From contig JAIRTH010000019.1 of NCBI GenBank assembly GCA_031255005.1, forward strand, positions 1-54,685: DNA of 54,685 nt, given 5' to 3'. Under the pieces are notes generated by a model. The model made no database searches. It saw only the letters and a program-made list of their open reading frames with translations, and was not told the DNA's origin. This DNA is from Puniceicoccales bacterium. Lineage in GTDB: Bacteria; Verrucomicrobiota; Verrucomicrobiia; Opitutales; LL51. Shown one piece after another: positions 1 through 54,685 of this stretch. The first letter of the stretch is position 1; each line of letters opens with the position of its first letter. Made by a program: the position numbers and the translations under genes.

Positions 1-1988
1 TCAAGTTCGGAAATGTGCACAAGTCCTTCTTTCCCAGGGATACACTCGACAAATACACCGAACTCTTTCATGGATTTTACTACACTGCGATAGGTTTTCC
101 CCACCTCTATTTCAGCGGAAACTAACATGATTTGTGCGATGGCCTGTTCAAGCATTTCTTTATTATTGGAAAAAACCAATATGTTGCCGCTGTTATCTTC
201 GTTTATATCTATTTGCGCACCAGTGAGTTCCGTTATTTTTTTGATATTTTTACCGCCTGGCCCGATGAGCATTCCGATTTTGTCCGGATCTATTTTTAAG
301 GATTTAACTCTCGGAGCATTTTCTCTAAGATCTTCTCTCGGTTTTGGTTGAACCAAAAGCATCGCCTCTAAAACCTTGGCGCGATCCGATTTATTTCTAA
401 GAATAGCTTCCTTGGCGATCGAAAGCGGAAGACCTTTGATTTTTAGATCGAGCTGAAATCCGGTGACACCCTTAGCCGTTCCAGAAATTTTGAAATCCAT
501 ATCACCAAAATGATCTTCATCGCCTATTATGTCGGTGAGTATCACGTATTTAATGATATTTCCATCCCTATCTGATTCAGTGATCAATCCAGTGGATATG
601 CCCGATACCGGAGCCATTATTTGTACGCCGGCATCCATAAGCGCCAAACAACCGCCGCAAACACTTGCCATGGAAGAAGATCCATTCGATTCTAATATGT
701 CTGACACCACCCTTATGGAGTAGGGAAATTCCGCCTCAGGTGGAAGTACCGGTGCCAGAGAACGTTCAGCCAGAGCGCCATGACCTATTTCTCGGCGACT
801 TGTACTGCCTGTCCTCCCGGTTTCGCCAACGGAAAATGGAGGAAAATTATAATGCAAAATGAAGCTCTTCGATTCTACGCCGCCGGTTATGGCATCCAGT
901 TCTTGGACATCGCGACTTGATCCAAGTGCCGTAGTTACAAGTGCTTGGGTGTCACCGCGTTGAAAAATTGCCGATCCATGAACGCAGGGCAACACATTGG
1001 TTTTGCATGATAATGGTCGAATTTCATCAATTTGACGGCCATCAGCCCTCCTATTTTGGTCGAGAATGCTCTTTCTATACAAATCTTTTTGTAATTTTTC
1101 CAGTACCAAATTTGTTTCAACCTCATCAAAAGCATCTTCGCCTAGTTCTTCAATTAACATCGCTTTGGCTTTTTCTTTGATTTCACTAACGATTTCTTCG
1201 CGCAAAGCCTTAGAATTTTGAAATAAAGCGGCCGATAATTCGCCATTCAATTTTTCGCATATTTTGAAAACATTTTCATTTAACACCTTCAGATTGAACT
1301 GCTTTTTTTCCTTTGTGCATTTTTTCGCCAATTCCTTTTGGGCTGATATTATTGGTTGAATTTTTTCCTGAGAAAACTCCAATGCTTCCAAAAATTTTTC
1401 GTCCGGAAGCTGATCAGCATTACCCTCGATCATCATCATATCTCTTTCATTACCAACATATATTAGATCAAGTCTAGACTCGAGCATTTGATCATTGGTA
1501 GGATTTATAATAAATTCATTATCGATATAACCCACTCTTAGGCAACCTATGGGGCCAGCCCATGGTATATCCGAGCACAGCAACGCCGCCGAAGCACCAT
1601 TGACCATTAGTATGTCTGCTTCATTTTGCAAATCCGCCGATAGCAATATGCCCATTACCTGAACTTCGTTCATGAATTTTTTCGGAAACAACGGCCTAAG
1701 TGGCCTATCGCAGAGTCGCGATGTCAAAATTTCCTTTTCTGACGGTCTGCCCTCTCTTTTGGCATAGCCACCAGGTATTCTCCCCGACGCATTGAACCTT
1801 TCTCTATAGTCAACGGTTAGTGGAAAAAATTTTTGATCTGGTGCCACAGATTTTGCAGCGACGACACTTACAAACACACTTGTGTTTCCATAACTTACTA
1901 TTGCCGAACCATTTGCTTGTCTAGCAAGATTTCCGGTGGAAAAACCCATATCCAATCCATCTACTTTTACATTGTACAACTGTTCCAT
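1..1988 (-). CDS. pnp: polyribonucleotide nucleotidyltransferase (PNPase); C-terminal end runs off the window
   Basis: Absent from the ORF track because no stop lies inside the window. Reading the minus strand from ATG at 1988 gives [40 protein letters not shown]...[47 protein letters not shown]. This is followed by a second RNase-PH-like half, a KH motif ([16 protein letters not shown]) and the start of an S1 domain ([34 protein letters not shown]). The + strand ORFs at 127-1180 are antisense shadows. Confidence 0.93.
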
Positions 1989-2050
1989 TGAGGTCTATGA
2001 TAAAAATAATCTTTAATAGACTCAAGGAAATAAAACGAGTTAGCCTCGAA

Positions 2051-3298
2051 TTAGGAGCCGGACAGACTGGTGCTTAGTTTCATTACACTGGTTACAACAC
2101 TCAGGGCCAGAGCAGCTACCAGTCCAAAGGCAAAGCCCATGGCCAGTGTGGAAAAAATGTTCGTCATTCTTTTCAAATTGTCATTCAAGCTCTGGTTAAA
2201 TATATTAAACACTTCTTTGAATGATGAAGCGATGTCTCCGGTATTTTCGCCCACGGATAGGATATCTAAGGCCATCTCCGGGAACACGTTATTTTTTTCG
2301 AAGGCCAGACAAATGGATACGCCATCGAGGATTTGCTTCTTTGCCTCTAGGAAATTTTTCTTAAAAAGTGTATTTGATGATGAATTCTCGGTTAACTTCA
2401 TGGCCTCGGTGGTATTGATGCCGCTGCCAAGCAAGGTACCAAGCAAATTAGCCGTTTGGCAGTAATAATTTTCTTTTATCGCCGTGCCTATTAACGGAAT
2501 TTTCAACATCCAGCAATCGGTGGCGAATTTGCCATTGGGAGTTTTTCGGAAGCTGACAAATAGGAAAACTACTGCGATGACGCCGAGCAGGACGAAGTGG
2601 CCATAGCTCAGAGCGAAATTTGCCGAAGCCATCAATATTTTTGTGATCAACGGCATTTCTCCGCCCAGTGATGATAGCATTTTTTCTATCTTTGGCATGA
2701 GGAAAAACAAAAAAACAAGTACGACCACGGTGGCCACACAGCAGACAATTATTGGATAGGTCATGCCCGCTACGAATTTTTTCTTGATGGCCTCCTTGGT
2801 TTCGAGGAAATCGAGCAGATTGCGCATGATGGGCAATAGATTACCGGTTTTTTCTCCGGCTTCGATCATGCATATAATGTTTTCCCCGAACACGTCGCTG
2901 AAGGATCTCATGGCGTCGGAAATGGTCTTACCTTCACATATATCCTTGTGAATGGCTTCGGCAATCGTTTGTTCAATGGGGTTTTTTGTCCTTACGCGCA
3001 TTATTTTCACCGCATCACCAACGGCAAGGCCGCCAGCATACAATTGCAAGAATTTTTTTATAAAATTATAGGCGATTTTTGATTTATTTACTCCAAAGCC
3101 AACGCCGCCTTTTTTCCCGGAAGATGATTTATCGGTTTTCATGCCACCCGAAGCACCGCCGCTCTTTTCAGCTATGGATGTGATCTGTATGCCTTTGGCG
3201 GCCAACATTCTTACGGCATCTCTCCTATCATTAGCATTTATGGTGCCACTGGTTTTTTTCTTCGAGGAATCCATGCCTACATAACTAAAAGTTGCCAT
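2051..3298 (-). CDS. gspF: type II secretion system protein F / type IV pilus PilC-family platform protein
   Basis: 415-aa ORF with two T2SS-F-like repeats (GLAVGDAVKIM...EAGEKTGNL and GINTTEAMKLT...VGENTGDI) and about three TM segments. A Gly/Ser/Lys-rich insert follows the N-terminal domain. No gspE or other T2SS gene is adjacent. Confidence 0.85.
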   Translation of the reverse strand: MATFSYVGMDSSKKKTSGTINANDRRDAVRMLAAKGIQITSIAEKSGGASGGMKTDKSSSGKKGGVGFGVNKSKIAYNFIKKFLQLYAGGLAVGDAVKIMRVRTKNPIEQTIAEAIHKDICEGKTISDAMRSFSDVFGENIICMIEAGEKTGNLLPIMRNLLDFLETKEAIKKKFVAGMTYPIIVCCVATVVVLVFLFFLMPKIEKMLSSLGGEMPLITKILMASANFALSYGHFVLLGVIAVVFLFVSFRKTPNGKFATDCWMLKIPLIGTAIKENYYCQTANLLGTLLGSGINTTEAMKLTENSSSNTLFKKNFLEAKKQILDGVSICLAFEKNNVFPEMALDILSVGENTGDIASSFKEVFNIFNQSLNDNLKRMTNIFSTLAMGFAFGLVAALALSVVTSVMKLSTSLSGS

Positions 3299-3457
3299 AC
3301 TGTATATTATAATATTATATTTTTCTGTTCGATCAACGTAAATATAGATTATTATGGTGGATTATTACAACACATATTTATGCAAAATGATATTGCCAGC
3401 TGTGGGTTTATATTTGAGAATAGTGCATTACTGAGGTTAGAACTGGGTTTAGATTAG

Positions 3458-3880
3458 GTGATATTTTTTTCTATAGTTATTTTTTTTCTGGTTTTTGACT
3501 GGGTTGATTGCGAAGCTACCAGGATTCCGATGGCTAGGTTTTCGCTGCCAATTTTTGACGAAAATGGAAATAAAGTTTTGGAGTTTTCTGGCGAGGAAGC
3601 CGATTTGGTAAGCGATAATGATGTTAAAATTTTTTCTGCCAAGATGCAAACGATGATGCCAGAAGGTGATAATAATATGGAATTTTCGGTGATGGCCGAT
3701 GAGGCGGATGTTTCGATAAAAGATGAAGCGGCGATGGGTAATGGCGTGATAGTCATTGATGGTAATGGGTTTTCGGTCATCGGCAATGATTGGGAATTTG
3801 TGGGGAATGGAGATAAAAAATTTATCATATCTTCGGGGGCTCAGGTATTTTTTGACAAACATCAAGATGAAATTTTATAG
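3458..3880 (+). CDS. LptC-like membrane-anchored protein (assigned mainly by position)
   Basis: 140-aa ORF with an N-terminal anchor (FFSIVIFFLVF) followed by beta-rich sequence. Its stop overlaps the start of the LptA-like gene, directly upstream of lptB, which is the canonical lptC-lptA-lptB order. I saw no diagnostic motif. Confidence 0.45.
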   Translation: MIFFSIVIFFLVFDWVDCEATRIPMARFSLPIFDENGNKVLEFSGEEADLVSDNDVKIFSAKMQTMMPEGDNNMEFSVMADEADVSIKDEAAMGNGVIVIDGNGFSVIGNDWEFVGNGDKKFIISSGAQVFFDKHQDEIL

Positions 3881-4430
3881 ATACATATTCATGCTTATCA
3901 TGTTCCAGCGGAGTTGGTTAGTTGCTGATGATGTTTTCAGTGAGATATCTAGCAATAGGCTGGAAATTTCGCCGATGGATGGTCATATGGAGTTCAAATT
4001 TTCCGGAGATGTCAGGATAAAGACCACGGAATTTCAGGCCAGTGCCGATAGGATGGTGGTGGTGGCCAAGGCTCCGAAGGGGACGAAAGCCATGGCCAGT
4101 TCGCCATCGTTTGATGCCATAGAAAGTATTGTGGCAGAAGGAAATGCGACGATGCGCCAGGGCGAAAGAAGTGGGTCCGCAGATAGGGTGGAGATAAATA
4201 CAGGAAAAAATGAGATTTTTTTGATCGGCAATGCTAAAGTTTCTGATTCCAGTGGAACGGTTTGCGGAGATATGAAGATAAATTACAGAACTAAATCCGT
4301 TGAGGTGATGAGTTCAGAGGGTGGTAGAGCCGCTGTGCAAATTAATGCAACGGAAGGCTTGGTTAGCATTCCGGAAAGTATTGCGAAAAGTGATGTAAAT
4401 CAAGATGTTACGAACAATATCGATAGCTAA
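3867..4430 (+). CDS. lptA: LptA/OstA-like periplasmic LPS transport protein
   Basis: Start taken at ATG 3867 (MKFYRYIFMLIMF, signal-like) rather than ORF-track 3756, which would overlap the previous gene by 125 nt. The sequence is OstA-like (ADRMVVV...GNATMRQGERSGSADRVEINTGKNEIFLIGNAKVSDSSGTVCGDMKINY) and its 3' end overlaps the lptB start. Confidence 0.6.
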   Translation: MKFYRYIFMLIMFQRSWLVADDVFSEISSNRLEISPMDGHMEFKFSGDVRIKTTEFQASADRMVVVAKAPKGTKAMASSPSFDAIESIVAEGNATMRQGERSGSADRVEINTGKNEIFLIGNAKVSDSSGTVCGDMKINYRTKSVEVMSSEGGRAAVQINATEGLVSIPESIAKSDVNQDVTNNIDS

Positions 4431-5121
4431 AAAGTATGGTAATCGTTTGGTGGTCTGTGGCATAGATTTGGCTGTACAGGAGGGTGAGATTGTTGGATTA
4501 TTGGGCCCGAATGGTGCTGGCAAGACGACGACTTTTTACATGATTGTGGGATTGGTGAAAGCCACAGGTGGTGTTGTGTTGTTGGATGATAAAGAGATAA
4601 CGAAAGTCCAGATGCATAATAGGGCGAGCTTAGGGTTAGGATATTTACCTCAAGAGCCGTCGATTTTTAGCAAATTGACTGTGGCTGATAATATTAGGAT
4701 TGTGATGGAGTTTACTGGAGTTAGGAAAAGTGAGATTGATGATAGAATTTTTTGCTTACTAAAAAACTTTGGGATAGCGCAACTTGCGAAACATAGGGCC
4801 TGCACTTTAAGTGGGGGTGAACGCAGAAGATTAGAGATCGCCAGGGCGTTGATTACTAAGCCGCGATTTCTTCTTCTGGATGAACCATTTAGCGGAGTTG
4901 ATCCGATAAGTGTTGCTGATGTTCAGAGCATAGTTTTAGGGCTCAAAGAGCGTGGAGTTGGTGTATTGATAACAGATCATAATGTTCGCGAAACCCTTGC
5001 AATTGTGGATCGTGCTTATCTTATTTACGATGGAAAAGTTCTATGCGAAGGGGAGAGAGATAAACTTTTGGCGGATGATAATACCCGAAGGCTTTACCTG
5101 GGCGAAAATTTTAGAATGTGA
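4405..5121 (+). CDS. lptB: LPS export ABC transporter ATP-binding protein LptB
   Basis: Walker A GPNGAGKTT, signature LSGGERRR, Walker B LLLDEPFSG, and the LptB-typical GYLPQEPSIF, ITDHNVRETL and C-terminal RRLYLGENF. Confidence 0.9.
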   Translation: MLRTISIAKKYGNRLVVCGIDLAVQEGEIVGLLGPNGAGKTTTFYMIVGLVKATGGVVLLDDKEITKVQMHNRASLGLGYLPQEPSIFSKLTVADNIRIVMEFTGVRKSEIDDRIFCLLKNFGIAQLAKHRACTLSGGERRRLEIARALITKPRFLLLDEPFSGVDPISVADVQSIVLGLKERGVGVLITDHNVRETLAIVDRAYLIYDGKVLCEGERDKLLADDNTRRLYLGENFRM

Positions 5122-5131
5122 AGGTTAATTT

Positions 5132-6238
5132 ATGCAGGCGATAGATATTGTGTCAAAAAAGATGATGGTGGTCGGTGATGGTGTGATTTACAATGTTTCT
5201 GAGATTATTCGATTGTCGGCGGGTAAAAAAATTCAAGGAGAATATGTCTATCTATCTGATGTCGAGAGTGTTAACACCGATACATTGTTGTGTTTCAACA
5301 CCTACGATGGCTTCAGCATGAAGATGTTACTTCGGGATATTTTTCATATGAATATTGTGATTACGGCGAGTTCAGATGAATTTGCCAGCGTTTTGCAGCG
5401 GAGAAGTGATGGTATAGCTTCTGGCAATTGCTTTCCTGGTGCGAAGGATAAGTATTTGCTTTTGAATGACTTATGTGCTAAGTTTAATGTAAGGCCATCG
5501 GAGGTGATATATGTGGATGATTATTTGGATGGGGAGCGAGATTTGCTTAGAAGTGTGGGCATTGTAATTTCTCGAGACATTTCGAATTATGCTGAACATG
5601 CTAATTGCGAACTGGTTGAGATCCGAGATCCTCATTGTGGTGTGGTTAGAGATTTTACGAATGAGTATTTGGACGGGCTTAGCGAGGTTTTGGAATTTTA
5701 TAACCGGACAAAGAGGTGGAAGGCAGCGACGGATTTTGAAATAAAATCTGAGAGGAAGGCGATAAAGGTGTTGGCATTGGACGTGGATGGCACTTGTACC
5801 GATGCGATGAGGATTTTGTCGGTCAATGGAGTGGAGTATAAGCGTTTTAATATCAAAGACATAGAGGCTTTAATGCAGTGGATATCCATGGGCAATTTAG
5901 TATTTTTCATAACCGGCGACCCTGGATGCATTGCAAAGAATTTTGCCAGGTATATTGGTCTTGATGATTCGGTGGTTTTTGCCGAAGTTATGGACAGAAA
6001 GGTTCAGATTATCAATGAGTTATGCAAAAAAAATGGTTTTAGCTTAGGAGAAGTGGCCTATATGGGCGATGATGTGAACGATCTTGGTGTGCTAGAACAT
6101 GTTGCGGAGCAAAATGGCATTTCTGCCTGTCCGGTCAATGCCATACCTTTGGCTAAAAATTGTCCTGGTGTGGTGAGGCTCAAAGCCCATGGTGGCGATG
6201 GTGCGATTGCTGAATTTATTAGCATGCTAGTGTGTTGA
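5132..6238 (+). CDS. kdsC: tandem KdsC-like HAD phosphatase (3-deoxy-D-manno-octulosonate-8-phosphate phosphatase family), two fused copies
   Basis: The C-terminal half has HAD motif I ALDVDGTCTD, FFITGD and AYMGDDVNDL, and ends GGDGAIAEFISML. The N-terminal half aligns to the same fold (FNTYDG, NIVITAS, GAKDK, IYVDDYLDG, CGVVRDF) but has VVGDGV in place of DVDG. Confidence 0.75.
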   Translation: MQAIDIVSKKMMVVGDGVIYNVSEIIRLSAGKKIQGEYVYLSDVESVNTDTLLCFNTYDGFSMKMLLRDIFHMNIVITASSDEFASVLQRRSDGIASGNCFPGAKDKYLLLNDLCAKFNVRPSEVIYVDDYLDGERDLLRSVGIVISRDISNYAEHANCELVEIRDPHCGVVRDFTNEYLDGLSEVLEFYNRTKRWKAATDFEIKSERKAIKVLALDVDGTCTDAMRILSVNGVEYKRFNIKDIEALMQWISMGNLVFFITGDPGCIAKNFARYIGLDDSVVFAEVMDRKVQIINELCKKNGFSLGEVAYMGDDVNDLGVLEHVAEQNGISACPVNAIPLAKNCPGVVRLKAHGGDGAIAEFISMLVC

Positions 6239-6259
6239 TAACCAAACTGTTATGTGCAT

Positions 6260-7108
6260 TTATCTATGCATGACTTGTTTGGCGGAGTTCAATGTATTGC
6301 GTTCTTCCTTGGACAGCGATCCGAAACCGGATTCATTGATTTTATCCAAAATTCTATCGATTTCAGTTTTCTGGGCGCTTTGACTGGTTATGTATACATT
6401 ATAATTATCACTTTGCATGGGGTCGATGGCTTTTGGTTGCTTTTTAATGACATTAACTAATGGATTTTCAACAGGTTGCGTGACCTTAGCTTTGCCATTG
6501 AACCAGCGGTAGCACAGGAGGCCGCCGATTATGCCGCCGATGTTGGCCGAGGCTATGATTGGTTTGTGGAGAAAGATTTCACCGAAGAACATGCCAATGA
6601 TTTCTATCACCAGTACAGCTGTCAATAAGTGTTTTGGCTTGAGCGACATCGGAAACACGAAAAGGAAAAAAAATATGGCTTGTTTGTCCGCATTGCAGGC
6701 GCAAAAATAGCTTAGAAGGCCTAAGCAGGCGATGATAGACCCGGTGAGGGATCCATGGTCGTTCCAGTGCAAGCAGAGCCAGGTTAGGCCACCGACCAGA
6801 GATGCTGTAAAGAACACAATCAGAAGGCGTTTCGATCCAAACTGCCGTTCTATGGTTGTGCCAAGCAGCCATAGGGCGATACTGTTCAAAAATAAAGACA
6901 TAAGTCCTTCATTGATAAAGGAATAGGTTAATAGTGACAACAAATTAAGTCCATTTACATTGGTTGCCGAAAGAGAAATTTTTTTGAGGAATATATTTGA
7001 GCTAAACCACACACTGAAAAGGTTTTGCAATACATAACATGAGGTAATAGCGACGAATAGCCACGTTAAAGCACTCATTTTTCGATTGATTTTTAAAATA
7101 TTCATCAT
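6260..7108 (-). CDS. rhomboid-family membrane protein, probably catalytically inactive
   Basis: 282-aa polytopic protein. Its rhomboid TM2-L1 signature is LFLNSIALWLLGTTIERQFGSKR (compare GlpG, recalled from memory, [24 protein letters not shown]), with GSLTGSIIACLG and ASANIGGIIGGLL at the Ser and His positions. The cytoplasmic tail is EIDRILDKINESGFGSLSKEERNTL. Confidence 0.7.
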   Translation of the reverse strand: MMNILKINRKMSALTWLFVAITSCYVLQNLFSVWFSSNIFLKKISLSATNVNGLNLLSLLTYSFINEGLMSLFLNSIALWLLGTTIERQFGSKRLLIVFFTASLVGGLTWLCLHWNDHGSLTGSIIACLGLLSYFCACNADKQAIFFFLFVFPMSLKPKHLLTAVLVIEIIGMFFGEIFLHKPIIASANIGGIIGGLLCYRWFNGKAKVTQPVENPLVNVIKKQPKAIDPMQSDNYNVYITSQSAQKTEIDRILDKINESGFGSLSKEERNTLNSAKQVMHR

Positions 7109-7179
7109 GTCTGCCTAATCTCTTGATAATCCTAAAATTTTTAAAAGTAAAGTCAATTTGATTGGATTTATTGATTTAG

Positions 7180-8676
7180 ATGATTAAATTTGAGTTTGTG
7201 GTAACACATTATGGTGGAATGAGAACAATTTCTGAATTATTTTTTGGGCTGAAATGCAAGTTCTTGGGGGATCCGAATGCGGCGGTGGACAACCTGACGG
7301 ACTGTAATATTAAGGCCAATAAAACGAGCATGTTTTTCGCCATCCATGGTAATTGTTGCGATGGGAATTCATTTATTGCCGATGTGGTGGGCCGTGGATG
7401 CGGTGTGATTGTTACGGAACATTTTCATCCACAGATAGATAGTGTTACGTTTGTGATAGTTGATAATGTGAGAATGGTTATGGCTGTGGTAGCTAAGAGA
7501 TTTTTCTGCATGCCGGACGAAGATCTTTATATATATTGTGTAACTGGTACCAATGGAAAGACTTCCATTACATACCTTCTGGATCATTTGGAGGCAATGA
7601 AAACTGCTGTTTTGGGAACAATCGGCTATAAAATTGGAGCTGTGGAGGGGTGGCTGTCGAACACGACACCTGGAGCTATAGATCTATTTAATCTGCTCGA
7701 TTGTGCGCGGCGCAATGATTGCAAAGTCGTTGCGATGGAAGCAAGTTCACATGCGTTGTACCAGAAGAGGACTCATGGATTATCGGTGGATGTGGCGATA
7801 TTTAGTAATTTATCTGAAGACCATCTAGAATACCATGACGGCATTGATAACTACTTCAAAGCGAAAGAGATATTGTTTTTAGGCGACAATGGTTTTTTGC
7901 CAGATATGGCCATTGTGAATGCGGATGACAAATATGGGCGAATTTTGGCTGAAAAGATTAGGAGTTTTACCAACAGCGAGGTTATTACCTACGGCACTGA
8001 TTTGCTGGCAGATTTTCATGTAAGCGACATTTCATTGAGTTTAGCATTGACATCATTTGTGCTGAATGTATGCGGAAAGGTCTATCATTGTGAAATGCCA
8101 TTGGTTGGTAAGTATAACGTGATGAATGTATTAGCGGCAGTAGCTGCAGCTAGTTCCATGGCTGACATTGAAGTTCTTATTGATAAAGTTAAAAATTTTC
8201 CTGGAGTTCCTGGGCGATTGCAACGGGTTGTCAATGGCATTGGGGTTTCGATTTTTGTAGATTACGCACACACAGAAGATGCATTGATAAACGTGTTGTC
8301 GACGCTTAAGCCATTAACTAAAAACAAGTTAATAGTTGTTTTTGGCTGTGGCGGTAATCGTGATAAAGCCAAGCGTCCGAAGATGAGCAGAGCGGCATTG
8401 ACCTTTGGGGATGTGGTGATTGCCACTTCGGATAATCCTAGAGATGAAGCCATTAAGGACATTTTTTTGGACATGAAAAATGGTGTCTATGGTACTGATA
8501 GGATGATTTTTGTTGAAGCAAGGGAGGAAGCCATCCATTTGGCGATAAGCGTTGCTAGCGAAGGTGATACGATTTTAATTGCTGGCAAAGGTCATGAAAA
8601 ATTTCAGCAGTTTTCCGATAGAAAAATACATTTTGACGATGTGGAGGCTGTCCTTAATGTATTGGCTATGAGATAG
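7180..8676 (+). CDS. murE: UDP-N-acetylmuramoyl-L-alanyl-D-glutamate--2,6-diaminopimelate ligase
   Basis: Mur ligase P-loop VTGTNGKTS, AMEASSHAL, and the DAP-specific DNPR motif (TSDNPRDE), ending GKGHE. The true start may be the internal Met at 7219. Confidence 0.9.
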   Translation: MIKFEFVVTHYGGMRTISELFFGLKCKFLGDPNAAVDNLTDCNIKANKTSMFFAIHGNCCDGNSFIADVVGRGCGVIVTEHFHPQIDSVTFVIVDNVRMVMAVVAKRFFCMPDEDLYIYCVTGTNGKTSITYLLDHLEAMKTAVLGTIGYKIGAVEGWLSNTTPGAIDLFNLLDCARRNDCKVVAMEASSHALYQKRTHGLSVDVAIFSNLSEDHLEYHDGIDNYFKAKEILFLGDNGFLPDMAIVNADDKYGRILAEKIRSFTNSEVITYGTDLLADFHVSDISLSLALTSFVLNVCGKVYHCEMPLVGKYNVMNVLAAVAAASSMADIEVLIDKVKNFPGVPGRLQRVVNGIGVSIFVDYAHTEDALINVLSTLKPLTKNKLIVVFGCGGNRDKAKRPKMSRAALTFGDVVIATSDNPRDEAIKDIFLDMKNGVYGTDRMIFVEAREEAIHLAISVASEGDTILIAGKGHEKFQQFSDRKIHFDDVEAVLNVLAMR

Positions 8677-8683
8677 TTGCAGA

Positions 8684-10750
8684 TCAATACTGCCTTCGAA
8701 AGTTTGTTGGTTGCTTTATTCCAAATGAAATCACTTCGTAGAAATTTTTTGGAATTTCGGCTATAAATCTGCTTTTTTGCAGAGGCAGTGCAATGGTTGC
8801 ATTTCTGTTAACTTGTTGTGATTGATAGGGATAGCACATATATAATTCATCCTTGGCACGAGTGACTGCCACGTAAAATAGCCGACGTTCTTCGGAAATA
8901 TTTCCTTCATCGATGGCACGCTTGAGTGGAAAGTTGTTTTCTGTCAAGCCTATAATAAAAACCACAGGAAATTCTAATCCTTTGGCTTGATGGACAGTGG
9001 TCAACCGTAGTTGGTCCTCGGTTGCAGTCATGTCGGTCGCGGTGGTTTCGGATTGCATGAGTGCAACTTGATTGAGTAAAGTTGTGGTGTCGTTGAATTT
9101 GCTGGCAAAATTAGCAAAAGATTCCACGTCGTCTTGTCGCGAATTGCTGTTGTTAAAATTTTTTTGTAAATAGAAAATGTACTCTTCATAGAGAGCTAAT
9201 GTTATGAGATCTCCCACAGAGTTGGTCGCTATTTGTTCTGTATCTCTTTGGGCGGCATACTCAAAGAGGTCATCTGGCTGATGGATATATTTTGAGCCAT
9301 TCATATATTCAATGCCAGTGTGAATTTTTTTCAGTGTGCGAGCCAATGGGCGCCAATATTCTAGGGAGATGGTTGGCACTTTTGCAATGACTGGTTCGTC
9401 TTCAAGGCAATTTACGGGATGTTTGTTTTTTAAGTCCGCGTGGGAGTGCAGGATATGAAACAATTTTTCTGCAGTTTTTTCGCCAAATTTTGGCAGCCGA
9501 CATAAAATTTTTACGAATGCTCTGGAATCCATGTGATTGTTCGCAAATCTGAGCATGGCAATGATATCTTTTATATGAATTTGTTCAAAAAATCTAATGC
9601 CGCTGGTGATATTGTAAGGGATGCCGTAGCGCGTCAATTCCATTTGGAGCTCCATGGAATGGTAGTGAGCGCGATAGAGTATAGCCACATCTGATAATTT
9701 ATAACCATCTTGTTTTAAATTAGTTAGGCGTTTTATTATGAAATTTGCCTGCTGTCTTGGGTCAGTGGTTTTTACTAAAAACGGCAATCGGCCTTTGGCC
9801 CGTGCCGAACTGAGCGTTTTCCCATATCCTAGTCTTTCTGAGACATGTATCTCATTGGCTAACAATAGGATCTGTGGCGTACTGCGGTAGTTTTTTTCGA
9901 TTTTCAGAATATTTGTTCCTGGATGGCGGTCAGCAAATTCTGTGATATTTTTGATATTGGCACCGCGCCAAGTATATATGCATTGGGCATCGTCACCTAC
10001 AGCAAATATTTGATGATCAGTGGCTAATGTGTCGACGATCTGCATTTGAATTTCATTGGTATCTTGGTACTCATCGACCAGAATACTACAAAATCTTTGG
10101 CCATAAAAATCCAAAAGATCGTTATTTTCTTTCAATAGGTGTAAAAAATGCAGTAAAAGATCATCGTAGTCGAGGACATTCTGTTCGAATTTTTTTTTCT
10201 GATATGCACTGGAAAACTTTGTGATATAATCGCTTATATAATCAAAGTATGAATATTTTTGTTCCAAAACATTGGCTATGGAAGTTCTTGTATTGATCGA
10301 ATAGCTTAGGATTTCCAACATGACCCTTGGGCTTGGATTGCTTTTATTTTTCAGAAATTCATTATCAATTTCCTTGACACATTCAGAAAATAATGATAGA
10401 GAATCGTTGTCGTCTAGAATGCAAAAATTTTGCGATATGCCAAGTCGATCGCTATGCCTGCGCAGAAATTTTTGGGCTATATGATGAAAGGTGCCGCCAT
10501 AGAAATTATCACTGGTGAATCCGGTAATTGTTTCGACTCGGCTGAGCATTTCCTTAGCAGCTTTATTTGTGAATGTCAACAATAAAATATTTTCTGGTGC
10601 CACTCCATGTTCCAGCAGCCAAGCCACTCTATAGGTGAGGGTTCTGGTTTTTCCTGTGCCGGCTCCGGCCAGTACCAGTGTCGATTTCGTTGGAGATGAA
10701 ACAGCAAGGTATTGATGTTCATTTAATTCTTTTTGAAAATTTGTTGCCAT
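8684..10750 (-). CDS. uvrD: ATP-dependent DNA helicase, UvrD/PcrA (SF1) family
   Basis: 688 aa with SF1 motifs AGAGTGKTRTLTYR, LLLTFTNKAAKEM, ILVDEYQDTN, VGDDAQCIYTWRGA, TVHQAKGLEF and LFYVAVTRAKDEL. Confidence 0.9.
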   Translation of the reverse strand: MATNFQKELNEHQYLAVSSPTKSTLVLAGAGTGKTRTLTYRVAWLLEHGVAPENILLLTFTNKAAKEMLSRVETITGFTSDNFYGGTFHHIAQKFLRRHSDRLGISQNFCILDDNDSLSLFSECVKEIDNEFLKNKSNPSPRVMLEILSYSINTRTSIANVLEQKYSYFDYISDYITKFSSAYQKKKFEQNVLDYDDLLLHFLHLLKENNDLLDFYGQRFCSILVDEYQDTNEIQMQIVDTLATDHQIFAVGDDAQCIYTWRGANIKNITEFADRHPGTNILKIEKNYRSTPQILLLANEIHVSERLGYGKTLSSARAKGRLPFLVKTTDPRQQANFIIKRLTNLKQDGYKLSDVAILYRAHYHSMELQMELTRYGIPYNITSGIRFFEQIHIKDIIAMLRFANNHMDSRAFVKILCRLPKFGEKTAEKLFHILHSHADLKNKHPVNCLEDEPVIAKVPTISLEYWRPLARTLKKIHTGIEYMNGSKYIHQPDDLFEYAAQRDTEQIATNSVGDLITLALYEEYIFYLQKNFNNSNSRQDDVESFANFASKFNDTTTLLNQVALMQSETTATDMTATEDQLRLTTVHQAKGLEFPVVFIIGLTENNFPLKRAIDEGNISEERRLFYVAVTRAKDELYMCYPYQSQQVNRNATIALPLQKSRFIAEIPKNFYEVISFGIKQPTNFRRQY

Positions 10751-10769
10751 GCAGTCTTTGGATTTTAAG

Positions 10770-11672
10770 TTAATTTTTTTGATTTTTCCATGTATTTTTC
10801 ATGCTTCTTTTCATTTGCGTGGCCCGTTGGTGTGGTGTTAAAAGCTGATTTTTTTCATCGATAAATGAAAGAAATTCCACGTCAATGCTACTGGTAAATG
10901 TAACTTGGTATTCAATTAGATAGACGTCAATCCTAGATATTTTATCATCATTGTAATAGTCAGCGATTCCGTGATATATCTCGTTGGTACTCAGTATATT
11001 TATGGAATATATGCCTGGATAAATCTGTTGTTCATTTTGCACCCTAAATGTTGATATTAAAATGTCAGCGACCTGATTTTTTCGTTCAAAAAGGCATCGG
11101 CAATAGTAGTTATAACCTAGCATTGAGTTTGCTGTAGCCAAATTGCCTTGGATTAATTCTTGCCGAATTCGAGTACTACTTATGCGAAATCCATTTGCCA
11201 TAAGTGATTGAATAACAATTACTTCTATGCCAATTTTGCTGGAAAGTGATTGAAGATAATTGGCATTACCAGTTCGTCCACTACCGAATCGAAAATTTTG
11301 GCCGATGCATATGGTGTTTATAGTCTTGAACTTATGTTTCAGCATATCCATAAAATCATCTGGACTTAGACTAGCGAATTCGCGATCAAAATGCTGTTCA
11401 ACCATGTAGTCTATGTTTAACTTGCCCAGTTGCATGGCTTTCTGCTCATAGGTCAATATTAAATTTTTGCGATTTCCTAAAATTTCTGTTGGGTGTGGTA
11501 AAAATGTGTACACAGCGGATTTGCCACCTATGGAACTGGCCATTCCGATTGCATTTTGTATAACTCGTTGATGCCCAAGGTGTACGCCATCAAATACACC
11601 TATCGCCAATACCAGTGGGGCGTTTTTATGAATCGAAACGGTGTTTTTGCCAACTGTTTTTAAAAATAACAT
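10770..11672 (-). CDS. ribF: bifunctional riboflavin kinase / FMN adenylyltransferase
   Basis: N-terminal FAD synthetase motif AIGVFDGVHLGHQ, followed by FRFGSGRTGN and ISSTRIR, with a C-terminal riboflavin-kinase half. Confidence 0.85.
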   Translation of the reverse strand: MLFLKTVGKNTVSIHKNAPLVLAIGVFDGVHLGHQRVIQNAIGMASSIGGKSAVYTFLPHPTEILGNRKNLILTYEQKAMQLGKLNIDYMVEQHFDREFASLSPDDFMDMLKHKFKTINTICIGQNFRFGSGRTGNANYLQSLSSKIGIEVIVIQSLMANGFRISSTRIRQELIQGNLATANSMLGYNYYCRCLFERKNQVADILISTFRVQNEQQIYPGIYSINILSTNEIYHGIADYYNDDKISRIDVYLIEYQVTFTSSIDVEFLSFIDEKNQLLTPHQRATQMKRSMKNTWKNQKN

Positions 11673-11678
11673 ATTGCT

Positions 11679-12416
11679 TCATACTACATCGGTTACTTGT
11701 AGAATCAATTTATCTATTTCTTCTGGTTCAATGGCCAGAATGTGATCAAGTTTGGTAGCTTTTTCTAGTCTCATTGGGCCCACGCGTGTTCGAGTGAGTT
11801 TTGTCATATGTGCCCCACAGCCAAGGACTTGGCCAACATCATTTATGAGTGTTCTCACATAGGTGCCTTTGGAGCAGGACAGCTCGAACTCTGCCAATGG
11901 AGAGGCAAAATTTCCCAGAGCAAATTCAGCTATGTGAATTAATCTTGGTTCTCTTTCGACATTTTGGCCTTTCCTTGCCAATTTATAGAGAGGTACGCCG
12001 TTTAACTTTTTAGCAGAAAACATAGGAGGTATTTGATGTTGTTCTCCTAGAAAGGAATGCATTACATTTTCCACATCATTTTTGACTAATTCCGGCACAG
12101 GTTTTATGGCAATTATCATTCCTTGGGCATCATGGGTGTCAGTGGTTATTCCAAAGCACATTTCCCCCGCATAGGTTTTATCGCAATTTGTAATCAGCTG
12201 CGAGATTTTTGTTGCCATGCCGAGTAGTATTACCAATAGTCCATTGGCAATGGGATCAAGGGTGCCTGCGTGCCCGATCCTCTTCATTGATAACTTCTTG
12301 CGTAGTTTATCCACCACATCATGAGAGGTTAGCCCTATCGGTTTATCTACGAGTAGTATTCCATTAAATTTTTGTTTATGTGCCATTATTGGCTCTGAAT
12401 GAACAACTTCAGACAT
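11679..12416 (-). CDS. truB: tRNA pseudouridine(55) synthase
   Basis: GILLVDKPIGLTSHDVV and GHAGTLDPIANGLLVILLG (catalytic Asp) are present. The likely real start is ATG at 12386, which forms a TAATG one-nt overlap with the nrnA stop. Confidence 0.9.
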   Translation of the reverse strand: MSEVVHSEPIMAHKQKFNGILLVDKPIGLTSHDVVDKLRKKLSMKRIGHAGTLDPIANGLLVILLGMATKISQLITNCDKTYAGEMCFGITTDTHDAQGMIIAIKPVPELVKNDVENVMHSFLGEQHQIPPMFSAKKLNGVPLYKLARKGQNVEREPRLIHIAEFALGNFASPLAEFELSCSKGTYVRTLINDVGQVLGCGAHMTKLTRTRVGPMRLEKATKLDHILAIEPEEIDKLILQVTDVV

Positions 12417-13468
12417 TCTTGCAATTCATTTATTAATTTTGGCATTATTTTATCTTCGGTACCATAGGTGGAAAAGGTTGCAGCACAGGCATGGCCGCCA
12501 CCACCGAATTTTGCTGCCAATAAATCGAGTCTTATTTCAGGAATATCTGTCCGTAGGCTAATCTTTATGCGATCATTAAGTATTTGCATTGCAACTGCTA
12601 CCAAAACGCCCTTGATTGATCTAGGAAGATTAATTATTCCTTCGGTATCATCTTCCATGTTGGTGTTAGTGGCAAGAAAATCTTCGTCGCGAAGCACGCC
12701 AAGACATATTTTGCCATCAGCAAAGAACTCGAAGGATTGAATGAACCTTTGAATCAATGCAAATTTTTCTCTGGATTCATTTTGATAAATCGCTCGGAAT
12801 ATCTCATTGGGGTTAGCGCCATCATCTATTAGTTTTGCGCCGAGGTGGAGTGTTCTGGCAACGGTAAATGTATAACTGAATTTCCCCGTGTCAGTTACGA
12901 TACCAGCATAGAGAGCTGTCGCCATGATTTTGGTGATCGGAAATCCAAATTGATAGGCATAATCCGCGATGATTTCACTGGTGGCAGTCGCGTGGTTGAA
13001 CACAAAATTGTTTTCAGCAAAAAGCTCATTATTCATGTGATGGTCAACGGATATTATCGGCTTCTTGGCCAAGGCTTTAGTGAATATTCCACCTCGACTT
13101 ACTGTGCCACAATCTACAAATATATAATCATCGACGATGGTAGTTTTTGGAGAATTTACCTGATAATTTCCAAGAACCAGCAAGAGATTGTCCGGAGTTT
13201 TGGGAGTTTCGTTCAAAAGTATGGGGTTTGAGCCAAAATGAGTCAATATTTCCGCCATGGCCACCTGGGAACCGATACAATCTCCATCAGGACGAGTATG
13301 ACCTATGACACCGATCGTCTTGCCAGAGAAGTTATTAAAAATCTCAAAAAACGTTTCATACTCTGAAAAATGCTCTAAGTTGCGTTCGTCCATGGAAAGC
13401 AATGTTGGCGTGTCAAACCGATTGGCAACAGGAAATTCCTTTTTTATTACATATTTTTTTTGCGCCAA
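12386..13468 (-). CDS. nrnA: DHH/DHHA1 phosphoesterase (NrnA-type oligoribonuclease / pAp phosphatase)
   Basis: Motifs GHTRPDGDCIGS, VDCG, DHH (SVDHHMNN), DTGKFSY and GGGGHACAA. The start at 13468 would overlap the upstream EamA gene by 56 nt; the Met at 13393 is an alternative. Confidence 0.75.
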   Translation of the reverse strand: MAQKKYVIKKEFPVANRFDTPTLLSMDERNLEHFSEYETFFEIFNNFSGKTIGVIGHTRPDGDCIGSQVAMAEILTHFGSNPILLNETPKTPDNLLLVLGNYQVNSPKTTIVDDYIFVDCGTVSRGGIFTKALAKKPIISVDHHMNNELFAENNFVFNHATATSEIIADYAYQFGFPITKIMATALYAGIVTDTGKFSYTFTVARTLHLGAKLIDDGANPNEIFRAIYQNESREKFALIQRFIQSFEFFADGKICLGVLRDEDFLATNTNMEDDTEGIINLPRSIKGVLVAVAMQILNDRIKISLRTDIPEIRLDLLAAKFGGGGHACAATFSTYGTEDKIMPKLINELQECLKLFIQSQ

Positions 13469-14375
13469 AGGAAACCTCCCTAACCATTAGATAGAGTGCA
13501 CTAGGTATTATGATGGCTCCGCCCAACAATGTTTTTATTGTAATTACTTCTCCGAAAAGTACATAGCCGAATAGATATGCAAAAATTAACTCAAAATATC
13601 TGAAAGGGGCAACAGCGGACACATCCACATAGGAGAACGATTTCAATACGCAGAAAAGTAAAAAATTTGAGCTCATTCCAAGTATGAAAAACAAGCAAAG
13701 TTGGTAGATGCTAAGTGGTTGCCACAGAATAATTGCCGGTATGCTAGATAGAGTCATGGTTATAAAAGCTGTGTAAAATATGGATGAAATGGTACTTTCT
13801 CTGGAACTCAACATCTTATTTATTATGTCCAATAATGCGAACATGGACGCGCCAAAAAGCAATATCAATGTGCCAGATAGTGGGAAATTCGATGCTTCAG
13901 GATTGATAACTATGCCCACGCCGATGAAGCCGCATAATGTGGCCAACCATCGAGCACGTCCGATGTTCTCTTGCAACATTATAGCTGCTAAAAGCAGTGT
14001 GAACATTGGAATGGTGAAAGTGATGAGGGAGGCCACATTAAGGGGAACTGATTTTAACCCTGAACACCATAATGTGATGCCAGAAAATAATATTAGGCCA
14101 CGGACAATATGGGCCAGCGGCCTAGTGGTTTTCAGCGATTTTAACTGGTTTTTTAACACAAACGGCAACAACGTAATAACTCCGAAAAAGAATCGCATGA
14201 ACACAATCTGTAACGGATGACATTTTAGTCCTATATGCTTCATAATGGAATCATTGGTCACACAGCACAATAGGCTTGCAACGAACCACAATATCCCACG
14301 AAAATATCTAGATGTTTGCCTATTCATAAAATCAACCGACTTGCATAGACTCTTATATATGTACGAAATCGTCAA
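13413..14375 (-). CDS. EamA/DMT-family transporter (10-TM permease)
   Basis: 320-aa very hydrophobic ORF with two EamA-like halves. The substrate is unknown and the start is uncertain. Confidence 0.65.
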   Translation of the reverse strand: MTISYIYKSLCKSVDFMNRQTSRYFRGILWFVASLLCCVTNDSIMKHIGLKCHPLQIVFMRFFFGVITLLPFVLKNQLKSLKTTRPLAHIVRGLILFSGITLWCSGLKSVPLNVASLITFTIPMFTLLLAAIMLQENIGRARWLATLCGFIGVGIVINPEASNFPLSGTLILLFGASMFALLDIINKMLSSRESTISSIFYTAFITMTLSSIPAIILWQPLSIYQLCLFFILGMSSNFLLFCVLKSFSYVDVSAVAPFRYFELIFAYLFGYVLFGEVITIKTLLGGAIIIPSALYLMVREVSFGAKKICNKKGISCCQSV

Positions 14376-14499
14376 GATAATAATTATAAATGTGATATAC
14401 TCTACTTATTTTATTGTAGTCCAATGACTTACTTGACAAATTAACATTATTAATGTGTAAATTGACTTTTATTAACGCTGTGATAATAATCTATGCAGT

Positions 14500-17046
14500 A
14501 TGGAAAAAGATACTTCTGATACATATTTGACTACGCCAATGATGAAGCAGTACCAAGAAATTAGAAGCAAATTGCCTTCTAATGTATTGTTATTGTTCAG
14601 GTTAGGTGATTTTTATGAGCTTTTTGGCGATCAGGCAATTATTGCATCAAAAGTGCTTGGCTTAACTCTAACCAAAAGGCAGCTCACCCCCATGGCTGGT
14701 CTGCCGCATCATGCAGCGGGTCAATACATAAGTAGATTGTTAGCAGCAGGTTATAAAGTAGCTGTCTGTGATCAAACAGAGGAGGCTAAACCTGGTAAGA
14801 TTGTTCGCCGTGAAATAACCAAAATTTTCACTCCGGGAACAACCATAGAAGAAAGTCATCTTGAGGCTAAAATAAATAGCTATATAATTGCGCTGGAGCT
14901 AGATAAACGCCATGTGCATATGGCCTGGCTGGAGGTGTCCACCGGTGAATTTCAACTATCCACAGCGCCGAATATTGATGCCATTGCTCCGGTTATAAGT
15001 GCATTGAATCCCAAGGAGATAGTTGTCTGTGATGACATTAAAACGAAAATAGATTCATTGGCCACCGGAGACCAGGAAACCTTTGGTTGGCTTTTGGATG
15101 GAAAACTTCTATCCCCTGTGCCGGTCTACTATTTTGATTGGCAAAATTGTCATGGGCTCCTAAAATCAACTCTCGGCGTTATGAACTTGCGCGGCTACGG
15201 GATCCAGGACCATCATCCGGCGATTGGTGCGGCCGGTGCGCTGCTTAAGTATGTGTCAGATAATCTAAGGCAATCGCCCACAAACATAGTAACGCTAAAG
15301 GAATACATTTCGCAAAAAAATCTGGTGGTTGATCCCTCGACGATAAAAAATCTCGAAATCTTTAGGTCTTCGGGCGGAACGCGTAAGGGATCATTTTTGG
15401 ACGCCATCGATCACACGGTTACTCCCATGGGTGCCAGAATGTTGGAAAATTATCTGATCACGCCATCATTGAACATTGATGAAATAAAATCTCGAAACAA
15501 TTGTGTGGAAAAATTTTTTAATAATGTGACAGAATGTGTTGCATTGCAGGAATCTATGTCCTGTATTTGTGATATACAAAGGGTTTTGACTCGGTTGCAA
15601 AACAATCCGCGCAACCCCCGGGAGCTTGGTGCTCTGAGAAGTGCATTGGGCCAATTGCCAAAAATCAAAAATATCTTAGCAGCAATTAGTTGTACTGATA
15701 TTGCCAGGTTTAATAACGGTATTTATGCCTGTGCTGATCTCAGGAATTTTCTAATCGAAGCATTGGCCGATGAGTTACCCAATGATGTAAATGGCGGTGG
15801 TTTTATACGCAAAGGCTTTGATTCGGAAGTAGATAAATTGAGAGCTGTTGGAAGTGACAGCAAATCCTGGCTTACGGCCATGGAGGCCGAGGAGCAAAAA
15901 AAGACCGGCATAAAATCGCTGAAAATAAAATATAATAGCAATTTCGGTTATTTTATAGAGGTCACAAAATCCAATGTCTCGTTGGTGCCAGATCATTATA
16001 TCCGCCGACAGACAACCGTTGGCGCTGAACGATATATAACTCATGAATTGCGAGAAAAAGAACACGAAATCCTGTCGTCGGAAGAAAAATTGATGAACCG
16101 CGAGTTTTTTTTATTCGGTGAAATTGTGAAAAAAATTCTCAGCAAGAGCCAGGAGTTTTTTTCGACGGCTAAAAGCATTGCAGAAATTGATGTGCTGTGC
16201 GGCTGGGCAACCATCGCACGAGACTATGGCTATTGTAAACCCGAATTGGTAATTGGCGATGAAATTGATATTAAAAATGGCAGGCATCCTGTTGTGGAGC
16301 AAATGCTTAAAAAATCCTACCAACCCATTGCAGATTCCAGAAGTTTTGTGTCCAATGACTGTTATTTGAGCTCGTCGACAAACCAAATCGCATTGATAAC
16401 TGGACCAAATATGTCCGGAAAATCCACCTACATAAGGCAGGTGGCCCTCATAGTTTTAATGGCTCAAATCGGCCACTGGGTCCCAGCCGACCATTGCAAA
16501 ATCGGCATTGTTGATAGAATATTTTCTAGAATTGGAGCCAGCGACGATCTGTCAAAGGGCAGTTCTACGTTCATGGTTGAAATGAACGAAACCGCTAATA
16601 TAATAAATAATACGACGAATCAAAGCCTAATTATTTTGGATGAAATTGGCCGCGGGACCAGTACCTATGACGGCTTGAGCATCGCCTGGGCCGTGGTTGA
16701 GCACTTGCATCGGGGGAATAAATCCGGCCCGAAAACGTTGTTTGCTACTCACTATCATGAACTTACAAAGCTTAGCGAAAGTCTTTCGCGTCTGACCAAT
16801 TATTTTGTTGCCGTCAAGGAATGGAACGATGAGATCATTTTTTTGAAACGCGTAATGAAGGGTTGTTCAGATCGTTCCTATGGCATTCAGGTCGCCAGAT
16901 TGGCTGGCATTCCAGTCTCGGTGATAGACAGGGCGAAGGAAATTCTGGCCATGCTCGAAACCGAAGGTTCTATTAGCCGTTCACTAAAAAATAGAAAACC
17001 TTCTCGCCAAGGTGGTTACAATGATGACCAGCTGAGATTATTATGA
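14500..17046 (+). CDS. mutS: DNA mismatch repair protein MutS
   Basis: N-terminal TPMMKQYQEIRSK...GDFYELFGDQA, Walker A ITGPNMSGKSTYIRQ, STFMVEMNETA, DEIGRGTSTYDG and THYHEL. Confidence 0.95.
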   Translation: MEKDTSDTYLTTPMMKQYQEIRSKLPSNVLLLFRLGDFYELFGDQAIIASKVLGLTLTKRQLTPMAGLPHHAAGQYISRLLAAGYKVAVCDQTEEAKPGKIVRREITKIFTPGTTIEESHLEAKINSYIIALELDKRHVHMAWLEVSTGEFQLSTAPNIDAIAPVISALNPKEIVVCDDIKTKIDSLATGDQETFGWLLDGKLLSPVPVYYFDWQNCHGLLKSTLGVMNLRGYGIQDHHPAIGAAGALLKYVSDNLRQSPTNIVTLKEYISQKNLVVDPSTIKNLEIFRSSGGTRKGSFLDAIDHTVTPMGARMLENYLITPSLNIDEIKSRNNCVEKFFNNVTECVALQESMSCICDIQRVLTRLQNNPRNPRELGALRSALGQLPKIKNILAAISCTDIARFNNGIYACADLRNFLIEALADELPNDVNGGGFIRKGFDSEVDKLRAVGSDSKSWLTAMEAEEQKKTGIKSLKIKYNSNFGYFIEVTKSNVSLVPDHYIRRQTTVGAERYITHELREKEHEILSSEEKLMNREFFLFGEIVKKILSKSQEFFSTAKSIAEIDVLCGWATIARDYGYCKPELVIGDEIDIKNGRHPVVEQMLKKSYQPIADSRSFVSNDCYLSSSTNQIALITGPNMSGKSTYIRQVALIVLMAQIGHWVPADHCKIGIVDRIFSRIGASDDLSKGSSTFMVEMNETANIINNTTNQSLIILDEIGRGTSTYDGLSIAWAVVEHLHRGNKSGPKTLFATHYHELTKLSESLSRLTNYFVAVKEWNDEIIFLKRVMKGCSDRSYGIQVARLAGIPVSVIDRAKEILAMLETEGSISRSLKNRKPSRQGGYNDDQLRLL

Positions 17047-17080
17047 CTCGACTTGGCGATAGATTGTATTAAATCCATAG

Positions 17081-17677
17081 ATGTTTACATTGATGAGGCG
17101 TTGTTCAAGTAGAAATTTATGGACCAAGGAAGCTGTGGCGGCAAAGGTCAAAAATATTGATCTTCTGTCTCATAATTCGTACACTATCAGTAGGTTTTCT
17201 GGCAGGATCATTGGCATTGATCCAAGTCTCCGTGGTACCGGATTTGCCGTCATTGACATATATAAATCTCAAGAAGCTCAGCTGATATTTTCGAAAACTC
17301 TGAAGATGTCGCCGAAATATACCCAGAGCGAATGTGTGCTAAAAATAGCCGAAGATATTTATGCAAGTTGTTGTGAATATGGACCTTGTGTGGCATCAAT
17401 GGAACAAGCCATATATGTGCAAAATTTTCAGACAACTCAGATTCTTGGCATGGCTCGGGGGGCTGCCATGGTTTCGCTGGCCAGGAGGCGGATTGATCTG
17501 TATGAATACGCTCCGCTACGGATTAAGCAGGCAGTGGTGGGGTTTGGTCAGGCAAAAAAAGATCAAGTAGCCGCCATGATTAGGTCTATCCTTAAGCTAG
17601 AAAAAGAGTTACCTTTCGATGAATCCGACGCTTGTGCTGCGGCGCTATGCCATGCCTTTAGTCTCAAAATTTCATGA
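17081..17677 (+). CDS. ruvC: crossover junction endodeoxyribonuclease RuvC
   Basis: IIGIDPSLRGTGFAVID (catalytic Asp), then EQAIYVQNFQTT, and a C-terminal DESDACAAALCH. An N-terminal extension of about 44 aa precedes the conserved core, and no canonical start codon sits near it. Confidence 0.85.
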   Translation: MFTLMRRCSSRNLWTKEAVAAKVKNIDLLSHNSYTISRFSGRIIGIDPSLRGTGFAVIDIYKSQEAQLIFSKTLKMSPKYTQSECVLKIAEDIYASCCEYGPCVASMEQAIYVQNFQTTQILGMARGAAMVSLARRRIDLYEYAPLRIKQAVVGFGQAKKDQVAAMIRSILKLEKELPFDESDACAAALCHAFSLKIS

Positions 17678-18057
17678 ATATCATTGTAAAAGGTCTGGGC
17701 TACGATATTGTGGAAATTTCTAGAATTCATCGATCTGTGGAGCGGTTTGGTGACAATTTTTTGAGTAAAATTTTTACATCCCAAGAATTGGATTATTGTT
17801 TTGCCAAAGCCAATCCTTATCCCTCTCTGGCCGTTAGATTTGCTGCAAAAGAGGCCTTGGCGAAAGCTCTGCAAACCGGTATAGGTGCTGAATTTTCATG
17901 GAAGGCGTCTATGGTAAAAATAGGCATTCGTGGGGAGCCGATGGTTGAATTAAATCAACAGGGGTTAGTGCTTTTGAAGTCGTTGGCAGCGACTGACATA
18001 AAGATTTCTTTATCCCATACCAGGCTCCTTGCCAGTGCCGTTGCGATGGTTATGTAG
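17674..18057 (+). CDS. acpS: holo-[acyl-carrier-protein] synthase
   Basis: 127 aa with GLGYDIVEISRI, FAAKEALAKAL and ISLSHT. It forms an ATGA overlap with the ruvC stop. Confidence 0.85.
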   Translation: MNIIVKGLGYDIVEISRIHRSVERFGDNFLSKIFTSQELDYCFAKANPYPSLAVRFAAKEALAKALQTGIGAEFSWKASMVKIGIRGEPMVELNQQGLVLLKSLAATDIKISLSHTRLLASAVAMVM

Positions 18058-18180
18058 CTATGTAGTGTGCGAGCGGTTTACGCATTTTATATATCATACA
18101 TTATGGCTGTTGAAAGGATTTTTTTTATTTTGGAAAATTTGACAAATTAACTTGACTTGGTGTAATGTTTGCCTAGCAAA

Positions 18181-19374
18181 ATGCCTGTGAATGGTACACA
18201 TATAATTTTTCGTGGAGCCCATAGGGTGGTTAGCCAGGATGAATTGATAGATAAGTTAAACAGTGGCAAGCGGTTAAATATCAAATTTGGAGTGGATCCA
18301 ACCAGGCCGGATTTAACCTTTGGCCATATGGTGGTTTTTAATAAATTACGTCAATTTCAAGAACTTGGGCATCAGGCAATTCTTTTGATTGGTGATCATA
18401 CTGCTACGGTGGGTGATCCGTCTGGGCGATCGGCGGAGAGGCCTCAGTTAACCAAAGAAGAAGTCAATAGTAATGCACAAACCTATTTGGCTCAAGCATT
18501 TAAAGTTTTAGATAAGGACAAAACGATTGTGCGAAGAAATAGCGAATGGTTTGGTAAAATGACCTTCGATGACATGCTTTTGCTGGCAAGAAAAATGACC
18601 GTGGCGCGGATGCTCGAGCGCGATGATTTCGAAAAAAGATACAGATCCAATGTGCCCATTTCGATAGTTGAGTTTTTGTATCCGCTGATGCAAGGTTACG
18701 ATTCCGTTATGCTGGAGGCTGATGTGGAACTTGGAGGCAGTGATCAACTATTTAATATGTTAGTTGGTCGGGCATTACAAAGAGATGCAGGTCAGGTTGA
18801 GCAATGTGTTTTGAGCATGCCGTTACTTGTCGGTTTGGATGGCACGAGAAAAATGTCTAAAAGTTATGATAACTACATATCATTCAACGAGTTACCCGGC
18901 GATATGTTTGGTAAGGTCATGTCCATTTCCGACGAGACGATGTGGATGTATTATGAACTATTGCTCGGTATGACGGCTGGTGAAGTTAATGAAAAAAAGG
19001 CTTTACATCCGATGGTTGCTAAAAAAACCCTTGCCCATCTACTGGTTGCAAAACTGTACACTAAAGAGGTGGCCGATGGGGAATTGGAAAATTTCGAAAG
19101 TGTGTTTTCCAGGGGCGAAATTCCAGCGGAAATGCCAACTTTTTCGCTAAAATCATTGGCCGCTTCTGCCGGCGATACAAATATCGTTAACTTGTTGACC
19201 AGCACAGGATTACTGTCTATTAGCAAGAATGAAATGCGTCGAATGATAGAGCAAAGGGCTGTGAGGGTCGATGGTAATGTGATTGACGATATAAATTATT
19301 TATTACCTCATGATGTGCGTGATCATGTTGTCATTCAATATGGTAAGAAAATGTTTATAAAATTAGTAATGTGA
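18181..19374 (+). CDS. tyrS: tyrosine--tRNA ligase (type 2)
   Basis: HIGH-like PDLTFGHM, the GDHTATVGDPSG motif, KMSKS, and a C-terminal S4-like domain. ATG at 18181 is preferred over the TTG at 18169 used by the ORF track. Confidence 0.9.
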   Translation: MPVNGTHIIFRGAHRVVSQDELIDKLNSGKRLNIKFGVDPTRPDLTFGHMVVFNKLRQFQELGHQAILLIGDHTATVGDPSGRSAERPQLTKEEVNSNAQTYLAQAFKVLDKDKTIVRRNSEWFGKMTFDDMLLLARKMTVARMLERDDFEKRYRSNVPISIVEFLYPLMQGYDSVMLEADVELGGSDQLFNMLVGRALQRDAGQVEQCVLSMPLLVGLDGTRKMSKSYDNYISFNELPGDMFGKVMSISDETMWMYYELLLGMTAGEVNEKKALHPMVAKKTLAHLLVAKLYTKEVADGELENFESVFSRGEIPAEMPTFSLKSLAASAGDTNIVNLLTSTGLLSISKNEMRRMIEQRAVRVDGNVIDDINYLLPHDVRDHVVIQYGKKMFIKLVM

Positions 19375-19450
19375 TCTGAAAAAGTTATGATTGATTCTTT
19401 CAAAAAAATTTCCATAGTTCTCAGATAGATTTAAATATTTTTGTAAATTT

Positions 19451-20197
19451 ATGAACTACGAACGTACATCCAATCCGGTTTTTAGGGATAAATACTTCGA
19501 TGTGGCCGTTGAAGATGGTTGCCAAATGACAGTGGCCGGTACCGTAACAAAGACATCTTTGTTGTTGATGCTGACAGTGTTAGCGGCAGCTTTTGCCTGG
19601 ACGAGGAAGTATGCATCCTTTGATGATGTGCTATCGAAGGCTGTGCTATTTTCAATGTTGGCTTTTGGTTGCAGTTTATTTACATGTTTTAAGCCTTTGT
19701 TAGCGAAATATTCAGCGCCGCTCTATGCAATTTTAGAAGGGCTTGTGCTTGGCAGTCTATCTCTTATATTTGAGATGAAATACCATGGTGTTGTCATCCA
19801 AGCAGTTGCACTAACATTCGGAGTTTTTAGCGCGATGCTGTTTATTTATAGAACAGGGCTTATTAAAGTTAATGAAAAGTTTGCCATTGGTCTGTTTGCT
19901 GCTACGGCAGGCATTGCCATTGTTTATATTATGAGCTGGTTGTTCAGCTTATTTGGTGGTTCTGGTTTCAAATTTCTTTACGGTTCTAGCAATTTTAGTA
20001 TAGGATTTAGTGTATTTGTAGTGATCATCGCCGCTCTAAATCTGGTAATGGATTTTGACTACATCGTTAAGCAAAGCAAAGCTGGTGTCCATAAAGATAT
20101 GGAATGGTTTGCATCCTTCGGACTGATGGTGACTTTGATTTGGCTCTATATGGAGATTCTGCGATTGTTGGTAAAGCTCAATGAGCGACGCCGTTGA
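19451..20197 (+). CDS. Bax inhibitor-1/YccA-family membrane protein
   Basis: 248 aa with about 7 TM segments, an N-terminal SNPVF motif, and a C-terminal pattern MDFDYI...WFASFGLMVTLIWLYMEILRLL typical of the BI-1/YccA family. Confidence 0.65.
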   Translation: MNYERTSNPVFRDKYFDVAVEDGCQMTVAGTVTKTSLLLMLTVLAAAFAWTRKYASFDDVLSKAVLFSMLAFGCSLFTCFKPLLAKYSAPLYAILEGLVLGSLSLIFEMKYHGVVIQAVALTFGVFSAMLFIYRTGLIKVNEKFAIGLFAATAGIAIVYIMSWLFSLFGGSGFKFLYGSSNFSIGFSVFVVIIAALNLVMDFDYIVKQSKAGVHKDMEWFASFGLMVTLIWLYMEILRLLVKLNERRR

Positions 20198-21141
20198 TGA
20201 AGTTGTTGGTTATCAAGCCATCATCTCTAGGTGATATAGTCCATGCATTGCTGATAATTTCTGAACTTAAGATTCGTCGGCCTGAAATTTCAATCGATTG
20301 GGTGGTGAAGTCAGAGTTTTTCGAGCTGATTGAAGCTTCGAAATTGGTAGATGATATCATTGTTTATAATAGAAAAGGTGGCATTAGGTCATTTCTGGAG
20401 ACGTTGTTGCAAATCAGGCGCAGCTGCTATGACGCTGTGTGGGATATGCAAGGATTAGCCAGGAGTGCTCTAATGGCATTGGCAGCCAGGTCCAACTGTA
20501 GAATTGGCCGTAGAGACTCGCGAGAATTAGCCTGGCTTGCCTATGAGCAAAAGGTTAAATATTATCCAGATAAATTTGCCCATGCGGTGGATATATTGCG
20601 ACCGTTTCTGCTGTCCATTTGCGATAGTGATGATATTTCCGGCCGGATAAATTTCCCCATCGACGAGTCAGAAAATTTTTTAAAATTAATAAAAACTTTG
20701 ACGAACAACGAGTATTTATGCCTATTTCCTGGTAGCCGCAGGAAAGAAAAAGCATGGCCATATTTTGCTCAATTAACCAAACTTTTGCTTGATAAAACTC
20801 AGTTTAACGTCCTATGGCTTGGCGATGCAATTTGTCCAGATGGTGTTGATAGCGATAGGTTTATGAATTTTTGTGGCAGAACAAGCATTGGTGATGTAAT
20901 AAATTTTATAAAAAAATCTAAACTTGTGATTGCCAATGACAGCGGTCCGATGCATTTGGCTGCAGCAATGAAAGTCCCTGTGCTAGGCCTATTTATCGCG
21001 ACGGATCCAAAAAAATATGGTCCCTATCCATCCTGGTCCAAATCGAACTTCGTGCTTTCAAAAGAAAGTGATGAAAAAATATTCAATGAAAATGTTGTAT
21101 TTGACAAAATTATTTCGATTGTAAATAATAGTTATGAATAG
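20197..21141 (+). CDS. glycosyltransferase family 9 (LPS heptosyltransferase-like)
   Basis: N-terminus MKLLVIKPSSLGDIVHALLIISELKIRRPEISIDWVV, and C-terminal NDSGPMHLAAAMKVPVLGLF. The TGATG overlaps the upstream stop. Confidence 0.75.
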   Translation: MKLLVIKPSSLGDIVHALLIISELKIRRPEISIDWVVKSEFFELIEASKLVDDIIVYNRKGGIRSFLETLLQIRRSCYDAVWDMQGLARSALMALAARSNCRIGRRDSRELAWLAYEQKVKYYPDKFAHAVDILRPFLLSICDSDDISGRINFPIDESENFLKLIKTLTNNEYLCLFPGSRRKEKAWPYFAQLTKLLLDKTQFNVLWLGDAICPDGVDSDRFMNFCGRTSIGDVINFIKKSKLVIANDSGPMHLAAAMKVPVLGLFIATDPKKYGPYPSWSKSNFVLSKESDEKIFNENVVFDKIISIVNNSYE

Positions 21142-21784
21142 ATTGATTTTAATCTGTACAGTGTTTTTGTGTTTATTGGGCTGCGCAACCTGCAAAACGG
21201 TTATGAATAGGAGCGATGCCGTAAATAAAAAGAATGGTTTGACGGCATTTAACCCCAAGCGTCGCAGTCAGTTACCAAAATATTCGCTGGCGATTATGGC
21301 CCGTGGCAAGGCCGATAAGGATCGGATGAGCAGGTATTTAAGGCATAATAATAGCAAAATTTCTAAGCAAAAAGCCGATTATTTTGCCAGTACGTACATT
21401 GCCGAATGTGCAATCGAAGGTGTGAATCATGATATTGCTTTTACCCAGATGTGTCACGAGACCAATTTCTTAAGGTTTGGAGGTCAAGTTAAGCCAAATC
21501 AAAATAATTTTGCTGGGCTCGGAGCCACCGATAATGGTGCAAACGGAGCTTCATTTCCAACCATTAAGATTGGTGTAAGAGCCCAGGTCCAACACCTTAA
21601 AGCCTATGCATCAACAGCTTCACTAAATAGAGATCGTGTTGATCCGCGATTTGAGAATGTTGTTAAAGCCGGCTATTGTGGATCAGTCAAGGTTTTAGAT
21701 AATTTGACTGGCAAGTGGGCCACGGATCCGGCCTATGCTAATAGCATAAAAAAGAAACTTCGCGACATGTTTATGCTAAAATGA
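21134..21784 (+). CDS. glucosaminidase (GH73-like) domain lipoprotein
   Basis: Signal peptide with a canonical lipobox (LLGC). The sequence MCHETNFLRFGG...NNFAGLGATDNGANGASFPTIKIGVRAQVQHLKAYAS resembles mannosyl-glycoprotein endo-beta-N-acetylglucosaminidase-like proteins. Confidence 0.55.
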   Translation: MNRLILICTVFLCLLGCATCKTVMNRSDAVNKKNGLTAFNPKRRSQLPKYSLAIMARGKADKDRMSRYLRHNNSKISKQKADYFASTYIAECAIEGVNHDIAFTQMCHETNFLRFGGQVKPNQNNFAGLGATDNGANGASFPTIKIGVRAQVQHLKAYASTASLNRDRVDPRFENVVKAGYCGSVKVLDNLTGKWATDPAYANSIKKKLRDMFMLK

Positions 21785-21791
21785 CAAGCTT

Positions 21792-22709
21792 CTACTTCTT
21801 TTTGGTGAACAGCGAGTCCTTCCGTTTCTTGACATCGCCGGTGTAACGTTCTTCGGCGGAAAATTCGTGTACAGCTGCTACCAACGCAATGGTATTGAGT
21901 ATGGTATTATCCGAAATATCGAGCAAGTCTAGTGTGCTACCCTCCAATGTTGATAAATCAGTTTTTACAATTTTACTTTTTTCTAAATTCAACTGATTTG
22001 GCGAATTATTTTGGTTGTTGTTGTTTTGTTTCACATTGGTATTGCTTGAAGTTGCTTTCGCATTTGCAGGATTTGCCTTGTTATTTTTACTGTTCTGTTT
22101 ATAAGCACTTCGCATTTCCCTCACACTGTTTAACATGGATGAAATGCTACTTCTAAAATGTTGAGCTGAGATCTGAAATTCTTTAAATTCAATAAGGCAA
22201 TTTATGAAAAATGACGATGATTTATCAAGTTTTGTATTTTTAAATCTAACGGAACCATCAGCATTTATGTCTATATTTGACTCAGCTTTGCATGATTCGT
22301 AGGTATTTTTCATGGTTGCCAAATCTTTTTTAAGTTCTTGTATATTTTTATTGTAATCGAAATCGATGGCCTGGAGATCTTTTTCGGTTTTATCGAGAGT
22401 ATCATTTAACATATTTAGGCGTTCGCCCATGGTCGCTGCCTCTTCCTTTATATACTTGGTACAGATGCCATAGGCCTGGGCTTGGGGATAGGAGGATAGC
22501 AATTTTTTCCAATGTTCCGTGGTGTAACAATGAAGTTTCACTCCGGATGGTAGCTCTTTAATTTTGGCCGAAGGAAATATGGCTTTGATGGGTGTAATCT
22601 CCAAAGATTCAATGGGCGCGACTTCCGATACTCCAACCACATTAGATATGCACCATGTGCCAAAACATGAACTAATGATAAATATGTTGCGATTAAATTT
22701 CATAAGCAA
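21792..22709 (-). CDS. hypothetical exported (possibly lipo-)protein with coiled-coil and an Asn/Gln-rich tract
   Basis: 305-aa ORF with a signal-like N-terminus ending IISSC (lipobox-like), a heptad-like central region, the low-complexity tract NSKNNKANPANAKATSSNTNVKQNNNNQNNSPNQ, and AT-rich DNA. I recognise no family. Confidence 0.5.
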   Translation of the reverse strand: MLMKFNRNIFIISSCFGTWCISNVVGVSEVAPIESLEITPIKAIFPSAKIKELPSGVKLHCYTTEHWKKLLSSYPQAQAYGICTKYIKEEAATMGERLNMLNDTLDKTEKDLQAIDFDYNKNIQELKKDLATMKNTYESCKAESNIDINADGSVRFKNTKLDKSSSFFINCLIEFKEFQISAQHFRSSISSMLNSVREMRSAYKQNSKNNKANPANAKATSSNTNVKQNNNNQNNSPNQLNLEKSKIVKTDLSTLEGSTLDLLDISDNTILNTIALVAAVHEFSAEERYTGDVKKRKDSLFTKKK

Positions 22710-22768
22710 TCTAGGAACGTGTTTCCATTCTGTAGATTAGACGATTTATGTCAATGAAGTTAACTTAA

Positions 22769-25201
22769 TCAATATTGATTTTTCAACCATAGGCCGCAGC
22801 TGACCATGGGGATGCTCAGTAAGTCGTTGTCAGATAAATGGAAAGCATCATGCAAGCCATTCATATTTACGCATTCTGTATCAGCAAGTTGTATAAAATT
22901 TTTGAAATTTATTTCGGCTAAATCGAAGGTGGCCGGTGAAAAATGTGGATTTATCGCGAATAGCAATTGCTCATTGCCGAGCTCATGGTTGGCGTTGAAT
23001 AGTATGGCAATGGCTGAATTGTTTTCAATTGGGCCAAAGGCTCTTAGATAATTTTTTGATGGTCTTTTTTCCGGCCGTAAAAGTTTGCCGAGCTGGGATT
23101 TTCTGAGTTTTATATAGTCGCTCATATATTTATGAGTTGCGGAGTATTCAGCACCTCTTCCATAGCTTAGGGCATTTAAATCGCCCCTTTTGTAAGTATT
23201 TTGCACACCGGATTTGGAATGGAGGATATCGTGGCCGGCAGCAAACATGGGAATTCCGATGGAGCTGAGGAGGAGTGCTATGGATAAATTAGTACGCCGA
23301 CGATCGATGACCGTCGGCGTTTTCCCATCGTTATTTGGGTTTTCAGTGATCCTATCCATCCAGCTCCTGTCATCATGAGAGGATACATAATTCACCGTTT
23401 GTGCCGGGAAACTGGACCTGTATCTGAGTGAGCCGCCGATAAAATACTCCAGGCCTTCTCGGTTTCCGTTGCCAAGAATATAGTCTGCGGCGAAGTTCCG
23501 ATATTCATCGTTCCAGGCCGAAAATCCAGTACTTCTGATTTCATTACCTATGTGTCCTCTGAAACTCCATGGTTCGGCGATTAAAATAACAGATTTTTTG
23601 ATTTTTTTTAATGTATTTTCTGCTTTTTTCAGAAACTCGAGGCCTAACAATTCTGCAAGGTCGAATCTAAATCCATCCACGTCATACATTTGAATGAAAT
23701 GGCACAGACTATCTAGAATTAATCTGGTGCTCATAGGGGTTTCGGTACGCAGGTCGTTGCCACAACCGCTATAGTTTTCAAAATTGCCGCCATTGATTCG
23801 AAAATAGTATTCTTTATCAATGCGTGCCAGGTAATTCGGTTCGCCGACGTGGTTATACACCACATCTAAAATCACGGCTATGTTGTTACGATGGAAGGAA
23901 TTAACCAGATTTTTGAATTCTGAAATTTGCGATCCTGTGGTTGGATGTAATGCATAGGCGCTGGATGGCGAGAAGTAATTGACTGGCATGTAGCCCCAGT
24001 GATATTCTTCCTTTGTATTGTTATCGAATTCCTGGATGGGTTGTAATTCCACTGCATTGATTCCCAGATTTTTGAAGTAATTATTTTCATCGGCTAGAAT
24101 TTTGCAGAGGCCGGAAAATCCAAGTCGATCTTGATCGCTCATTTCGTATCTATAATTCGTCAAGATGTCTCGAATATGGGCTTCACAGATGATCAATTCG
24201 CTCCATTGTGGTGGTTTGAAATCATTTTCTTGGCTCACATGTTTGGGTGTATCGACTATGATTCCGGGGCCGTGTTTGCTTACCATGGCTATGGCATAGG
24301 GGTCGATGACGATGGATTCGTTGCCAGATTTATCAGTTAGGATATAGTTATAATATTTTCCTGAGAGGTTTTTTTTGACGGAGTATTCCCAGAGGCCGTC
24401 GCAGTCCTTGGTCATTGGAATCATATTTGGTTCACTATGAAGTGTATCCGTTAGGACCAGTGTGACCTTTGTGGCTCTGGGGGCGAACAGAGCAAAGTGG
24501 GTGCTATGGTTGCTCACCTGGGCTCCGAGTTTTTTGTCCGACTTTTTATTGGCTAATAGGCCAGAGTGATCTATGTTAGTCGGAGACTGATCGTTGCCGA
24601 ACCTGATCTGGAGATTTTTGTTGAAGTCAAAATCGTCGCATTTTCTATAAAAAGAAAAGCAGTGGTAGCCGGTTTGGCTGGCGTTGTATTGAAAATTTGT
24701 GATGCCATTTTCGCAGCGGGCGATATTTTGGCAATCCGGAGGTAGAGAAGTCCAGTAGCCATTCTCGGAGACGAATTTAAATTGAGATAGGTCTGGAATT
24801 TTATTTGGATTCATTCGGATGACCCAGCAGAGTTCACCGCAGACAAGTTCTGGTGTTAGTAGCCATTCTTTGCTTTTTACATCCGGTGTCCAGTGGTTGA
24901 ATGTGCCGGCCAGAAAAAATTTCGATGTGCCAGATTCTTCCAATGGTACCAAGTTTGGCAACATTATGAATATTAATAAATTTCTTTCTGAAAAATAGCC
25001 GGAATTTTTTGCAAATAGGAATGGGTCGATGCGATTGACTTGCAGATGGCTGGGCATTCCATCTTCTGTGAACTTCACCGGTGGAAGGCCACGTTCGTTC
25101 TGTTTCCAATCGTTTTTTAGGAAAAGCACACCTTCTTGTGCACTTACCCAGAATGCTCGCAAAATGTTATTGCTCATTGCATACCAGCTAAGAAAATTCA
25201 A
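22769..25201 (-). CDS. glgX: GH13 glycogen debranching enzyme / pullulanase-type alpha-1,6-glucosidase
   Basis: GH13 regions DVVYNHV, GFRFDLAELL, IAEPW and YVSSHDD, plus HWGYMPVNYF. A CBM48-like segment starts at HFALFAPRATKVTLVL. An extra N-terminal region of about 230 aa contains a GTFNHW starch/glycogen-binding-like motif. Confidence 0.8.
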   Translation of the reverse strand: MNFLSWYAMSNNILRAFWVSAQEGVLFLKNDWKQNERGLPPVKFTEDGMPSHLQVNRIDPFLFAKNSGYFSERNLLIFIMLPNLVPLEESGTSKFFLAGTFNHWTPDVKSKEWLLTPELVCGELCWVIRMNPNKIPDLSQFKFVSENGYWTSLPPDCQNIARCENGITNFQYNASQTGYHCFSFYRKCDDFDFNKNLQIRFGNDQSPTNIDHSGLLANKKSDKKLGAQVSNHSTHFALFAPRATKVTLVLTDTLHSEPNMIPMTKDCDGLWEYSVKKNLSGKYYNYILTDKSGNESIVIDPYAIAMVSKHGPGIIVDTPKHVSQENDFKPPQWSELIICEAHIRDILTNYRYEMSDQDRLGFSGLCKILADENNYFKNLGINAVELQPIQEFDNNTKEEYHWGYMPVNYFSPSSAYALHPTTGSQISEFKNLVNSFHRNNIAVILDVVYNHVGEPNYLARIDKEYYFRINGGNFENYSGCGNDLRTETPMSTRLILDSLCHFIQMYDVDGFRFDLAELLGLEFLKKAENTLKKIKKSVILIAEPWSFRGHIGNEIRSTGFSAWNDEYRNFAADYILGNGNREGLEYFIGGSLRYRSSFPAQTVNYVSSHDDRSWMDRITENPNNDGKTPTVIDRRRTNLSIALLLSSIGIPMFAAGHDILHSKSGVQNTYKRGDLNALSYGRGAEYSATHKYMSDYIKLRKSQLGKLLRPEKRPSKNYLRAFGPIENNSAIAILFNANHELGNEQLLFAINPHFSPATFDLAEINFKNFIQLADTECVNMNGLHDAFHLSDNDLLSIPMVSCGLWLKNQY

Positions 25202-25313
25202 TAATTTTTTTGTGAATATGCAACAGCAAAATGTAGTGAAAAATTGAATATCTTTTTTATTTTTTTGGAGAAAAGGTTTTGGGATGAATTATTTTTCCAT
25301 TGGTGCGATGATT

Positions 25314-26414
25314 TTATTCTTTGGGATGATTTTTGCTTGCATTTTTTAGTTTTGTTATTAGTGTATCTATAGATTCTTTTCTGGCACTTTCTATTGTTTT
25401 AAAAAGCGCCACTTCGAAATTTATTTTGCTTACTATTCCATTTTTTACCGAATCTTTGGCAGAAGAGATTGATTCTAACATGCAGACCCAATGGGTGGGT
25501 TGTTCATCTGATGCGGCCAAAGTGTTCTCTAGGTGCTTATGAATCAGTTTTTCTAGATCACATAGACTATGATAAAAATCACAACCTTGGGTTGATAGGT
25601 TGTTTGAAAGCTTTATTATTGATTTGTAATCCTTATTTAAAAGTGCGGTAAGTAATTCTGATAGTTGGTCATGGGATGCTAGGCCATGGGCTGTAATCAC
25701 ATCTATTTCTTTTATGGGGCCGTTGCAGAATGATGCCATTTGATCGACGATGGTTTGAGCATCACGCATACCGCCGTCGGCCATGCGTATTACTGCTTCA
25801 AGGGCAAGAGGCTCTATTTCAATTTGTTCCGCTTTAGCTATTTCCAAGAGCTTAGTTTTTAATATTTCTTCGCCGATGGGTTTGAACTCAAATCTTTGGC
25901 ATCGCGATGCGATTGTTAGTGGAATTTTTTGGGCTTCGGTGGTGGCAAATATGAATTTTACATGACTTGGTGGTTCTTCAAGTGTTTTCAGCAGAGCATT
26001 AAATGCCGAAGTGGATAGCATATGAACTTCATCTATTATATATATTTTATAGCGGCATTGGCCGGGGAGGTAGTGGCATTCGTCGCGCAGATCTCTTATT
26101 TGTTCGACGGAGTTATGTGAAGCGCCATCTATCTCTATTACATCTATGCAGTTACCATCTAGAATTTCATTGATCAGGTGGGAATTTTTTGGGAGGTCGA
26201 TGGATGGTGCGTCCTTTGCATTGAGGGCGGCAGCCAGGAGTCTCGCCGTTGAAGTTTTTCCGGTGCCTCTTGGGCCGACGAATAGGAATGAATGGGCCAC
26301 TCGGCCGGCGACTATGGCATTCTCCAATGTTTTGATAACATGCTCCTGGCCAACGAGTTCTTTAAATGTTCTTGGTCGCCATCGGCGGGCTATTACCTGG
26401 TATTCCGTGTTCAA
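25314..26414 (-). CDS. dnaX: DNA polymerase III subunit gamma/tau (short form)
   Basis: YQVIARRWRPRTFKELVGQEHV, Walker A GPRGTGKTS, DEVHMLS and SRCQRFEF. It is only 366 aa (domains I-III), and I saw no slippery frameshift site. Confidence 0.9.
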   Translation of the reverse strand: MNTEYQVIARRWRPRTFKELVGQEHVIKTLENAIVAGRVAHSFLFVGPRGTGKTSTARLLAAALNAKDAPSIDLPKNSHLINEILDGNCIDVIEIDGASHNSVEQIRDLRDECHYLPGQCRYKIYIIDEVHMLSTSAFNALLKTLEEPPSHVKFIFATTEAQKIPLTIASRCQRFEFKPIGEEILKTKLLEIAKAEQIEIEPLALEAVIRMADGGMRDAQTIVDQMASFCNGPIKEIDVITAHGLASHDQLSELLTALLNKDYKSIIKLSNNLSTQGCDFYHSLCDLEKLIHKHLENTLAASDEQPTHWVCMLESISSAKDSVKNGIVSKINFEVALFKTIESARKESIDTLITKLKNASKNHPKE

Positions 26415-26492
26415 TTTAAATTTATGGCATTCAAATTACCGAAAATTTCAATCAAAATTTGTATCTGGTTGCAATTTTAATAAATTTTATCA

Positions 26493-27266
26493 ATGTCTTT
26501 GGAGATGAGGCAGTTGCTAGCGTTGGTGCTCTATGAATTTCGCACATTGTTTTTATCACCGGTGGCCTATGTGGTTGGATTGGCATTTTCGCTGCTTATG
26601 TCCTTGATCTTCTTATTTTTGCTGGACGACTATTCTCGATTTTCGCAGCCATGTCATTTGATGGTGCTATTTTTCAAATCCATGTGGCTGCCAACGGTAT
26701 TTTTTTTGCCGGTGATTACGATGAGATCCGTTGCGTTGGAACGAGATAATGGCATGCTTGGCACATTTATTTTGTTGCCGATTCGGCGCATTTGGATTGT
26801 GCTTAGCAAATTTTTCGTGACCTACTTTTACTACATGATTTTGTGGCTGGGTATATCCACCTTTCCGTTCATTGCGAGGTGCATTTCGAGAGAATTGGCA
26901 TTGTCATTGCAAATTACTGATAGCGTTATAATTAATGGTGGGATATTTTTTATTTTTTGCAGCAGTATGCTTTTCATATCCATTGGGATTTTCATAGGTT
27001 CGGTTGTGCCCAGCCAGTTGGCTTCCAGTGTGGCTAGTTTTGTGGTATTATTTTTCATTTTGGTTGTGGGACAGGTGTTACAATGTGCGGCTGTACAAAA
27101 CTACTTCGATGGCATGCACATACAGAATGTTTCTGATATTATGAATGTGTTTATGCAGATTGAAGATTTTTGTAACGGCATTATTGACACGAGGGTGATT
27201 ATATTTTATATAAGCGCGGCTTGTCTATGTTTATTTGCGACGGCCATGGTCATTGATAGACCATAG
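26493..27266 (+). CDS. ABC-2-type transporter permease (GldF/NosY-like); no partner ATPase adjacent
   Basis: 257 aa, 6 TM, with the ABC-2-like N-terminus YEFRTLFLSPVAYVV. The assignment rests on overall pattern only. Confidence 0.5.
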   Translation: MSLEMRQLLALVLYEFRTLFLSPVAYVVGLAFSLLMSLIFLFLLDDYSRFSQPCHLMVLFFKSMWLPTVFFLPVITMRSVALERDNGMLGTFILLPIRRIWIVLSKFFVTYFYYMILWLGISTFPFIARCISRELALSLQITDSVIINGGIFFIFCSSMLFISIGIFIGSVVPSQLASSVASFVVLFFILVVGQVLQCAAVQNYFDGMHIQNVSDIMNVFMQIEDFCNGIIDTRVIIFYISAACLCLFATAMVIDRP

Positions 27267-27272
27267 TCATTA

Positions 27273-27923
27273 ATGAGATTTTTGGGAAAATTTATGATTT
27301 ATTTGTTTGTATTTGGTTTGTTTATGTTTGGCAATGTTAGTGATGCGGCTGTGGCAGTTTTGTCAAAAAAATATGATAAAGTTGGACTTGAAAATCAGAA
27401 AAATTTTCATTCCGTAGGATCAATGGATGCTATATTAAATAGACGGAGTATTAGAAGTTATACATCGGAACCTGTTAATGGTGAACATGTAAGCATGATT
27501 TTAAAGGCTGGGTTTAGTGCACCATCGGCCATGGGGTCGAAGCCGTGGCATTTCATTGTTGTGGATGATCGGGTGATTTTGGATAGACTTGCTGAGAAGC
27601 ATCATTACGCTGGCATGCTGCGATCGGCACCATTGGCAGTGCTGGTTTGTGGCGATAAGTCGTTGGAATCCATACCGGATAAATTTGAGCAAAACTGTTC
27701 TGCTGCTACGGAAAATATTTTGATAGCGGCCACGGCCTTAGGGCTCGGTTCTGTTTGGGTTGGTTGCTATCCGGATGTGGATGTGATGAAAGGTTTTAGA
27801 ATGATATTAAATATTCCAGAAAAAATATTTCCGTTCGCCATAGTTCCTCTGGGGCATCCATTGCAAACTCTTTCTCCGAGAGATAATTATGATTCAGAGA
27901 GGGTGCATCTGAATGGATGGTGA
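27273..27923 (+). CDS. nitroreductase-family protein
   Basis: The core begins MDAILNRRSIRSYTSEPV (Met at 27423), followed by GFSAPSAMGSKPWHF and GLGSVWVG. The ORF-track start adds a 50-aa hydrophobic, T-rich N-terminal extension of uncertain reality. Confidence 0.75.
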   Translation: MRFLGKFMIYLFVFGLFMFGNVSDAAVAVLSKKYDKVGLENQKNFHSVGSMDAILNRRSIRSYTSEPVNGEHVSMILKAGFSAPSAMGSKPWHFIVVDDRVILDRLAEKHHYAGMLRSAPLAVLVCGDKSLESIPDKFEQNCSAATENILIAATALGLGSVWVGCYPDVDVMKGFRMILNIPEKIFPFAIVPLGHPLQTLSPRDNYDSERVHLNGW

Positions 27924-28048
27924 TTTATGATTAGATTACAAATTTTTTATTTTGTGCTTGCCTAATGGCTTTTTGGTTAATTTAAATGGGCATTGTTGTG
28001 AGACGAAATGGGTTCGCAGGTTTTTTTAGATAGGAGAGACGAGGGATA

Positions 28049-30238
28049 ATGACAATTCTGTTTTGGGTGATTCCGGTAGTTGCGGTATTTGCGTTGATTG
28101 TGGCTAGATATTTTTACAATTCAATGATGCTTGAATCCGCTGGAACGGATAGAATGCAGGAGATCGCTGCCTATGTAAGGACCGGCGCATTGGCCTATTT
28201 GAAGCAGCAATATAAAGTTGTGGCTGTGGTATTTCTGATCCTTGCTGTTATTCTTGGAGTATTATCATTTGGTCTAGACTTGCAGAATGATTGGGTACCG
28301 TTTGCTTTTATTTCGGCAGGTATTTTTTCGGGTTTGGCAGGTTTTTTAGGAATGAAAACAGCCACAAATGCTTCATCGCGAACAGCTTTTGCAGCATCTA
28401 AATCGTTAAATGATGGGCTTCGGGTAGCCTTTAGGAGCGGTGCAGTGATGGGTCTAGTGGTGGTTGGATTAGCGTTGCTGGACTATTCGATTTGGTTTCT
28501 GATATTAGATATTTTTGAAGATGCCATAGATCCGTCGCAAAAACTGATAATCATAACTGGCACGATGCTCACCTTTGGCATTGGCACGTCTTTGCAGGCT
28601 CTTTTTGCCAGGGTCGGCGGTGGTATTTTCACCAAAGCTGCCGATGTGGGAGCTGATATGGTTGGAAAGATTGAGTCTGGCATTCCGGAGGATGATCCCA
28701 GGAATCCGGCGGTAATTTCTGATAATGTAGGCGATAATGTGGGCGATGTGGCCGGCATGGGTGCCGATTTATATGAGTCTTACTATGGATCCATTTTGGC
28801 TGCTGCGGCGTTGGGTGCAGTGGCATTTTTGGGCGATGGAGTGGAGATTCAGACGAAAGCCGTTCTCGCCCCGGCGCTTATAGGAGCCGTAGGTGTAATT
28901 TTATCCATAGTTGGTGTATTTTGCGTAAAAACTAAGGAAAATGCGACGACTTTGGAACTGCTTAGATCGCTAGGGTATGGAGTGAAGTTCAGTGCGGCCC
29001 TGATATTCATAGCATCATTCTTGATTCTATATCTTCTTGGCATACCGAACTATGTTGGCATATGGGGGGCTGTGGTTGTTGGTTTGATCACTGGCGAAAT
29101 AATAGGAAAATCATCTGAATACTATACTTCTCAGGCCTATACTCCGACCCGGCGAATTGCTGGCCAATCTCAAACCGGTGCTGCGACAGTGATAATAAGC
29201 GGCATTGGTACGGGCATGATATCGACGGCCATACCGGTTGTGGCAGTGGTTTTGGGAACCATATTGGCCTTTGGATTTGCCACTGGGTTTGATCAAAGCA
29301 AGATGACCGTTGGATTATACGGCATATCCATAGCTGCCGTTGGAATGTTGTCTACTTTGGGCATAACATTGGCTACCGATGCCTATGGCCCGATCGCTGA
29401 CAATGCCGGTGGTAATGCTCAGATGAGCGGTTTAGGTGACGAAGTGCGAGTCCGCACCGATGCATTGGATTCTCTAGGCAATACCACGGCTGCCACCGGA
29501 AAGGGCTTCGCCATTGGTTCGGCTGCATTGACGGCATTGGCTCTGATTGCTTCCTATGTCACTGGCATAAAGGTTGGTTTGATGAAGATTGGGCAAAATT
29601 TTGTAATAGTTTCCGGCGAAAGTATTCCGGTTTCCGACGCGACTATGAACGATTTTATGAGTTACTATGGAGTGCATTTGCTTAATCCAAAAGTGCTTAT
29701 GGGATTGTTCGTGGGAGCAATGATGTCTTTTTTATTCTGTGGATTCACCATAAATGCAGTGGGGCGCGCGGCATCAAGCATGGTCGATGAGGTACGCAGG
29801 CAATTTAAGGAAATTTCAGGTATAATGGACGGTTCCGCCGTTCCAGATTATGCCAGATGTGTAACGATTGCCACCTATGCTGCTCAGCGAGAAATGATTG
29901 TGCCAGCGCTCTGCGCTATAATTGTACCAGTGGCCATGGGTTTTGTTTTTGGAGTCCCCGGTGTGATAGGCCTGTTAGGTGGTTCTCTTTCAAGCGGTTT
30001 TGTATTGGCTATTTTCATGGCCAATTCAGGAGGTGCCTGGGATAACGCAAAAAAATATATCGAAGAAGGCGCCATGGGGGGCAAGGGTTCTGAAGCACAT
30101 AAAGCTTCGGTCATCGGCGACACCGTCGGAGATCCCTTCAAAGATACGGCTGGTCCAAGCTTGAACATATTGATAAAATTGATGGCCATGGTGTCATTGG
30201 TTGTGGTCGGAGCCACGGTAGCCTATAGTATTTTTTAG
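28049..30238 (+). CDS. hppA: membrane-integral pyrophosphate-energised cation pump (K+-dependent type by motif)
   Basis: 729 aa, about 16 TM, with [48 protein letters not shown] and [25 protein letters not shown]-rich Shine-Dalgarno sequence lies upstream. Confidence 0.95.
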
Positions 30239-30332
30239 CATATATTCTTCATAGAGACTGAGTTGCAAATTAATGTTGTTTGATGATGTGATTATTTTAT
30301 ATCCAGAAAAATATAAAAAATTTTAATTTATA

Positions 30333-31691
30333 ATGAGTGGCCCATCGAGAACTCCGCCCTATAGTGTGGATTTTGAGCAGGCTTTGCTTGCGTCGTGCAT
30401 AATTGAAGGTGGTCAGGAAAGTATCGCCATCTGCATCGAAGAAAAAATTCATCCAAGTTCATTCTATATGCCAGTCCATCAGGTTATTTTCAAAGCGCTG
30501 CTTGATCTCTATGCTGAAAATTCTCCGGTCTCAGAACTGATTCTGGCAGAGAAGTTATCTAGTCGTGGAGAATTAGAAAAAGTCGGAGGCTATGATTATT
30601 TGAGTTCCATAACAAACCGAATCGACACTCCGGTCCATATCATTCACTATATCAATCGGGTACGTGACCTGGATTTGCTCAGAAAAATTATAAAAATTTC
30701 CCGCGAAAGCATCGAATCTGCCTATGCCGGGGTAGATGATGTCAGCCAATTCGTAGAGACTGTTGAAAAGGCAATATTTAATGTGAGTGAAAACCGTCTT
30801 TCGGATTCGGCCCAACCAATAAAAATTGCAATTAACGATGCTATTGTGCTCGTACAGAACCTGTTGCAACACCGTGGTGAACTAAGTGGTGTGGCTTCAG
30901 GTTTCAATGATTTGGATCGCCTGACCTTTGGGTTTCATCCCGGCGAGATGATCATCATCGCAGCCAGGCCATCCATCGGTAAGACTAGTTTAGCTCTGAA
31001 CATAGCAGAAAATGCCGTGCTAAAACCAGAGCGCAAAGTCGTTGTGCCGACGCTATTTTTCAGCCTTGAAATGAGTTCCGAGCAACTGGCAATGCGCTTG
31101 CTTTGTGGCAGAGCCGGTATGAATATGACCAAACTGCGCGATGGATTCATTACAAAAGAAGCTGCTACAAATTTAAATAAAGTTGCCAACGAGTTTAAAA
31201 GTGCACCATTATGGATAGATGAATCAACAAACATGTCTATAACTGAAATGCGGGCAAAGGCCCGGCGAATGCATAACAAAAATAAACTTGGATTGGTCAT
31301 CATCGATTACCTGCAGCTGATTGCTGGTACCGACACCAGAGCCCCAAGGGAGCAACAAATATCAGAAATATCGCGAGGTGTCAAGGCCATGGCGAAGGAA
31401 TTGGCTGTGCCAGTCATTGTTCTGAGTCAACTAAATAGAGAATCGGAAAAAGAAAAGCGTCAGCCGAGATTGTCGGATCTGCGAGAATCCGGCGCCATAG
31501 AACAGGATGCGGATGTGGTTATGTTACTCTCTAAGAAGAGGGAAGAGAACATAGATGAAGAAATTCCTTCGGACATTGCCATCCGTGAATTGATTGTTGC
31601 AAAACAAAGGAATGGTCCTACAGGTTTAATTCAGCTGGCATTTAAAAAAAGTTTAACCAGGTTTGAAAGTTATGCAGATGAGAATATCTGA
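30333..31691 (+). CDS. dnaB: replicative DNA helicase DnaB
   Basis: PPYSVDFEQALLASCI, Walker A ARPSIGKTSLALN, IIDYLQLI, SQLNRESEKEKRQPRLSDLRESGAIEQDADVV and AKQRNGPTG. Confidence 0.95.
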   Translation: MSGPSRTPPYSVDFEQALLASCIIEGGQESIAICIEEKIHPSSFYMPVHQVIFKALLDLYAENSPVSELILAEKLSSRGELEKVGGYDYLSSITNRIDTPVHIIHYINRVRDLDLLRKIIKISRESIESAYAGVDDVSQFVETVEKAIFNVSENRLSDSAQPIKIAINDAIVLVQNLLQHRGELSGVASGFNDLDRLTFGFHPGEMIIIAARPSIGKTSLALNIAENAVLKPERKVVVPTLFFSLEMSSEQLAMRLLCGRAGMNMTKLRDGFITKEAATNLNKVANEFKSAPLWIDESTNMSITEMRAKARRMHNKNKLGLVIIDYLQLIAGTDTRAPREQQISEISRGVKAMAKELAVPVIVLSQLNRESEKEKRQPRLSDLRESGAIEQDADVVMLLSKKREENIDEEIPSDIAIRELIVAKQRNGPTGLIQLAFKKSLTRFESYADENI

Positions 31692-34053
31692 TTTTTTAAA
31701 AATATTTTGTTGGGTATATTTACTGCTTATAGTAACATTTAATGTTCGGGCAGAAGATATTAGAGAAGAGGAGATCGGGCCGATTATCCGCCGTATAGAT
31801 TTGATATATGACGGCGATGTCCGCTGCAATATTCATGACAGCGTTGTTTTGGCCAACATACAACTCAAAGAGGGCAAGTGTTTTAGCCATTATCTGGCGG
31901 ATAGATCGATAAAGTCGTTGTATGAAACAAATTTATTCGATTTTGTATCTGTCAAAATGGACATGTCTGAGCATGGCGAAGATGCTGTGGTGACCTTTGT
32001 CTTAATTCCGAGGCCGAAAATTTCAGCCATCAAGTTTGAAGGTAACAAAAAAATAGGTGTGAAAGTGCTGAGAAAGAAAATAAAAAGCACCACGGGCTTG
32101 GCATTTTCTGATGAAACGGCCAAGGATGATGTGTATGAAATATTTAATTATTATCAGGAAAGTGGTTATCCTGAACCGAAAATAGATTACGAAAAAAGGG
32201 TCGATTCATTGACCGGCAATGCAGAATTGGTGTTTCTGATTAATGAAGGAAGAAAGGCCAATATAAATAGCATAAATTTCATCGGTAACGGGGACATTGA
32301 TGTCAATAAATTGCGCGATAAGATGCTAACCCAGAAATGGATGTTTCTCATATCCTGGATTAAAAATACTGGAAGATTTCGCCGCGAAATGTTTGAGGCT
32401 GATTTGGTCATGCTGAGAAAGGAGTTAAAAAATCACGGCTATCTGGATTCTTCCATCGATGAGTCGCAAATAAAATTGTCCTACGACAAGAAAAATCGAC
32501 TTATTATAACCATCCCATTGGAATTGGGTGAAAATAAGTACAGCGTTGGTCGAGTGGAAATTAGCGGCAATAAAGTGTTCAAAACTAAAGCCTTAGAGAA
32601 AATTTTGAAGATTAAAGAAGGCGATATGTTTTCTCCAGAGGCCTTGGATAAAGCATGTACGAATATTCAGAATTTTTATGGCTTGAGCGGTTATCTTGAT
32701 ACCCAGGTGAGGATTATTAGAGATCCGAGTTTTGTCGATAATTCGATAGATGTCAAATTTGATATAGTCGAAGGCGAGGTGTCCTATGTGGGCGCAGTGA
32801 AACTTTCTGGCAATGTCAAGACAAAAAATAAGGTGATTTTGCGCGAACTGACCATTGCTCCAGGTCAAAAATTTAGCACATCAAAAATGAAAAGCAGCCA
32901 GGCAAAGCTGAATAATACTGGATTTTTTAGTGATGTTGACCTGGATTATGAAGATACGGATGAGCCGAATAAAAAAAATCTGAATGTGAACGTGCAGGAG
33001 GCAAATACAGGGAAAGTTTCTCTGGGTGGCGCCATAAGTACGATGAACAATGTCATGGTATTTGCAGAAATTTTTCAGACAAATTTTGATCTATTGAACC
33101 GTAAATCGAAATTTCAGGGTGGAGGTCAGAGAGCTAGAGCCAGGATTGAGGTGGGGACCCGGGCTAGTCAGCTTTTATTATCCTTCGAAGAGCCGTTTGT
33201 CTATGATAAACCACTGGCCGCCGGCATTGATCTTTTTCTAGCCAAAAATGAGTACAAGCGCTCGGATAATAATTATAGTGGTCCAAGTTATGATGAGCAA
33301 CACATTGGCATGGAACCATATCTGAGAAAACGGCTTTTTGAACTTTGGGATGGAAGGCTTGCCTATCATATTGAACGGATGAAATTGTACAATGTGGGCA
33401 AGCGCGCTCCGCAGGATTTGAAAGATGAAAGCGGTTGGCGTAGCATATCTAAGGTTAAGTTTACGCTGGAACGGGATACGAGAAATAGTTTCGTCATGCC
33501 ATCTAAGGGTTCATTGATAACCATAAATAATGAGTTGGCCGGTGGACCGTTTCTTGGCCAGACAAATTTCGCCAAGCTGGAACTCAGTGCTGCCCGTTGG
33601 TTTCCGCTTAGTAAAAGCGAAAATCACGTGATGGAGTTGATAGGAAAGCTCGGGGCCATAACGCCATATAATCATAAAAATATACCCTACACTGAACGGT
33701 ATTTTCTTGGAGGCCAAAGTTATATGCGCGGGTTTGAATATAAGGGCATTGGACCAAAAGATGGTGAAGGCTATGTGGTTGGTGGCAATTCCTTCGGTTA
33801 TCTTTGCTCGGAATATACCACAAAACTGGTTGGGCCAGTATACTTTGCAACCTTTGCAGAGGGTGGTTTTGTCAACAGCCATACCATGCGCTTCAATCCA
33901 AAAAATTATTGTGCCGATGTGGGCGTTGGCCTTAGAATAATGATACAAGGGGCACCTCTTAGGTTGGACTGGGGTTTCCCGGTGCATACACCCAAAAATT
34001 TTGGGAAAAAGGACAAGATGCAGTTCAATTTTTCATTCGGTGTTGTGTTTTAA
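31672..34053 (+). CDS. bamA: outer membrane protein assembly factor BamA
   Basis: Signal peptide, five POTRA-like repeats (IKFEGNKKI, INFIGNGDI, VEISGNKVF, VKLSGNVKT), and a C-terminal Omp85 barrel (RYFLGGQSYMRGFEY, ending FNFSFGVVF). The start lies inside the last codons of dnaB (ATG 31672 or 31678; the ORF track uses TTG 31663). Confidence 0.9.
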   Translation: MQMRISDFLKIFCWVYLLLIVTFNVRAEDIREEEIGPIIRRIDLIYDGDVRCNIHDSVVLANIQLKEGKCFSHYLADRSIKSLYETNLFDFVSVKMDMSEHGEDAVVTFVLIPRPKISAIKFEGNKKIGVKVLRKKIKSTTGLAFSDETAKDDVYEIFNYYQESGYPEPKIDYEKRVDSLTGNAELVFLINEGRKANINSINFIGNGDIDVNKLRDKMLTQKWMFLISWIKNTGRFRREMFEADLVMLRKELKNHGYLDSSIDESQIKLSYDKKNRLIITIPLELGENKYSVGRVEISGNKVFKTKALEKILKIKEGDMFSPEALDKACTNIQNFYGLSGYLDTQVRIIRDPSFVDNSIDVKFDIVEGEVSYVGAVKLSGNVKTKNKVILRELTIAPGQKFSTSKMKSSQAKLNNTGFFSDVDLDYEDTDEPNKKNLNVNVQEANTGKVSLGGAISTMNNVMVFAEIFQTNFDLLNRKSKFQGGGQRARARIEVGTRASQLLLSFEEPFVYDKPLAAGIDLFLAKNEYKRSDNNYSGPSYDEQHIGMEPYLRKRLFELWDGRLAYHIERMKLYNVGKRAPQDLKDESGWRSISKVKFTLERDTRNSFVMPSKGSLITINNELAGGPFLGQTNFAKLELSAARWFPLSKSENHVMELIGKLGAITPYNHKNIPYTERYFLGGQSYMRGFEYKGIGPKDGEGYVVGGNSFGYLCSEYTTKLVGPVYFATFAEGGFVNSHTMRFNPKNYCADVGVGLRIMIQGAPLRLDWGFPVHTPKNFGKKDKMQFNFSFGVVF

Positions 34054-34072
34054 CTAGTTTAACAAGAGGTTG

Positions 34073-34957
34073 TTATAGTTTACCAATGAAAAATCTTGGT
34101 CGATGGCATAGGTCATTTCGTAGTTCTTTGCACAGCAGCCAATGGGCCTGATTCAGCAGATCTTTTCCGTGATTAATTCCTATTTCTAAAGCAATCAATC
34201 CATTGCGATTCAGAAACTTTTCTGACTGAGCTAGGATTTTCATGGCATCATCCAAGCCATGGTTTCCCGATAGCAGCGCCGTCACTGGTTCATAGTTCCT
34301 TATTTCTGGCTGAGAGAGACTTAGCTCTTCCTCTGACAGATAGGGCGGATTAGAAACGATGACATCGAAGAGACCTTCTAGGTTTGAAAACCAGTCCGAT
34401 TGCAGAAAGGTCACATTATCAATGTGATTGATTTTCGAATTTTCGATAGCTAATGATATGGCATCCAAGCTCTTATCTATAGCGACGACCTCAGCATTGG
34501 TAAAATTTTTGGCCAGTGCCAATGCAATGGCTCCGGTGCCGGTACCAAGATCAAGTATTTTACTAACTTGTTTATCTCCAACTTCTTTGATTACAAGCTC
34601 AACCAGTTCTTCGGTTTCCGGCCGAGGAATCAGTGCCCGTCGATCGGTCCTTATTTTTATATCCAGAAACTGAGTTTCTCCGGTTATATATTGTAACGGC
34701 TCTCGACGGCCCCGGCGTATGATGGCATTTTTTATCGATGCTACTAGACTCACATCCAATAGATGATCAAAACGCAAATATAAATCTAACCTTTTGCATT
34801 TCATAATGTTAGCAAAAATTAGTTCCGCGTCTAATCTAGGGGATGACAACCCTTTCCTGGCAAGAAAAGCCTCAGATTTTTTCAGTAGATCTAGGAGGCT
34901 TTGCATGTAACTTTTTGTCACGGAACGGCCTATGGCCATAATTGCTAACATCACCAA
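34073..34957 (-). CDS. prmC: peptide chain release factor N5-glutamine methyltransferase
   Basis: SAM motif ILDLGTGTGAIAL and catalytic NPPY (VSNPPYLS). The likely true start is the Met at 34906 (MQSLLDLLKKSEAFL). Confidence 0.85.
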   Translation of the reverse strand: MVMLAIMAIGRSVTKSYMQSLLDLLKKSEAFLARKGLSSPRLDAELIFANIMKCKRLDLYLRFDHLLDVSLVASIKNAIIRRGRREPLQYITGETQFLDIKIRTDRRALIPRPETEELVELVIKEVGDKQVSKILDLGTGTGAIALALAKNFTNAEVVAIDKSLDAISLAIENSKINHIDNVTFLQSDWFSNLEGLFDVIVSNPPYLSEEELSLSQPEIRNYEPVTALLSGNHGLDDAMKILAQSEKFLNRNGLIALEIGINHGKDLLNQAHWLLCKELRNDLCHRPRFFIGKL

Positions 34958-35252
34958 TGTAGGTCACTTTGTCTTTGTGTATGCACACAAGGAACTTTCT
35001 ATGGCCATATTTTACCACAGTGAATGCAGATTTTAATCCAATTGCTTTTCTATCAACGATATATATACGATCCTCATTATCATAGTGAAGCCGAGAATGA
35101 TCACAGTATCGTTGAGATTTGCATAGTCGCACGAGCAAAACACCACCCGCTGCAAGAGCAAGCAGAAAAATAATTGCCTTTATTGTGGCGTTAACTATCT
35201 CAGGATCAAGACCTTGTAAGTAATTTCCCAGTGATGTAAACCATCCATCCAT
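34872..35252 (-). CDS. small single-pass membrane protein of unknown function, translationally coupled to rplS
   Basis: 126-aa ORF whose ATG shares one nt with the rplS TGA (TGATG). It has one TM (IKAIIFLLALAAGGVLLV) followed by a beta-rich soluble part. Its 3' end overlaps the prmC start region. Confidence 0.5.
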   Translation of the reverse strand: MDGWFTSLGNYLQGLDPEIVNATIKAIIFLLALAAGGVLLVRLCKSQRYCDHSRLHYDNEDRIYIVDRKAIGLKSAFTVVKYGHRKFLVCIHKDKVTYIGDVSNYGHRPFRDKKLHAKPPRSTEKI

Positions 35253-35626
35253 CAGGCCGAGGTACTGTTCTTTCTAAATTCGCGATTTTCCTTGACCTTC
35301 ATGGCACTTTTACCGATTCGGCCGCGGAGGTAATATAATTTCGCCCGCATGGGTACGCTTTCGCGTTCGACTTCTATTTTCATCACGTTTCGCGAATGGA
35401 CAGGAAATATCCTCTCGACACCTTCGCCAAAGGAAATTTTTCTAACGGTGAAAGTTTCGCCTATGCCATAGCCTTTCCGGCAGAGGACAATGCCAGCGAA
35501 AATCTGTATACGTTCTTTATCTCCTTCGCGCACTTTGACATGCACGCGTACACCATCACCAACTTTGAAATTATCACGATCTTTTATCAGCTGACAATCA
35601 GTCAATTCTTTTATAATAGGGTTCAT
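35252..35626 (-). CDS. rplS: 50S ribosomal protein L19
   Basis: [33 protein letters not shown]...[21 protein letters not shown]. It forms an ATGA overlap with trmD. Confidence 0.95.
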
Positions 35627-36297
35627 TTTTGTAAATCCTTGTTCCCTTCTAAGTGTTTTTTATCAGAATTCAACCATTTTCGAAAAATATCTGGTCTGCG
35701 CAACTCAGTTTTTTCAATCATCTGCCGAAGGCGCCATCTGTTTATTTCGATGTGGTTTCCCGATAGCAATACCTCTGGCACAGAAATTTCTTCGAATTTC
35801 ACCGGTCTAGTATACTGTGGAAATGATAGCAATCCGTTCGAGAAGCTGTCCTGGGTCAATGAGTTAGCGTTACCGAGGACGCCTGGTACGTATCTGCATA
35901 CTGCATCTGCTAGCACCGCCGAAGCCAGGGTTCCGTTGGTTATTATATAGTCACCAATGGAAATTTCCAAATTTACCCGAGATTTTCTTACCCTTTCGTC
36001 GATGCCTTCGTAATGCCCAGATAATAAAATCAGGTGTTTTTTTTGGGACAGCTCCTTGGCCAAGGCGGATGTTAACAGCTTGCCATCAGGGCACATATAT
36101 ATCACTATGGAGGTTTCTGTCCGAAATTTATCTATGGCTGAACATATTGGTTCGGCCTTCATGACCATACCAGCTCCGCCGCCGAATGGTCTATCGTCGG
36201 TTATTTTATGTTTGTCGGTGGCAAAATCGCGTATATTATAAACACCAAACTCAATCAATCCAGATTTTGTAGCTCTGCTCAATATGCTACAAGACAC
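35623..36297 (-). CDS. trmD: tRNA (guanine37-N1)-methyltransferase TrmD (coordinates follow the ORF-track GTG; the real start is probably upstream, see finding)
   Basis: [46 protein letters not shown] and [14 protein letters not shown]. The conserved N-terminal strand RIDFLSLFPQLL is encoded in frame upstream of 36297. Confidence 0.9.
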
Positions 36298-36346
36298 TAC
36301 GCCATCAAGTAGTTGCGGAAATAATGATAAAAAATCTATGCGTAAA

Positions 36347-36604
36347 TTAGGCAGACAATACTTTTCTCGAACGACGAATCAAAGTGCCAACGGTTTCCGT
36401 AGGCTTTGCTCCGACCCTAAGCCAATGATCAACCCGATCCATATCTAACATGAGCTCTGGGGCTTTGCCTCGGGCCTGAGGATCGTAGATTCCTAGTTTT
36501 TCGACAAAACGACCATCACGACGCCAAGAAGATTCCGCTACCACAATCTTGTATATAGGCTTATGTATAGCGCCATGACGCTGTAATCTGATTTTCAATG
36601 CCAT
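36347..36604 (-). CDS. rpsP: 30S ribosomal protein S16
   Basis: MALKIRLQRHGAIHKPIYKIVVAESSWRRDGRFVEKLGIYDP is classic S16. Confidence 0.95.
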   Translation of the reverse strand: MALKIRLQRHGAIHKPIYKIVVAESSWRRDGRFVEKLGIYDPQARGKAPELMLDMDRVDHWLRVGAKPTETVGTLIRRSRKVLSA

Positions 36605-36747
36605 AAAAATTTTTCTCTAAACTTTCCTTAAAGAAAAATGAAATGGAGGATCTGTCAAGCTATTTTGTTAGTCACTATAGGATCATTGGCATATTTTATA
36701 TTAAATTATATTGAAATATCATCTCGGTATAGTAGAATAACATAGGG

Positions 36748-38778
36748 ATGGTTGATATGGATGGAAGAAGTCTTGTCTTGATAGGGATGGTAATGGGACT
36801 ATCCCTATCAAGCTATGCCTTGGCCAATAAATACTTACATAATGCAAAAAATGGGCATACTTCGGAGAATAATCAGCCTGCATACGAAGATGATGATGAA
36901 GAGGCTTTGGCTGAATCCAAGACTAAGGTGAATCCTAAGGCGAGAAAATCTAGTGTGAAATCCGTGGCAAATGCTAGCAAAGAAGATAATGACGAAGAGG
37001 CTTTGGTTAAATCCAAGACTAAGGTGAATCCTAAGGCGAGAAAATCTAGTGTGAAATCCGTGGCAAATGCTAGCAAAGAAGATGATGACAAGACTTTGGT
37101 TAAATCCAAGACTAAGGTGAATCCTAAGGCGAGAAAATCTTGTGTGAAGTCCAGGAAATATATTTTGCCAAAAAAGAAGATAGATATAAACGAAAAGAAG
37201 ATAGATATAAACGAACAGTTATCATTTTATATATCTAAAAAGAAATCAGTGGGCATTGTTAACCCAGGGCCACCCAAGTATATTTTTGAAAAAGTATACC
37301 TATCCATCCAAGAACAGAAAGTGGACGCAGCGATGGTATTTTGCTGTTTCAAAACGGATGGTGGCATAAATGATAACTTTAAAATAGACTCGATACACAT
37401 AATCCTGAAAAATGGAGATGTATTTATTTCTTGTAACAAAAGAAAAAGTACAGAAATCCTAGATAAAAAATCACTGGATCAATTAATAGACAAAAATACT
37501 AAATGTTCGACGTTTTTAATGGTAATTGTCAATAATGCGGCCGTAAATTTTATAAAATTAAACGGTGAGGATGGCCAAGATAGAAACATTATGGCCATGT
37601 TGAGTTATATATTAAGGAAAAATAGATATTATAAATTTACATTAAATATATCTGACAGCAAAAGATCAGATCATAAAAATATCACTACCAGATCATATGA
37701 CTTATTACAAGGACAACCTACTAAATTAAATAGCCAAAGCAGTTCTGGAAAAATTATCTGGGAAAAAGTTAAATGCCTATCGCTGGGTTCGTATTGTTTG
37801 TGCAAAGAAGTAATAAAAAAAACCTATCCAATTATTGCCGGTGGCATAGGTATCTGCGTTAAGGGTCTTTTATTGCAAATCACGAAACCAAATGGTCCAA
37901 TTTTCAGCATTGCAGGTAGCATGGGTGACAAAATTTTATCAGGGTTAGAAAACATGGATAATAGCATTGGATCATTTGCAGCAGATAATATTCGTGGAAG
38001 TAAGTTGGGCAGAGAATTATTTTCGATGATCACTACTGGTCTATTTGGTGAATTTACTAATAAATACTTGGACAATTATTCAGATAACCAAATAAAATCA
38101 GGTCTAAATGACCAAGGCATTGTTAACAAGATGGTACATTCAACTGCTGGTTTATTCCGTAATGGACTCGATATATCAACCATGTCCATCACTGAGCCAA
38201 AATTCATTGAATTCATTTGTGATGTCACTAATATTGCCCTAAGTGCCATTGTGGGAGATAATAGCACAGATCGTTTTTTAGACAAAGATAATCCCGAGTA
38301 CCACAAATCCTGGTTTGCCATAGGGAAACAAAATTTTGCTAAAAAGTTAGGCATGTTACCTGGAGTGGGTGGATTTTTAAAAAATGCATTCGAAGATAAG
38401 GAAATGAGTCTAAAGGAAGCCCGTCAAGAAGAAGTTGCCCGAAGGGAAGATTACAAAAGAGCCAAAGATTGCTTGGATAGATATATAAAAAGAAAAAAGA
38501 CACAAGAAGATGATCCTACACTGAAAACTCTCAAATTAGCCATGGAAGTTGCTGAGCTTAGATCCATGAGAGCTGGATATAAAACCCAGATCATTGATTT
38601 TAAAATTGATAGCCAATCCTACCAAGATGAAACTAAAAAAAATAATATAGAAAAAAGCCTAAAAGATACGGAAAGTAATATTTATGATAAGAAAGCCGAA
38701 ATAATAAAAATTATGCAACAAAACAAATTGAAAATTTTGGATAATCTTAGGAAAAAATATGAAAATAACAATATATGA
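36748..38778 (+). CDS. orphan exported protein A (676 aa): signal peptide, Lys-rich tandem repeats, N-domain, central hydrophobic segment, coiled-coil C-terminus
   Basis: Long uninterrupted ORF in AT-rich DNA. N-terminus SLVLIGMVMGLSLSSYALA; 32/31-aa repeats; central YPIIAGGIGICVKGLLLQI; heptad-like Lys/Glu-rich tail. I recognise no family. Confidence 0.65.
   Translation: MVDMDGRSLVLIGMVMGLSLSSYALANKYLHNAKNGHTSENNQPAYEDDDEEALAESKTKVNPKARKSSVKSVANASKEDNDEEALVKSKTKVNPKARKSSVKSVANASKEDDDKTLVKSKTKVNPKARKSCVKSRKYILPKKKIDINEKKIDINEQLSFYISKKKSVGIVNPGPPKYIFEKVYLSIQEQKVDAAMVFCCFKTDGGINDNFKIDSIHIILKNGDVFISCNKRKSTEILDKKSLDQLIDKNTKCSTFLMVIVNNAAVNFIKLNGEDGQDRNIMAMLSYILRKNRYYKFTLNISDSKRSDHKNITTRSYDLLQGQPTKLNSQSSSGKIIWEKVKCLSLGSYCLCKEVIKKTYPIIAGGIGICVKGLLLQITKPNGPIFSIAGSMGDKILSGLENMDNSIGSFAADNIRGSKLGRELFSMITTGLFGEFTNKYLDNYSDNQIKSGLNDQGIVNKMVHSTAGLFRNGLDISTMSITEPKFIEFICDVTNIALSAIVGDNSTDRFLDKDNPEYHKSWFAIGKQNFAKKLGMLPGVGGFLKNAFEDKEMSLKEARQEEVARREDYKRAKDCLDRYIKRKKTQEDDPTLKTLKLAMEVAELRSMRAGYKTQIIDFKIDSQSYQDETKKNNIEKSLKDTESNIYDKKAEIIKIMQQNKLKILDNLRKKYENNNI
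36898..37152 (+). repeat. in-frame tandem repeat, 96/96/93-bp register, about 2.7 copies (plus a 21-bp x2 repeat at 37174-37215)
   Basis: atccaagactaaggtgaatcctaaggcgagaaaatct recurs at 36915, 37011 and 37104. It encodes (E/K)(E/T)AL(A/V)(E/K)SKTKVNPKARKS(S/C)VKSVANASKED(N/D)D. aagaagatagatataaacgaa is duplicated head-to-tail at 37174 and 37195. Confidence 0.9.
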
Positions 38779-38825
38779 TGGTGAATTTATGAGTTTAACT
38801 TTGGAAATGATAAAAGGAAACGAAA

Positions 38826-40574
38826 ATGAAAATAAAAACTAAAATATTAACTCTATATTTAATAACGGTAATATTATGTCACTTAGGTAGTTATACCCAT
38901 GCTTATTATGATTCTCAAAGCGAAGATGACGAATATTCAGAAGATTACAGCCAGCTGGAGGATTACGGCTGGCCAGAACGTAATAGTGAACCATTGCAGT
39001 TAAATAAATTTTCGAGAGCCAATGAAAATGCTTTTCCGTGTAATTTTATTAAAGAAAGTTACAAATTTAAATATGAAGACAATCAGGAATTTAGTAAATC
39101 TAGAAAGAATATTTGGAATGAAATATACAATTATATAGCCTTTTATAAACGAGCTGAAAACACAAATACCGAGCCTATAGATAGAGTTATTTTAGATGGA
39201 AAAGTAATTTTAAAAAATGAAACCATAGAATATATAGACATTATATATGCCACTGGAGATATCTATGTTTCATCTAGGGGTGGAAAAGATTTAGAGTATT
39301 TAAAACCGCAAACCAATGCTAAGTATAAACATTTTCATGGTAAAAAAGAATATTTTAGCTATGCAGAATTGCCGAGCTCTTCAGTGCCTTTAATCGTTTT
39401 GGAACATAAATCTCCCTATATGGACAAAAAAGTTTTTTATACGCAAAACATCAATGGTATTGGTAATTTCACGAATAAAATAAAGTCAACTAAGTTTAAA
39501 AAAATTGGTAATATAGAAGATTTTTTTGCGAAGGAACACGTGCCTTTGGAGCCGTCGGTATCTTACGGTACGCCTGCGTTTTTTAGGGCTACCGCTTCCA
39601 ATGTTGTTATTAATAGTCCGCAGTCGCCTGGTATATTGAGTCGCGCTTTGAAGGGCGCTGGTTCATTTATTTGGCGTAATAAAGATAAAATTGCGCTGAT
39701 AGGTTATTCAATTGCATCTAATTACTCTCCATTTATGCCACTCATTGCAAGCGGCATCAGATGTATCGCTGGTAAAAGGATTGATATCAATGGAAAAAGA
39801 ATACATAATATGGTCAATGTTGTGAAAGAATTAACAATGAAAGGAAAAAAAATTATTGATAGATTTGAATTTCTGAAAAAAGAATTCGATAAAATAACAG
39901 GTTTCTCTAGTTTTGGCCAATGGGGTATCTACAATAATATAAAGACAATTGAAACCACTGTCAGTGGCATCGTAAACCTAGTTGATCGTACTTGTAATTA
40001 TAAGAGCGATAGCGACGACGAAGATCTCAAAGACTATTTCGGAGATGAATATTGTGAGGGTTTAACCAAAGAAAGGAGAAAATTGATAAATGATATCAAT
40101 GATTTATATGATGATCCTAGTAAAGTATATGCTATGGACGTTGGTTATCTAAGGGTAATTTTAAATGACTTAAAAGGGCCAATTTTTGAGAGTTTGATAA
40201 ATATGGGTAAAAATTTTTCTTGGATGAAAGGTAGCTTTAGAGCGAAAAATGATACCAATGCTATAGCTTCTAATATTACCGAAAAATATATGATCTTTTA
40301 TCTGAATAATATTGTCAGGATGACATATTTGATGATAATAATTGACACTAAAATTGGCGAAAAAGAAGAAAATATTTTTAATAAATATAAAGAATATTTA
40401 AAATGCGATTTAATCGATGAATTTGAATATAACGAAGAGAAGAGTGATGCAAGTGTCAAAACTCTTCTTCTTGAGTATAATACACCAGAACTGAGAATTA
40501 ATCGTATCAAGGAATTAACCAAAAAAATTAAAAGAATTAGAGAAGAAATTAAAAAAACTAAGAAAAAAATATAA
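38826..40574 (+). CDS. orphan exported protein B (582 aa)
   Basis: AGGA Shine-Dalgarno 8 nt upstream. Signal-like KILTLYLITVILCHLGSYTHA; acidic stretch; central hydrophobic IALIGYSIASNYSPFMPLIASGIRCIAG; C-terminal module DYFGDEYC...LYDDP...ELTKKIKRIREEIKK. I recognise no family. Confidence 0.65.
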   Translation: MKIKTKILTLYLITVILCHLGSYTHAYYDSQSEDDEYSEDYSQLEDYGWPERNSEPLQLNKFSRANENAFPCNFIKESYKFKYEDNQEFSKSRKNIWNEIYNYIAFYKRAENTNTEPIDRVILDGKVILKNETIEYIDIIYATGDIYVSSRGGKDLEYLKPQTNAKYKHFHGKKEYFSYAELPSSSVPLIVLEHKSPYMDKKVFYTQNINGIGNFTNKIKSTKFKKIGNIEDFFAKEHVPLEPSVSYGTPAFFRATASNVVINSPQSPGILSRALKGAGSFIWRNKDKIALIGYSIASNYSPFMPLIASGIRCIAGKRIDINGKRIHNMVNVVKELTMKGKKIIDRFEFLKKEFDKITGFSSFGQWGIYNNIKTIETTVSGIVNLVDRTCNYKSDSDDEDLKDYFGDEYCEGLTKERRKLINDINDLYDDPSKVYAMDVGYLRVILNDLKGPIFESLINMGKNFSWMKGSFRAKNDTNAIASNITEKYMIFYLNNIVRMTYLMIIIDTKIGEKEENIFNKYKEYLKCDLIDEFEYNEEKSDASVKTLLLEYNTPELRINRIKELTKKIKRIREEIKKTKKKI

Positions 40575-40599
40575 AATAAACAATAAAATAGGAGGGATT

Positions 40600-43500
40600 A
40601 TGAGAACAAGAAAAATTATTTTAGGATTGTTATGGATAATACTATGTATCCCCAATACTAACGGCAATGGTAGTAATAGAGGGAGACGGAGTGATTATAA
40701 ATCTAAACAATTCGATAAAAGGTCTATGAATAGTTATGGATTGCAAGGAAGTCAAATACCTAACGGCAATGGTAGTAATAGCGGGGGATGGAGTGATTAT
40801 AAATCATTCTTGCCTCGTCGACGCTCTAATATGCCAAAACCTAAAAATATTTTTTCGCAAGAGATAGAAAGTTTCAAAGGAGTTTTTTGTGATATGTACA
40901 AAAGAATACCTGATTCTGATGAGCTATGCGTTTTATTAATACGCAATAATTCTGTTCAGGATAGAGAAGAAGTTAGATCGGTTAAAGATGCCTTAAAGGC
41001 TGATTTGATGTACATAATAATGAAAAATGGTTATGTATATAAGACCTTTCCAGATTATCGACATGAAGAGTATGCTAAATTTAATAAATTAGTGTATGAA
41101 TCTGCCAAATTGCTAGGAGAAAAAGGCAAATATTTAATATGTTCTATTACAAAAGGAGATAGCGGCATCAGCAATATTTCAGAACAAGATGGCCGCATTT
41201 ATAATATTCGTAATAATATGAACCAAAAAGCTTTATTTGATGAACAGGAAAATGACATAAGAAGTGATAGATTTAAATACTGTTGTGTCATATATAGTAT
41301 AAATGAACAGATGCCCATGGTCATGCCCAGTGGCATGAAGAAAAGGCCTATTAAGCGGAATGAGTCTATACCTACAATTGATACCTCAATGGACAGTTCT
41401 TTTAAATGGAAACCAGTTCAGCCCAATGCGCCGCAGCAAAGTAAATTTCAGAGAGCTTTTTCTTCGGTAAAGTCATTTGTTAAAGGACATAAAACTGCCA
41501 TAATAGTTGGAGCTGGTGCAGCGGCTAGTGCAGCCATTGGCGCATACTTTGGCCCGGAGATCAAAAATTTTGCATCATCCGCCTTTGGAAAATTGAAAGA
41601 TTATTTTGACAATGCCAAGGATAATCATAACCAGATACTGGGGATACCAGAGACACCAGCATTAGCGTCGTTTTCAGCCGAAAAATCATCGATAATACCA
41701 CCGACAGTGGTCACGCCAGAAACGCCATCAACGGCTCTGATGTTATATCAAGATGATCAATCTACCGCGGAGAAAGCTGCGAATTTCTTTAAATCAAATC
41801 CAAAAATAGTCATTCCATCGGAACAAAAAGTAGTCAGGATTGTCGAGGAAAGTAAACAGTTTAAAGAGAAGCAGAAAGAAAATCAGGAGAGGGAAGATGC
41901 CATGAAGGATGATATGAAAAAACTATACGGTAAAATAGGCTATATTAATAGCATAATAAACTCCGAAAATAATGAGCTAACTGGCATTGAAAATAAATAC
42001 AAAGAATATTTACGGGTTTTAACCAATGGAGCAAATGATCATAATGCATTGGTAGAGAAAAAGATAGATGAAGTTGGTAAGGAATATGTTGATTGGGTTA
42101 ACAACAATGTGGATGATTGTCAATATGCTTACAGAGCTAAAATAGATTCAGATGCTGGACTTATATACTCGGAAATGCTTCCCGATGGAGAAGGAAACCT
42201 AAAAGATCTATGTGAGGAATTTGATGATAAATATGGTAATGTAAAAGAATCTATGTTAGGTAGATATAATGAGGCTAAAAGAAAGTTTGATGCGTTATGT
42301 AAACGTTATTACTCAGTAAAGAAAAGTGCTATGGAATTAGGATACAGTGTTACAGAAATTATGGAAAAAAGGAAAAATCTGTTTATAAAAAATCCGTTTA
42401 TAAATGATGGATCAAGTGGTAACAGTACATTCTATACAGCTAATATAGTTAATGACGAAGTTAATGACGAAGTTAATGACAAAGTTAATGAAGGATCTAT
42501 TTGGTCCCGATTGGGTAATATGGTAAATTCTGTGAAAAAATCTGCAAGTGATACGGTAGAATTTATGAAAAAATCTGCAAATGATACGGTAGAATTTGTG
42601 AAAAACAAATATGATAATGTAACTCAAAATGTTGGGTCTAGTTTATCAGAACTTGAATCCAAGTTGAGGAATAATTTTAGTAGTTTAAATACGACTAATA
42701 ATATGACTAATGTTAGCTATAATTATACTAATAATACTACTACTAATGAACCTCAGTCCGAAAGTGATATGGCAAAACAAAATGAGCAACACCTATTAAG
42801 GTTGCTTGATGATGACTATTGGACTATGGATCGTGCAATTAAAGAGGTGAATGATGTTATTAGAAAATATAAGGAATATAATAAAATTTTAACCAATATC
42901 CTTAAGGAAGAAAACCAAAAAATGGCTATTACTAACCGTTTCAATGAAGCCAATGGTAAATATTCTGATCTGTTTGATAAGTCTTTTAATAAGTTTAATG
43001 AAATATTCGACATTAAATTAGATAAGGTTAAATCAATTGAGAAAGATCTCCGTCTGCTTGAGAGTCAAAAAATAGACTGTAATAGCTTAAGGAAAAAAAT
43101 GAATGAATATAATGTTAAACTTGATAATTTGAAAGTACTATGCGATAGCAGGCATGGATTGGAAATAGAAGCTAATAATCTTAAAAATGAAATTTTTATG
43201 AAATTAGAAAATATAGAGAACATTGACAAGGAGGATTTTGGGGAAAATTATTGTAGAAATATTACTGAGACAAAACGATCTATGATGGAAAAAGTTAGGT
43301 CGCTGTATTCCAATCCAGGAACGGCCCGCAATTTTACCTCCGAAGAGTTGGAAAAATTTTTTACAGAAATAGACACTATTAGAAATAGCATCCATAAATA
43401 TTCGAAAAAAATTAGTAAACATTTCAGCATGGAATACAACTATCGGAGAAAAATAGTCGATCTATCATTTCAGAGAATTTCGGCTCTATACTTTGTTATT

Positions 43501-43689
43501 GGAATAGCATTGGATAAGCTTGGCCATGCGAGATATGACACCAATGCTGATTCGGAGAATAGAGGAAAATATATCGATGGAGATGAACTAAATAAAATGG
43601 CTAGTAGAATACAAAGTGTCATTGATTTTAATAAAGAGATATATAATACCAGAAAATCCTCAGGCGCATATAAATATTTGGATTATTAA
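40600..43689 (+). CDS. orphan exported protein C (1029 aa), coiled-coil rich
   Basis: Strong GGAGG Shine-Dalgarno. Signal-like MRTRKIILGLLWIILCIPN; NGNGSN..SDYKS duplicated; central TAIIVGAGAAASAAIGAYFG; long heptad-like regions; internal repeats; C-terminal FGENYC...LYSNP module. I recognise no family. Confidence 0.7.
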   Translation: MRTRKIILGLLWIILCIPNTNGNGSNRGRRSDYKSKQFDKRSMNSYGLQGSQIPNGNGSNSGGWSDYKSFLPRRRSNMPKPKNIFSQEIESFKGVFCDMYKRIPDSDELCVLLIRNNSVQDREEVRSVKDALKADLMYIIMKNGYVYKTFPDYRHEEYAKFNKLVYESAKLLGEKGKYLICSITKGDSGISNISEQDGRIYNIRNNMNQKALFDEQENDIRSDRFKYCCVIYSINEQMPMVMPSGMKKRPIKRNESIPTIDTSMDSSFKWKPVQPNAPQQSKFQRAFSSVKSFVKGHKTAIIVGAGAAASAAIGAYFGPEIKNFASSAFGKLKDYFDNAKDNHNQILGIPETPALASFSAEKSSIIPPTVVTPETPSTALMLYQDDQSTAEKAANFFKSNPKIVIPSEQKVVRIVEESKQFKEKQKENQEREDAMKDDMKKLYGKIGYINSIINSENNELTGIENKYKEYLRVLTNGANDHNALVEKKIDEVGKEYVDWVNNNVDDCQYAYRAKIDSDAGLIYSEMLPDGEGNLKDLCEEFDDKYGNVKESMLGRYNEAKRKFDALCKRYYSVKKSAMELGYSVTEIMEKRKNLFIKNPFINDGSSGNSTFYTANIVNDEVNDEVNDKVNEGSIWSRLGNMVNSVKKSASDTVEFMKKSANDTVEFVKNKYDNVTQNVGSSLSELESKLRNNFSSLNTTNNMTNVSYNYTNNTTTNEPQSESDMAKQNEQHLLRLLDDDYWTMDRAIKEVNDVIRKYKEYNKILTNILKEENQKMAITNRFNEANGKYSDLFDKSFNKFNEIFDIKLDKVKSIEKDLRLLESQKIDCNSLRKKMNEYNVKLDNLKVLCDSRHGLEIEANNLKNEIFMKLENIENIDKEDFGENYCRNITETKRSMMEKVRSLYSNPGTARNFTSEELEKFFTEIDTIRNSIHKYSKKISKHFSMEYNYRRKIVDLSFQRISALYFVIGIALDKLGHARYDTNADSENRGKYIDGDELNKMASRIQSVIDFNKEIYNTRKSSGAYKYLDY
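42448..42600 (+). repeat. in-frame micro/minisatellites inside ORF C: 12-bp unit x4 (42448-42495) and 33-bp unit x2 (42535-42600)
   Basis: gttaatgacgaa gttaatgacgaa gttaatgacaaa gttaatgaagga encodes (VNDE)2 VNDK VNEG. aaaaaatctgcaa(g/a)tgatacggtagaattt(a/g)tg x2 encodes KKSASDTVEFM KKSANDTVEFV. Confidence 0.9.
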
Positions 43690-43715
43690 AAAATCTAGTT
43701 GTTAAAACTGATGCC

Positions 43716-43763
43716 GGCCAGAATAGGATTTCCCTATTATCCAAGGGAAAATTTATTCTGGCC
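43716..43763 (+). other. 48-nt near-perfect hairpin between ORF C and ORF D (possible terminator/attenuator or RNA processing site)
   Basis: In GGCCAGAATAGGATTTCCCT-ATTATCCA-AGGGAAAATTTATTCTGGCC I paired, by hand, 17 Watson-Crick pairs, 2 G-U pairs and 1 mismatch over 20 positions, with an 8-nt loop. No U-tract follows. Confidence 0.5.
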
Positions 43764-43807
43764 TAAATGTGTTTGCAATTGAATCGGTATTTAATAGAAT
43801 TTTTAAC

Positions 43808-45229
43808 ATGGAAATGCGAAAAATAGGGAAAATTATCTTAGGTTTACTATGGATAATATTATGTATGCCAAATTCTAATGGTAGTTATAGTGATCGGCAT
43901 GAATTTCCTAAGATAGAGCAAAAATATAGCATAGTTAATAGAGTGAAAAATTTTTTCACTTCATCTAGAGTTGCTAGCCTAGGCCTAACTGAGAAGGCAA
44001 AAGAATTGATCGAGACAGTAAGAGGTTTTGGCGAAGATATGATCGAAAGAGTAAGAAGAACTGAAAAATCAAAGGATATGATCATAGGTAAGGATTTGTG
44101 TAAGCGTTTAGATTCTTTTATAGAAAGGATATCGAATGCAATAATAAATATTTCCACAACTATAGATGATATGCAAAAGGTCCGCAGATGTATTACTGAC
44201 GAAACGGCATTTAGTAACATTGAAGACTCGAAGGGAAAGTACTATGAAGCCATTGGAGAGCTTTGCAGAAAATATATGGTATATAGATGTCGTGATTATA
44301 ATGAAATTAAAGAAATGTACGACAGCATAAGGTTAAGAAAGATTAAAGAAATAAGCGATGATATACATAATTTTGAGGAAACATATAAAAAAGAAGGAAA
44401 AAATGATAAAAATTTATATGAAATAAATAAGCGGTTTGAGATTTTTATTAATAAATATAACAAGTTTAGAGATATAGTAGATGAAATGATTTGGGAAATT
44501 TGTGCAATTAGAGGAAGTGCTATAATGATAATGACTCAATTGCTCGAAGAAATTGAAGAGTGTAAGATACAAGATTCATTGCCAGATATAAATGCTTCGT
44601 TGTCGAAAAATTTATTTAAAAGATTTTTTAATACGAGAGGAAATGAGAATGAGATACATGATATGCTCAATTTCTTTCAAGAAAAAATTAAAATGATAGA
44701 CGATAATATTGCTAAGTTTGATGCAATATTTGACAGAATAATAGAAGGTAATGGCGGTGACAGGGAAGCATTTGAAGCAGTAATTAAAAACTATGCTGAT
44801 ATGAAGTCTTTTGAAAATGTTAAGCATATTTTTGATGTTTATAAAAATGCTGAAAAATATATGGTGAATAGCTTTGAATCTTACTGTCGATTGGAGAAAA
44901 GATATGGTATATTTGCGAAATGGCACAATAAACTAAGAGAGAATGTCTTGAATTTTTGTACTAAATTTAGGAATAATATAGAAAAGTCTTATGAGTGGAA
45001 TAGCTATAAAATGATGTATGAAAAATTTTACTCGCAGAGGTATAAAATAAATAAAATAGCAATGAAAGTTTCAAGAATGATGATAATGACGGAACTTTCT
45101 GGGATAAGCGATGCTGGTTTTGAAAAATATAATGTAGGCGATAAGGTCGTAGAAATACTAAGTGAAATTGTATCGAAAGATTTAAGCAAAGCGCTAAAGG
45201 AAGAGCATGAAAATTTCTGTGAAAAGTAA
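43808..45229 (+). CDS. orphan exported protein D (about 473 aa), all-helical/coiled-coil
   Basis: Start set at ATG 43808 (MEMRKIGKIILGLLWIILCMPNSNG) because this N-terminus is near-identical to that of ORF C. The ORF-track GTG at 43769 abuts the hairpin. I recognise no family. Confidence 0.6.
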   Translation: MEMRKIGKIILGLLWIILCMPNSNGSYSDRHEFPKIEQKYSIVNRVKNFFTSSRVASLGLTEKAKELIETVRGFGEDMIERVRRTEKSKDMIIGKDLCKRLDSFIERISNAIINISTTIDDMQKVRRCITDETAFSNIEDSKGKYYEAIGELCRKYMVYRCRDYNEIKEMYDSIRLRKIKEISDDIHNFEETYKKEGKNDKNLYEINKRFEIFINKYNKFRDIVDEMIWEICAIRGSAIMIMTQLLEEIEECKIQDSLPDINASLSKNLFKRFFNTRGNENEIHDMLNFFQEKIKMIDDNIAKFDAIFDRIIEGNGGDREAFEAVIKNYADMKSFENVKHIFDVYKNAEKYMVNSFESYCRLEKRYGIFAKWHNKLRENVLNFCTKFRNNIEKSYEWNSYKMMYEKFYSQRYKINKIAMKVSRMMIMTELSGISDAGFEKYNVGDKVVEILSEIVSKDLSKALKEEHENFCEK

Positions 45230-45321
45230 TCTTTTAAAAATGATGAACTAGCATGAAATGATCTTATTTTCGTAGGCATGCTTACCGTTGAACAATATTT
45301 AATAGAATTTTAAAAAAAATT

Positions 45322-45903
45322 ATGAAAGCAAAAATATTAATTTTTGGGTTGATGTTGGGATTAGGTATCACTAGTCATGGCTTTTGCGCTAAAACAAAAG
45401 GTAAATGCCATCTGAATGGGACTCAGGATGAAGATGTCTATGTCACTTCAGATATTTTCAATAGGTACGTAAAATATTTCGGATTTTCCTATTGCAACCA
45501 TTTAACTCGGCGAAAGATCGAAACCATGGATTGGTTGATGGAACTATATGTTAATCCAGAAAAGCTAATGGATATGGATAAAAATAATCTCATTAAAATA
45601 TCTGGTGAGATTCAATCCCAAATTGGTCCCCATCTTCGTAGCCTCGATTCGGCTAACGATCCATCTCCTCAGTCTCTATGGCGCCAAATTAATATGAGGA
45701 CCGAATACCTATTTCTGGCGACATTAATGGTACTGAAAAAATATACAAAAAGAAGTTCTATCGATGGCGATCATAACCACTGGGTGGAGTATTTTGATGA
45801 ATTTAATTGCAGTAAATATCAAACTTTGGATGAGCTAATGAATCACGTCAAGGAACTAACCAAAGAGATCGAAGAAATGATGAAAAAAGAGAACAAATTG
45901 TAA
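45322..45903 (+). CDS. orphan exported protein E (193 aa): signal peptide plus a stand-alone copy of the B/C C-terminal module
   Basis: MKAKILIFGLMLGLGITSHG, then KYFGFSYCNHLTRRKIETMDWLMELYVNPEKL...HVKELTKEIEEMMKK, which aligns with the C-terminal regions of ORFs B and C. Confidence 0.6.
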   Translation: MKAKILIFGLMLGLGITSHGFCAKTKGKCHLNGTQDEDVYVTSDIFNRYVKYFGFSYCNHLTRRKIETMDWLMELYVNPEKLMDMDKNNLIKISGEIQSQIGPHLRSLDSANDPSPQSLWRQINMRTEYLFLATLMVLKKYTKRSSIDGDHNHWVEYFDEFNCSKYQTLDELMNHVKELTKEIEEMMKKENKL

Positions 45904-45918
45904 TGATTTATCCATATC

Positions 45919-45994
45919 TGGTGCGAGCGAAGGGGTTCGAACCCTCAACATCCACCTTGGCAAGGTGGCACTCTGCCAATTGAGTTACGCTCGC
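45919..45994 (-). tRNA. tRNA-Gly (anticodon GCC), CCA encoded
   Basis: The reverse complement reads GCGAGCG TA ACTC AATTGGCA GAGT G CCACC TTGCCAA GGTGG ATGTT GAGGG TTCGAAC CCCTT CGCTCGC A CCA. This is a full cloverleaf with anticodon loop TTGCCAA. Confidence 0.95.
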
Positions 45995-46129
45995 AATAAC
46001 TATTCTTAACTTGAAAATTTGACCAATCGCAGTCAAGAACAAATATGTTAACCAAATAACTAATGTACCAAGGCCTGATAATAGATTTTTCGATTCGACT
46101 TTCTCCTCGGAACCATACCATTATTAGCT

Positions 46130-46588
46130 ATGAGTGATGTCACAATTAAATCTAATGGCCATGAATTGATATCACAGTTTTCTGTTGTTCTGGATAGCAA
46201 AATTGGTAGCCTTAATACATTAATGCAACTATTTCATAGCCATGATGAACCTATACTTGGCATTTCGTTGGTCGATCATGAAGACCTGAGCATTGTAAGG
46301 ATTGTGCCGAGTTATCCGGAAGAGGTCAAGGAGCTTCTTATGGCTCATTCTCTAAATTTTGTCGAAAAGAAACTCATCGGCGTAGCACTGCCTTCGGTGC
46401 GCACAGTGGTAGATATAGTCCAAACCATGGCCAATGCCGAAATAAATATAAATTATATCTATCCCATGCTTGTGCAAAAAAATGGATCTGTGGTGGTTGT
46501 CATCAGTGCTGATAATCCTAGAATGACATCTACTGTGTTAAGCAAGATGGGGTTGCTTGTCCTAGGTCAAAATGACATATCTAGATAG
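46130..46588 (+). CDS. ACT-domain protein (two ACT-like halves)
   Basis: 152 aa with two beta-alpha-beta-beta-alpha-beta-like halves (ISQFSVVLDSKIGSLNTLMQLF...SIVRIV and LIGVALPSVRTVVDIVQTMANAEININYIYPM...VVVVIS). Called by pattern only. Confidence 0.55.
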   Translation: MSDVTIKSNGHELISQFSVVLDSKIGSLNTLMQLFHSHDEPILGISLVDHEDLSIVRIVPSYPEEVKELLMAHSLNFVEKKLIGVALPSVRTVVDIVQTMANAEININYIYPMLVQKNGSVVVVISADNPRMTSTVLSKMGLLVLGQNDISR

Positions 46589-46611
46589 ATCATTGGCTTA
46601 TTAAGATTGAC

Positions 46612-47916
46612 ATGTGGCGGTTTATTTGCATAATAAAACCCATGAATGGGTATGGAAAAATGATCGGTTTTAGCCTTTTATCTTTTTTGACGATAGTGGG
46701 CAATACAGATAGTTATGGTAACTCTCATTGCTGTGGTGATAAAGCTATGGATTGTGGAATGATTGATTGCAGCATTGATTGTGACAAATTATGTTCCTAT
46801 GATTCAGGTTGCAACGAGTCAATGAATGGCGTACCATACAATGGTAAAGTGTGTTTCAATGTGCAGAAACATGGAAAAACATGCTATGGTAAAATATGTT
46901 ATGATGTAATATGCTATGATAAATGCCAAAAAAAATGCCAAAAAAAATGCAAGAGCTTCTGTGGAAAATACAAGAATACCAGAAAATGTAAAAAATATGA
47001 AAAAAAATGCAAAGATGACAAAATAGAAAAAATAGTGGAATTATGGATGACTCCACAAAATCACAGCGACAACCTCGATTCGGTGGCCTGTGCAGGTAAT
47101 AGGATCTACGTCACCGCCAAAAATGATCATACCATCCAGATGTACGATGCGAGAAATGGCGTTCCCCTTGGGAGATTTGGCGGTAAGGGCGATGACATGG
47201 GCCAATTAAATAGGCCAAATGGAGTTGCAGCCATTGACAATCTGCTCTTTGTTACCGAAAGAGATAACTCCAGGATTCAGGTATTTTCTATTCCGGATTA
47301 TGCCCATATTTGTACCTTTGGTGAAGATATTCTATTTAGGCCCTATGGTATCTTCGTCTGTAAGGTCGATGACTATTATTTGGTATATATCACCGATGAT
47401 GGTAAGACCAAGAAGTCCGAAAATGATGATGCCCGGAGGATAGTCACCTTTATTTTGGATGAAGAAATGAATCAGATGGATCCATTGCAGTTTGGCATTA
47501 AGGATGAATTTGGTGTCGGAGAATTTGGGAAGCTTGAATCGATCTATGGTAATCTGGATAATAAAACACTGTTGATTGCTGATGAAAAATCTAATGAATT
47601 GAAATTATATTCTTTTGATGGTGAATATCTTAATAAAAAAATTAACAGCGAATTCTTTTCCCAAGGAGACCCAGAAGGTGTATGGTTTTTCAAAAAAGAC
47701 GGACGATCCTATTGGCTTGCTGTGGAGCAAAGAAAAAAGAAAACAACCATATTTCATGTTTTTGATGCTCAAACTCTCGCGCATGTAAAATCCTTCTCAG
47801 GCATATACACAAAGAATACAGACGGCATATGCATCAGTGAAATGAATGGTAGATTGATTTTGTATGCAGTTAATGATGACCAGGCAGTGACAGCGTTTTC
47901 ATTGGACTTCATATAG
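46612..47916 (+). CDS. exported protein with a Cys/Lys-rich N-terminal region and an NHL- or phytase-like beta-propeller
   Basis: Signal-like MIGFSLLSFLTIVG (the real start may be ATG 46642 or 46660). By my count, about 17 Cys lie between 46720 and 47023 (CQKKCQKKCKSFCGKYKNTRKCKKYEKKC). Propeller-blade-like repeats follow (GQLNRPNGVAAIDNLLFVTERDNSRIQVFS; LLIADEKSNELKLYSFDG; GDPEGVWFFKKDGRSYWLAVEQ). Confidence 0.55.
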   Translation: MWRFICIIKPMNGYGKMIGFSLLSFLTIVGNTDSYGNSHCCGDKAMDCGMIDCSIDCDKLCSYDSGCNESMNGVPYNGKVCFNVQKHGKTCYGKICYDVICYDKCQKKCQKKCKSFCGKYKNTRKCKKYEKKCKDDKIEKIVELWMTPQNHSDNLDSVACAGNRIYVTAKNDHTIQMYDARNGVPLGRFGGKGDDMGQLNRPNGVAAIDNLLFVTERDNSRIQVFSIPDYAHICTFGEDILFRPYGIFVCKVDDYYLVYITDDGKTKKSENDDARRIVTFILDEEMNQMDPLQFGIKDEFGVGEFGKLESIYGNLDNKTLLIADEKSNELKLYSFDGEYLNKKINSEFFSQGDPEGVWFFKKDGRSYWLAVEQRKKKTTIFHVFDAQTLAHVKSFSGIYTKNTDGICISEMNGRLILYAVNDDQAVTAFSLDFI

Positions 47917-47986
47917 ATCAGTACAAATGTAAGAATTTTGTAAATATTCATTGCGAATGGATTTTTTTGTGTAAAATATAAGTAAT

Positions 47987-49120
47987 ATGTATTTATGGTA
48001 TAGAGTCTTATTGGTCACATGTCTATGGTTTGCGGTAAATTGTAAAGCCGAAGTAGAATTAACTATAAAAACAGAAAATGATGAAGAAATTAGGTTAGAT
48101 AATATAGAGCTACATAGTAAGAGGATTAATAAGTTATTAAAAACCTATAACCGAGTAGTCGTAAAAATTCCTTTCGAATATAAGAAAGCATTGCCACTGG
48201 CGATGGCAGCGTTTTACCAGAATATAGAAGGAAATTCTAATATAGAACTAGATATGTCAAATTTATCCACAGATGATAATCTTTTCACTGAAGATTATTA
48301 TGAAAATTTAGGTCTTAATTTTATTAGCCATAACCATATTATAGATCTCAGTCATGCAATTGACGAAAAACCAGTGGTATTCATTATCAAAGATGAGCAT
48401 ATTAGCTCTTTCATCAAGAAAAAGAAGAGTTCGCGCCTATGCAATATTCCATCTGTTGGAGATGAAAATCAATCTAATATACTCAGTAAATTTGAGGGCC
48501 TAGATGATGCCATCTGGTTATTGAAATTTAATAATAGTTTAATCGATGGTGACCTATGTATTCTGATTAAAGACCATAAAGTGCCTGATCAGGATACACC
48601 GGAGGAAGTTTTCAATAACTATGAAGATAATGTTAGCGATGAGTATGACGAACCCAGTGAAGAATTGTCAGAAAACGAAAGCTATATGAGGCAAAGACCA
48701 AAAAAAACAATACATAAATATTTCAATGAGGAAGACCAGCCCCATGATTCATGGTATTCAGTCAAAAAGACCATGCAGGTATTGGGATCGGATGCGGCCA
48801 AAAAATGTTATATCGGTGTTGGTACCATGATTGGTGTCATGGCATTGTATTGCTATTATCCAAAAATTGTCTCAGTAACTTGTAAAATTTTTGATAAAAT
48901 CACTTCGGCTTCGAAGTGCGGTATGATTTCTATTTATGATGGATATAAATCAATATACAATTTTATTGGAAATTTGTTGTGCCGACCGGATGATGGCAAA
49001 TCAAAATCCGCAAATGAGTCTGCAAATGAGTCTGCAAATGAGTTCATATATAAATCAGGATCCATAGATAATCCTGACGGAACATTTATATGTACAAGGT
49101 GTAAAAAGGTTTATAAATGA
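47987..49120 (+). CDS. orphan exported/membrane protein F (377 aa)
   Basis: Signal-like VLLVTCLWFAVNCKAEV; acidic tract PEEVFNNYEDNVSDEYDEPSEELSENES; one hydrophobic segment KKCYIGVGTMIGVMALYCYY; 12-bp tandem repeat gcaaatgagtct x about 3 at 49010-49045 (ANES ANES ANEF); C-terminal CTRC. Confidence 0.6.
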   Translation: MYLWYRVLLVTCLWFAVNCKAEVELTIKTENDEEIRLDNIELHSKRINKLLKTYNRVVVKIPFEYKKALPLAMAAFYQNIEGNSNIELDMSNLSTDDNLFTEDYYENLGLNFISHNHIIDLSHAIDEKPVVFIIKDEHISSFIKKKKSSRLCNIPSVGDENQSNILSKFEGLDDAIWLLKFNNSLIDGDLCILIKDHKVPDQDTPEEVFNNYEDNVSDEYDEPSEELSENESYMRQRPKKTIHKYFNEEDQPHDSWYSVKKTMQVLGSDAAKKCYIGVGTMIGVMALYCYYPKIVSVTCKIFDKITSASKCGMISIYDGYKSIYNFIGNLLCRPDDGKSKSANESANESANEFIYKSGSIDNPDGTFICTRCKKVYK

Positions 49121-49201
49121 TTTTGTAATTTTATTATTAACAATGATTTGAAATAGATTGGAGTTCTGATACTAACGAAGTTTTGTTAGCTGCATAATCC
49201 A

Positions 49202-51187
49202 ATGGATGTTATAGATTTTTTTTTCACATTATTATCGGGGAGAAGAGGAATGTCTGATCTTTTTAATAAAATTCCAAGAGGCACGTTGTCTAAAAGTTCT
49301 CTTGCGAATATCAAAGAATGGTATGGCTGTGAAAATTCTTCAAGAACTGTCCGAGAATCGATCGTTGAACTGGTTGATGCCGGTGAGTTCAATGAACTTA
49401 ACGATAGGTTTTTTAAGACACTTAATTTCGGGACCGGAGGTATCCGTGGTCGTACCGTGGGTGATCGCATCACCATGGCCGAACTTGGCAATGGTGTCAA
49501 TACCTCGCCAGAATTTCCAGCCATTGGCAGTGCATGCTTAAATCACTTCAACGTGGTTCGGGCCACAGCTGCATTGCATAAATATTGTAAAAAGGCAGCG
49601 GCATCCCAGCGGCGCGAGATGCTGTTAATTGTGGCCTATGATGTGAGGCTTTTTTCGAAATGGTTTGCCGAGATTACTGCCAAAACCTGGGAGTATCTCG
49701 GTGGTCAGGCCATGGTTTTTGCCGGACCGAGATCCACGCCTCAGTTGAGTTTTTCGGTTAGATATTTCAAGGCCATTGCCGGAGTGGTAATCACAGCCAG
49801 TCATAATCCCTATCATGACAATGGCTATAAGGCTTACTTTGCCGATGGTGCCCAGGTAATTGATCCCCATGCTGCTGCCATAATAAAGAATTTTTCACAG
49901 CTAAAGCTGTCGGATAGCATGACCATGTTTAAAGCCATAGAGGGCAGAAATTTTTCAAATATAATAGATCCAAAGGCCGAAGAAGCCTATATGGCCGTGG
50001 TGAAAGATTCGGTTCTGGATGTGGATTCGATAAAAAAATGTACCAGAAAAATTGTTTTTACACCACTGCATGGTACCGGAGATGTGATAACTGTTCCTGT
50101 TTTAAAATCTCTTGGAATGAAAGTCATTTGTGTTGAAGAGCAAATGGTCCATGATCCACTATTTAGCACCGTTAAGTCTCCAAATCCAGAAAATTTCGAT
50201 TCATTGAGGCTTGCCATTGATCAGGCCAAAGCCGTTGGCGCCGATGTGGTGATAGCAACGGATCCGGATGCTGATCGCATGGCCATTGCTGCCAGAAATA
50301 ATGACGGAGAATTTGAAAAATTTTCTGGAAATATGACCGGAGCTCTTCTGCTCGAGCATCGGATTAGAAAGATGAAAGAGCTGGGGATTTTGCCAAAAAA
50401 TGGTGCCAAAAATGCTGTGGTATTGAAAACCTTTGTCACCACTCCTCTGGTCGAAAAGATAGCGCTGGATCATGGCTTGAAGTGCATAAATACGCTCACG
50501 GGATTTAAATGGCTTGGCAATAAAATTAATAGCTATGCACAGCGGTTAATGGAAAAACTAGGCGATGGCCATGTGGATTATGACCATATTGAAATAGGGG
50601 AAAGGAGAAAACTTTTGCTCCAGCATAGCCAGTTCTATGTCTTTGGTTGTGAAGAGAGTTATGGTTGTTTGGTCAGCGATGTGGTTAGGGATAAGGATGC
50701 CAATGCTGCCGCGGCGATGGTCTGCGAAATGATGACGGATCTTGGCAAAAAAACGTTGATAGATTTTCGCGATGAGATTTATAATACCTATGGCTATTAC
50801 GACGATATATTATTAAACATATACTATGAAGGTGCCAGTGGAGTGGAGAAAATCAGAAATATTTTGAATTCCTATAGAAAAAATCCACCGGAGACAGTAG
50901 CTGGGCGAACTGTGGTCAAGATTCGTGATTTTTTAAAGAGCTCTATCTTTGATGCCGATGGTTGTAAAGTACCTCGGGAAGATTTTCTGTTTCTGGAGTT
51001 AGAAAATGGCGATGCCTATGCTGTTAGAGCAAGTGGTACCGAACCGAAGATAAAGTTTTATATATTTTGCAGTACCACTGCCATGGATTCTGAAATGACT
51101 GTCAATGGTGTAAATAGAGTAAAATCCAGATTGGATTCGCTAAAAAATTTTTTGGAAGCAGATGCGGAAAAGCGTTCCATGGATTAG
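49202..51187 (+). CDS. pgm: phosphoglucomutase/phosphomannomutase-family phosphohexomutase
   Basis: Active-site loop VITASHNPYHDNGYK, metal loop ATDPDADR, sugar loop GCEESYG, and phosphate-binding VRASGTEPKIKFY. The start may be the Met at 49250. Confidence 0.85.
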   Translation: MDVIDFFFTLLSGRRGMSDLFNKIPRGTLSKSSLANIKEWYGCENSSRTVRESIVELVDAGEFNELNDRFFKTLNFGTGGIRGRTVGDRITMAELGNGVNTSPEFPAIGSACLNHFNVVRATAALHKYCKKAAASQRREMLLIVAYDVRLFSKWFAEITAKTWEYLGGQAMVFAGPRSTPQLSFSVRYFKAIAGVVITASHNPYHDNGYKAYFADGAQVIDPHAAAIIKNFSQLKLSDSMTMFKAIEGRNFSNIIDPKAEEAYMAVVKDSVLDVDSIKKCTRKIVFTPLHGTGDVITVPVLKSLGMKVICVEEQMVHDPLFSTVKSPNPENFDSLRLAIDQAKAVGADVVIATDPDADRMAIAARNNDGEFEKFSGNMTGALLLEHRIRKMKELGILPKNGAKNAVVLKTFVTTPLVEKIALDHGLKCINTLTGFKWLGNKINSYAQRLMEKLGDGHVDYDHIEIGERRKLLLQHSQFYVFGCEESYGCLVSDVVRDKDANAAAAMVCEMMTDLGKKTLIDFRDEIYNTYGYYDDILLNIYYEGASGVEKIRNILNSYRKNPPETVAGRTVVKIRDFLKSSIFDADGCKVPREDFLFLELENGDAYAVRASGTEPKIKFYIFCSTTAMDSEMTVNGVNRVKSRLDSLKNFLEADAEKRSMD

Positions 51188-51231
51188 GATTAAAATTGTT
51201 TTACCTTTTTAATAAACTTTGGCTCTTTCTC

Positions 51232-51260
51232 TTGACCTGATAGTAAAGTTTCCTTAGAAA
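51232..51260 (+). promoter_or_regulatory. candidate sigma70-type promoter for tRNA-Ser
   Basis: TTGACC (51232-51237), a 17-nt spacer, then TAGAAA (51255-51260), 10 nt upstream of the mature tRNA 5' end. Motif match only. Confidence 0.3.
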
Positions 51261-51270
51261 TGGGCAGTTC

Positions 51271-51363
51271 GGAGAGATGGCTGAGTGGTCGAAAGCGCCT
51301 TCCTGCTAAGAAGGTAGCCTTATAAAACGGGGCTCGAGGGTTCGAATCCCTCTCTCTCCGCCA
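51271..51363 (+). tRNA. tRNA-Ser (anticodon GCT), long variable arm, CCA encoded
   Basis: Acceptor GGAGAGA pairs with TCTCTCC; anticodon stem-loop CCTTC CTGCTAA GAAGG; variable arm AGCC...GGCT; T arm GAGGG TTCGAAT CCCTC; ends GCCA. Confidence 0.95.
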
Positions 51364-51465
51364 GTGTCTAATTTTTAACGAATAAGTGTTTGAGAATTGT
51401 AAATCGTTTTGAGATGTATAAATTATAATTGACGTTGTGGTAATATCTCTATTCAATAAAAGGCT

Positions 51466-52515
51466 ATGGACGCAAAAAATGTTTTATTAATATCTCTGTT
51501 AGGATTAACGAATGTTTGTGATTGTCAGGCTAGATGCCCGTTAGTAGAGCGGAGCTATGATGAATTATCGTGTTATGATATTGATGATAGCATCAGTGAG
51601 CCGGTGGACCGTAATTTATATAGTCTTACCTATGGCATATTTGGCGTTCTAGATTTAGAGACTTTAGATGAGTGTGTGTTATATTTTATAGAAGAAAAAG
51701 CTGGTGTTCTCAGCGATGATCTGTGTGAAAATTTAGAAATTGATTGGAAATATATAGTAAAATACATCTTTTGTGAGACGAAAACAGTAGACAATATTAA
51801 TGAGCTTGTAGATAAAGCAATTTATAAGCTGAATCCTGCTATGGACCCTGAATTAGCGGAATATTCTCAATCTGTAGTAAGTGAATGTGAAAGTCTATAC
51901 AATGAATTGATAGAGGGATTAAGTCATGATGAATATCAAGCCTATATCAATAAGCATGATCTGCATTTGAATAAGCTTTCGGGTGGTCTATCTATGTCTC
52001 GAGATTTAACTACATTGCGTAAAGTTGTAAACATTCTTGTGGCCAAAAAAGACAATATGCCTGGTTATTGTATGCCAGAAAATGAGAATGTTGACTGGGA
52101 GGCTGTGCTAAGATATCTTTTTAATGTATTAAGAAAAAATCATACTATTTATAGTCTTATGCATCGAATGGTTGAAGATCTTGATTCCCGGTATCCGTCT
52201 TTGTATAATGAACTTGTAAGAGAATGTGATGAGAATGAATTTCAGTTATACCGCAAAATAACGGATATGAATGATAGCATGATTGATTATGGTTTTTCAT
52301 GCGAAAATGACGATTCTTTCAATGGAAAAATTAAAATTTTATTGGAAAATATTTTAATTCATGCAACCGATGAGAATAGATTAAATAATATTTCGAAAGA
52401 TATAATATTAGATTATATTCAAAATAAAGATGTAGTGCTCTATAATGAATTACAAAATAGAATCAATGAAATTAGAGAAATGCTTAAAATCCATGGAGGA
52501 TTGATAATTTTTTAA
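51466..52515 (+). CDS. orphan exported protein G (349 aa), acidic, with three internal LYNEL-ending repeats
   Basis: N-terminus MDAKNVLLISLLGLTNVCDC. Repeat anchors are ESLYNELIEGLSHDEYQAY, PSLYNELVRECDENEFQLY and VVLYNELQNRINEI. The N-terminus is paralogous to the partial ORF at 54621. Confidence 0.6.
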   Translation: MDAKNVLLISLLGLTNVCDCQARCPLVERSYDELSCYDIDDSISEPVDRNLYSLTYGIFGVLDLETLDECVLYFIEEKAGVLSDDLCENLEIDWKYIVKYIFCETKTVDNINELVDKAIYKLNPAMDPELAEYSQSVVSECESLYNELIEGLSHDEYQAYINKHDLHLNKLSGGLSMSRDLTTLRKVVNILVAKKDNMPGYCMPENENVDWEAVLRYLFNVLRKNHTIYSLMHRMVEDLDSRYPSLYNELVRECDENEFQLYRKITDMNDSMIDYGFSCENDDSFNGKIKILLENILIHATDENRLNNISKDIILDYIQNKDVVLYNELQNRINEIREMLKIHGGLIIF

Positions 52516-52598
52516 TTATTATCAAATTTACACCATTAATATTTTCATTACTGACGTTATAAATTGACATAGCTATCACTTATATTAGGATTAGTTTT

Positions 52599-54449
52599 AT
52601 GGATGGATGTAATAAAAATAATAAGAAAATACTTGTGGGAGCTATTTTGTTAATGATTGCGAAAGCTTCAATATATGGTGAAGGTAGTGGCCCTAGTAAT
52701 GCTTTTGCGAATAGAATTAAGATGTTTAATGTCCAGAACAAAGAAAATGTTGGACCAAGCCCGAAAGCATTTGTGCGCAACAATCCAGCTGTATCTAGCT
52801 CTCTAAAGGAAAGGGCTAAGATGTTTGATAATGGGCATGAAATAAAAACGTTCAGAAGCAATCATGGTAGTGTTGTAAATAATAGGCCCATTAATACTCA
52901 GCCAAACCCTAGGCCGAATGTAACTCATTATAATACTGACAATAACAGGGCTCTCGTTGACGAAAGAAAAAAAATACTGAAAGAGAGAGCAGAAGATGTT
53001 ATTAGAAAAAGGGCTGAATTATTGAAAATAGATGAGAATGCGGAAAAACCAATATATAGAAATGACGAAAGAGCAAAAGAAAGCGTAGAAATTTACGCTC
53101 AGAATAAAGTTGAGGAAATGACCGAGGCGGAAAAAATAGCATTTCTAAAGGCGTTGGCAGAAGCGGCCGTTCCTAAAAGTCGTGAATTTAAAGATATAAG
53201 GGATAAAAAACTAGCAAAAGAAAAAAAGAGATATGAAAAAGAGGAAAAATACTTAATAAGTCAAGAGCCATCCATTTTCGCATTATTAGGTGAAAAGTTG
53301 AGTTATATTGGGAATTCGAAATTAAATGTTCCTGTCTATTTGGCTAATCTTACCGAAGCACAGAAATTGGAAAATTTCCCAAGGCCGACCATAAGTCCAA
53401 ATCAATACAGAAGTATTATACTCCAAGAAACCAATCTATTGAGCGCTGATGAGCAAAAGGCTCTGCGAAGAGATGTGGAATCCATTTTTTCGCTATCTTT
53501 GAGAATTGGAGAAAGCCTCAGAAAGATTGCACGCGATTTTCATGGGAAAAAAGCAAAGGTTTTTGAGTCCCAAAATCAGCCTCAGATGGAAAAAGTTTTT
53601 GATGAGCTATTTGAACAGATCGATGCAAAGGTTTTTGCGATCAGGTCCGAAGAGCTAGGGCCCTATATTTCCGGTGCAAAATTTGATCAGATAAAACTTC
53701 TTGTTCTAAGGCAACAGGAAGCTTATCTAAGATCCCAATACCAGGTCATGGAGTTTCTTGGATCTCAATTATCAGTGGATGATCAGGCTGTGCTTAGTGT
53801 ATTTAATGAACTATCCAGCTATAATAGAGGTAATATCCACTATACCGGTAGTTTAAGCGATTTGGTAGAACGTGAATTTGGCTATAGAGTATCTGAATGT
53901 CCAGATATTATGATAGACAAAAATTTTGTTATTAGCATAAATTCTATTGTAAATGCGACAAAAAACAAATCGATCAACGTGGCCAGAAGGATTGCTAAAC
54001 GGCGTACGGATTTGGCAGATGATTTAGCCTTTAGAGAATTGATAGAGAACCTTGGTTTTTGGGCCAATGCGACAAGAAATGTGAATAGAAAAATTATAAA
54101 TTTCTGTGAAAGAATATCTTTACCGTCGGTCGATAGCCAGTTGTTTGATCATCAACTTCATGGTCATTTCATAAAAATGATTGACAGATTTCCCTTCTTA
54201 GATCTGTTTGATATGTCACGTTACAGTGATGTGCATACCATGGCGAAAGGAACTCTAATGAGAATGACTAAAGAAGTTTTAAATGCCATTAAAACCTTTA
54301 ACCAATGTGAAGTTCCGTCCAATGAATGCAATAATTTCATCAATGGCCTAAAATCCCTCATAGAAGAAATTGTATTAATTCCTTTTGCATCCCGTAAATT
54401 GCAGGAAAAAATCGCTGATGTTAGGAATTTCTTAATTAATGGTGAATAG
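52599..54449 (+). CDS. orphan exported protein H (616 aa)
   Basis: AGGA Shine-Dalgarno 8 nt upstream. Signal-like KKILVGAILLMIAKASIYG; Pro/Asn-rich linker with a duplicated R(I/A)KMF(N/D) motif; Lys/Glu-rich helix; then a large helical domain. A hairpin terminator follows. Confidence 0.65.
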   Translation: MDGCNKNNKKILVGAILLMIAKASIYGEGSGPSNAFANRIKMFNVQNKENVGPSPKAFVRNNPAVSSSLKERAKMFDNGHEIKTFRSNHGSVVNNRPINTQPNPRPNVTHYNTDNNRALVDERKKILKERAEDVIRKRAELLKIDENAEKPIYRNDERAKESVEIYAQNKVEEMTEAEKIAFLKALAEAAVPKSREFKDIRDKKLAKEKKRYEKEEKYLISQEPSIFALLGEKLSYIGNSKLNVPVYLANLTEAQKLENFPRPTISPNQYRSIILQETNLLSADEQKALRRDVESIFSLSLRIGESLRKIARDFHGKKAKVFESQNQPQMEKVFDELFEQIDAKVFAIRSEELGPYISGAKFDQIKLLVLRQQEAYLRSQYQVMEFLGSQLSVDDQAVLSVFNELSSYNRGNIHYTGSLSDLVEREFGYRVSECPDIMIDKNFVISINSIVNATKNKSINVARRIAKRRTDLADDLAFRELIENLGFWANATRNVNRKIINFCERISLPSVDSQLFDHQLHGHFIKMIDRFPFLDLFDMSRYSDVHTMAKGTLMRMTKEVLNAIKTFNQCEVPSNECNNFINGLKSLIEEIVLIPFASRKLQEKIADVRNFLINGE

Positions 54450-54472
54450 TAGCAATTTTCATTGAAAAGATT

Positions 54473-54507
54473 AAAAACTCAGTTTTGTACGATGGCTGAG
54501 TTTTTTT
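54473..54507 (+). terminator. rho-independent terminator after ORF H
   Basis: AAAAACTCAG (54473-54482) pairs perfectly with CTGAGTTTTT (54496-54505) around a 13-nt loop, and the T-run continues to 54507. The A-tract/T-tract symmetry suggests bidirectional function. Confidence 0.55.
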
Positions 54508-54620
54508 ATTTGAAACAATTTGGCTATTTTAACGAAAAGGGCGTAAAATTCCCGTAAATCGTTCTGAAAAATAAATCTAGGGTTGTCAGGATGGAAGTCA
54601 TAGTTACTTAATAGAATACT

Positions 54621-54685
54621 ATGAGTACAAAAAATGTCCTATTGATGTCCCTATTGGGATTGACTAATGTTTATAATTGTTATGC
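54621..54685 (+). CDS. 5' end of a paralogue of orphan protein G (runs off the window)
   Basis: ATG at 54621 translates to MSTKNVLLMSLLGLTNVYNCY, 15/21 identical to the ORF G N-terminus MDAKNVLLISLLGLTNVCDCQ. It is not in the ORF track because no stop is reached. Confidence 0.45.
   Translation, partial: MSTKNVLLMSLLGLTNVYNCY

Follow-up and report, generated by a model that had tools for sequence, protein, structure and literature searches.

On the + strand of the DNA analysed here, a 54.7-kb stretch that we call the window, five co-directional open reading frames (A to E) lie between the ribosomal protein gene rpsP on one side and the 3' end of a tRNA-Gly(GCC) gene on the other (Table 1). 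They encode proteins of 673 or 676, 582, 1029, 473 and 193 aa, and the spacers between them measure 47 (A-B), 25 (B-C), 118 (C-D, counted from ATG 43808) and 92 nt (D-E). This arrangement had first been read from the letters of the sequence, and ORF calling agrees with it in the number, sizes and spacing of the genes. The flanks were recovered as well: rpsP is transcribed divergently from the array (trmD was also confirmed), and both ARAGORN and Rfam place a convergent tRNA-Gly 15 nt beyond the array's end. The five ORFs are real genes: all are intact in the window, at 193 to 1029 codons, and they extend to 1029 codons in DNA of about 30% GC, where the frequency of chance stops, calculated from base composition, is about 1 codon in 13. 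Translation of A most likely starts at ATG 36757 (MDGR...), a position that matches both its orthologue in a related organism and the 673-aa called gene; ATG 43808 is the most likely start of D.

Table 1. Coordinates of the array genes, associated elements and neighbouring genes in the window.
Feature	Position	Strand	Description
rpsP (ribosomal protein S16)	36347..36604	-	TIGR00002, 95.9 bits; conserved left anchor, divergent from array
Promoter-like site upstream of A	36711..36738	+	TTGAAA-16-TAGAAT; 10/12 matches in consensus scan; putative function
Gene A	36748..38778	+	676 aa; probable start ATG 36757 gives 673 aa
Tandem repeat inside A, directly after signal peptide	36886..37152	+	TRF: 96 nt, 2.8 copies, 94% matches; repeat family D1
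Conserved core of A	37861..38421	+	aa 372-558; motifs PNGPIFSIAG, GDNxTDRFLDKxNPEY
Gene B	38826..40574	+	582 aa; GGA-type ribosome-binding site; 47 nt after A
Gene C	40600..43689	+	1029 aa; GGAGG ribosome-binding site; 25 nt after B
Stem-loop in C-D spacer	43705..43774	+	Inverted repeat I1; RNA fold -35.8 kcal/mol, z = -5.2
Promoter-like site of D	43773..43800	+	TTGCAA-16-TAGAAT, within shared motif ATTTAATAGAATTTT; putative function
Gene D	43808..45229	+	473 aa from ATG 43808; ORF opens at GTG 43769
Shared promoter motif ATTTAATAGAATTTT upstream of E	45297..45311	+	Second exact copy of the motif upstream of D
Gene E	45322..45903	+	193 aa; signal peptide and stand-alone C-module (aa 35-192)
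tRNA-Gly(GCC)	45919..45994	-	ARAGORN and Rfam; convergent with E, 15 nt past E stop codon
H377	47987..49120	+	Low-GC signal-peptide orphan beyond tRNA; hydrophobic segment; weak match to B central region

The array is poorer in GC than the core genes. GC content is 0.30-0.36 in the five genes (mean 0.327) and 0.363-0.468 in 34 core genes (mean 0.415; p = 1.7e-6), and GC3 at four-fold-degenerate sites is 0.338 in the array versus 0.483 in the core genes. Hand counts in the original prediction had caught the direction of this contrast and overestimated its size. The GC content of the array is close to that of intergenic DNA. Low-GC orphans with signal peptides run on past the tRNA (H377, J349, K616, then a J-like ORF where the window ends), and the tRNA gene adjoins the array without marking the edge of an island. 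In a 44-protein database, H377 is the top match to the central region of B outside the training set (E = 0.013), and it may belong to the same gene family.

A JGI metagenome contig of about 5 kb from a divergent relative (L243) has an A orthologue, a B orthologue and the beginning of C beside rpsP, ordered as in the window. The region upstream of A, including TTGAAATA, is kept upstream of the L243 orthologue. A, B and C would form a single operon, transcribed from the promoter that diverges from rpsP and ending at the strong hairpin in the C-D spacer. None of 200 shuffled sequences folds as well as this stem-loop, which has no clear U-tract and probably terminates the A-B-C transcription unit. 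D and E would have their own TAGAAT-type promoters and nearly leaderless messages. The predicted -10 element of D ends only 7 nt upstream of its ATG; the D mRNA may thus be leaderless. A promoter element is common to D, E and the L243 orthologue of B, and positions 45294-45357, which span the upstream region and start of E, match the corresponding part of that orthologue at 80% identity.

Modular architecture of the proteins

From N- to C-terminus, A consists of a signal peptide, three 32-aa K/S-rich tandem repeats, a beta-rich N-domain, a moderately hydrophobic central segment and a conserved, all-helical C-terminal half; this secondary-structure layout is taken from AF2 at low confidence (on a 2-row alignment the model reaches a pLDDT of 34.5, too poor for use). 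B has a signal peptide, an acidic linker, an N-domain (~aa 91-176), a central region and a C-module (aa 385-582). In C, the signal peptide is followed by two 34-aa NGNGSN repeats, an N-domain (~aa 89-176), a hydrophobic segment (aa 300-318), a long heptad-rich helical region and a C-module (aa 861-1026). D has a signal peptide nearly identical to that of C, and the 5' ends of the two genes share 77% DNA identity over 73 nt (repeat family D2). The remainder of D is helical and heptad-rich; neither N-domain nor C-module is detectable in it, and the signal peptide is its only detected tie to the other four proteins. The AF2 model of E (3-row alignment) is all-helical, with a pLDDT of 55.4, which is likewise too low for the model to be used.

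The N-domain common to A, B and C is short and beta-rich, carries the motif I-x-I-I-x-K-N-G-D-V-Y, and scores weakly as a homologous unit (E values of 2e-5 to 6e-3 in a 44-protein database; hhalign probability 4%). The C-module common to B, C and E is all-helical, about 160 aa long and marked by F-G-x-x-Y-C-x-x-L-T ... L-Y-x-N-P; it is not detectable in A. After the signal peptide, A, C and the orthologues of both carry tandem repeats that are independent of one another, and the A orthologue has an unrelated 201-nt repeat (2.2 copies) in place of the 96-nt repeat of A. These comparisons indicate that the five genes form a mosaic family related through shared modules. The sharing of modules and 5' cassettes agrees with the proposal that the locus recombines internally. 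What is shared comes in short stretches that have diverged by now, and ongoing recombination fits them no better than old duplication and shuffling.

Signal-peptide-like N-termini, expected for each of the five, were found in all of them and in H, J and K by a crude rule (positively charged start, hydrophobic region of 10-20 residues, small-x-small cleavage site) that also flags 7 of 34 core genes. The canonical lipobox [LVI][ASTVI][GAS]C is absent from the five proteins. A cysteine at residue 16-19, in the context I-L-C or A-L-C, is conserved in B, C, D and the L243 orthologues of B and C. Elsewhere in the window, the gene at 21134-21784 has a canonical LLGC lipobox.

Long heptad-like stretches had been ascribed to the array as a whole. 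By a home-made score, heptad-like periodicity lies well above that of shuffled sequences in C (241 residues against 11 +/- 19 in shuffles; z ~12) and D (100 against 9 +/- 16; z ~6); B and E show weak periodicity and A none. Central hydrophobic stretches span 18-28 residues. They are preceded by basic residues in A, C and H and interrupted by charges in A and in the orthologues of A and B; neither B nor its orthologue keeps them as a transmembrane helix. None of the five sequences ends in a recognisable outer-membrane or sorting signal, and Pfam gave no match to a C-terminal beta-barrel translocator of the autotransporter or polymorphic membrane protein type; the C-termini are predicted to be helical.

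Homologues and divergence

Neither the five array proteins nor H, J and K match any family in Pfam, NCBIfam, PHROGs or PADLOC. Searches of PDB sequences with the single proteins and an A profile gave nothing at E < 0.1, and the orphan status claimed for all five genes stands across these collections. Sub-threshold similarities to Dynactin_p22, ribosomal L3, a Pol II small subunit and the coronavirus spike HR were far below their cut-offs and were rejected as noise. The best Foldseek hit of the E model against the PDB (E 2.7) is meaningless, and these searches yielded no domain, motif or fold that ties the array proteins to a characterised system.

Homologues are few. A profile of A, searched against 5.8 billion clusters, found one, the L243 orthologue. 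An exhaustive HMM search, confined to the C-module, recovered no more than 5 proteins from 1.84 billion representatives; three of these are the window's own, and the others are fragments on L243 and on a related contig, L244. Large word-index searches with B and C as single-protein queries returned no homologue beyond the window; the same method missed the ~27%-identical B orthologue, and its blanks do not prove absence. Contig scans of 185,579 species-representative genomes, JGI metagenome contigs and viral contigs gave no homologue, the genome contigs being queried with B and the A core, and one of the two metagenome scans using poor patterns. Plasmids and phages gave no homologue by tblastn. 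None of the 185,579 species-representative genomes searched belongs to the source clade. The MutS of the source organism is at most 55% identical to the best matches, which are in Puniceicoccales and Opitutales MAGs, and GC is about 39-43% in the nearest termite-gut MAG loci. Other Opitutae keep rpsP-trmD-rplS, yet neither the orphans nor a tRNA-Gly adjoin it.

Comparison with L243 shows how quickly these genes diverge. The two rpsP genes have 85% identity and the same neighbours. A is 40% identical to its orthologue, B aligns over its full length at 27.5% (tblastn) or 32% (MAFFT), and the beginning of C is found at the contig end. The conserved core of A aligns gap-free at 51% identity, with pN 0.28, pS 0.59 and a dN/dS of ~0.31, compared with a ratio of 0.07 for rpsP; purifying selection acts on this core. 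The L243 orthologue of B contains three in-frame stops. Recoding of its TGA, which stands at a conserved Cys position, as selenocysteine was considered and rejected, since within the next 40 codons the frame also meets a TAA and another TGA. L244 is fragmented: its C-like fragments lead into the ACT and PGM genes without an intervening tRNA. Together, the stops in B and the state of L244 imply that parts of the family are dispensable or decaying.

Synteny of A, B and the start of C beside rpsP in L243 points to vertical inheritance in place. The L243 array has low GC too, so the atypical composition of the window array does not point to recent import. By these comparisons, the locus appears to be vertically inherited and fast-evolving.

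Possible function and alternatives

We think it probable that the array encodes a fast-evolving family of Sec-exported proteins, confined to this lineage and inherited vertically, that works at the envelope or host interface and has grown in place in an uncultured, low-GC member of the Opitutae (Verrucomicrobiota) near Puniceicoccales. A Sec-exported role of this kind is the most likely one suggested by the sequences, and an exported, envelope or host-interface function remains the most reasonable guess. Much of the original prediction survives in this reading (the genes, their orphan status, the Sec-type signal peptides, the shared modules and the composition); the tRNA island does not, and the case for recombination is weak. 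The locus would have grown through tandem duplication and module shuffling, and its low GC would stem from rapid evolution under weak constraint and AT-biased mutation rather than from recent import. The proteins would cross the inner membrane through Sec, and further export could use type II-type machinery, of which a GspF-like gene shares the window. That gene product scores 249 bits, below the NCBIfam cut-off of 424, and the gene could instead be a type IV pilus component. The parts acting at the envelope or outside the cell would be the variable tandem-repeat linkers and the helical or coiled-coil regions, and the proteins may serve at the surface, or at the interface with host or environment, with selection on them relaxed or diversifying. 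An association with a host is a guess, prompted by the low GC, the divergence and the interrupted genes in related contigs.

It is possible, if unlikely, that the proteins are instead housekeeping or scaffold components of a lineage-specific envelope structure, periplasmic or tethered to the inner membrane through their central hydrophobic segment, and do not act on a host or other cells. The basic residues before that segment in A, C and H are consistent with such anchoring, the long heptad-rich helices of C and D resemble structural scaffolds, and a fixed chromosomal position by core genes, vertical inheritance and the five C-termini free of recognisable outer-membrane or sorting signals would all suit a resident envelope part. 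Identities of 27-40% where rpsP keeps 85%, repeat linkers that differ between orthologues, in-frame stops in the relative's B and a hydrophobic segment that has not stayed a transmembrane helix in either B or its orthologue would, however, be unusual for essential structural parts.

A bolder proposal, which we regard as distinctly improbable, is that a low-GC, Puniceicoccales-like clade has in this array an undescribed system for its interface with host or prey, whose Sec-exported modular proteins insert into a foreign or outer membrane as functional analogues of chlamydial Inc proteins that use another export route, and diversify through cassette and module swaps. The modules in that proposal are the beta-rich N-domain, a hydrophobic hairpin, the coiled coil and the Cys-containing helical C-module; the swapped cassettes are promoter plus signal peptide.

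The island at a tRNA 3' end that was originally suggested, acquired horizontally and integrated at tRNA-Gly, is now very unlikely. GC and GC3 below those of core genes, a block that ends so near the tRNA and the lack of homologues beside rpsP in more distant Opitutae would all agree with it. The same gene order beside rpsP in the divergent relative, at equally low GC, largely refutes it; orthologues are in place in the one relative available for comparison, and the other genomes searched contain no match, which is not the variable presence of an island. Orphans of the same low-GC, signal-peptide style also lie beyond the tRNA, and no tRNA separates the C-like fragments from ACT and PGM on L244. 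The absence of an integrase, transposase or att-like repeat had been remarked on from the start, and it holds: Pfam, NCBIfam and PHROGs detect no integrase-like protein or transposase in the block, neither strand of which has another long ORF, and the 25-nt tRNA 3' end occurs once in the window with up to 3 mismatches allowed, while a general search for repeats likewise turned up no att repeat. Nor did any searched phage, plasmid or other genome hold a homologue from a possible donor.

We give still less credence to the idea that these are type III or type IV secretion effectors inserted into a host membrane, as are chlamydial Inc proteins or the coiled-coil effectors of Legionella. Lineage specificity, low GC, clustering and an abundance of coiled-coil-like sequence fit that idea, and several central hydrophobic segments could be read as helical hairpins. 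Inc proteins and Dot/Icm substrates are not known to carry Sec signal peptides, whereas all five array proteins have classical N-terminal Sec-type ones by the crude rule; their hydrophobic segments are short and poorly conserved, and the 54.7-kb window contains no T3SS or T4SS gene. Least likely of all is that the array is decaying or neutral sequence, former genes nearing loss and functionless at present: the three stops in L243 B, the fragmentation of L244, and the orphan status, weak constraint and near-intergenic GC of the genes lean that way, but five ORFs intact over 193 to 1029 codons despite the chance stop frequency, a dN/dS of ~0.3 in the A core, and conserved ribosome-binding sites and promoter motifs argue against it.

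If the proteins are exported as predicted, the family is the most visible lineage-specific feature of this stretch of an uncultured Opitutae clade, and would be a natural entry point to how these bacteria interact with their surroundings or host. Otherwise it is an ordinary case of a fast-evolving family of exported orphan proteins. There is also a lesson of method, in that low GC, orphan genes and an adjacent tRNA can mimic an island, and a single 5-kb metagenome contig from a relative pointed to fast vertical evolution in place.

Comparison with known systems

The array resembles tRNA-linked integrative islands in its atypical composition and its adjacency to a tRNA 3' end. It differs from them in having no integrase or att repeat, in being kept in place in a relative, and in the presence of the same kind of gene beyond the tRNA. 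With the substrates of type II secretion in the PVC superphylum and other Gram-negatives it shares a Sec signal peptide as the sole visible sorting signal, and a GspF-like gene stands in the same window; it differs in that no substrate family is recognisable and the GspF-like protein is below its cut-off.

Chlamydial Inc proteins come from the same superphylum (PVC) as the source organism. They too are clustered, lineage-specific proteins in which a hydrophobic segment precedes a coiled coil, often with below-genome GC and no known domains. Sec signal peptides are not known from Inc proteins, whose hydrophobic domain is bilobed and at least 40 residues long and whose delivery needs a T3SS. The array proteins, in contrast, have Sec-type signal peptides and a short, variable hydrophobic segment, with no T3SS gene in the window, and none combines a bilobed domain of ~40-60 residues with the lack of a Sec signal peptide.

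In Borrelia, families of paralogous lipoproteins (Erp/OspE-F-Elp, Mlp) have an 'upstream homology box' in common, and lp54 carries the PFam54 array. Like the array genes, these are tandem or clustered paralogues whose products are exported, largely helical, fast-evolving, lineage-restricted orphans, and in which a promoter-plus-signal-peptide cassette is common and the mature parts differ. No sequence similarity between the two is known. The array, from a verrucomicrobium, has a conserved 'ILC' in the hydrophobic region in place of a canonical lipobox, and it lies on a core chromosomal contig beside rpsP, with no plasmid or prophage match.

Five adjacent genes with export-type N-termini

Genes A through E are real genes, under selection, restricted to one clade and linked to each other by common modules. 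As the original prediction described, they form five consecutive plus-strand ORFs with rpsP to the left and tRNA-Gly(gcc) to the right, and the short spacers between them measure 47, 25, 118 and 92 nt. Judged by agreement with its orthologue and with a called gene of 673 aa, the likely start of A is ATG 36757; that of D is probably ATG 43808. The neighboring rpsP operon (35623-36604) has no rimM between rpsP and trmD, which are separated by 49 nt.

Coordinates of the five array genes, their neighbors and associated elements
Feature	Position	Strand	Description
Gene A	36748-38778	+	676 aa ORF
Gene B	38826-40574	+	582 aa ORF
Gene C	40600-43689	+	1029 aa ORF
Gene D	43769-45229	+	ORF of 486 aa from GTG; 473 aa from ATG 43808
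Gene E	45322-45903	+	193 aa ORF
rpsP	36347-36604	-	left of array, with trmD also on -
tRNA-Gly(gcc)	45919-45994	-	15 nt past E stop codon
A promoter-like site			TTGAAA-16-TAGAAT, within 143-nt region divergent with rpsP
D -10-like TAGAAT	43788-43808 region	+	ends 7 nt before ATG
E -10-like TAGAAT	45296-45322 region	+	ends 13 nt before ATG
Cys-bearing signal-peptide regions	window 38826-38900, 40600-40670, 43808-43880; L243 2869-2940, 4831-4900		
H377	47987-49120		low-GC signal-peptide orphan
J349	51466-52515		low-GC signal-peptide orphan
K616	52599-54449		low-GC signal-peptide orphan
Truncated J-like ORF	~54624-54685		low-GC signal-peptide orphan at window end

Positive charges, a hydrophobic region and a small-x-small site follow one another at the N-terminus of every protein (5/5), so the signal-peptide-like N-termini first noticed by eye are recovered by a crude rule built on these three features; the same rule flags 7 of 34 core genes, most of which do encode membrane or exported proteins. 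In B, C and D, and in the B and C orthologues on L243 (a metagenome contig from a divergent relative), the signal peptide has a conserved Cys at residue 16-19, in the context I-L-C or A-L-C. This Cys could mark a non-canonical lipobox, or it could just be a conserved residue of the hydrophobic region. A canonical LLGC lipobox is found in a glucosaminidase gene at 21134-21784. The expectation that none of the five genes belongs to a known family has held: searches of Pfam, NCBIfam, PHROGs, PADLOC and PDB sequences gave no match to A-E. The confidence of AF2 models was too low for use.

The low GC expected of the array was also confirmed by computation. GC content of A-E is 0.30-0.36 (mean 0.327), compared with a mean of 0.415 in the 34 core genes (p = 1.7e-6). 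At third positions of four-fold-degenerate codons the values are 0.338 and 0.483, and the gap is thus not explained by amino-acid composition alone. Weakly constrained sequence drifts towards an AT-rich mutational equilibrium, and such drift would best explain the low GC of these genes; intergenic DNA of the window is 24-32% GC. Heptad-like stretches, originally attributed to the whole array, are supported for C and D, in which periodicity lies far above that of shuffled sequences; the signal is weak in B and E, and A shows none.

Genes of this type continue past the tRNA. At least four additional low-GC orphans with signal peptides (H377, J349, K616 and a truncated J-like ORF) lie in the right third of the window, scattered among core genes that include an ACT-domain gene, an NHL-repeat gene, PGM and tRNA-Ser. 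Also in this region, G434 (46612-47916) encodes a signal peptide, a stretch of low complexity rich in Cys and Lys in which short units (CQKK..) recur in tandem, and an NHL-repeat region, possibly a beta-propeller.

Shared modules, 5' cassettes and likely expression

Two modules recur among the array proteins. A short beta-rich N-domain with the motif I-x-I-I-x-K-N-G-D-V-Y is common to A, B, C and their orthologues, and is present in two copies in the L243 B orthologue. HMMs built with one group left out ranked the left-out proteins first and at the correct place (E 2e-5 to 6e-3 in a database of 44 proteins), and the N-domain regions of A and C share 71% DNA identity over 58 nt; the support from hhalign is weak (probability 4%). 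The second module, the all-helical C-module of ~160 aa, is common to B, C and E and absent from A and D. Its invariant features are F-G-x-x-Y-C, L-T, L-Y-x-N/D-P and a hydrophobic helix, and E is essentially a signal peptide followed by this module. A, C and H377 have a central, moderately hydrophobic stretch that follows basic residues; in B and its orthologue this stretch is degenerate. Just past the signal peptide, the tandem repeat differs among A, C and the orthologue of each; the repeats seem to have expanded independently, in a linker free of constraint.

The 5' ends of the genes are shared in other combinations. C and D have nearly identical signal peptides, KIILGLLWIILC(I/M)PN, with 77% DNA identity over 73 nt. 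The C signal peptide resembles that of D, its paralogue, more closely than that of the C orthologue, which points to duplication or conversion after the lineages split. A promoter element, ATTTAATA(G/A)AATTTT, is common to D, E and the L243 B orthologue, and includes a TTGCAA -35-like box in D and the B orthologue. E and this B orthologue also open with common codons (MKAK...) and are 80% identical over 65 nt of DNA; this match, which runs from the upstream region into the start of the coding sequence, supports the longer version of E, of 193 aa. The publicly called version of E (P0002, 183 aa) has its start at an internal Met (45352 rather than 45322) and lacks the signal peptide. J349 and the truncated ORF at the window end likewise share an upstream region and signal peptide, with ~60% of aligned DNA columns identical.

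B and C, after their 47- and 25-nt spacers, are preceded by GGA/GGAGG ribosome-binding sites. The C-D spacer contains a strong hairpin (-35.8 kcal/mol, z = -5.2). No Shine-Dalgarno sequence precedes D or E, and the mRNAs of these two genes may be leaderless or nearly so. The simplest reading of these signals would be one operon of A, B and C, whose transcript would end near 43770, and then D and E as separate genes with almost no leader, transcribed from about 43807 and about 45315.

Relatives, inheritance and selection

Housekeeping genes crowd the left 36 kb of the window, among them PNPase, a GspF-like gene, an LptA/LptD-type LPS-transport gene with an adjoining ABC ATPase, murE, uvrD, mutS, ruvC, tyrS, dnaX, H+-PPase, dnaB, bamA, prmC and rplS-trmD-rpsP. 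MutS is at most 55% identical to any protein in 185,579 species-representative genomes. Its top matches are Puniceicoccales and Opitutales MAGs, and TrmD and PPase concur. GC is 39-43% at the nearest loci from termite-gut Puniceicoccales MAGs, similar to the window, compared with 51-68% at other Opitutae loci. Together, these matches and GC values indicate an unrepresented low-GC lineage in the class Opitutae of Verrucomicrobiota. An identical strain is present in one other read set, SRR14710884.

Homologues of the array are rare. A word-index search of 5.8 billion clusters with B alone, C alone and a profile of A returned a sole homologue, one A orthologue. When the C-module was used for an exhaustive HMM search, 1.84 billion representatives yielded five proteins: B, C and E themselves and two short fragments (P0004 and P0005), which lie on the contigs L243 and L244 described below. 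Queries to these large databases were the A profile, B, C and the C-module. Scans of metagenomes, genomes, viral contigs, plasmids and phages yielded no further homologues.

Two short contigs served as relatives for comparison of synteny, and on one of them, L243 (JGI 3300042636, 4971 bp), the array order beside rpsP recurs. There, rpsP (-) is followed on the plus strand by an A orthologue (707 aa, 40% identity), a B orthologue colinear over its full length (27.5% identity by tblastn, 32% by MAFFT) and the first 47 codons of a C orthologue. The RpsP proteins are 85% identical, and GC is 0.28-0.38 in the L243 array against 0.44 at rpsP. The other contig, L244 (JGI 3300042620; 1-3644), carries fragments resembling the C-terminus of C, helical K/E-rich fragments, an ACT gene truncated by loss of its 5' half and a frameshifted PGM gene. 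Its gene order matches the window, but with no tRNA in between, and its state points either to genome degradation or to poor assembly of that sample. In more distant Opitutae, rpsP-trmD-rplS is retained, yet neither the array genes nor tRNA-Gly lie alongside. The two contigs, and the lack of further homologues in the searches, indicate a clade-specific locus that is inherited in place and evolves much faster than core genes. The fixation of the array beside rpsP predates the split of the two sampled lineages. The core of A (187 aa, ungapped) is under purifying but relaxed selection, with pN 0.28, pS 0.59 and dN/dS ~0.31; the corresponding ratio for rpsP is 0.07.

Proposed role, alternatives and known systems

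We propose that A-E would cross the inner membrane through Sec and serve as surface or interface proteins, either within the envelope or beyond the cell. Weak or diversifying selection may lie behind their rapid divergence, the variability of their linkers and the shuffling of their 5' cassettes. The GspF-like gene of the window could possibly provide a route across the outer membrane. Alternatively, A-E could be an envelope scaffold or inner-membrane-anchored periplasmic proteins, which we consider less likely.

Pure decay of the array could be envisioned from the L243 B orthologue, which has three in-frame stops (TGA, TAA, TGA) within ~40 codons at 4279-4395, and from the fragmented L244; both indicate that family members can be lost. 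However, the window ORFs are intact at up to 1029 codons, and the dN/dS of ~0.3 also argues against decay. The L243 stops could mean that the gene has recently become a pseudogene or is split, or they could be errors in the reads, and the frame after them is open and B-like for ~120 further codons. The first TGA falls exactly on the conserved Cys of the FGxxYC motif; selenocysteine at this position is unlikely because of the TAA. A role as Inc-like type III secretion effectors is at odds with the Sec-type N-termini. The suggestion that the array is an island at the tRNA-Gly 3' end is not supported: three of the four defining features are lacking (an integrase and an att-like repeat, both absent as first noted, with no second copy of the tRNA 3' end found, and variable presence of the block among genomes), the L243 array contradicts it, and genes of the same kind lie past the tRNA.

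Membership of A-E in any described family has no support. Chlamydial Inc proteins resemble A-E in combining a hydrophobic segment with coiled-coil-like sequence, but differ in export signal and hydrophobic domain. Clustered, fast-evolving, lineage-specific families of exported proteins are a well-known kind; A-E form a new family. The closest known analogue in behavior, not homologous to A-E, is provided by the paralogous exported-protein families of Borrelia, whose members have upstream-plus-leader cassettes in common while their mature parts diverge.

Follow-up and report, generated by a model that had tools for sequence, protein, structure and literature searches.

The window analysed here, a 54,685-nucleotide stretch of DNA from a Puniceicoccales bacterium (GCA_031255005.1 JAIRTH010000019.1:1-54685), contains a low-GC island of genes, ORFs A to E, lying between trmD and a tRNA-Gly gene in a reduced 865-kb symbiont genome (Table 1). 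The sole sequencing run that contains the locus is labelled as a termite gut metagenome. To judge from their sequences, A, B, C, and E, probably together with D, form a family of exported proteins that evolves fast and is restricted to its lineage. The C-terminal domain of C is common to B and E. The orthologue of A in a sister genome (G001) is 32% identical (E 1.1e-40), with A orthologues within the genus at 32-34%, and the orthologue of E in a congener (G002) is 52% identical. ORF C belongs to no Pfam or NCBIfam family, no protein family was found for ORF D, and neither protein matched anything but itself among 5.8 billion proteins. The D entry in that search was the public gene call of 454 aa, which by arithmetic starts at the Met after the Cys discussed below and would thus lose the signal peptide; the likely start is ATG 43814 (MRKIGK...) or ATG 43808 (MEMRKIGK...). 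The ESM Atlas model of D has a pLDDT of 0.40 and gave no usable hits.

Table 1. Features of the island and of the C and D 5' ends, in window coordinates.
Feature	Position	Strand	Basis or remark
ORF A, 676 aa, first island gene	36748..38778	+	N-domain layout common to B and C (alignment)
ORF B, 582 aa, paralogue of C	38826..40574	+	Sequence comparison
ORF C, 1029 aa, orphan exported protein, paralogue of A, B, E	40600..43689	+	ORF
Predicted Sec/SPase I signal peptide of C, MRTRKIILGLLWIILCIPNTNG	40600..40665	+	n/h/c layout; cleavage predicted after NG
C copy of the block common with D	40612..40679	+	Pairwise blastn, 66 nt, 78.8%, E 2.9e-12
Direct repeat within C, 46 nt at 93% identity with a spacing of 102 nt	40658..40805	+	Sequence comparison
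Strong terminator-like hairpin between C and D	43716..43763	+	Main stem of the 43690-43810 fold
D upstream region, duplicate of E upstream region	43747..43806	+	Similarity vs shuffles
ORF D, 471 aa from ATG 43814	43814..45229	+	Alternative start ATG 43808
Predicted Sec/SPase I signal peptide of D, MRKIGKIILGLLWIILCMPNSNG	43814..43882	+	Sequence layout; cleavage predicted after NG
E upstream region, second copy of duplicated promoter-like stretch	45255..45314	+	16-mer at 45296-45311
ORF E, 193 aa, signal peptide and the family's C-terminal helical domain only	45322..45903	+	AF2 model, pLDDT 82
tRNA-Gly(GCC), right edge of low-GC island	45919..45994	-	GC profile for edge

The 5' ends of C and D are alike. 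Between window positions 40612-40650 (C) and 43829-43867 (D), 33 of 39 nucleotides are identical, and the block translates as KIILGLLWIILC followed by I in C or M in D. Five of the six differences are synonymous (ATT/ATC, GGA/GGT, TTG/TTA, TTA/CTA, and CTA/TTA), the exception being ATC/ATG, which exchanges I for M. A recount of both blocks thus bears out these figures from the original prediction, but the likeness extends further than was claimed there, beginning at the start codon and taking in PN(T/S)NG and GS (about 40600-40679 against 43814-43894). Searched against the whole 865-kb genome, the block has an E of 5e-8, and no third copy was found in that genome. A crude scan recovered 161 signal-like N-termini, those of C and D included, among 751 crude genes; of the resulting 12,880 pairs C-D ranked fourth, with a score of 91 against a mean of 19 (sd 5.5).

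Both N-termini look like ordinary Sec signal peptides cut by signal peptidase I (SPase I). C begins with MRTRK followed by IILGLLWIILCI and D with MRKIGK followed by IILGLLWIILCM, in each case a positive n-region and then an h-region; the latter, 12 residues reading IILGLLWIILC(I/M), is bounded by K and P-N. The c-region, by eye, is P-N-T-N-G then N in C and P-N-S-N-G then S in D, with small residues at -3 and -1. SPase I sites obey the von Heijne -3/-1 rule, by which small uncharged residues occupy these two positions, and the cleavage sites proposed here follow from it. The genome encodes SecY (E 3e-98) and the signal peptidase I LepB (Peptidase_S26, E 6e-31). In C, the internal repeat places a second copy of the c-region and cleavage site (NGNGSN..SDYKS) in the mature part. 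The signal peptide of B, MKIKTKILTLYLITVILCHLGSYTHA, has ILC and GSY in common with C and D and, judged by eye from the aligned five 5' ends, looks like a diverged homologue of theirs.

The Cys that closes the hydrophobic core had suggested an atypical, lineage-specific lipobox, in which the Cys after (I/V)IL would be the lipidated +1 residue and Leu would stand at -1. Lgt and LspA are both encoded in the genome, and B, C, and D all carry ILC at the end of the h-region; the other N-termini listed with them also read as described (B ...ITVILCHLGS, E ...HGFCAK, F ...AVNCKA, G ...TNVCDC). However, the Leu before the Cys, in I-I-L-C of C and D and V-I-L-C of B, breaks the lipobox rule [LVI][ASTVI][GAS]C. 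A PROSITE-style version of the rule picks out 22 N-termini genome-wide, with canonical boxes (LTGC, GGGC, LSGC, CGC, LAC) among them, and none of ORFs A-G. Moreover, the Cys lies inside the h-region, with a good predicted SPase I site 5-6 residues further on, and Cys is frequent in h-regions generally (67/161). Its conservation, compared on homologue P0005 and the A and E orthologues, is poor: P0005, from the sister genome, begins MKKRLNPERLMLIVLALLFWTIGDAFG, a signal peptide without Cys; A and its G001 orthologue lack one in the hydrophobic core; and the Cys of E is shifted relative to that of its G002 orthologue. Lipidation is on this evidence very improbable, and the Cys of the C/D block is, in the reading favored here, simply an h-region residue.

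Purifying selection on the signal peptide, as originally proposed, is supported by the pattern of substitution. The excess of synonymous differences from C shows that the 5' stretch of D is translated. Under neutrality, the probability that at least five of six changes are synonymous is 0.002-0.009, a test that is post hoc in that the block was picked for its conserved look; NG86 estimates over 23 codons give a dS of about 1.2 and a dN of 0.16. The hydrophobic core is identical at 12/12 residues, for which P = 0.017-0.05 if hydrophobic swaps are taken to be as free as synonymous changes, a result both marginal and post hoc. Signal peptides of family orthologues are identical at 6/22 and 7/26 residues, about 27%. 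Because signal peptides of orthologues within the family are so poorly conserved, the C/D core is more strictly conserved than a generic signal peptide would lead one to expect, and this strictness is mildly unexplained.

It is conceivable, if rather improbable, that it reflects a sorting or assembly signal that acts through its exact sequence: the h-region KIILGLLWIILC, weakly echoed in B by its ILC and GSY, would route effector-like C and D to one secretion path or partner, or act as a short signal-anchor. Such a signal, if real, would explain a core unchanged while synonymous sites became saturated and the rest changed, and its strength would lie in the core identity just described, even with hydrophobic swaps allowed, and in the contrast with the family's orthologues; the 865-kb genome also encodes three secretins. 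Against it, the statistics are marginal, only two proteins carry the signal, and an h-region of 12 residues is too short to anchor a protein in the membrane. No copy of the pattern turned up in 16 related genomes, and none of eight exact pattern loci in public data (two in species-representative genomes and six in metagenome contigs) is a true copy, the context being missing. A lineage-wide sorting tag, as first envisaged, finds no support: [IVL][IVL]LC occurs in 6/161 signal-like N-termini, three of which are B, C, and D. Together with the 0/16 genomes, this tally amounts to the absence of the pattern from other exported proteins that the original prediction had named as telling against it.

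A further suggestion was that the conserved 5' end serves as an active recombination handle, a homology tract for cassette exchange. The tandem arrangement and fast-evolving bodies of these genes are in keeping with such a role, as is the position of the island at contig breaks in both congeners. This genome also contains two tandem pairs with near-identical 5' tracts: one on contig C40 (the C40 pair), with 90-100% identity between about -210 and +90, and one on contig C3 (the C3 pair), with 97% identity across the first 90 nt. In the C3 pair, dS is 0 in the signal peptide, and the mature parts have a dN of 0.36 and a dS of 0.27. Those pairs have the character of 5' cassettes maintained by recombination, but C/D does not. 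The C/D block, 79% identical in DNA and with no identical run beyond 11 nt, is unsuited to the task. Its synonymous sites look saturated, there are two copies only, and no alternative C/D joints appear in the sole run with the locus (contigs only, probably the source sample). Upstream of C and D no DNA is shared (z -0.6). We regard a handle as the least credible of the readings considered here. Since the upstream DNA is unshared, a very recent local duplication covering the flanks, which had been put forward as a trivial source of the similarity, does not apply to C/D either.

The similarity of C and D stops just after the predicted cleavage site. Smith-Waterman comparison of their mature parts against shuffles gives a z of 2.3 (3/100 shuffles equal the score), the C-terminal parts alone give 1.6 (40/500), and the residues just past the predicted cleavage site give 0.6 (254/1000); the best body comparison reaches 2.7, and its reversed-sequence control is almost as high (z 2.0). 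The two mature parts are thus not alignable, as had been stated. D is without the family's N-domain in alignment and is not detected by an HMM of the family's C-terminal domain. The descent of D's body from that of C is accordingly unproven, and is something that we infer.

The surroundings of D bear on this question. About 60 nt upstream of D resemble the upstream region of E (z 7.8, 0/2000) and the C-E spacer of G002 (z 6.4, 0/2000), with controls at z near 0 in both cases. The genome's 865 kb contain exactly two copies of the 16-mer TATTTAATAGAATTTT, at 43788-43803 before D and at 45296-45311 before E. A promoter-like TTGCAA-16-TAGAAT lies at 43773-43800, although the match is weak, 57 such sites being found against 50.5 expected from shuffles. 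In G002, a C-type tail (z 8.9 against C, 0/1000; z 0.0 against D) stands directly before the E orthologue, with no D between. The fold that contains the hairpin between C and D has an MFE of -35.8 kcal/mol (z -5.2, 0/200 shuffles as good), and its inner stem is among the listed terminator-like sites; the hairpin has no other copy in the genome and is not seen in the D-E or G002 spacer.

We favor, with a probability of roughly 0.6, the reading that the C and D N-termini are ordinary Sec signals and that D is an old head-to-tail duplicate of C, purifying selection having preserved the peptide as the body diverged. By the mechanism that we infer from the sequences, an old head-to-tail duplication, for example by unequal crossing-over, would have copied the segment from the C start codon to just past the E promoter, so that the new copy placed E's promoter before C's 5' end. 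Synonymous and non-coding sites would afterwards have drifted to near saturation, and the D body would have diverged or been deleted past recognition, with the signal peptide retained under purifying selection for export. One such event accounts for both the C-like 5' end and the E-like upstream region of D, and rapid divergence of the body is plausible here, given that the C3 tandem pair and the A orthologues also diverge fast.

Alternatively, an old partial duplication or gene conversion may have put only about 80 nt of the C start onto an ORF D that was unrelated or had arisen de novo, so that the bodies were never homologous and selection then kept the signal. The lack of significant similarity between the bodies fits this as well as it fits full duplication; D's missing N-domain and its escape from the C-terminal-domain HMM are consistent with it, and homogenisation of 5' ends does occur among tandem secreted paralogues in this genome, as the C40 and C3 pairs indicate. 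Yet a separate event would be needed to supply D's copy of the E upstream region, and the best C-D body alignments, though non-significant, are colinear. We consider transfer of the 5' end alone unlikely, though a more serious contender than a dedicated sorting signal. In the head-to-tail reading, the C/D peptide looks like an ordinary secretion signal and not a new sorting device.

Compared with the classical Sec (SPase I) signal of diderm bacteria, the C/D peptides share a K/R-rich n-region, a 12-residue core, a helix-breaking Pro, and T/S and G at -3/-1; what departs from that norm is a core that is identical although the bodies are unrelated by every test run. Lipoprotein signals processed by Lgt and LspA likewise have a Cys at the core end, and the pathway genes are present, but in C and D the -1 residue is Leu rather than Gly, Ala, or Ser, and the Cys is not kept in homologues. 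Homogenised 5' ends are also known from surface-protein and lipoprotein families such as Mycoplasma vsp/vpma and Borrelia erp. C and D resemble these in their tandem arrangement, similar start module, and divergent bodies; in contrast, it is the peptide that is conserved in C/D and not the DNA, which is not homogenised (79%, saturated synonymous sites, upstream unshared). In conopeptide superfamilies and mussel MgCRP-I (PMC4558851), and in phytoplasma SVM-motif effectors (PF12113; PMC8026896), selection keeps an export signal while the exported part diverges fast. Pfam searches at E up to 0.01 returned no match, and hence none to PF12113. These families and C/D have in common secreted products and a host-associated or antagonistic lifestyle, and differ in that many members share each signal in the former, whereas C/D comprises two genes and a third that is weakly similar.

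The DNA shared by the 5' ends of ORFs C and D is best read as encoding a Sec signal peptide of the ordinary kind, which selection has preserved since an old tandem duplication. As the original prediction had counted, the 39 nt encoding KIILGLLWIILC(I/M) differ at six positions between the two genes, five of the changes being synonymous and one an I to M replacement. The similarity is longer than was first described, pairing ~40600-40679 in C with 43814-43894 in D; it spans the start codons (ATG AGA ACA.. vs ATG CGA AAA..) and runs through to PN(T/S)NG and GS, ending just beyond the predicted cleavage site. The block carries a complete predicted Sec/signal peptidase I (SPase I) anatomy: a charged n-region, an h-region of 12 hydrophobic residues between K and P-N, and the c-region P-N-(T/S)-N-G. 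In the c-region the residues at -3 and -1 are both small, in line with the -3/-1 rule for SPase I cleavage sites. Genes for SecY, LepB and three secretins are present in the genome, as are those for Lgt and LspA.

Within the genome the block is confined to these two genes. A six-frame scan allowing up to four substitutions finds it at two places, and a degenerate DNA pattern, tolerating up to three mismatches, gives two matches here and none across the family's 16 other genomes. Searching the island by blastn against the whole genome returns only the C/D pair (E 5e-8) and internal repeats. Among the 12,880 pairs formed by 161 signal-like N-termini, C-D ranks fourth (score 91; mean 19.2, sd 5.5). 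A degenerate DNA pattern for ILGLLWIILC, which also allows Phe at the Leu positions, matched two loci in species-representative genomes and six in metagenome contigs; all eight were judged chance matches. They lack a following P-N-x-N-G, and by eye no site looks like the beginning of a related ORF. Over the first 23 codons, dS between C and D is ~1.2 and dN 0.16 (NG86), and a post hoc neutrality test for at least five of six changes being synonymous gives P 0.002-0.009 (kappa 1-4).

The Cys at the end of the hydrophobic core had suggested an atypical lipobox, with the (I/V)ILC ending as a possible lineage-specific secretion tag. A PROSITE-style lipobox rule flags 22 N-termini in the genome, among them the canonical LTGC, GGGC, LSGC, CGC and LAC, and flags none of ORFs A-G (F and G being further orphans outside the five-ORF stretch). 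Cys is a frequent residue of h-regions here, present in 67 of 161 and making up 4.4% of their residues against 1.55% proteome-wide; in 19 of the 161 it lies within the last two h-residues. The ending [IVL][IVL]LC occurs in 6/161 signal-like N-termini, of which three are B, C and D themselves. Nor is the Cys conserved among homologues: it is missing from the N-terminus of P0005, the family's homologue in the congener G001 (MKKRLNPERLMLIVLALLFWTIGDAFG), at the position aligned to the Cys of E, the orthologue in the congener G002 has no Cys, and both ORF A and its G001 orthologue have a hydrophobic core without Cys. With canonical boxes present in the genome, Cys common in h-regions and Cys unconserved in homologues, the lipobox reading is unsupported. 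The C/D case reveals no new sorting mechanism.

The core itself has 12/12 residues identical between C and D. Orthologous signal peptides of the family are unconserved, the peptide of E sharing 6/22 residues with its orthologue (mature part 55%) and that of A 7/26, against 34%. Were hydrophobic replacements to occur as freely as synonymous ones, the identity of the C/D core would have P 0.017-0.05, a marginal and post hoc value. A sequence-specific role for the core seems improbable to us, this marginal, post hoc excess of conservation being its sole support.

It had also been proposed that the shared 5' end acts as a recombination handle. Two other tandem orphan pairs in the genome, neither with a Pfam family, do have the appearance of 5'-end gene conversion, unlike C/D. 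In the pair on contig C40, identity is 90-100% along ~300 nt surrounding the start (-210 to +90) and the signal peptide has dS 0, with the mature proteins identical at 86/206 residues and dS at 1.04. For the pair on contig C3, identity reaches 97% in the first 90 nt and signal-peptide dS is again 0; dN exceeds dS in the mature part (0.36 against 0.27), pointing to selection that is relaxed or positive there. The C/D DNA is 78.8% identical, its longest identical run is 11 nt and its dS is ~1.2, all of which speak against a handle. Upstream of the block, C and D have no similarity (z -0.6), and an apparent match between the ribosome-binding region of C (AAAATAGG) and codons 3-5 of D is at chance level (z -0.6).

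Beyond the signal, the observation that the mature parts cannot be aligned holds. From residue 36 onward, Smith-Waterman comparison of C and D gives z 2.3 (3/100 shuffles score as high); the first residues past the predicted cleavage site give z 0.6 (254/1000) and the C-terminal parts z 1.6 (40/500). Motifs F-x-x-Y-C and K-Y-x-x-G-D, aligned by eye between the two C-termini, are likewise not significant (z 1.6). For the C-terminal half of C against D, z is 2.7, close to the 2.0 of a reversed-C control, so the small excess is compositional. A C-terminal domain is common to B, C and E (B-E z 7.5, C-E z 4.7-5.4, B-C z 3.3-4.7), and a four-sequence HMM of it finds only these three among 2,445 ORFs, without ORF D; hhalign, used to ask whether the body of D belongs to the family, returns a probability of 0.1. 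Among 1.84 billion representatives, the domain profile finds six proteins (E <=0.001), namely B, C and E, P0005 and two others, P0006 and P0007. An N-domain and a Gly-rich hydrophobic segment, both missing from ORF D, can be aligned across A, B, C, P0005, P0007 and the G001 orthologue of A. A, B, C and E form a family almost confined to the genus of this genome. An AF2 model of the C-terminal domain is a confident all-helical bundle (pLDDT 82, pTM 0.79, 7-row alignment), and a fold search with it gave no PDB match at E <=0.001.

Wider searches returned little. C and D retrieved only themselves from 5.8 billion proteins, and Pfam, NCBIfam and PDB sequence searches with them were empty; Pfam and NCBIfam gave no match for any of ORFs A-E. 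ORF D has no usable match in the ESM Atlas (model pLDDT 0.40) and one weak match across 40 related genomes (G039; E 0.0014, 29% over 69 aa). In the sister genus, related genomes have genes for ankyrin-repeat proteins. Weak matches to residues 24-132 of B in two of them (G008, L023 on C123; G011, L024 on C45) are such proteins, have acidic N-termini, and are probably due to an acidic low-complexity stretch; a weak match of E in a third (G005, L015 on C8) is another ankyrin-repeat protein.

The origin of D may be read from its flanks. The G002 contig carrying the E orthologue opens with a gene tail that matches the tail of C (z 8.9, 0/1000) and not that of D (z 0.0, 475/1000); only a 93-nt spacer lies between this tail and E, and D is therefore absent there. 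Just two copies of the 16-mer TATTTAATAGAATTTT exist in the 865 kb, one 4 nt before the D ATG at 43808 and one 10 nt before the E ATG. About 60 nt upstream of D resemble the region upstream of E (z 7.8, 0/2000) and the G002 C-E spacer (z 6.4, 0/2000); the upstream region of A, as a control, gives z near 0. We infer one head-to-tail duplication, from the start of C to just past the E promoter, which would place the E promoter ahead of a C-type 5' end, exactly the arrangement observed. It predicts that the D body, which now has no significant similarity to that of C, was formerly C-like. A unique strong hairpin now lies between C and D and is the main stem in the fold of their spacer (43690-43810), a fold with z -5.2. 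An orphan secreted-protein gene in a reduced symbiont genome was thus probably made by one tandem duplication, the copy probably gaining its neighbour's promoter and its parent's export signal, and the export signal alone remaining recognisable afterwards.

The start of D appears to have been mis-called, and is corrected here. In public protein data D is entered with 454 aa, a product that by arithmetic begins at the internal ATG 43865, the Met just after the Cys, and so has no signal peptide; the synonymous-biased conservation upstream of 43865 argues for a true start at ATG 43814 or 43808. By eye, D and E each have a -10-like TAGAAT only ~7-13 nt ahead of the start codon (43788-43814, 45296-45322) and no Shine-Dalgarno motif, where C has AGGAGGG. 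With TAGAAT so near the starts and no such motif, D and E may be translated from leaderless or near-leaderless transcripts.

Coordinates of the island, its repeats and the other tandem orphan pairs
Feature	Position	Strand	Detail
trmD	35623-36297	minus	left border of five-ORF stretch
ORF A	36748-38778	plus	
Coding tandem repeat, ORF A	36886-37152		96-nt unit x 2.8, 94% identity
ORF B	38826-40574	plus	
ORF C	40600-43689	plus	
Coding tandem repeats, ORF C	42373-42747		15-, 12- and 33-nt units
ORF D	43808/43814-45229	plus	two candidate start codons
ORF E	45322-45903	plus	
tRNA-Gly	45919-45994	minus	right border of five-ORF stretch
Tandem orphan pair, contig C40	C40:13900-15562 (L037)		starts 14106 and 14855
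Tandem orphan pair, contig C3	C3:8-3727 (L036)		541 and 529 aa

Contig C7 of an 865-kb genome (42 contigs, 95% complete) makes up the window. GC in ORFs A-E is ~31-33%, against ~40% elsewhere, and the island sits at contig ends in both congeners, G001 (C1:1-3300) and G002 (C32:1-840). The coding tandem repeats in A and C are typical of fast-changing exported proteins; ORF C also has a 46-nt direct repeat (93% identity, spacing 102 nt), a second copy of the cleavage-site region. We mark A-E as a candidate host-interaction (effector or surface) family. Among public runs a single DNA run, described as termite gut metagenome and perhaps the source sample, contains the locus, and no RNA run is listed for it. 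The contigs of this DNA run (~7x word depth) differ from the window by one letter across the eight listed pieces, and two further runs from the same study hold next to none of the locus. The three secretin genes lie at C15:34209-34805, C25:2979-3473 and C32:8637-9134, and about eight N-termini in a crude list look prepilin-like by eye (GFTLVE/SFTLIE type), together a large secretion/pilus investment for a reduced genome.

A conserved signal on a diverging body is already well known. Conopeptides are secreted-peptide families of this build, and there are bacterial surface-protein families with common 5' ends. Papers on secreted-peptide families (PMC4558851) and on phytoplasma effectors with the SVM motif (PMC8026896) describe the same combination. 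ORFs C and D are a small, two-gene case, in which the peptide rather than the DNA is conserved.
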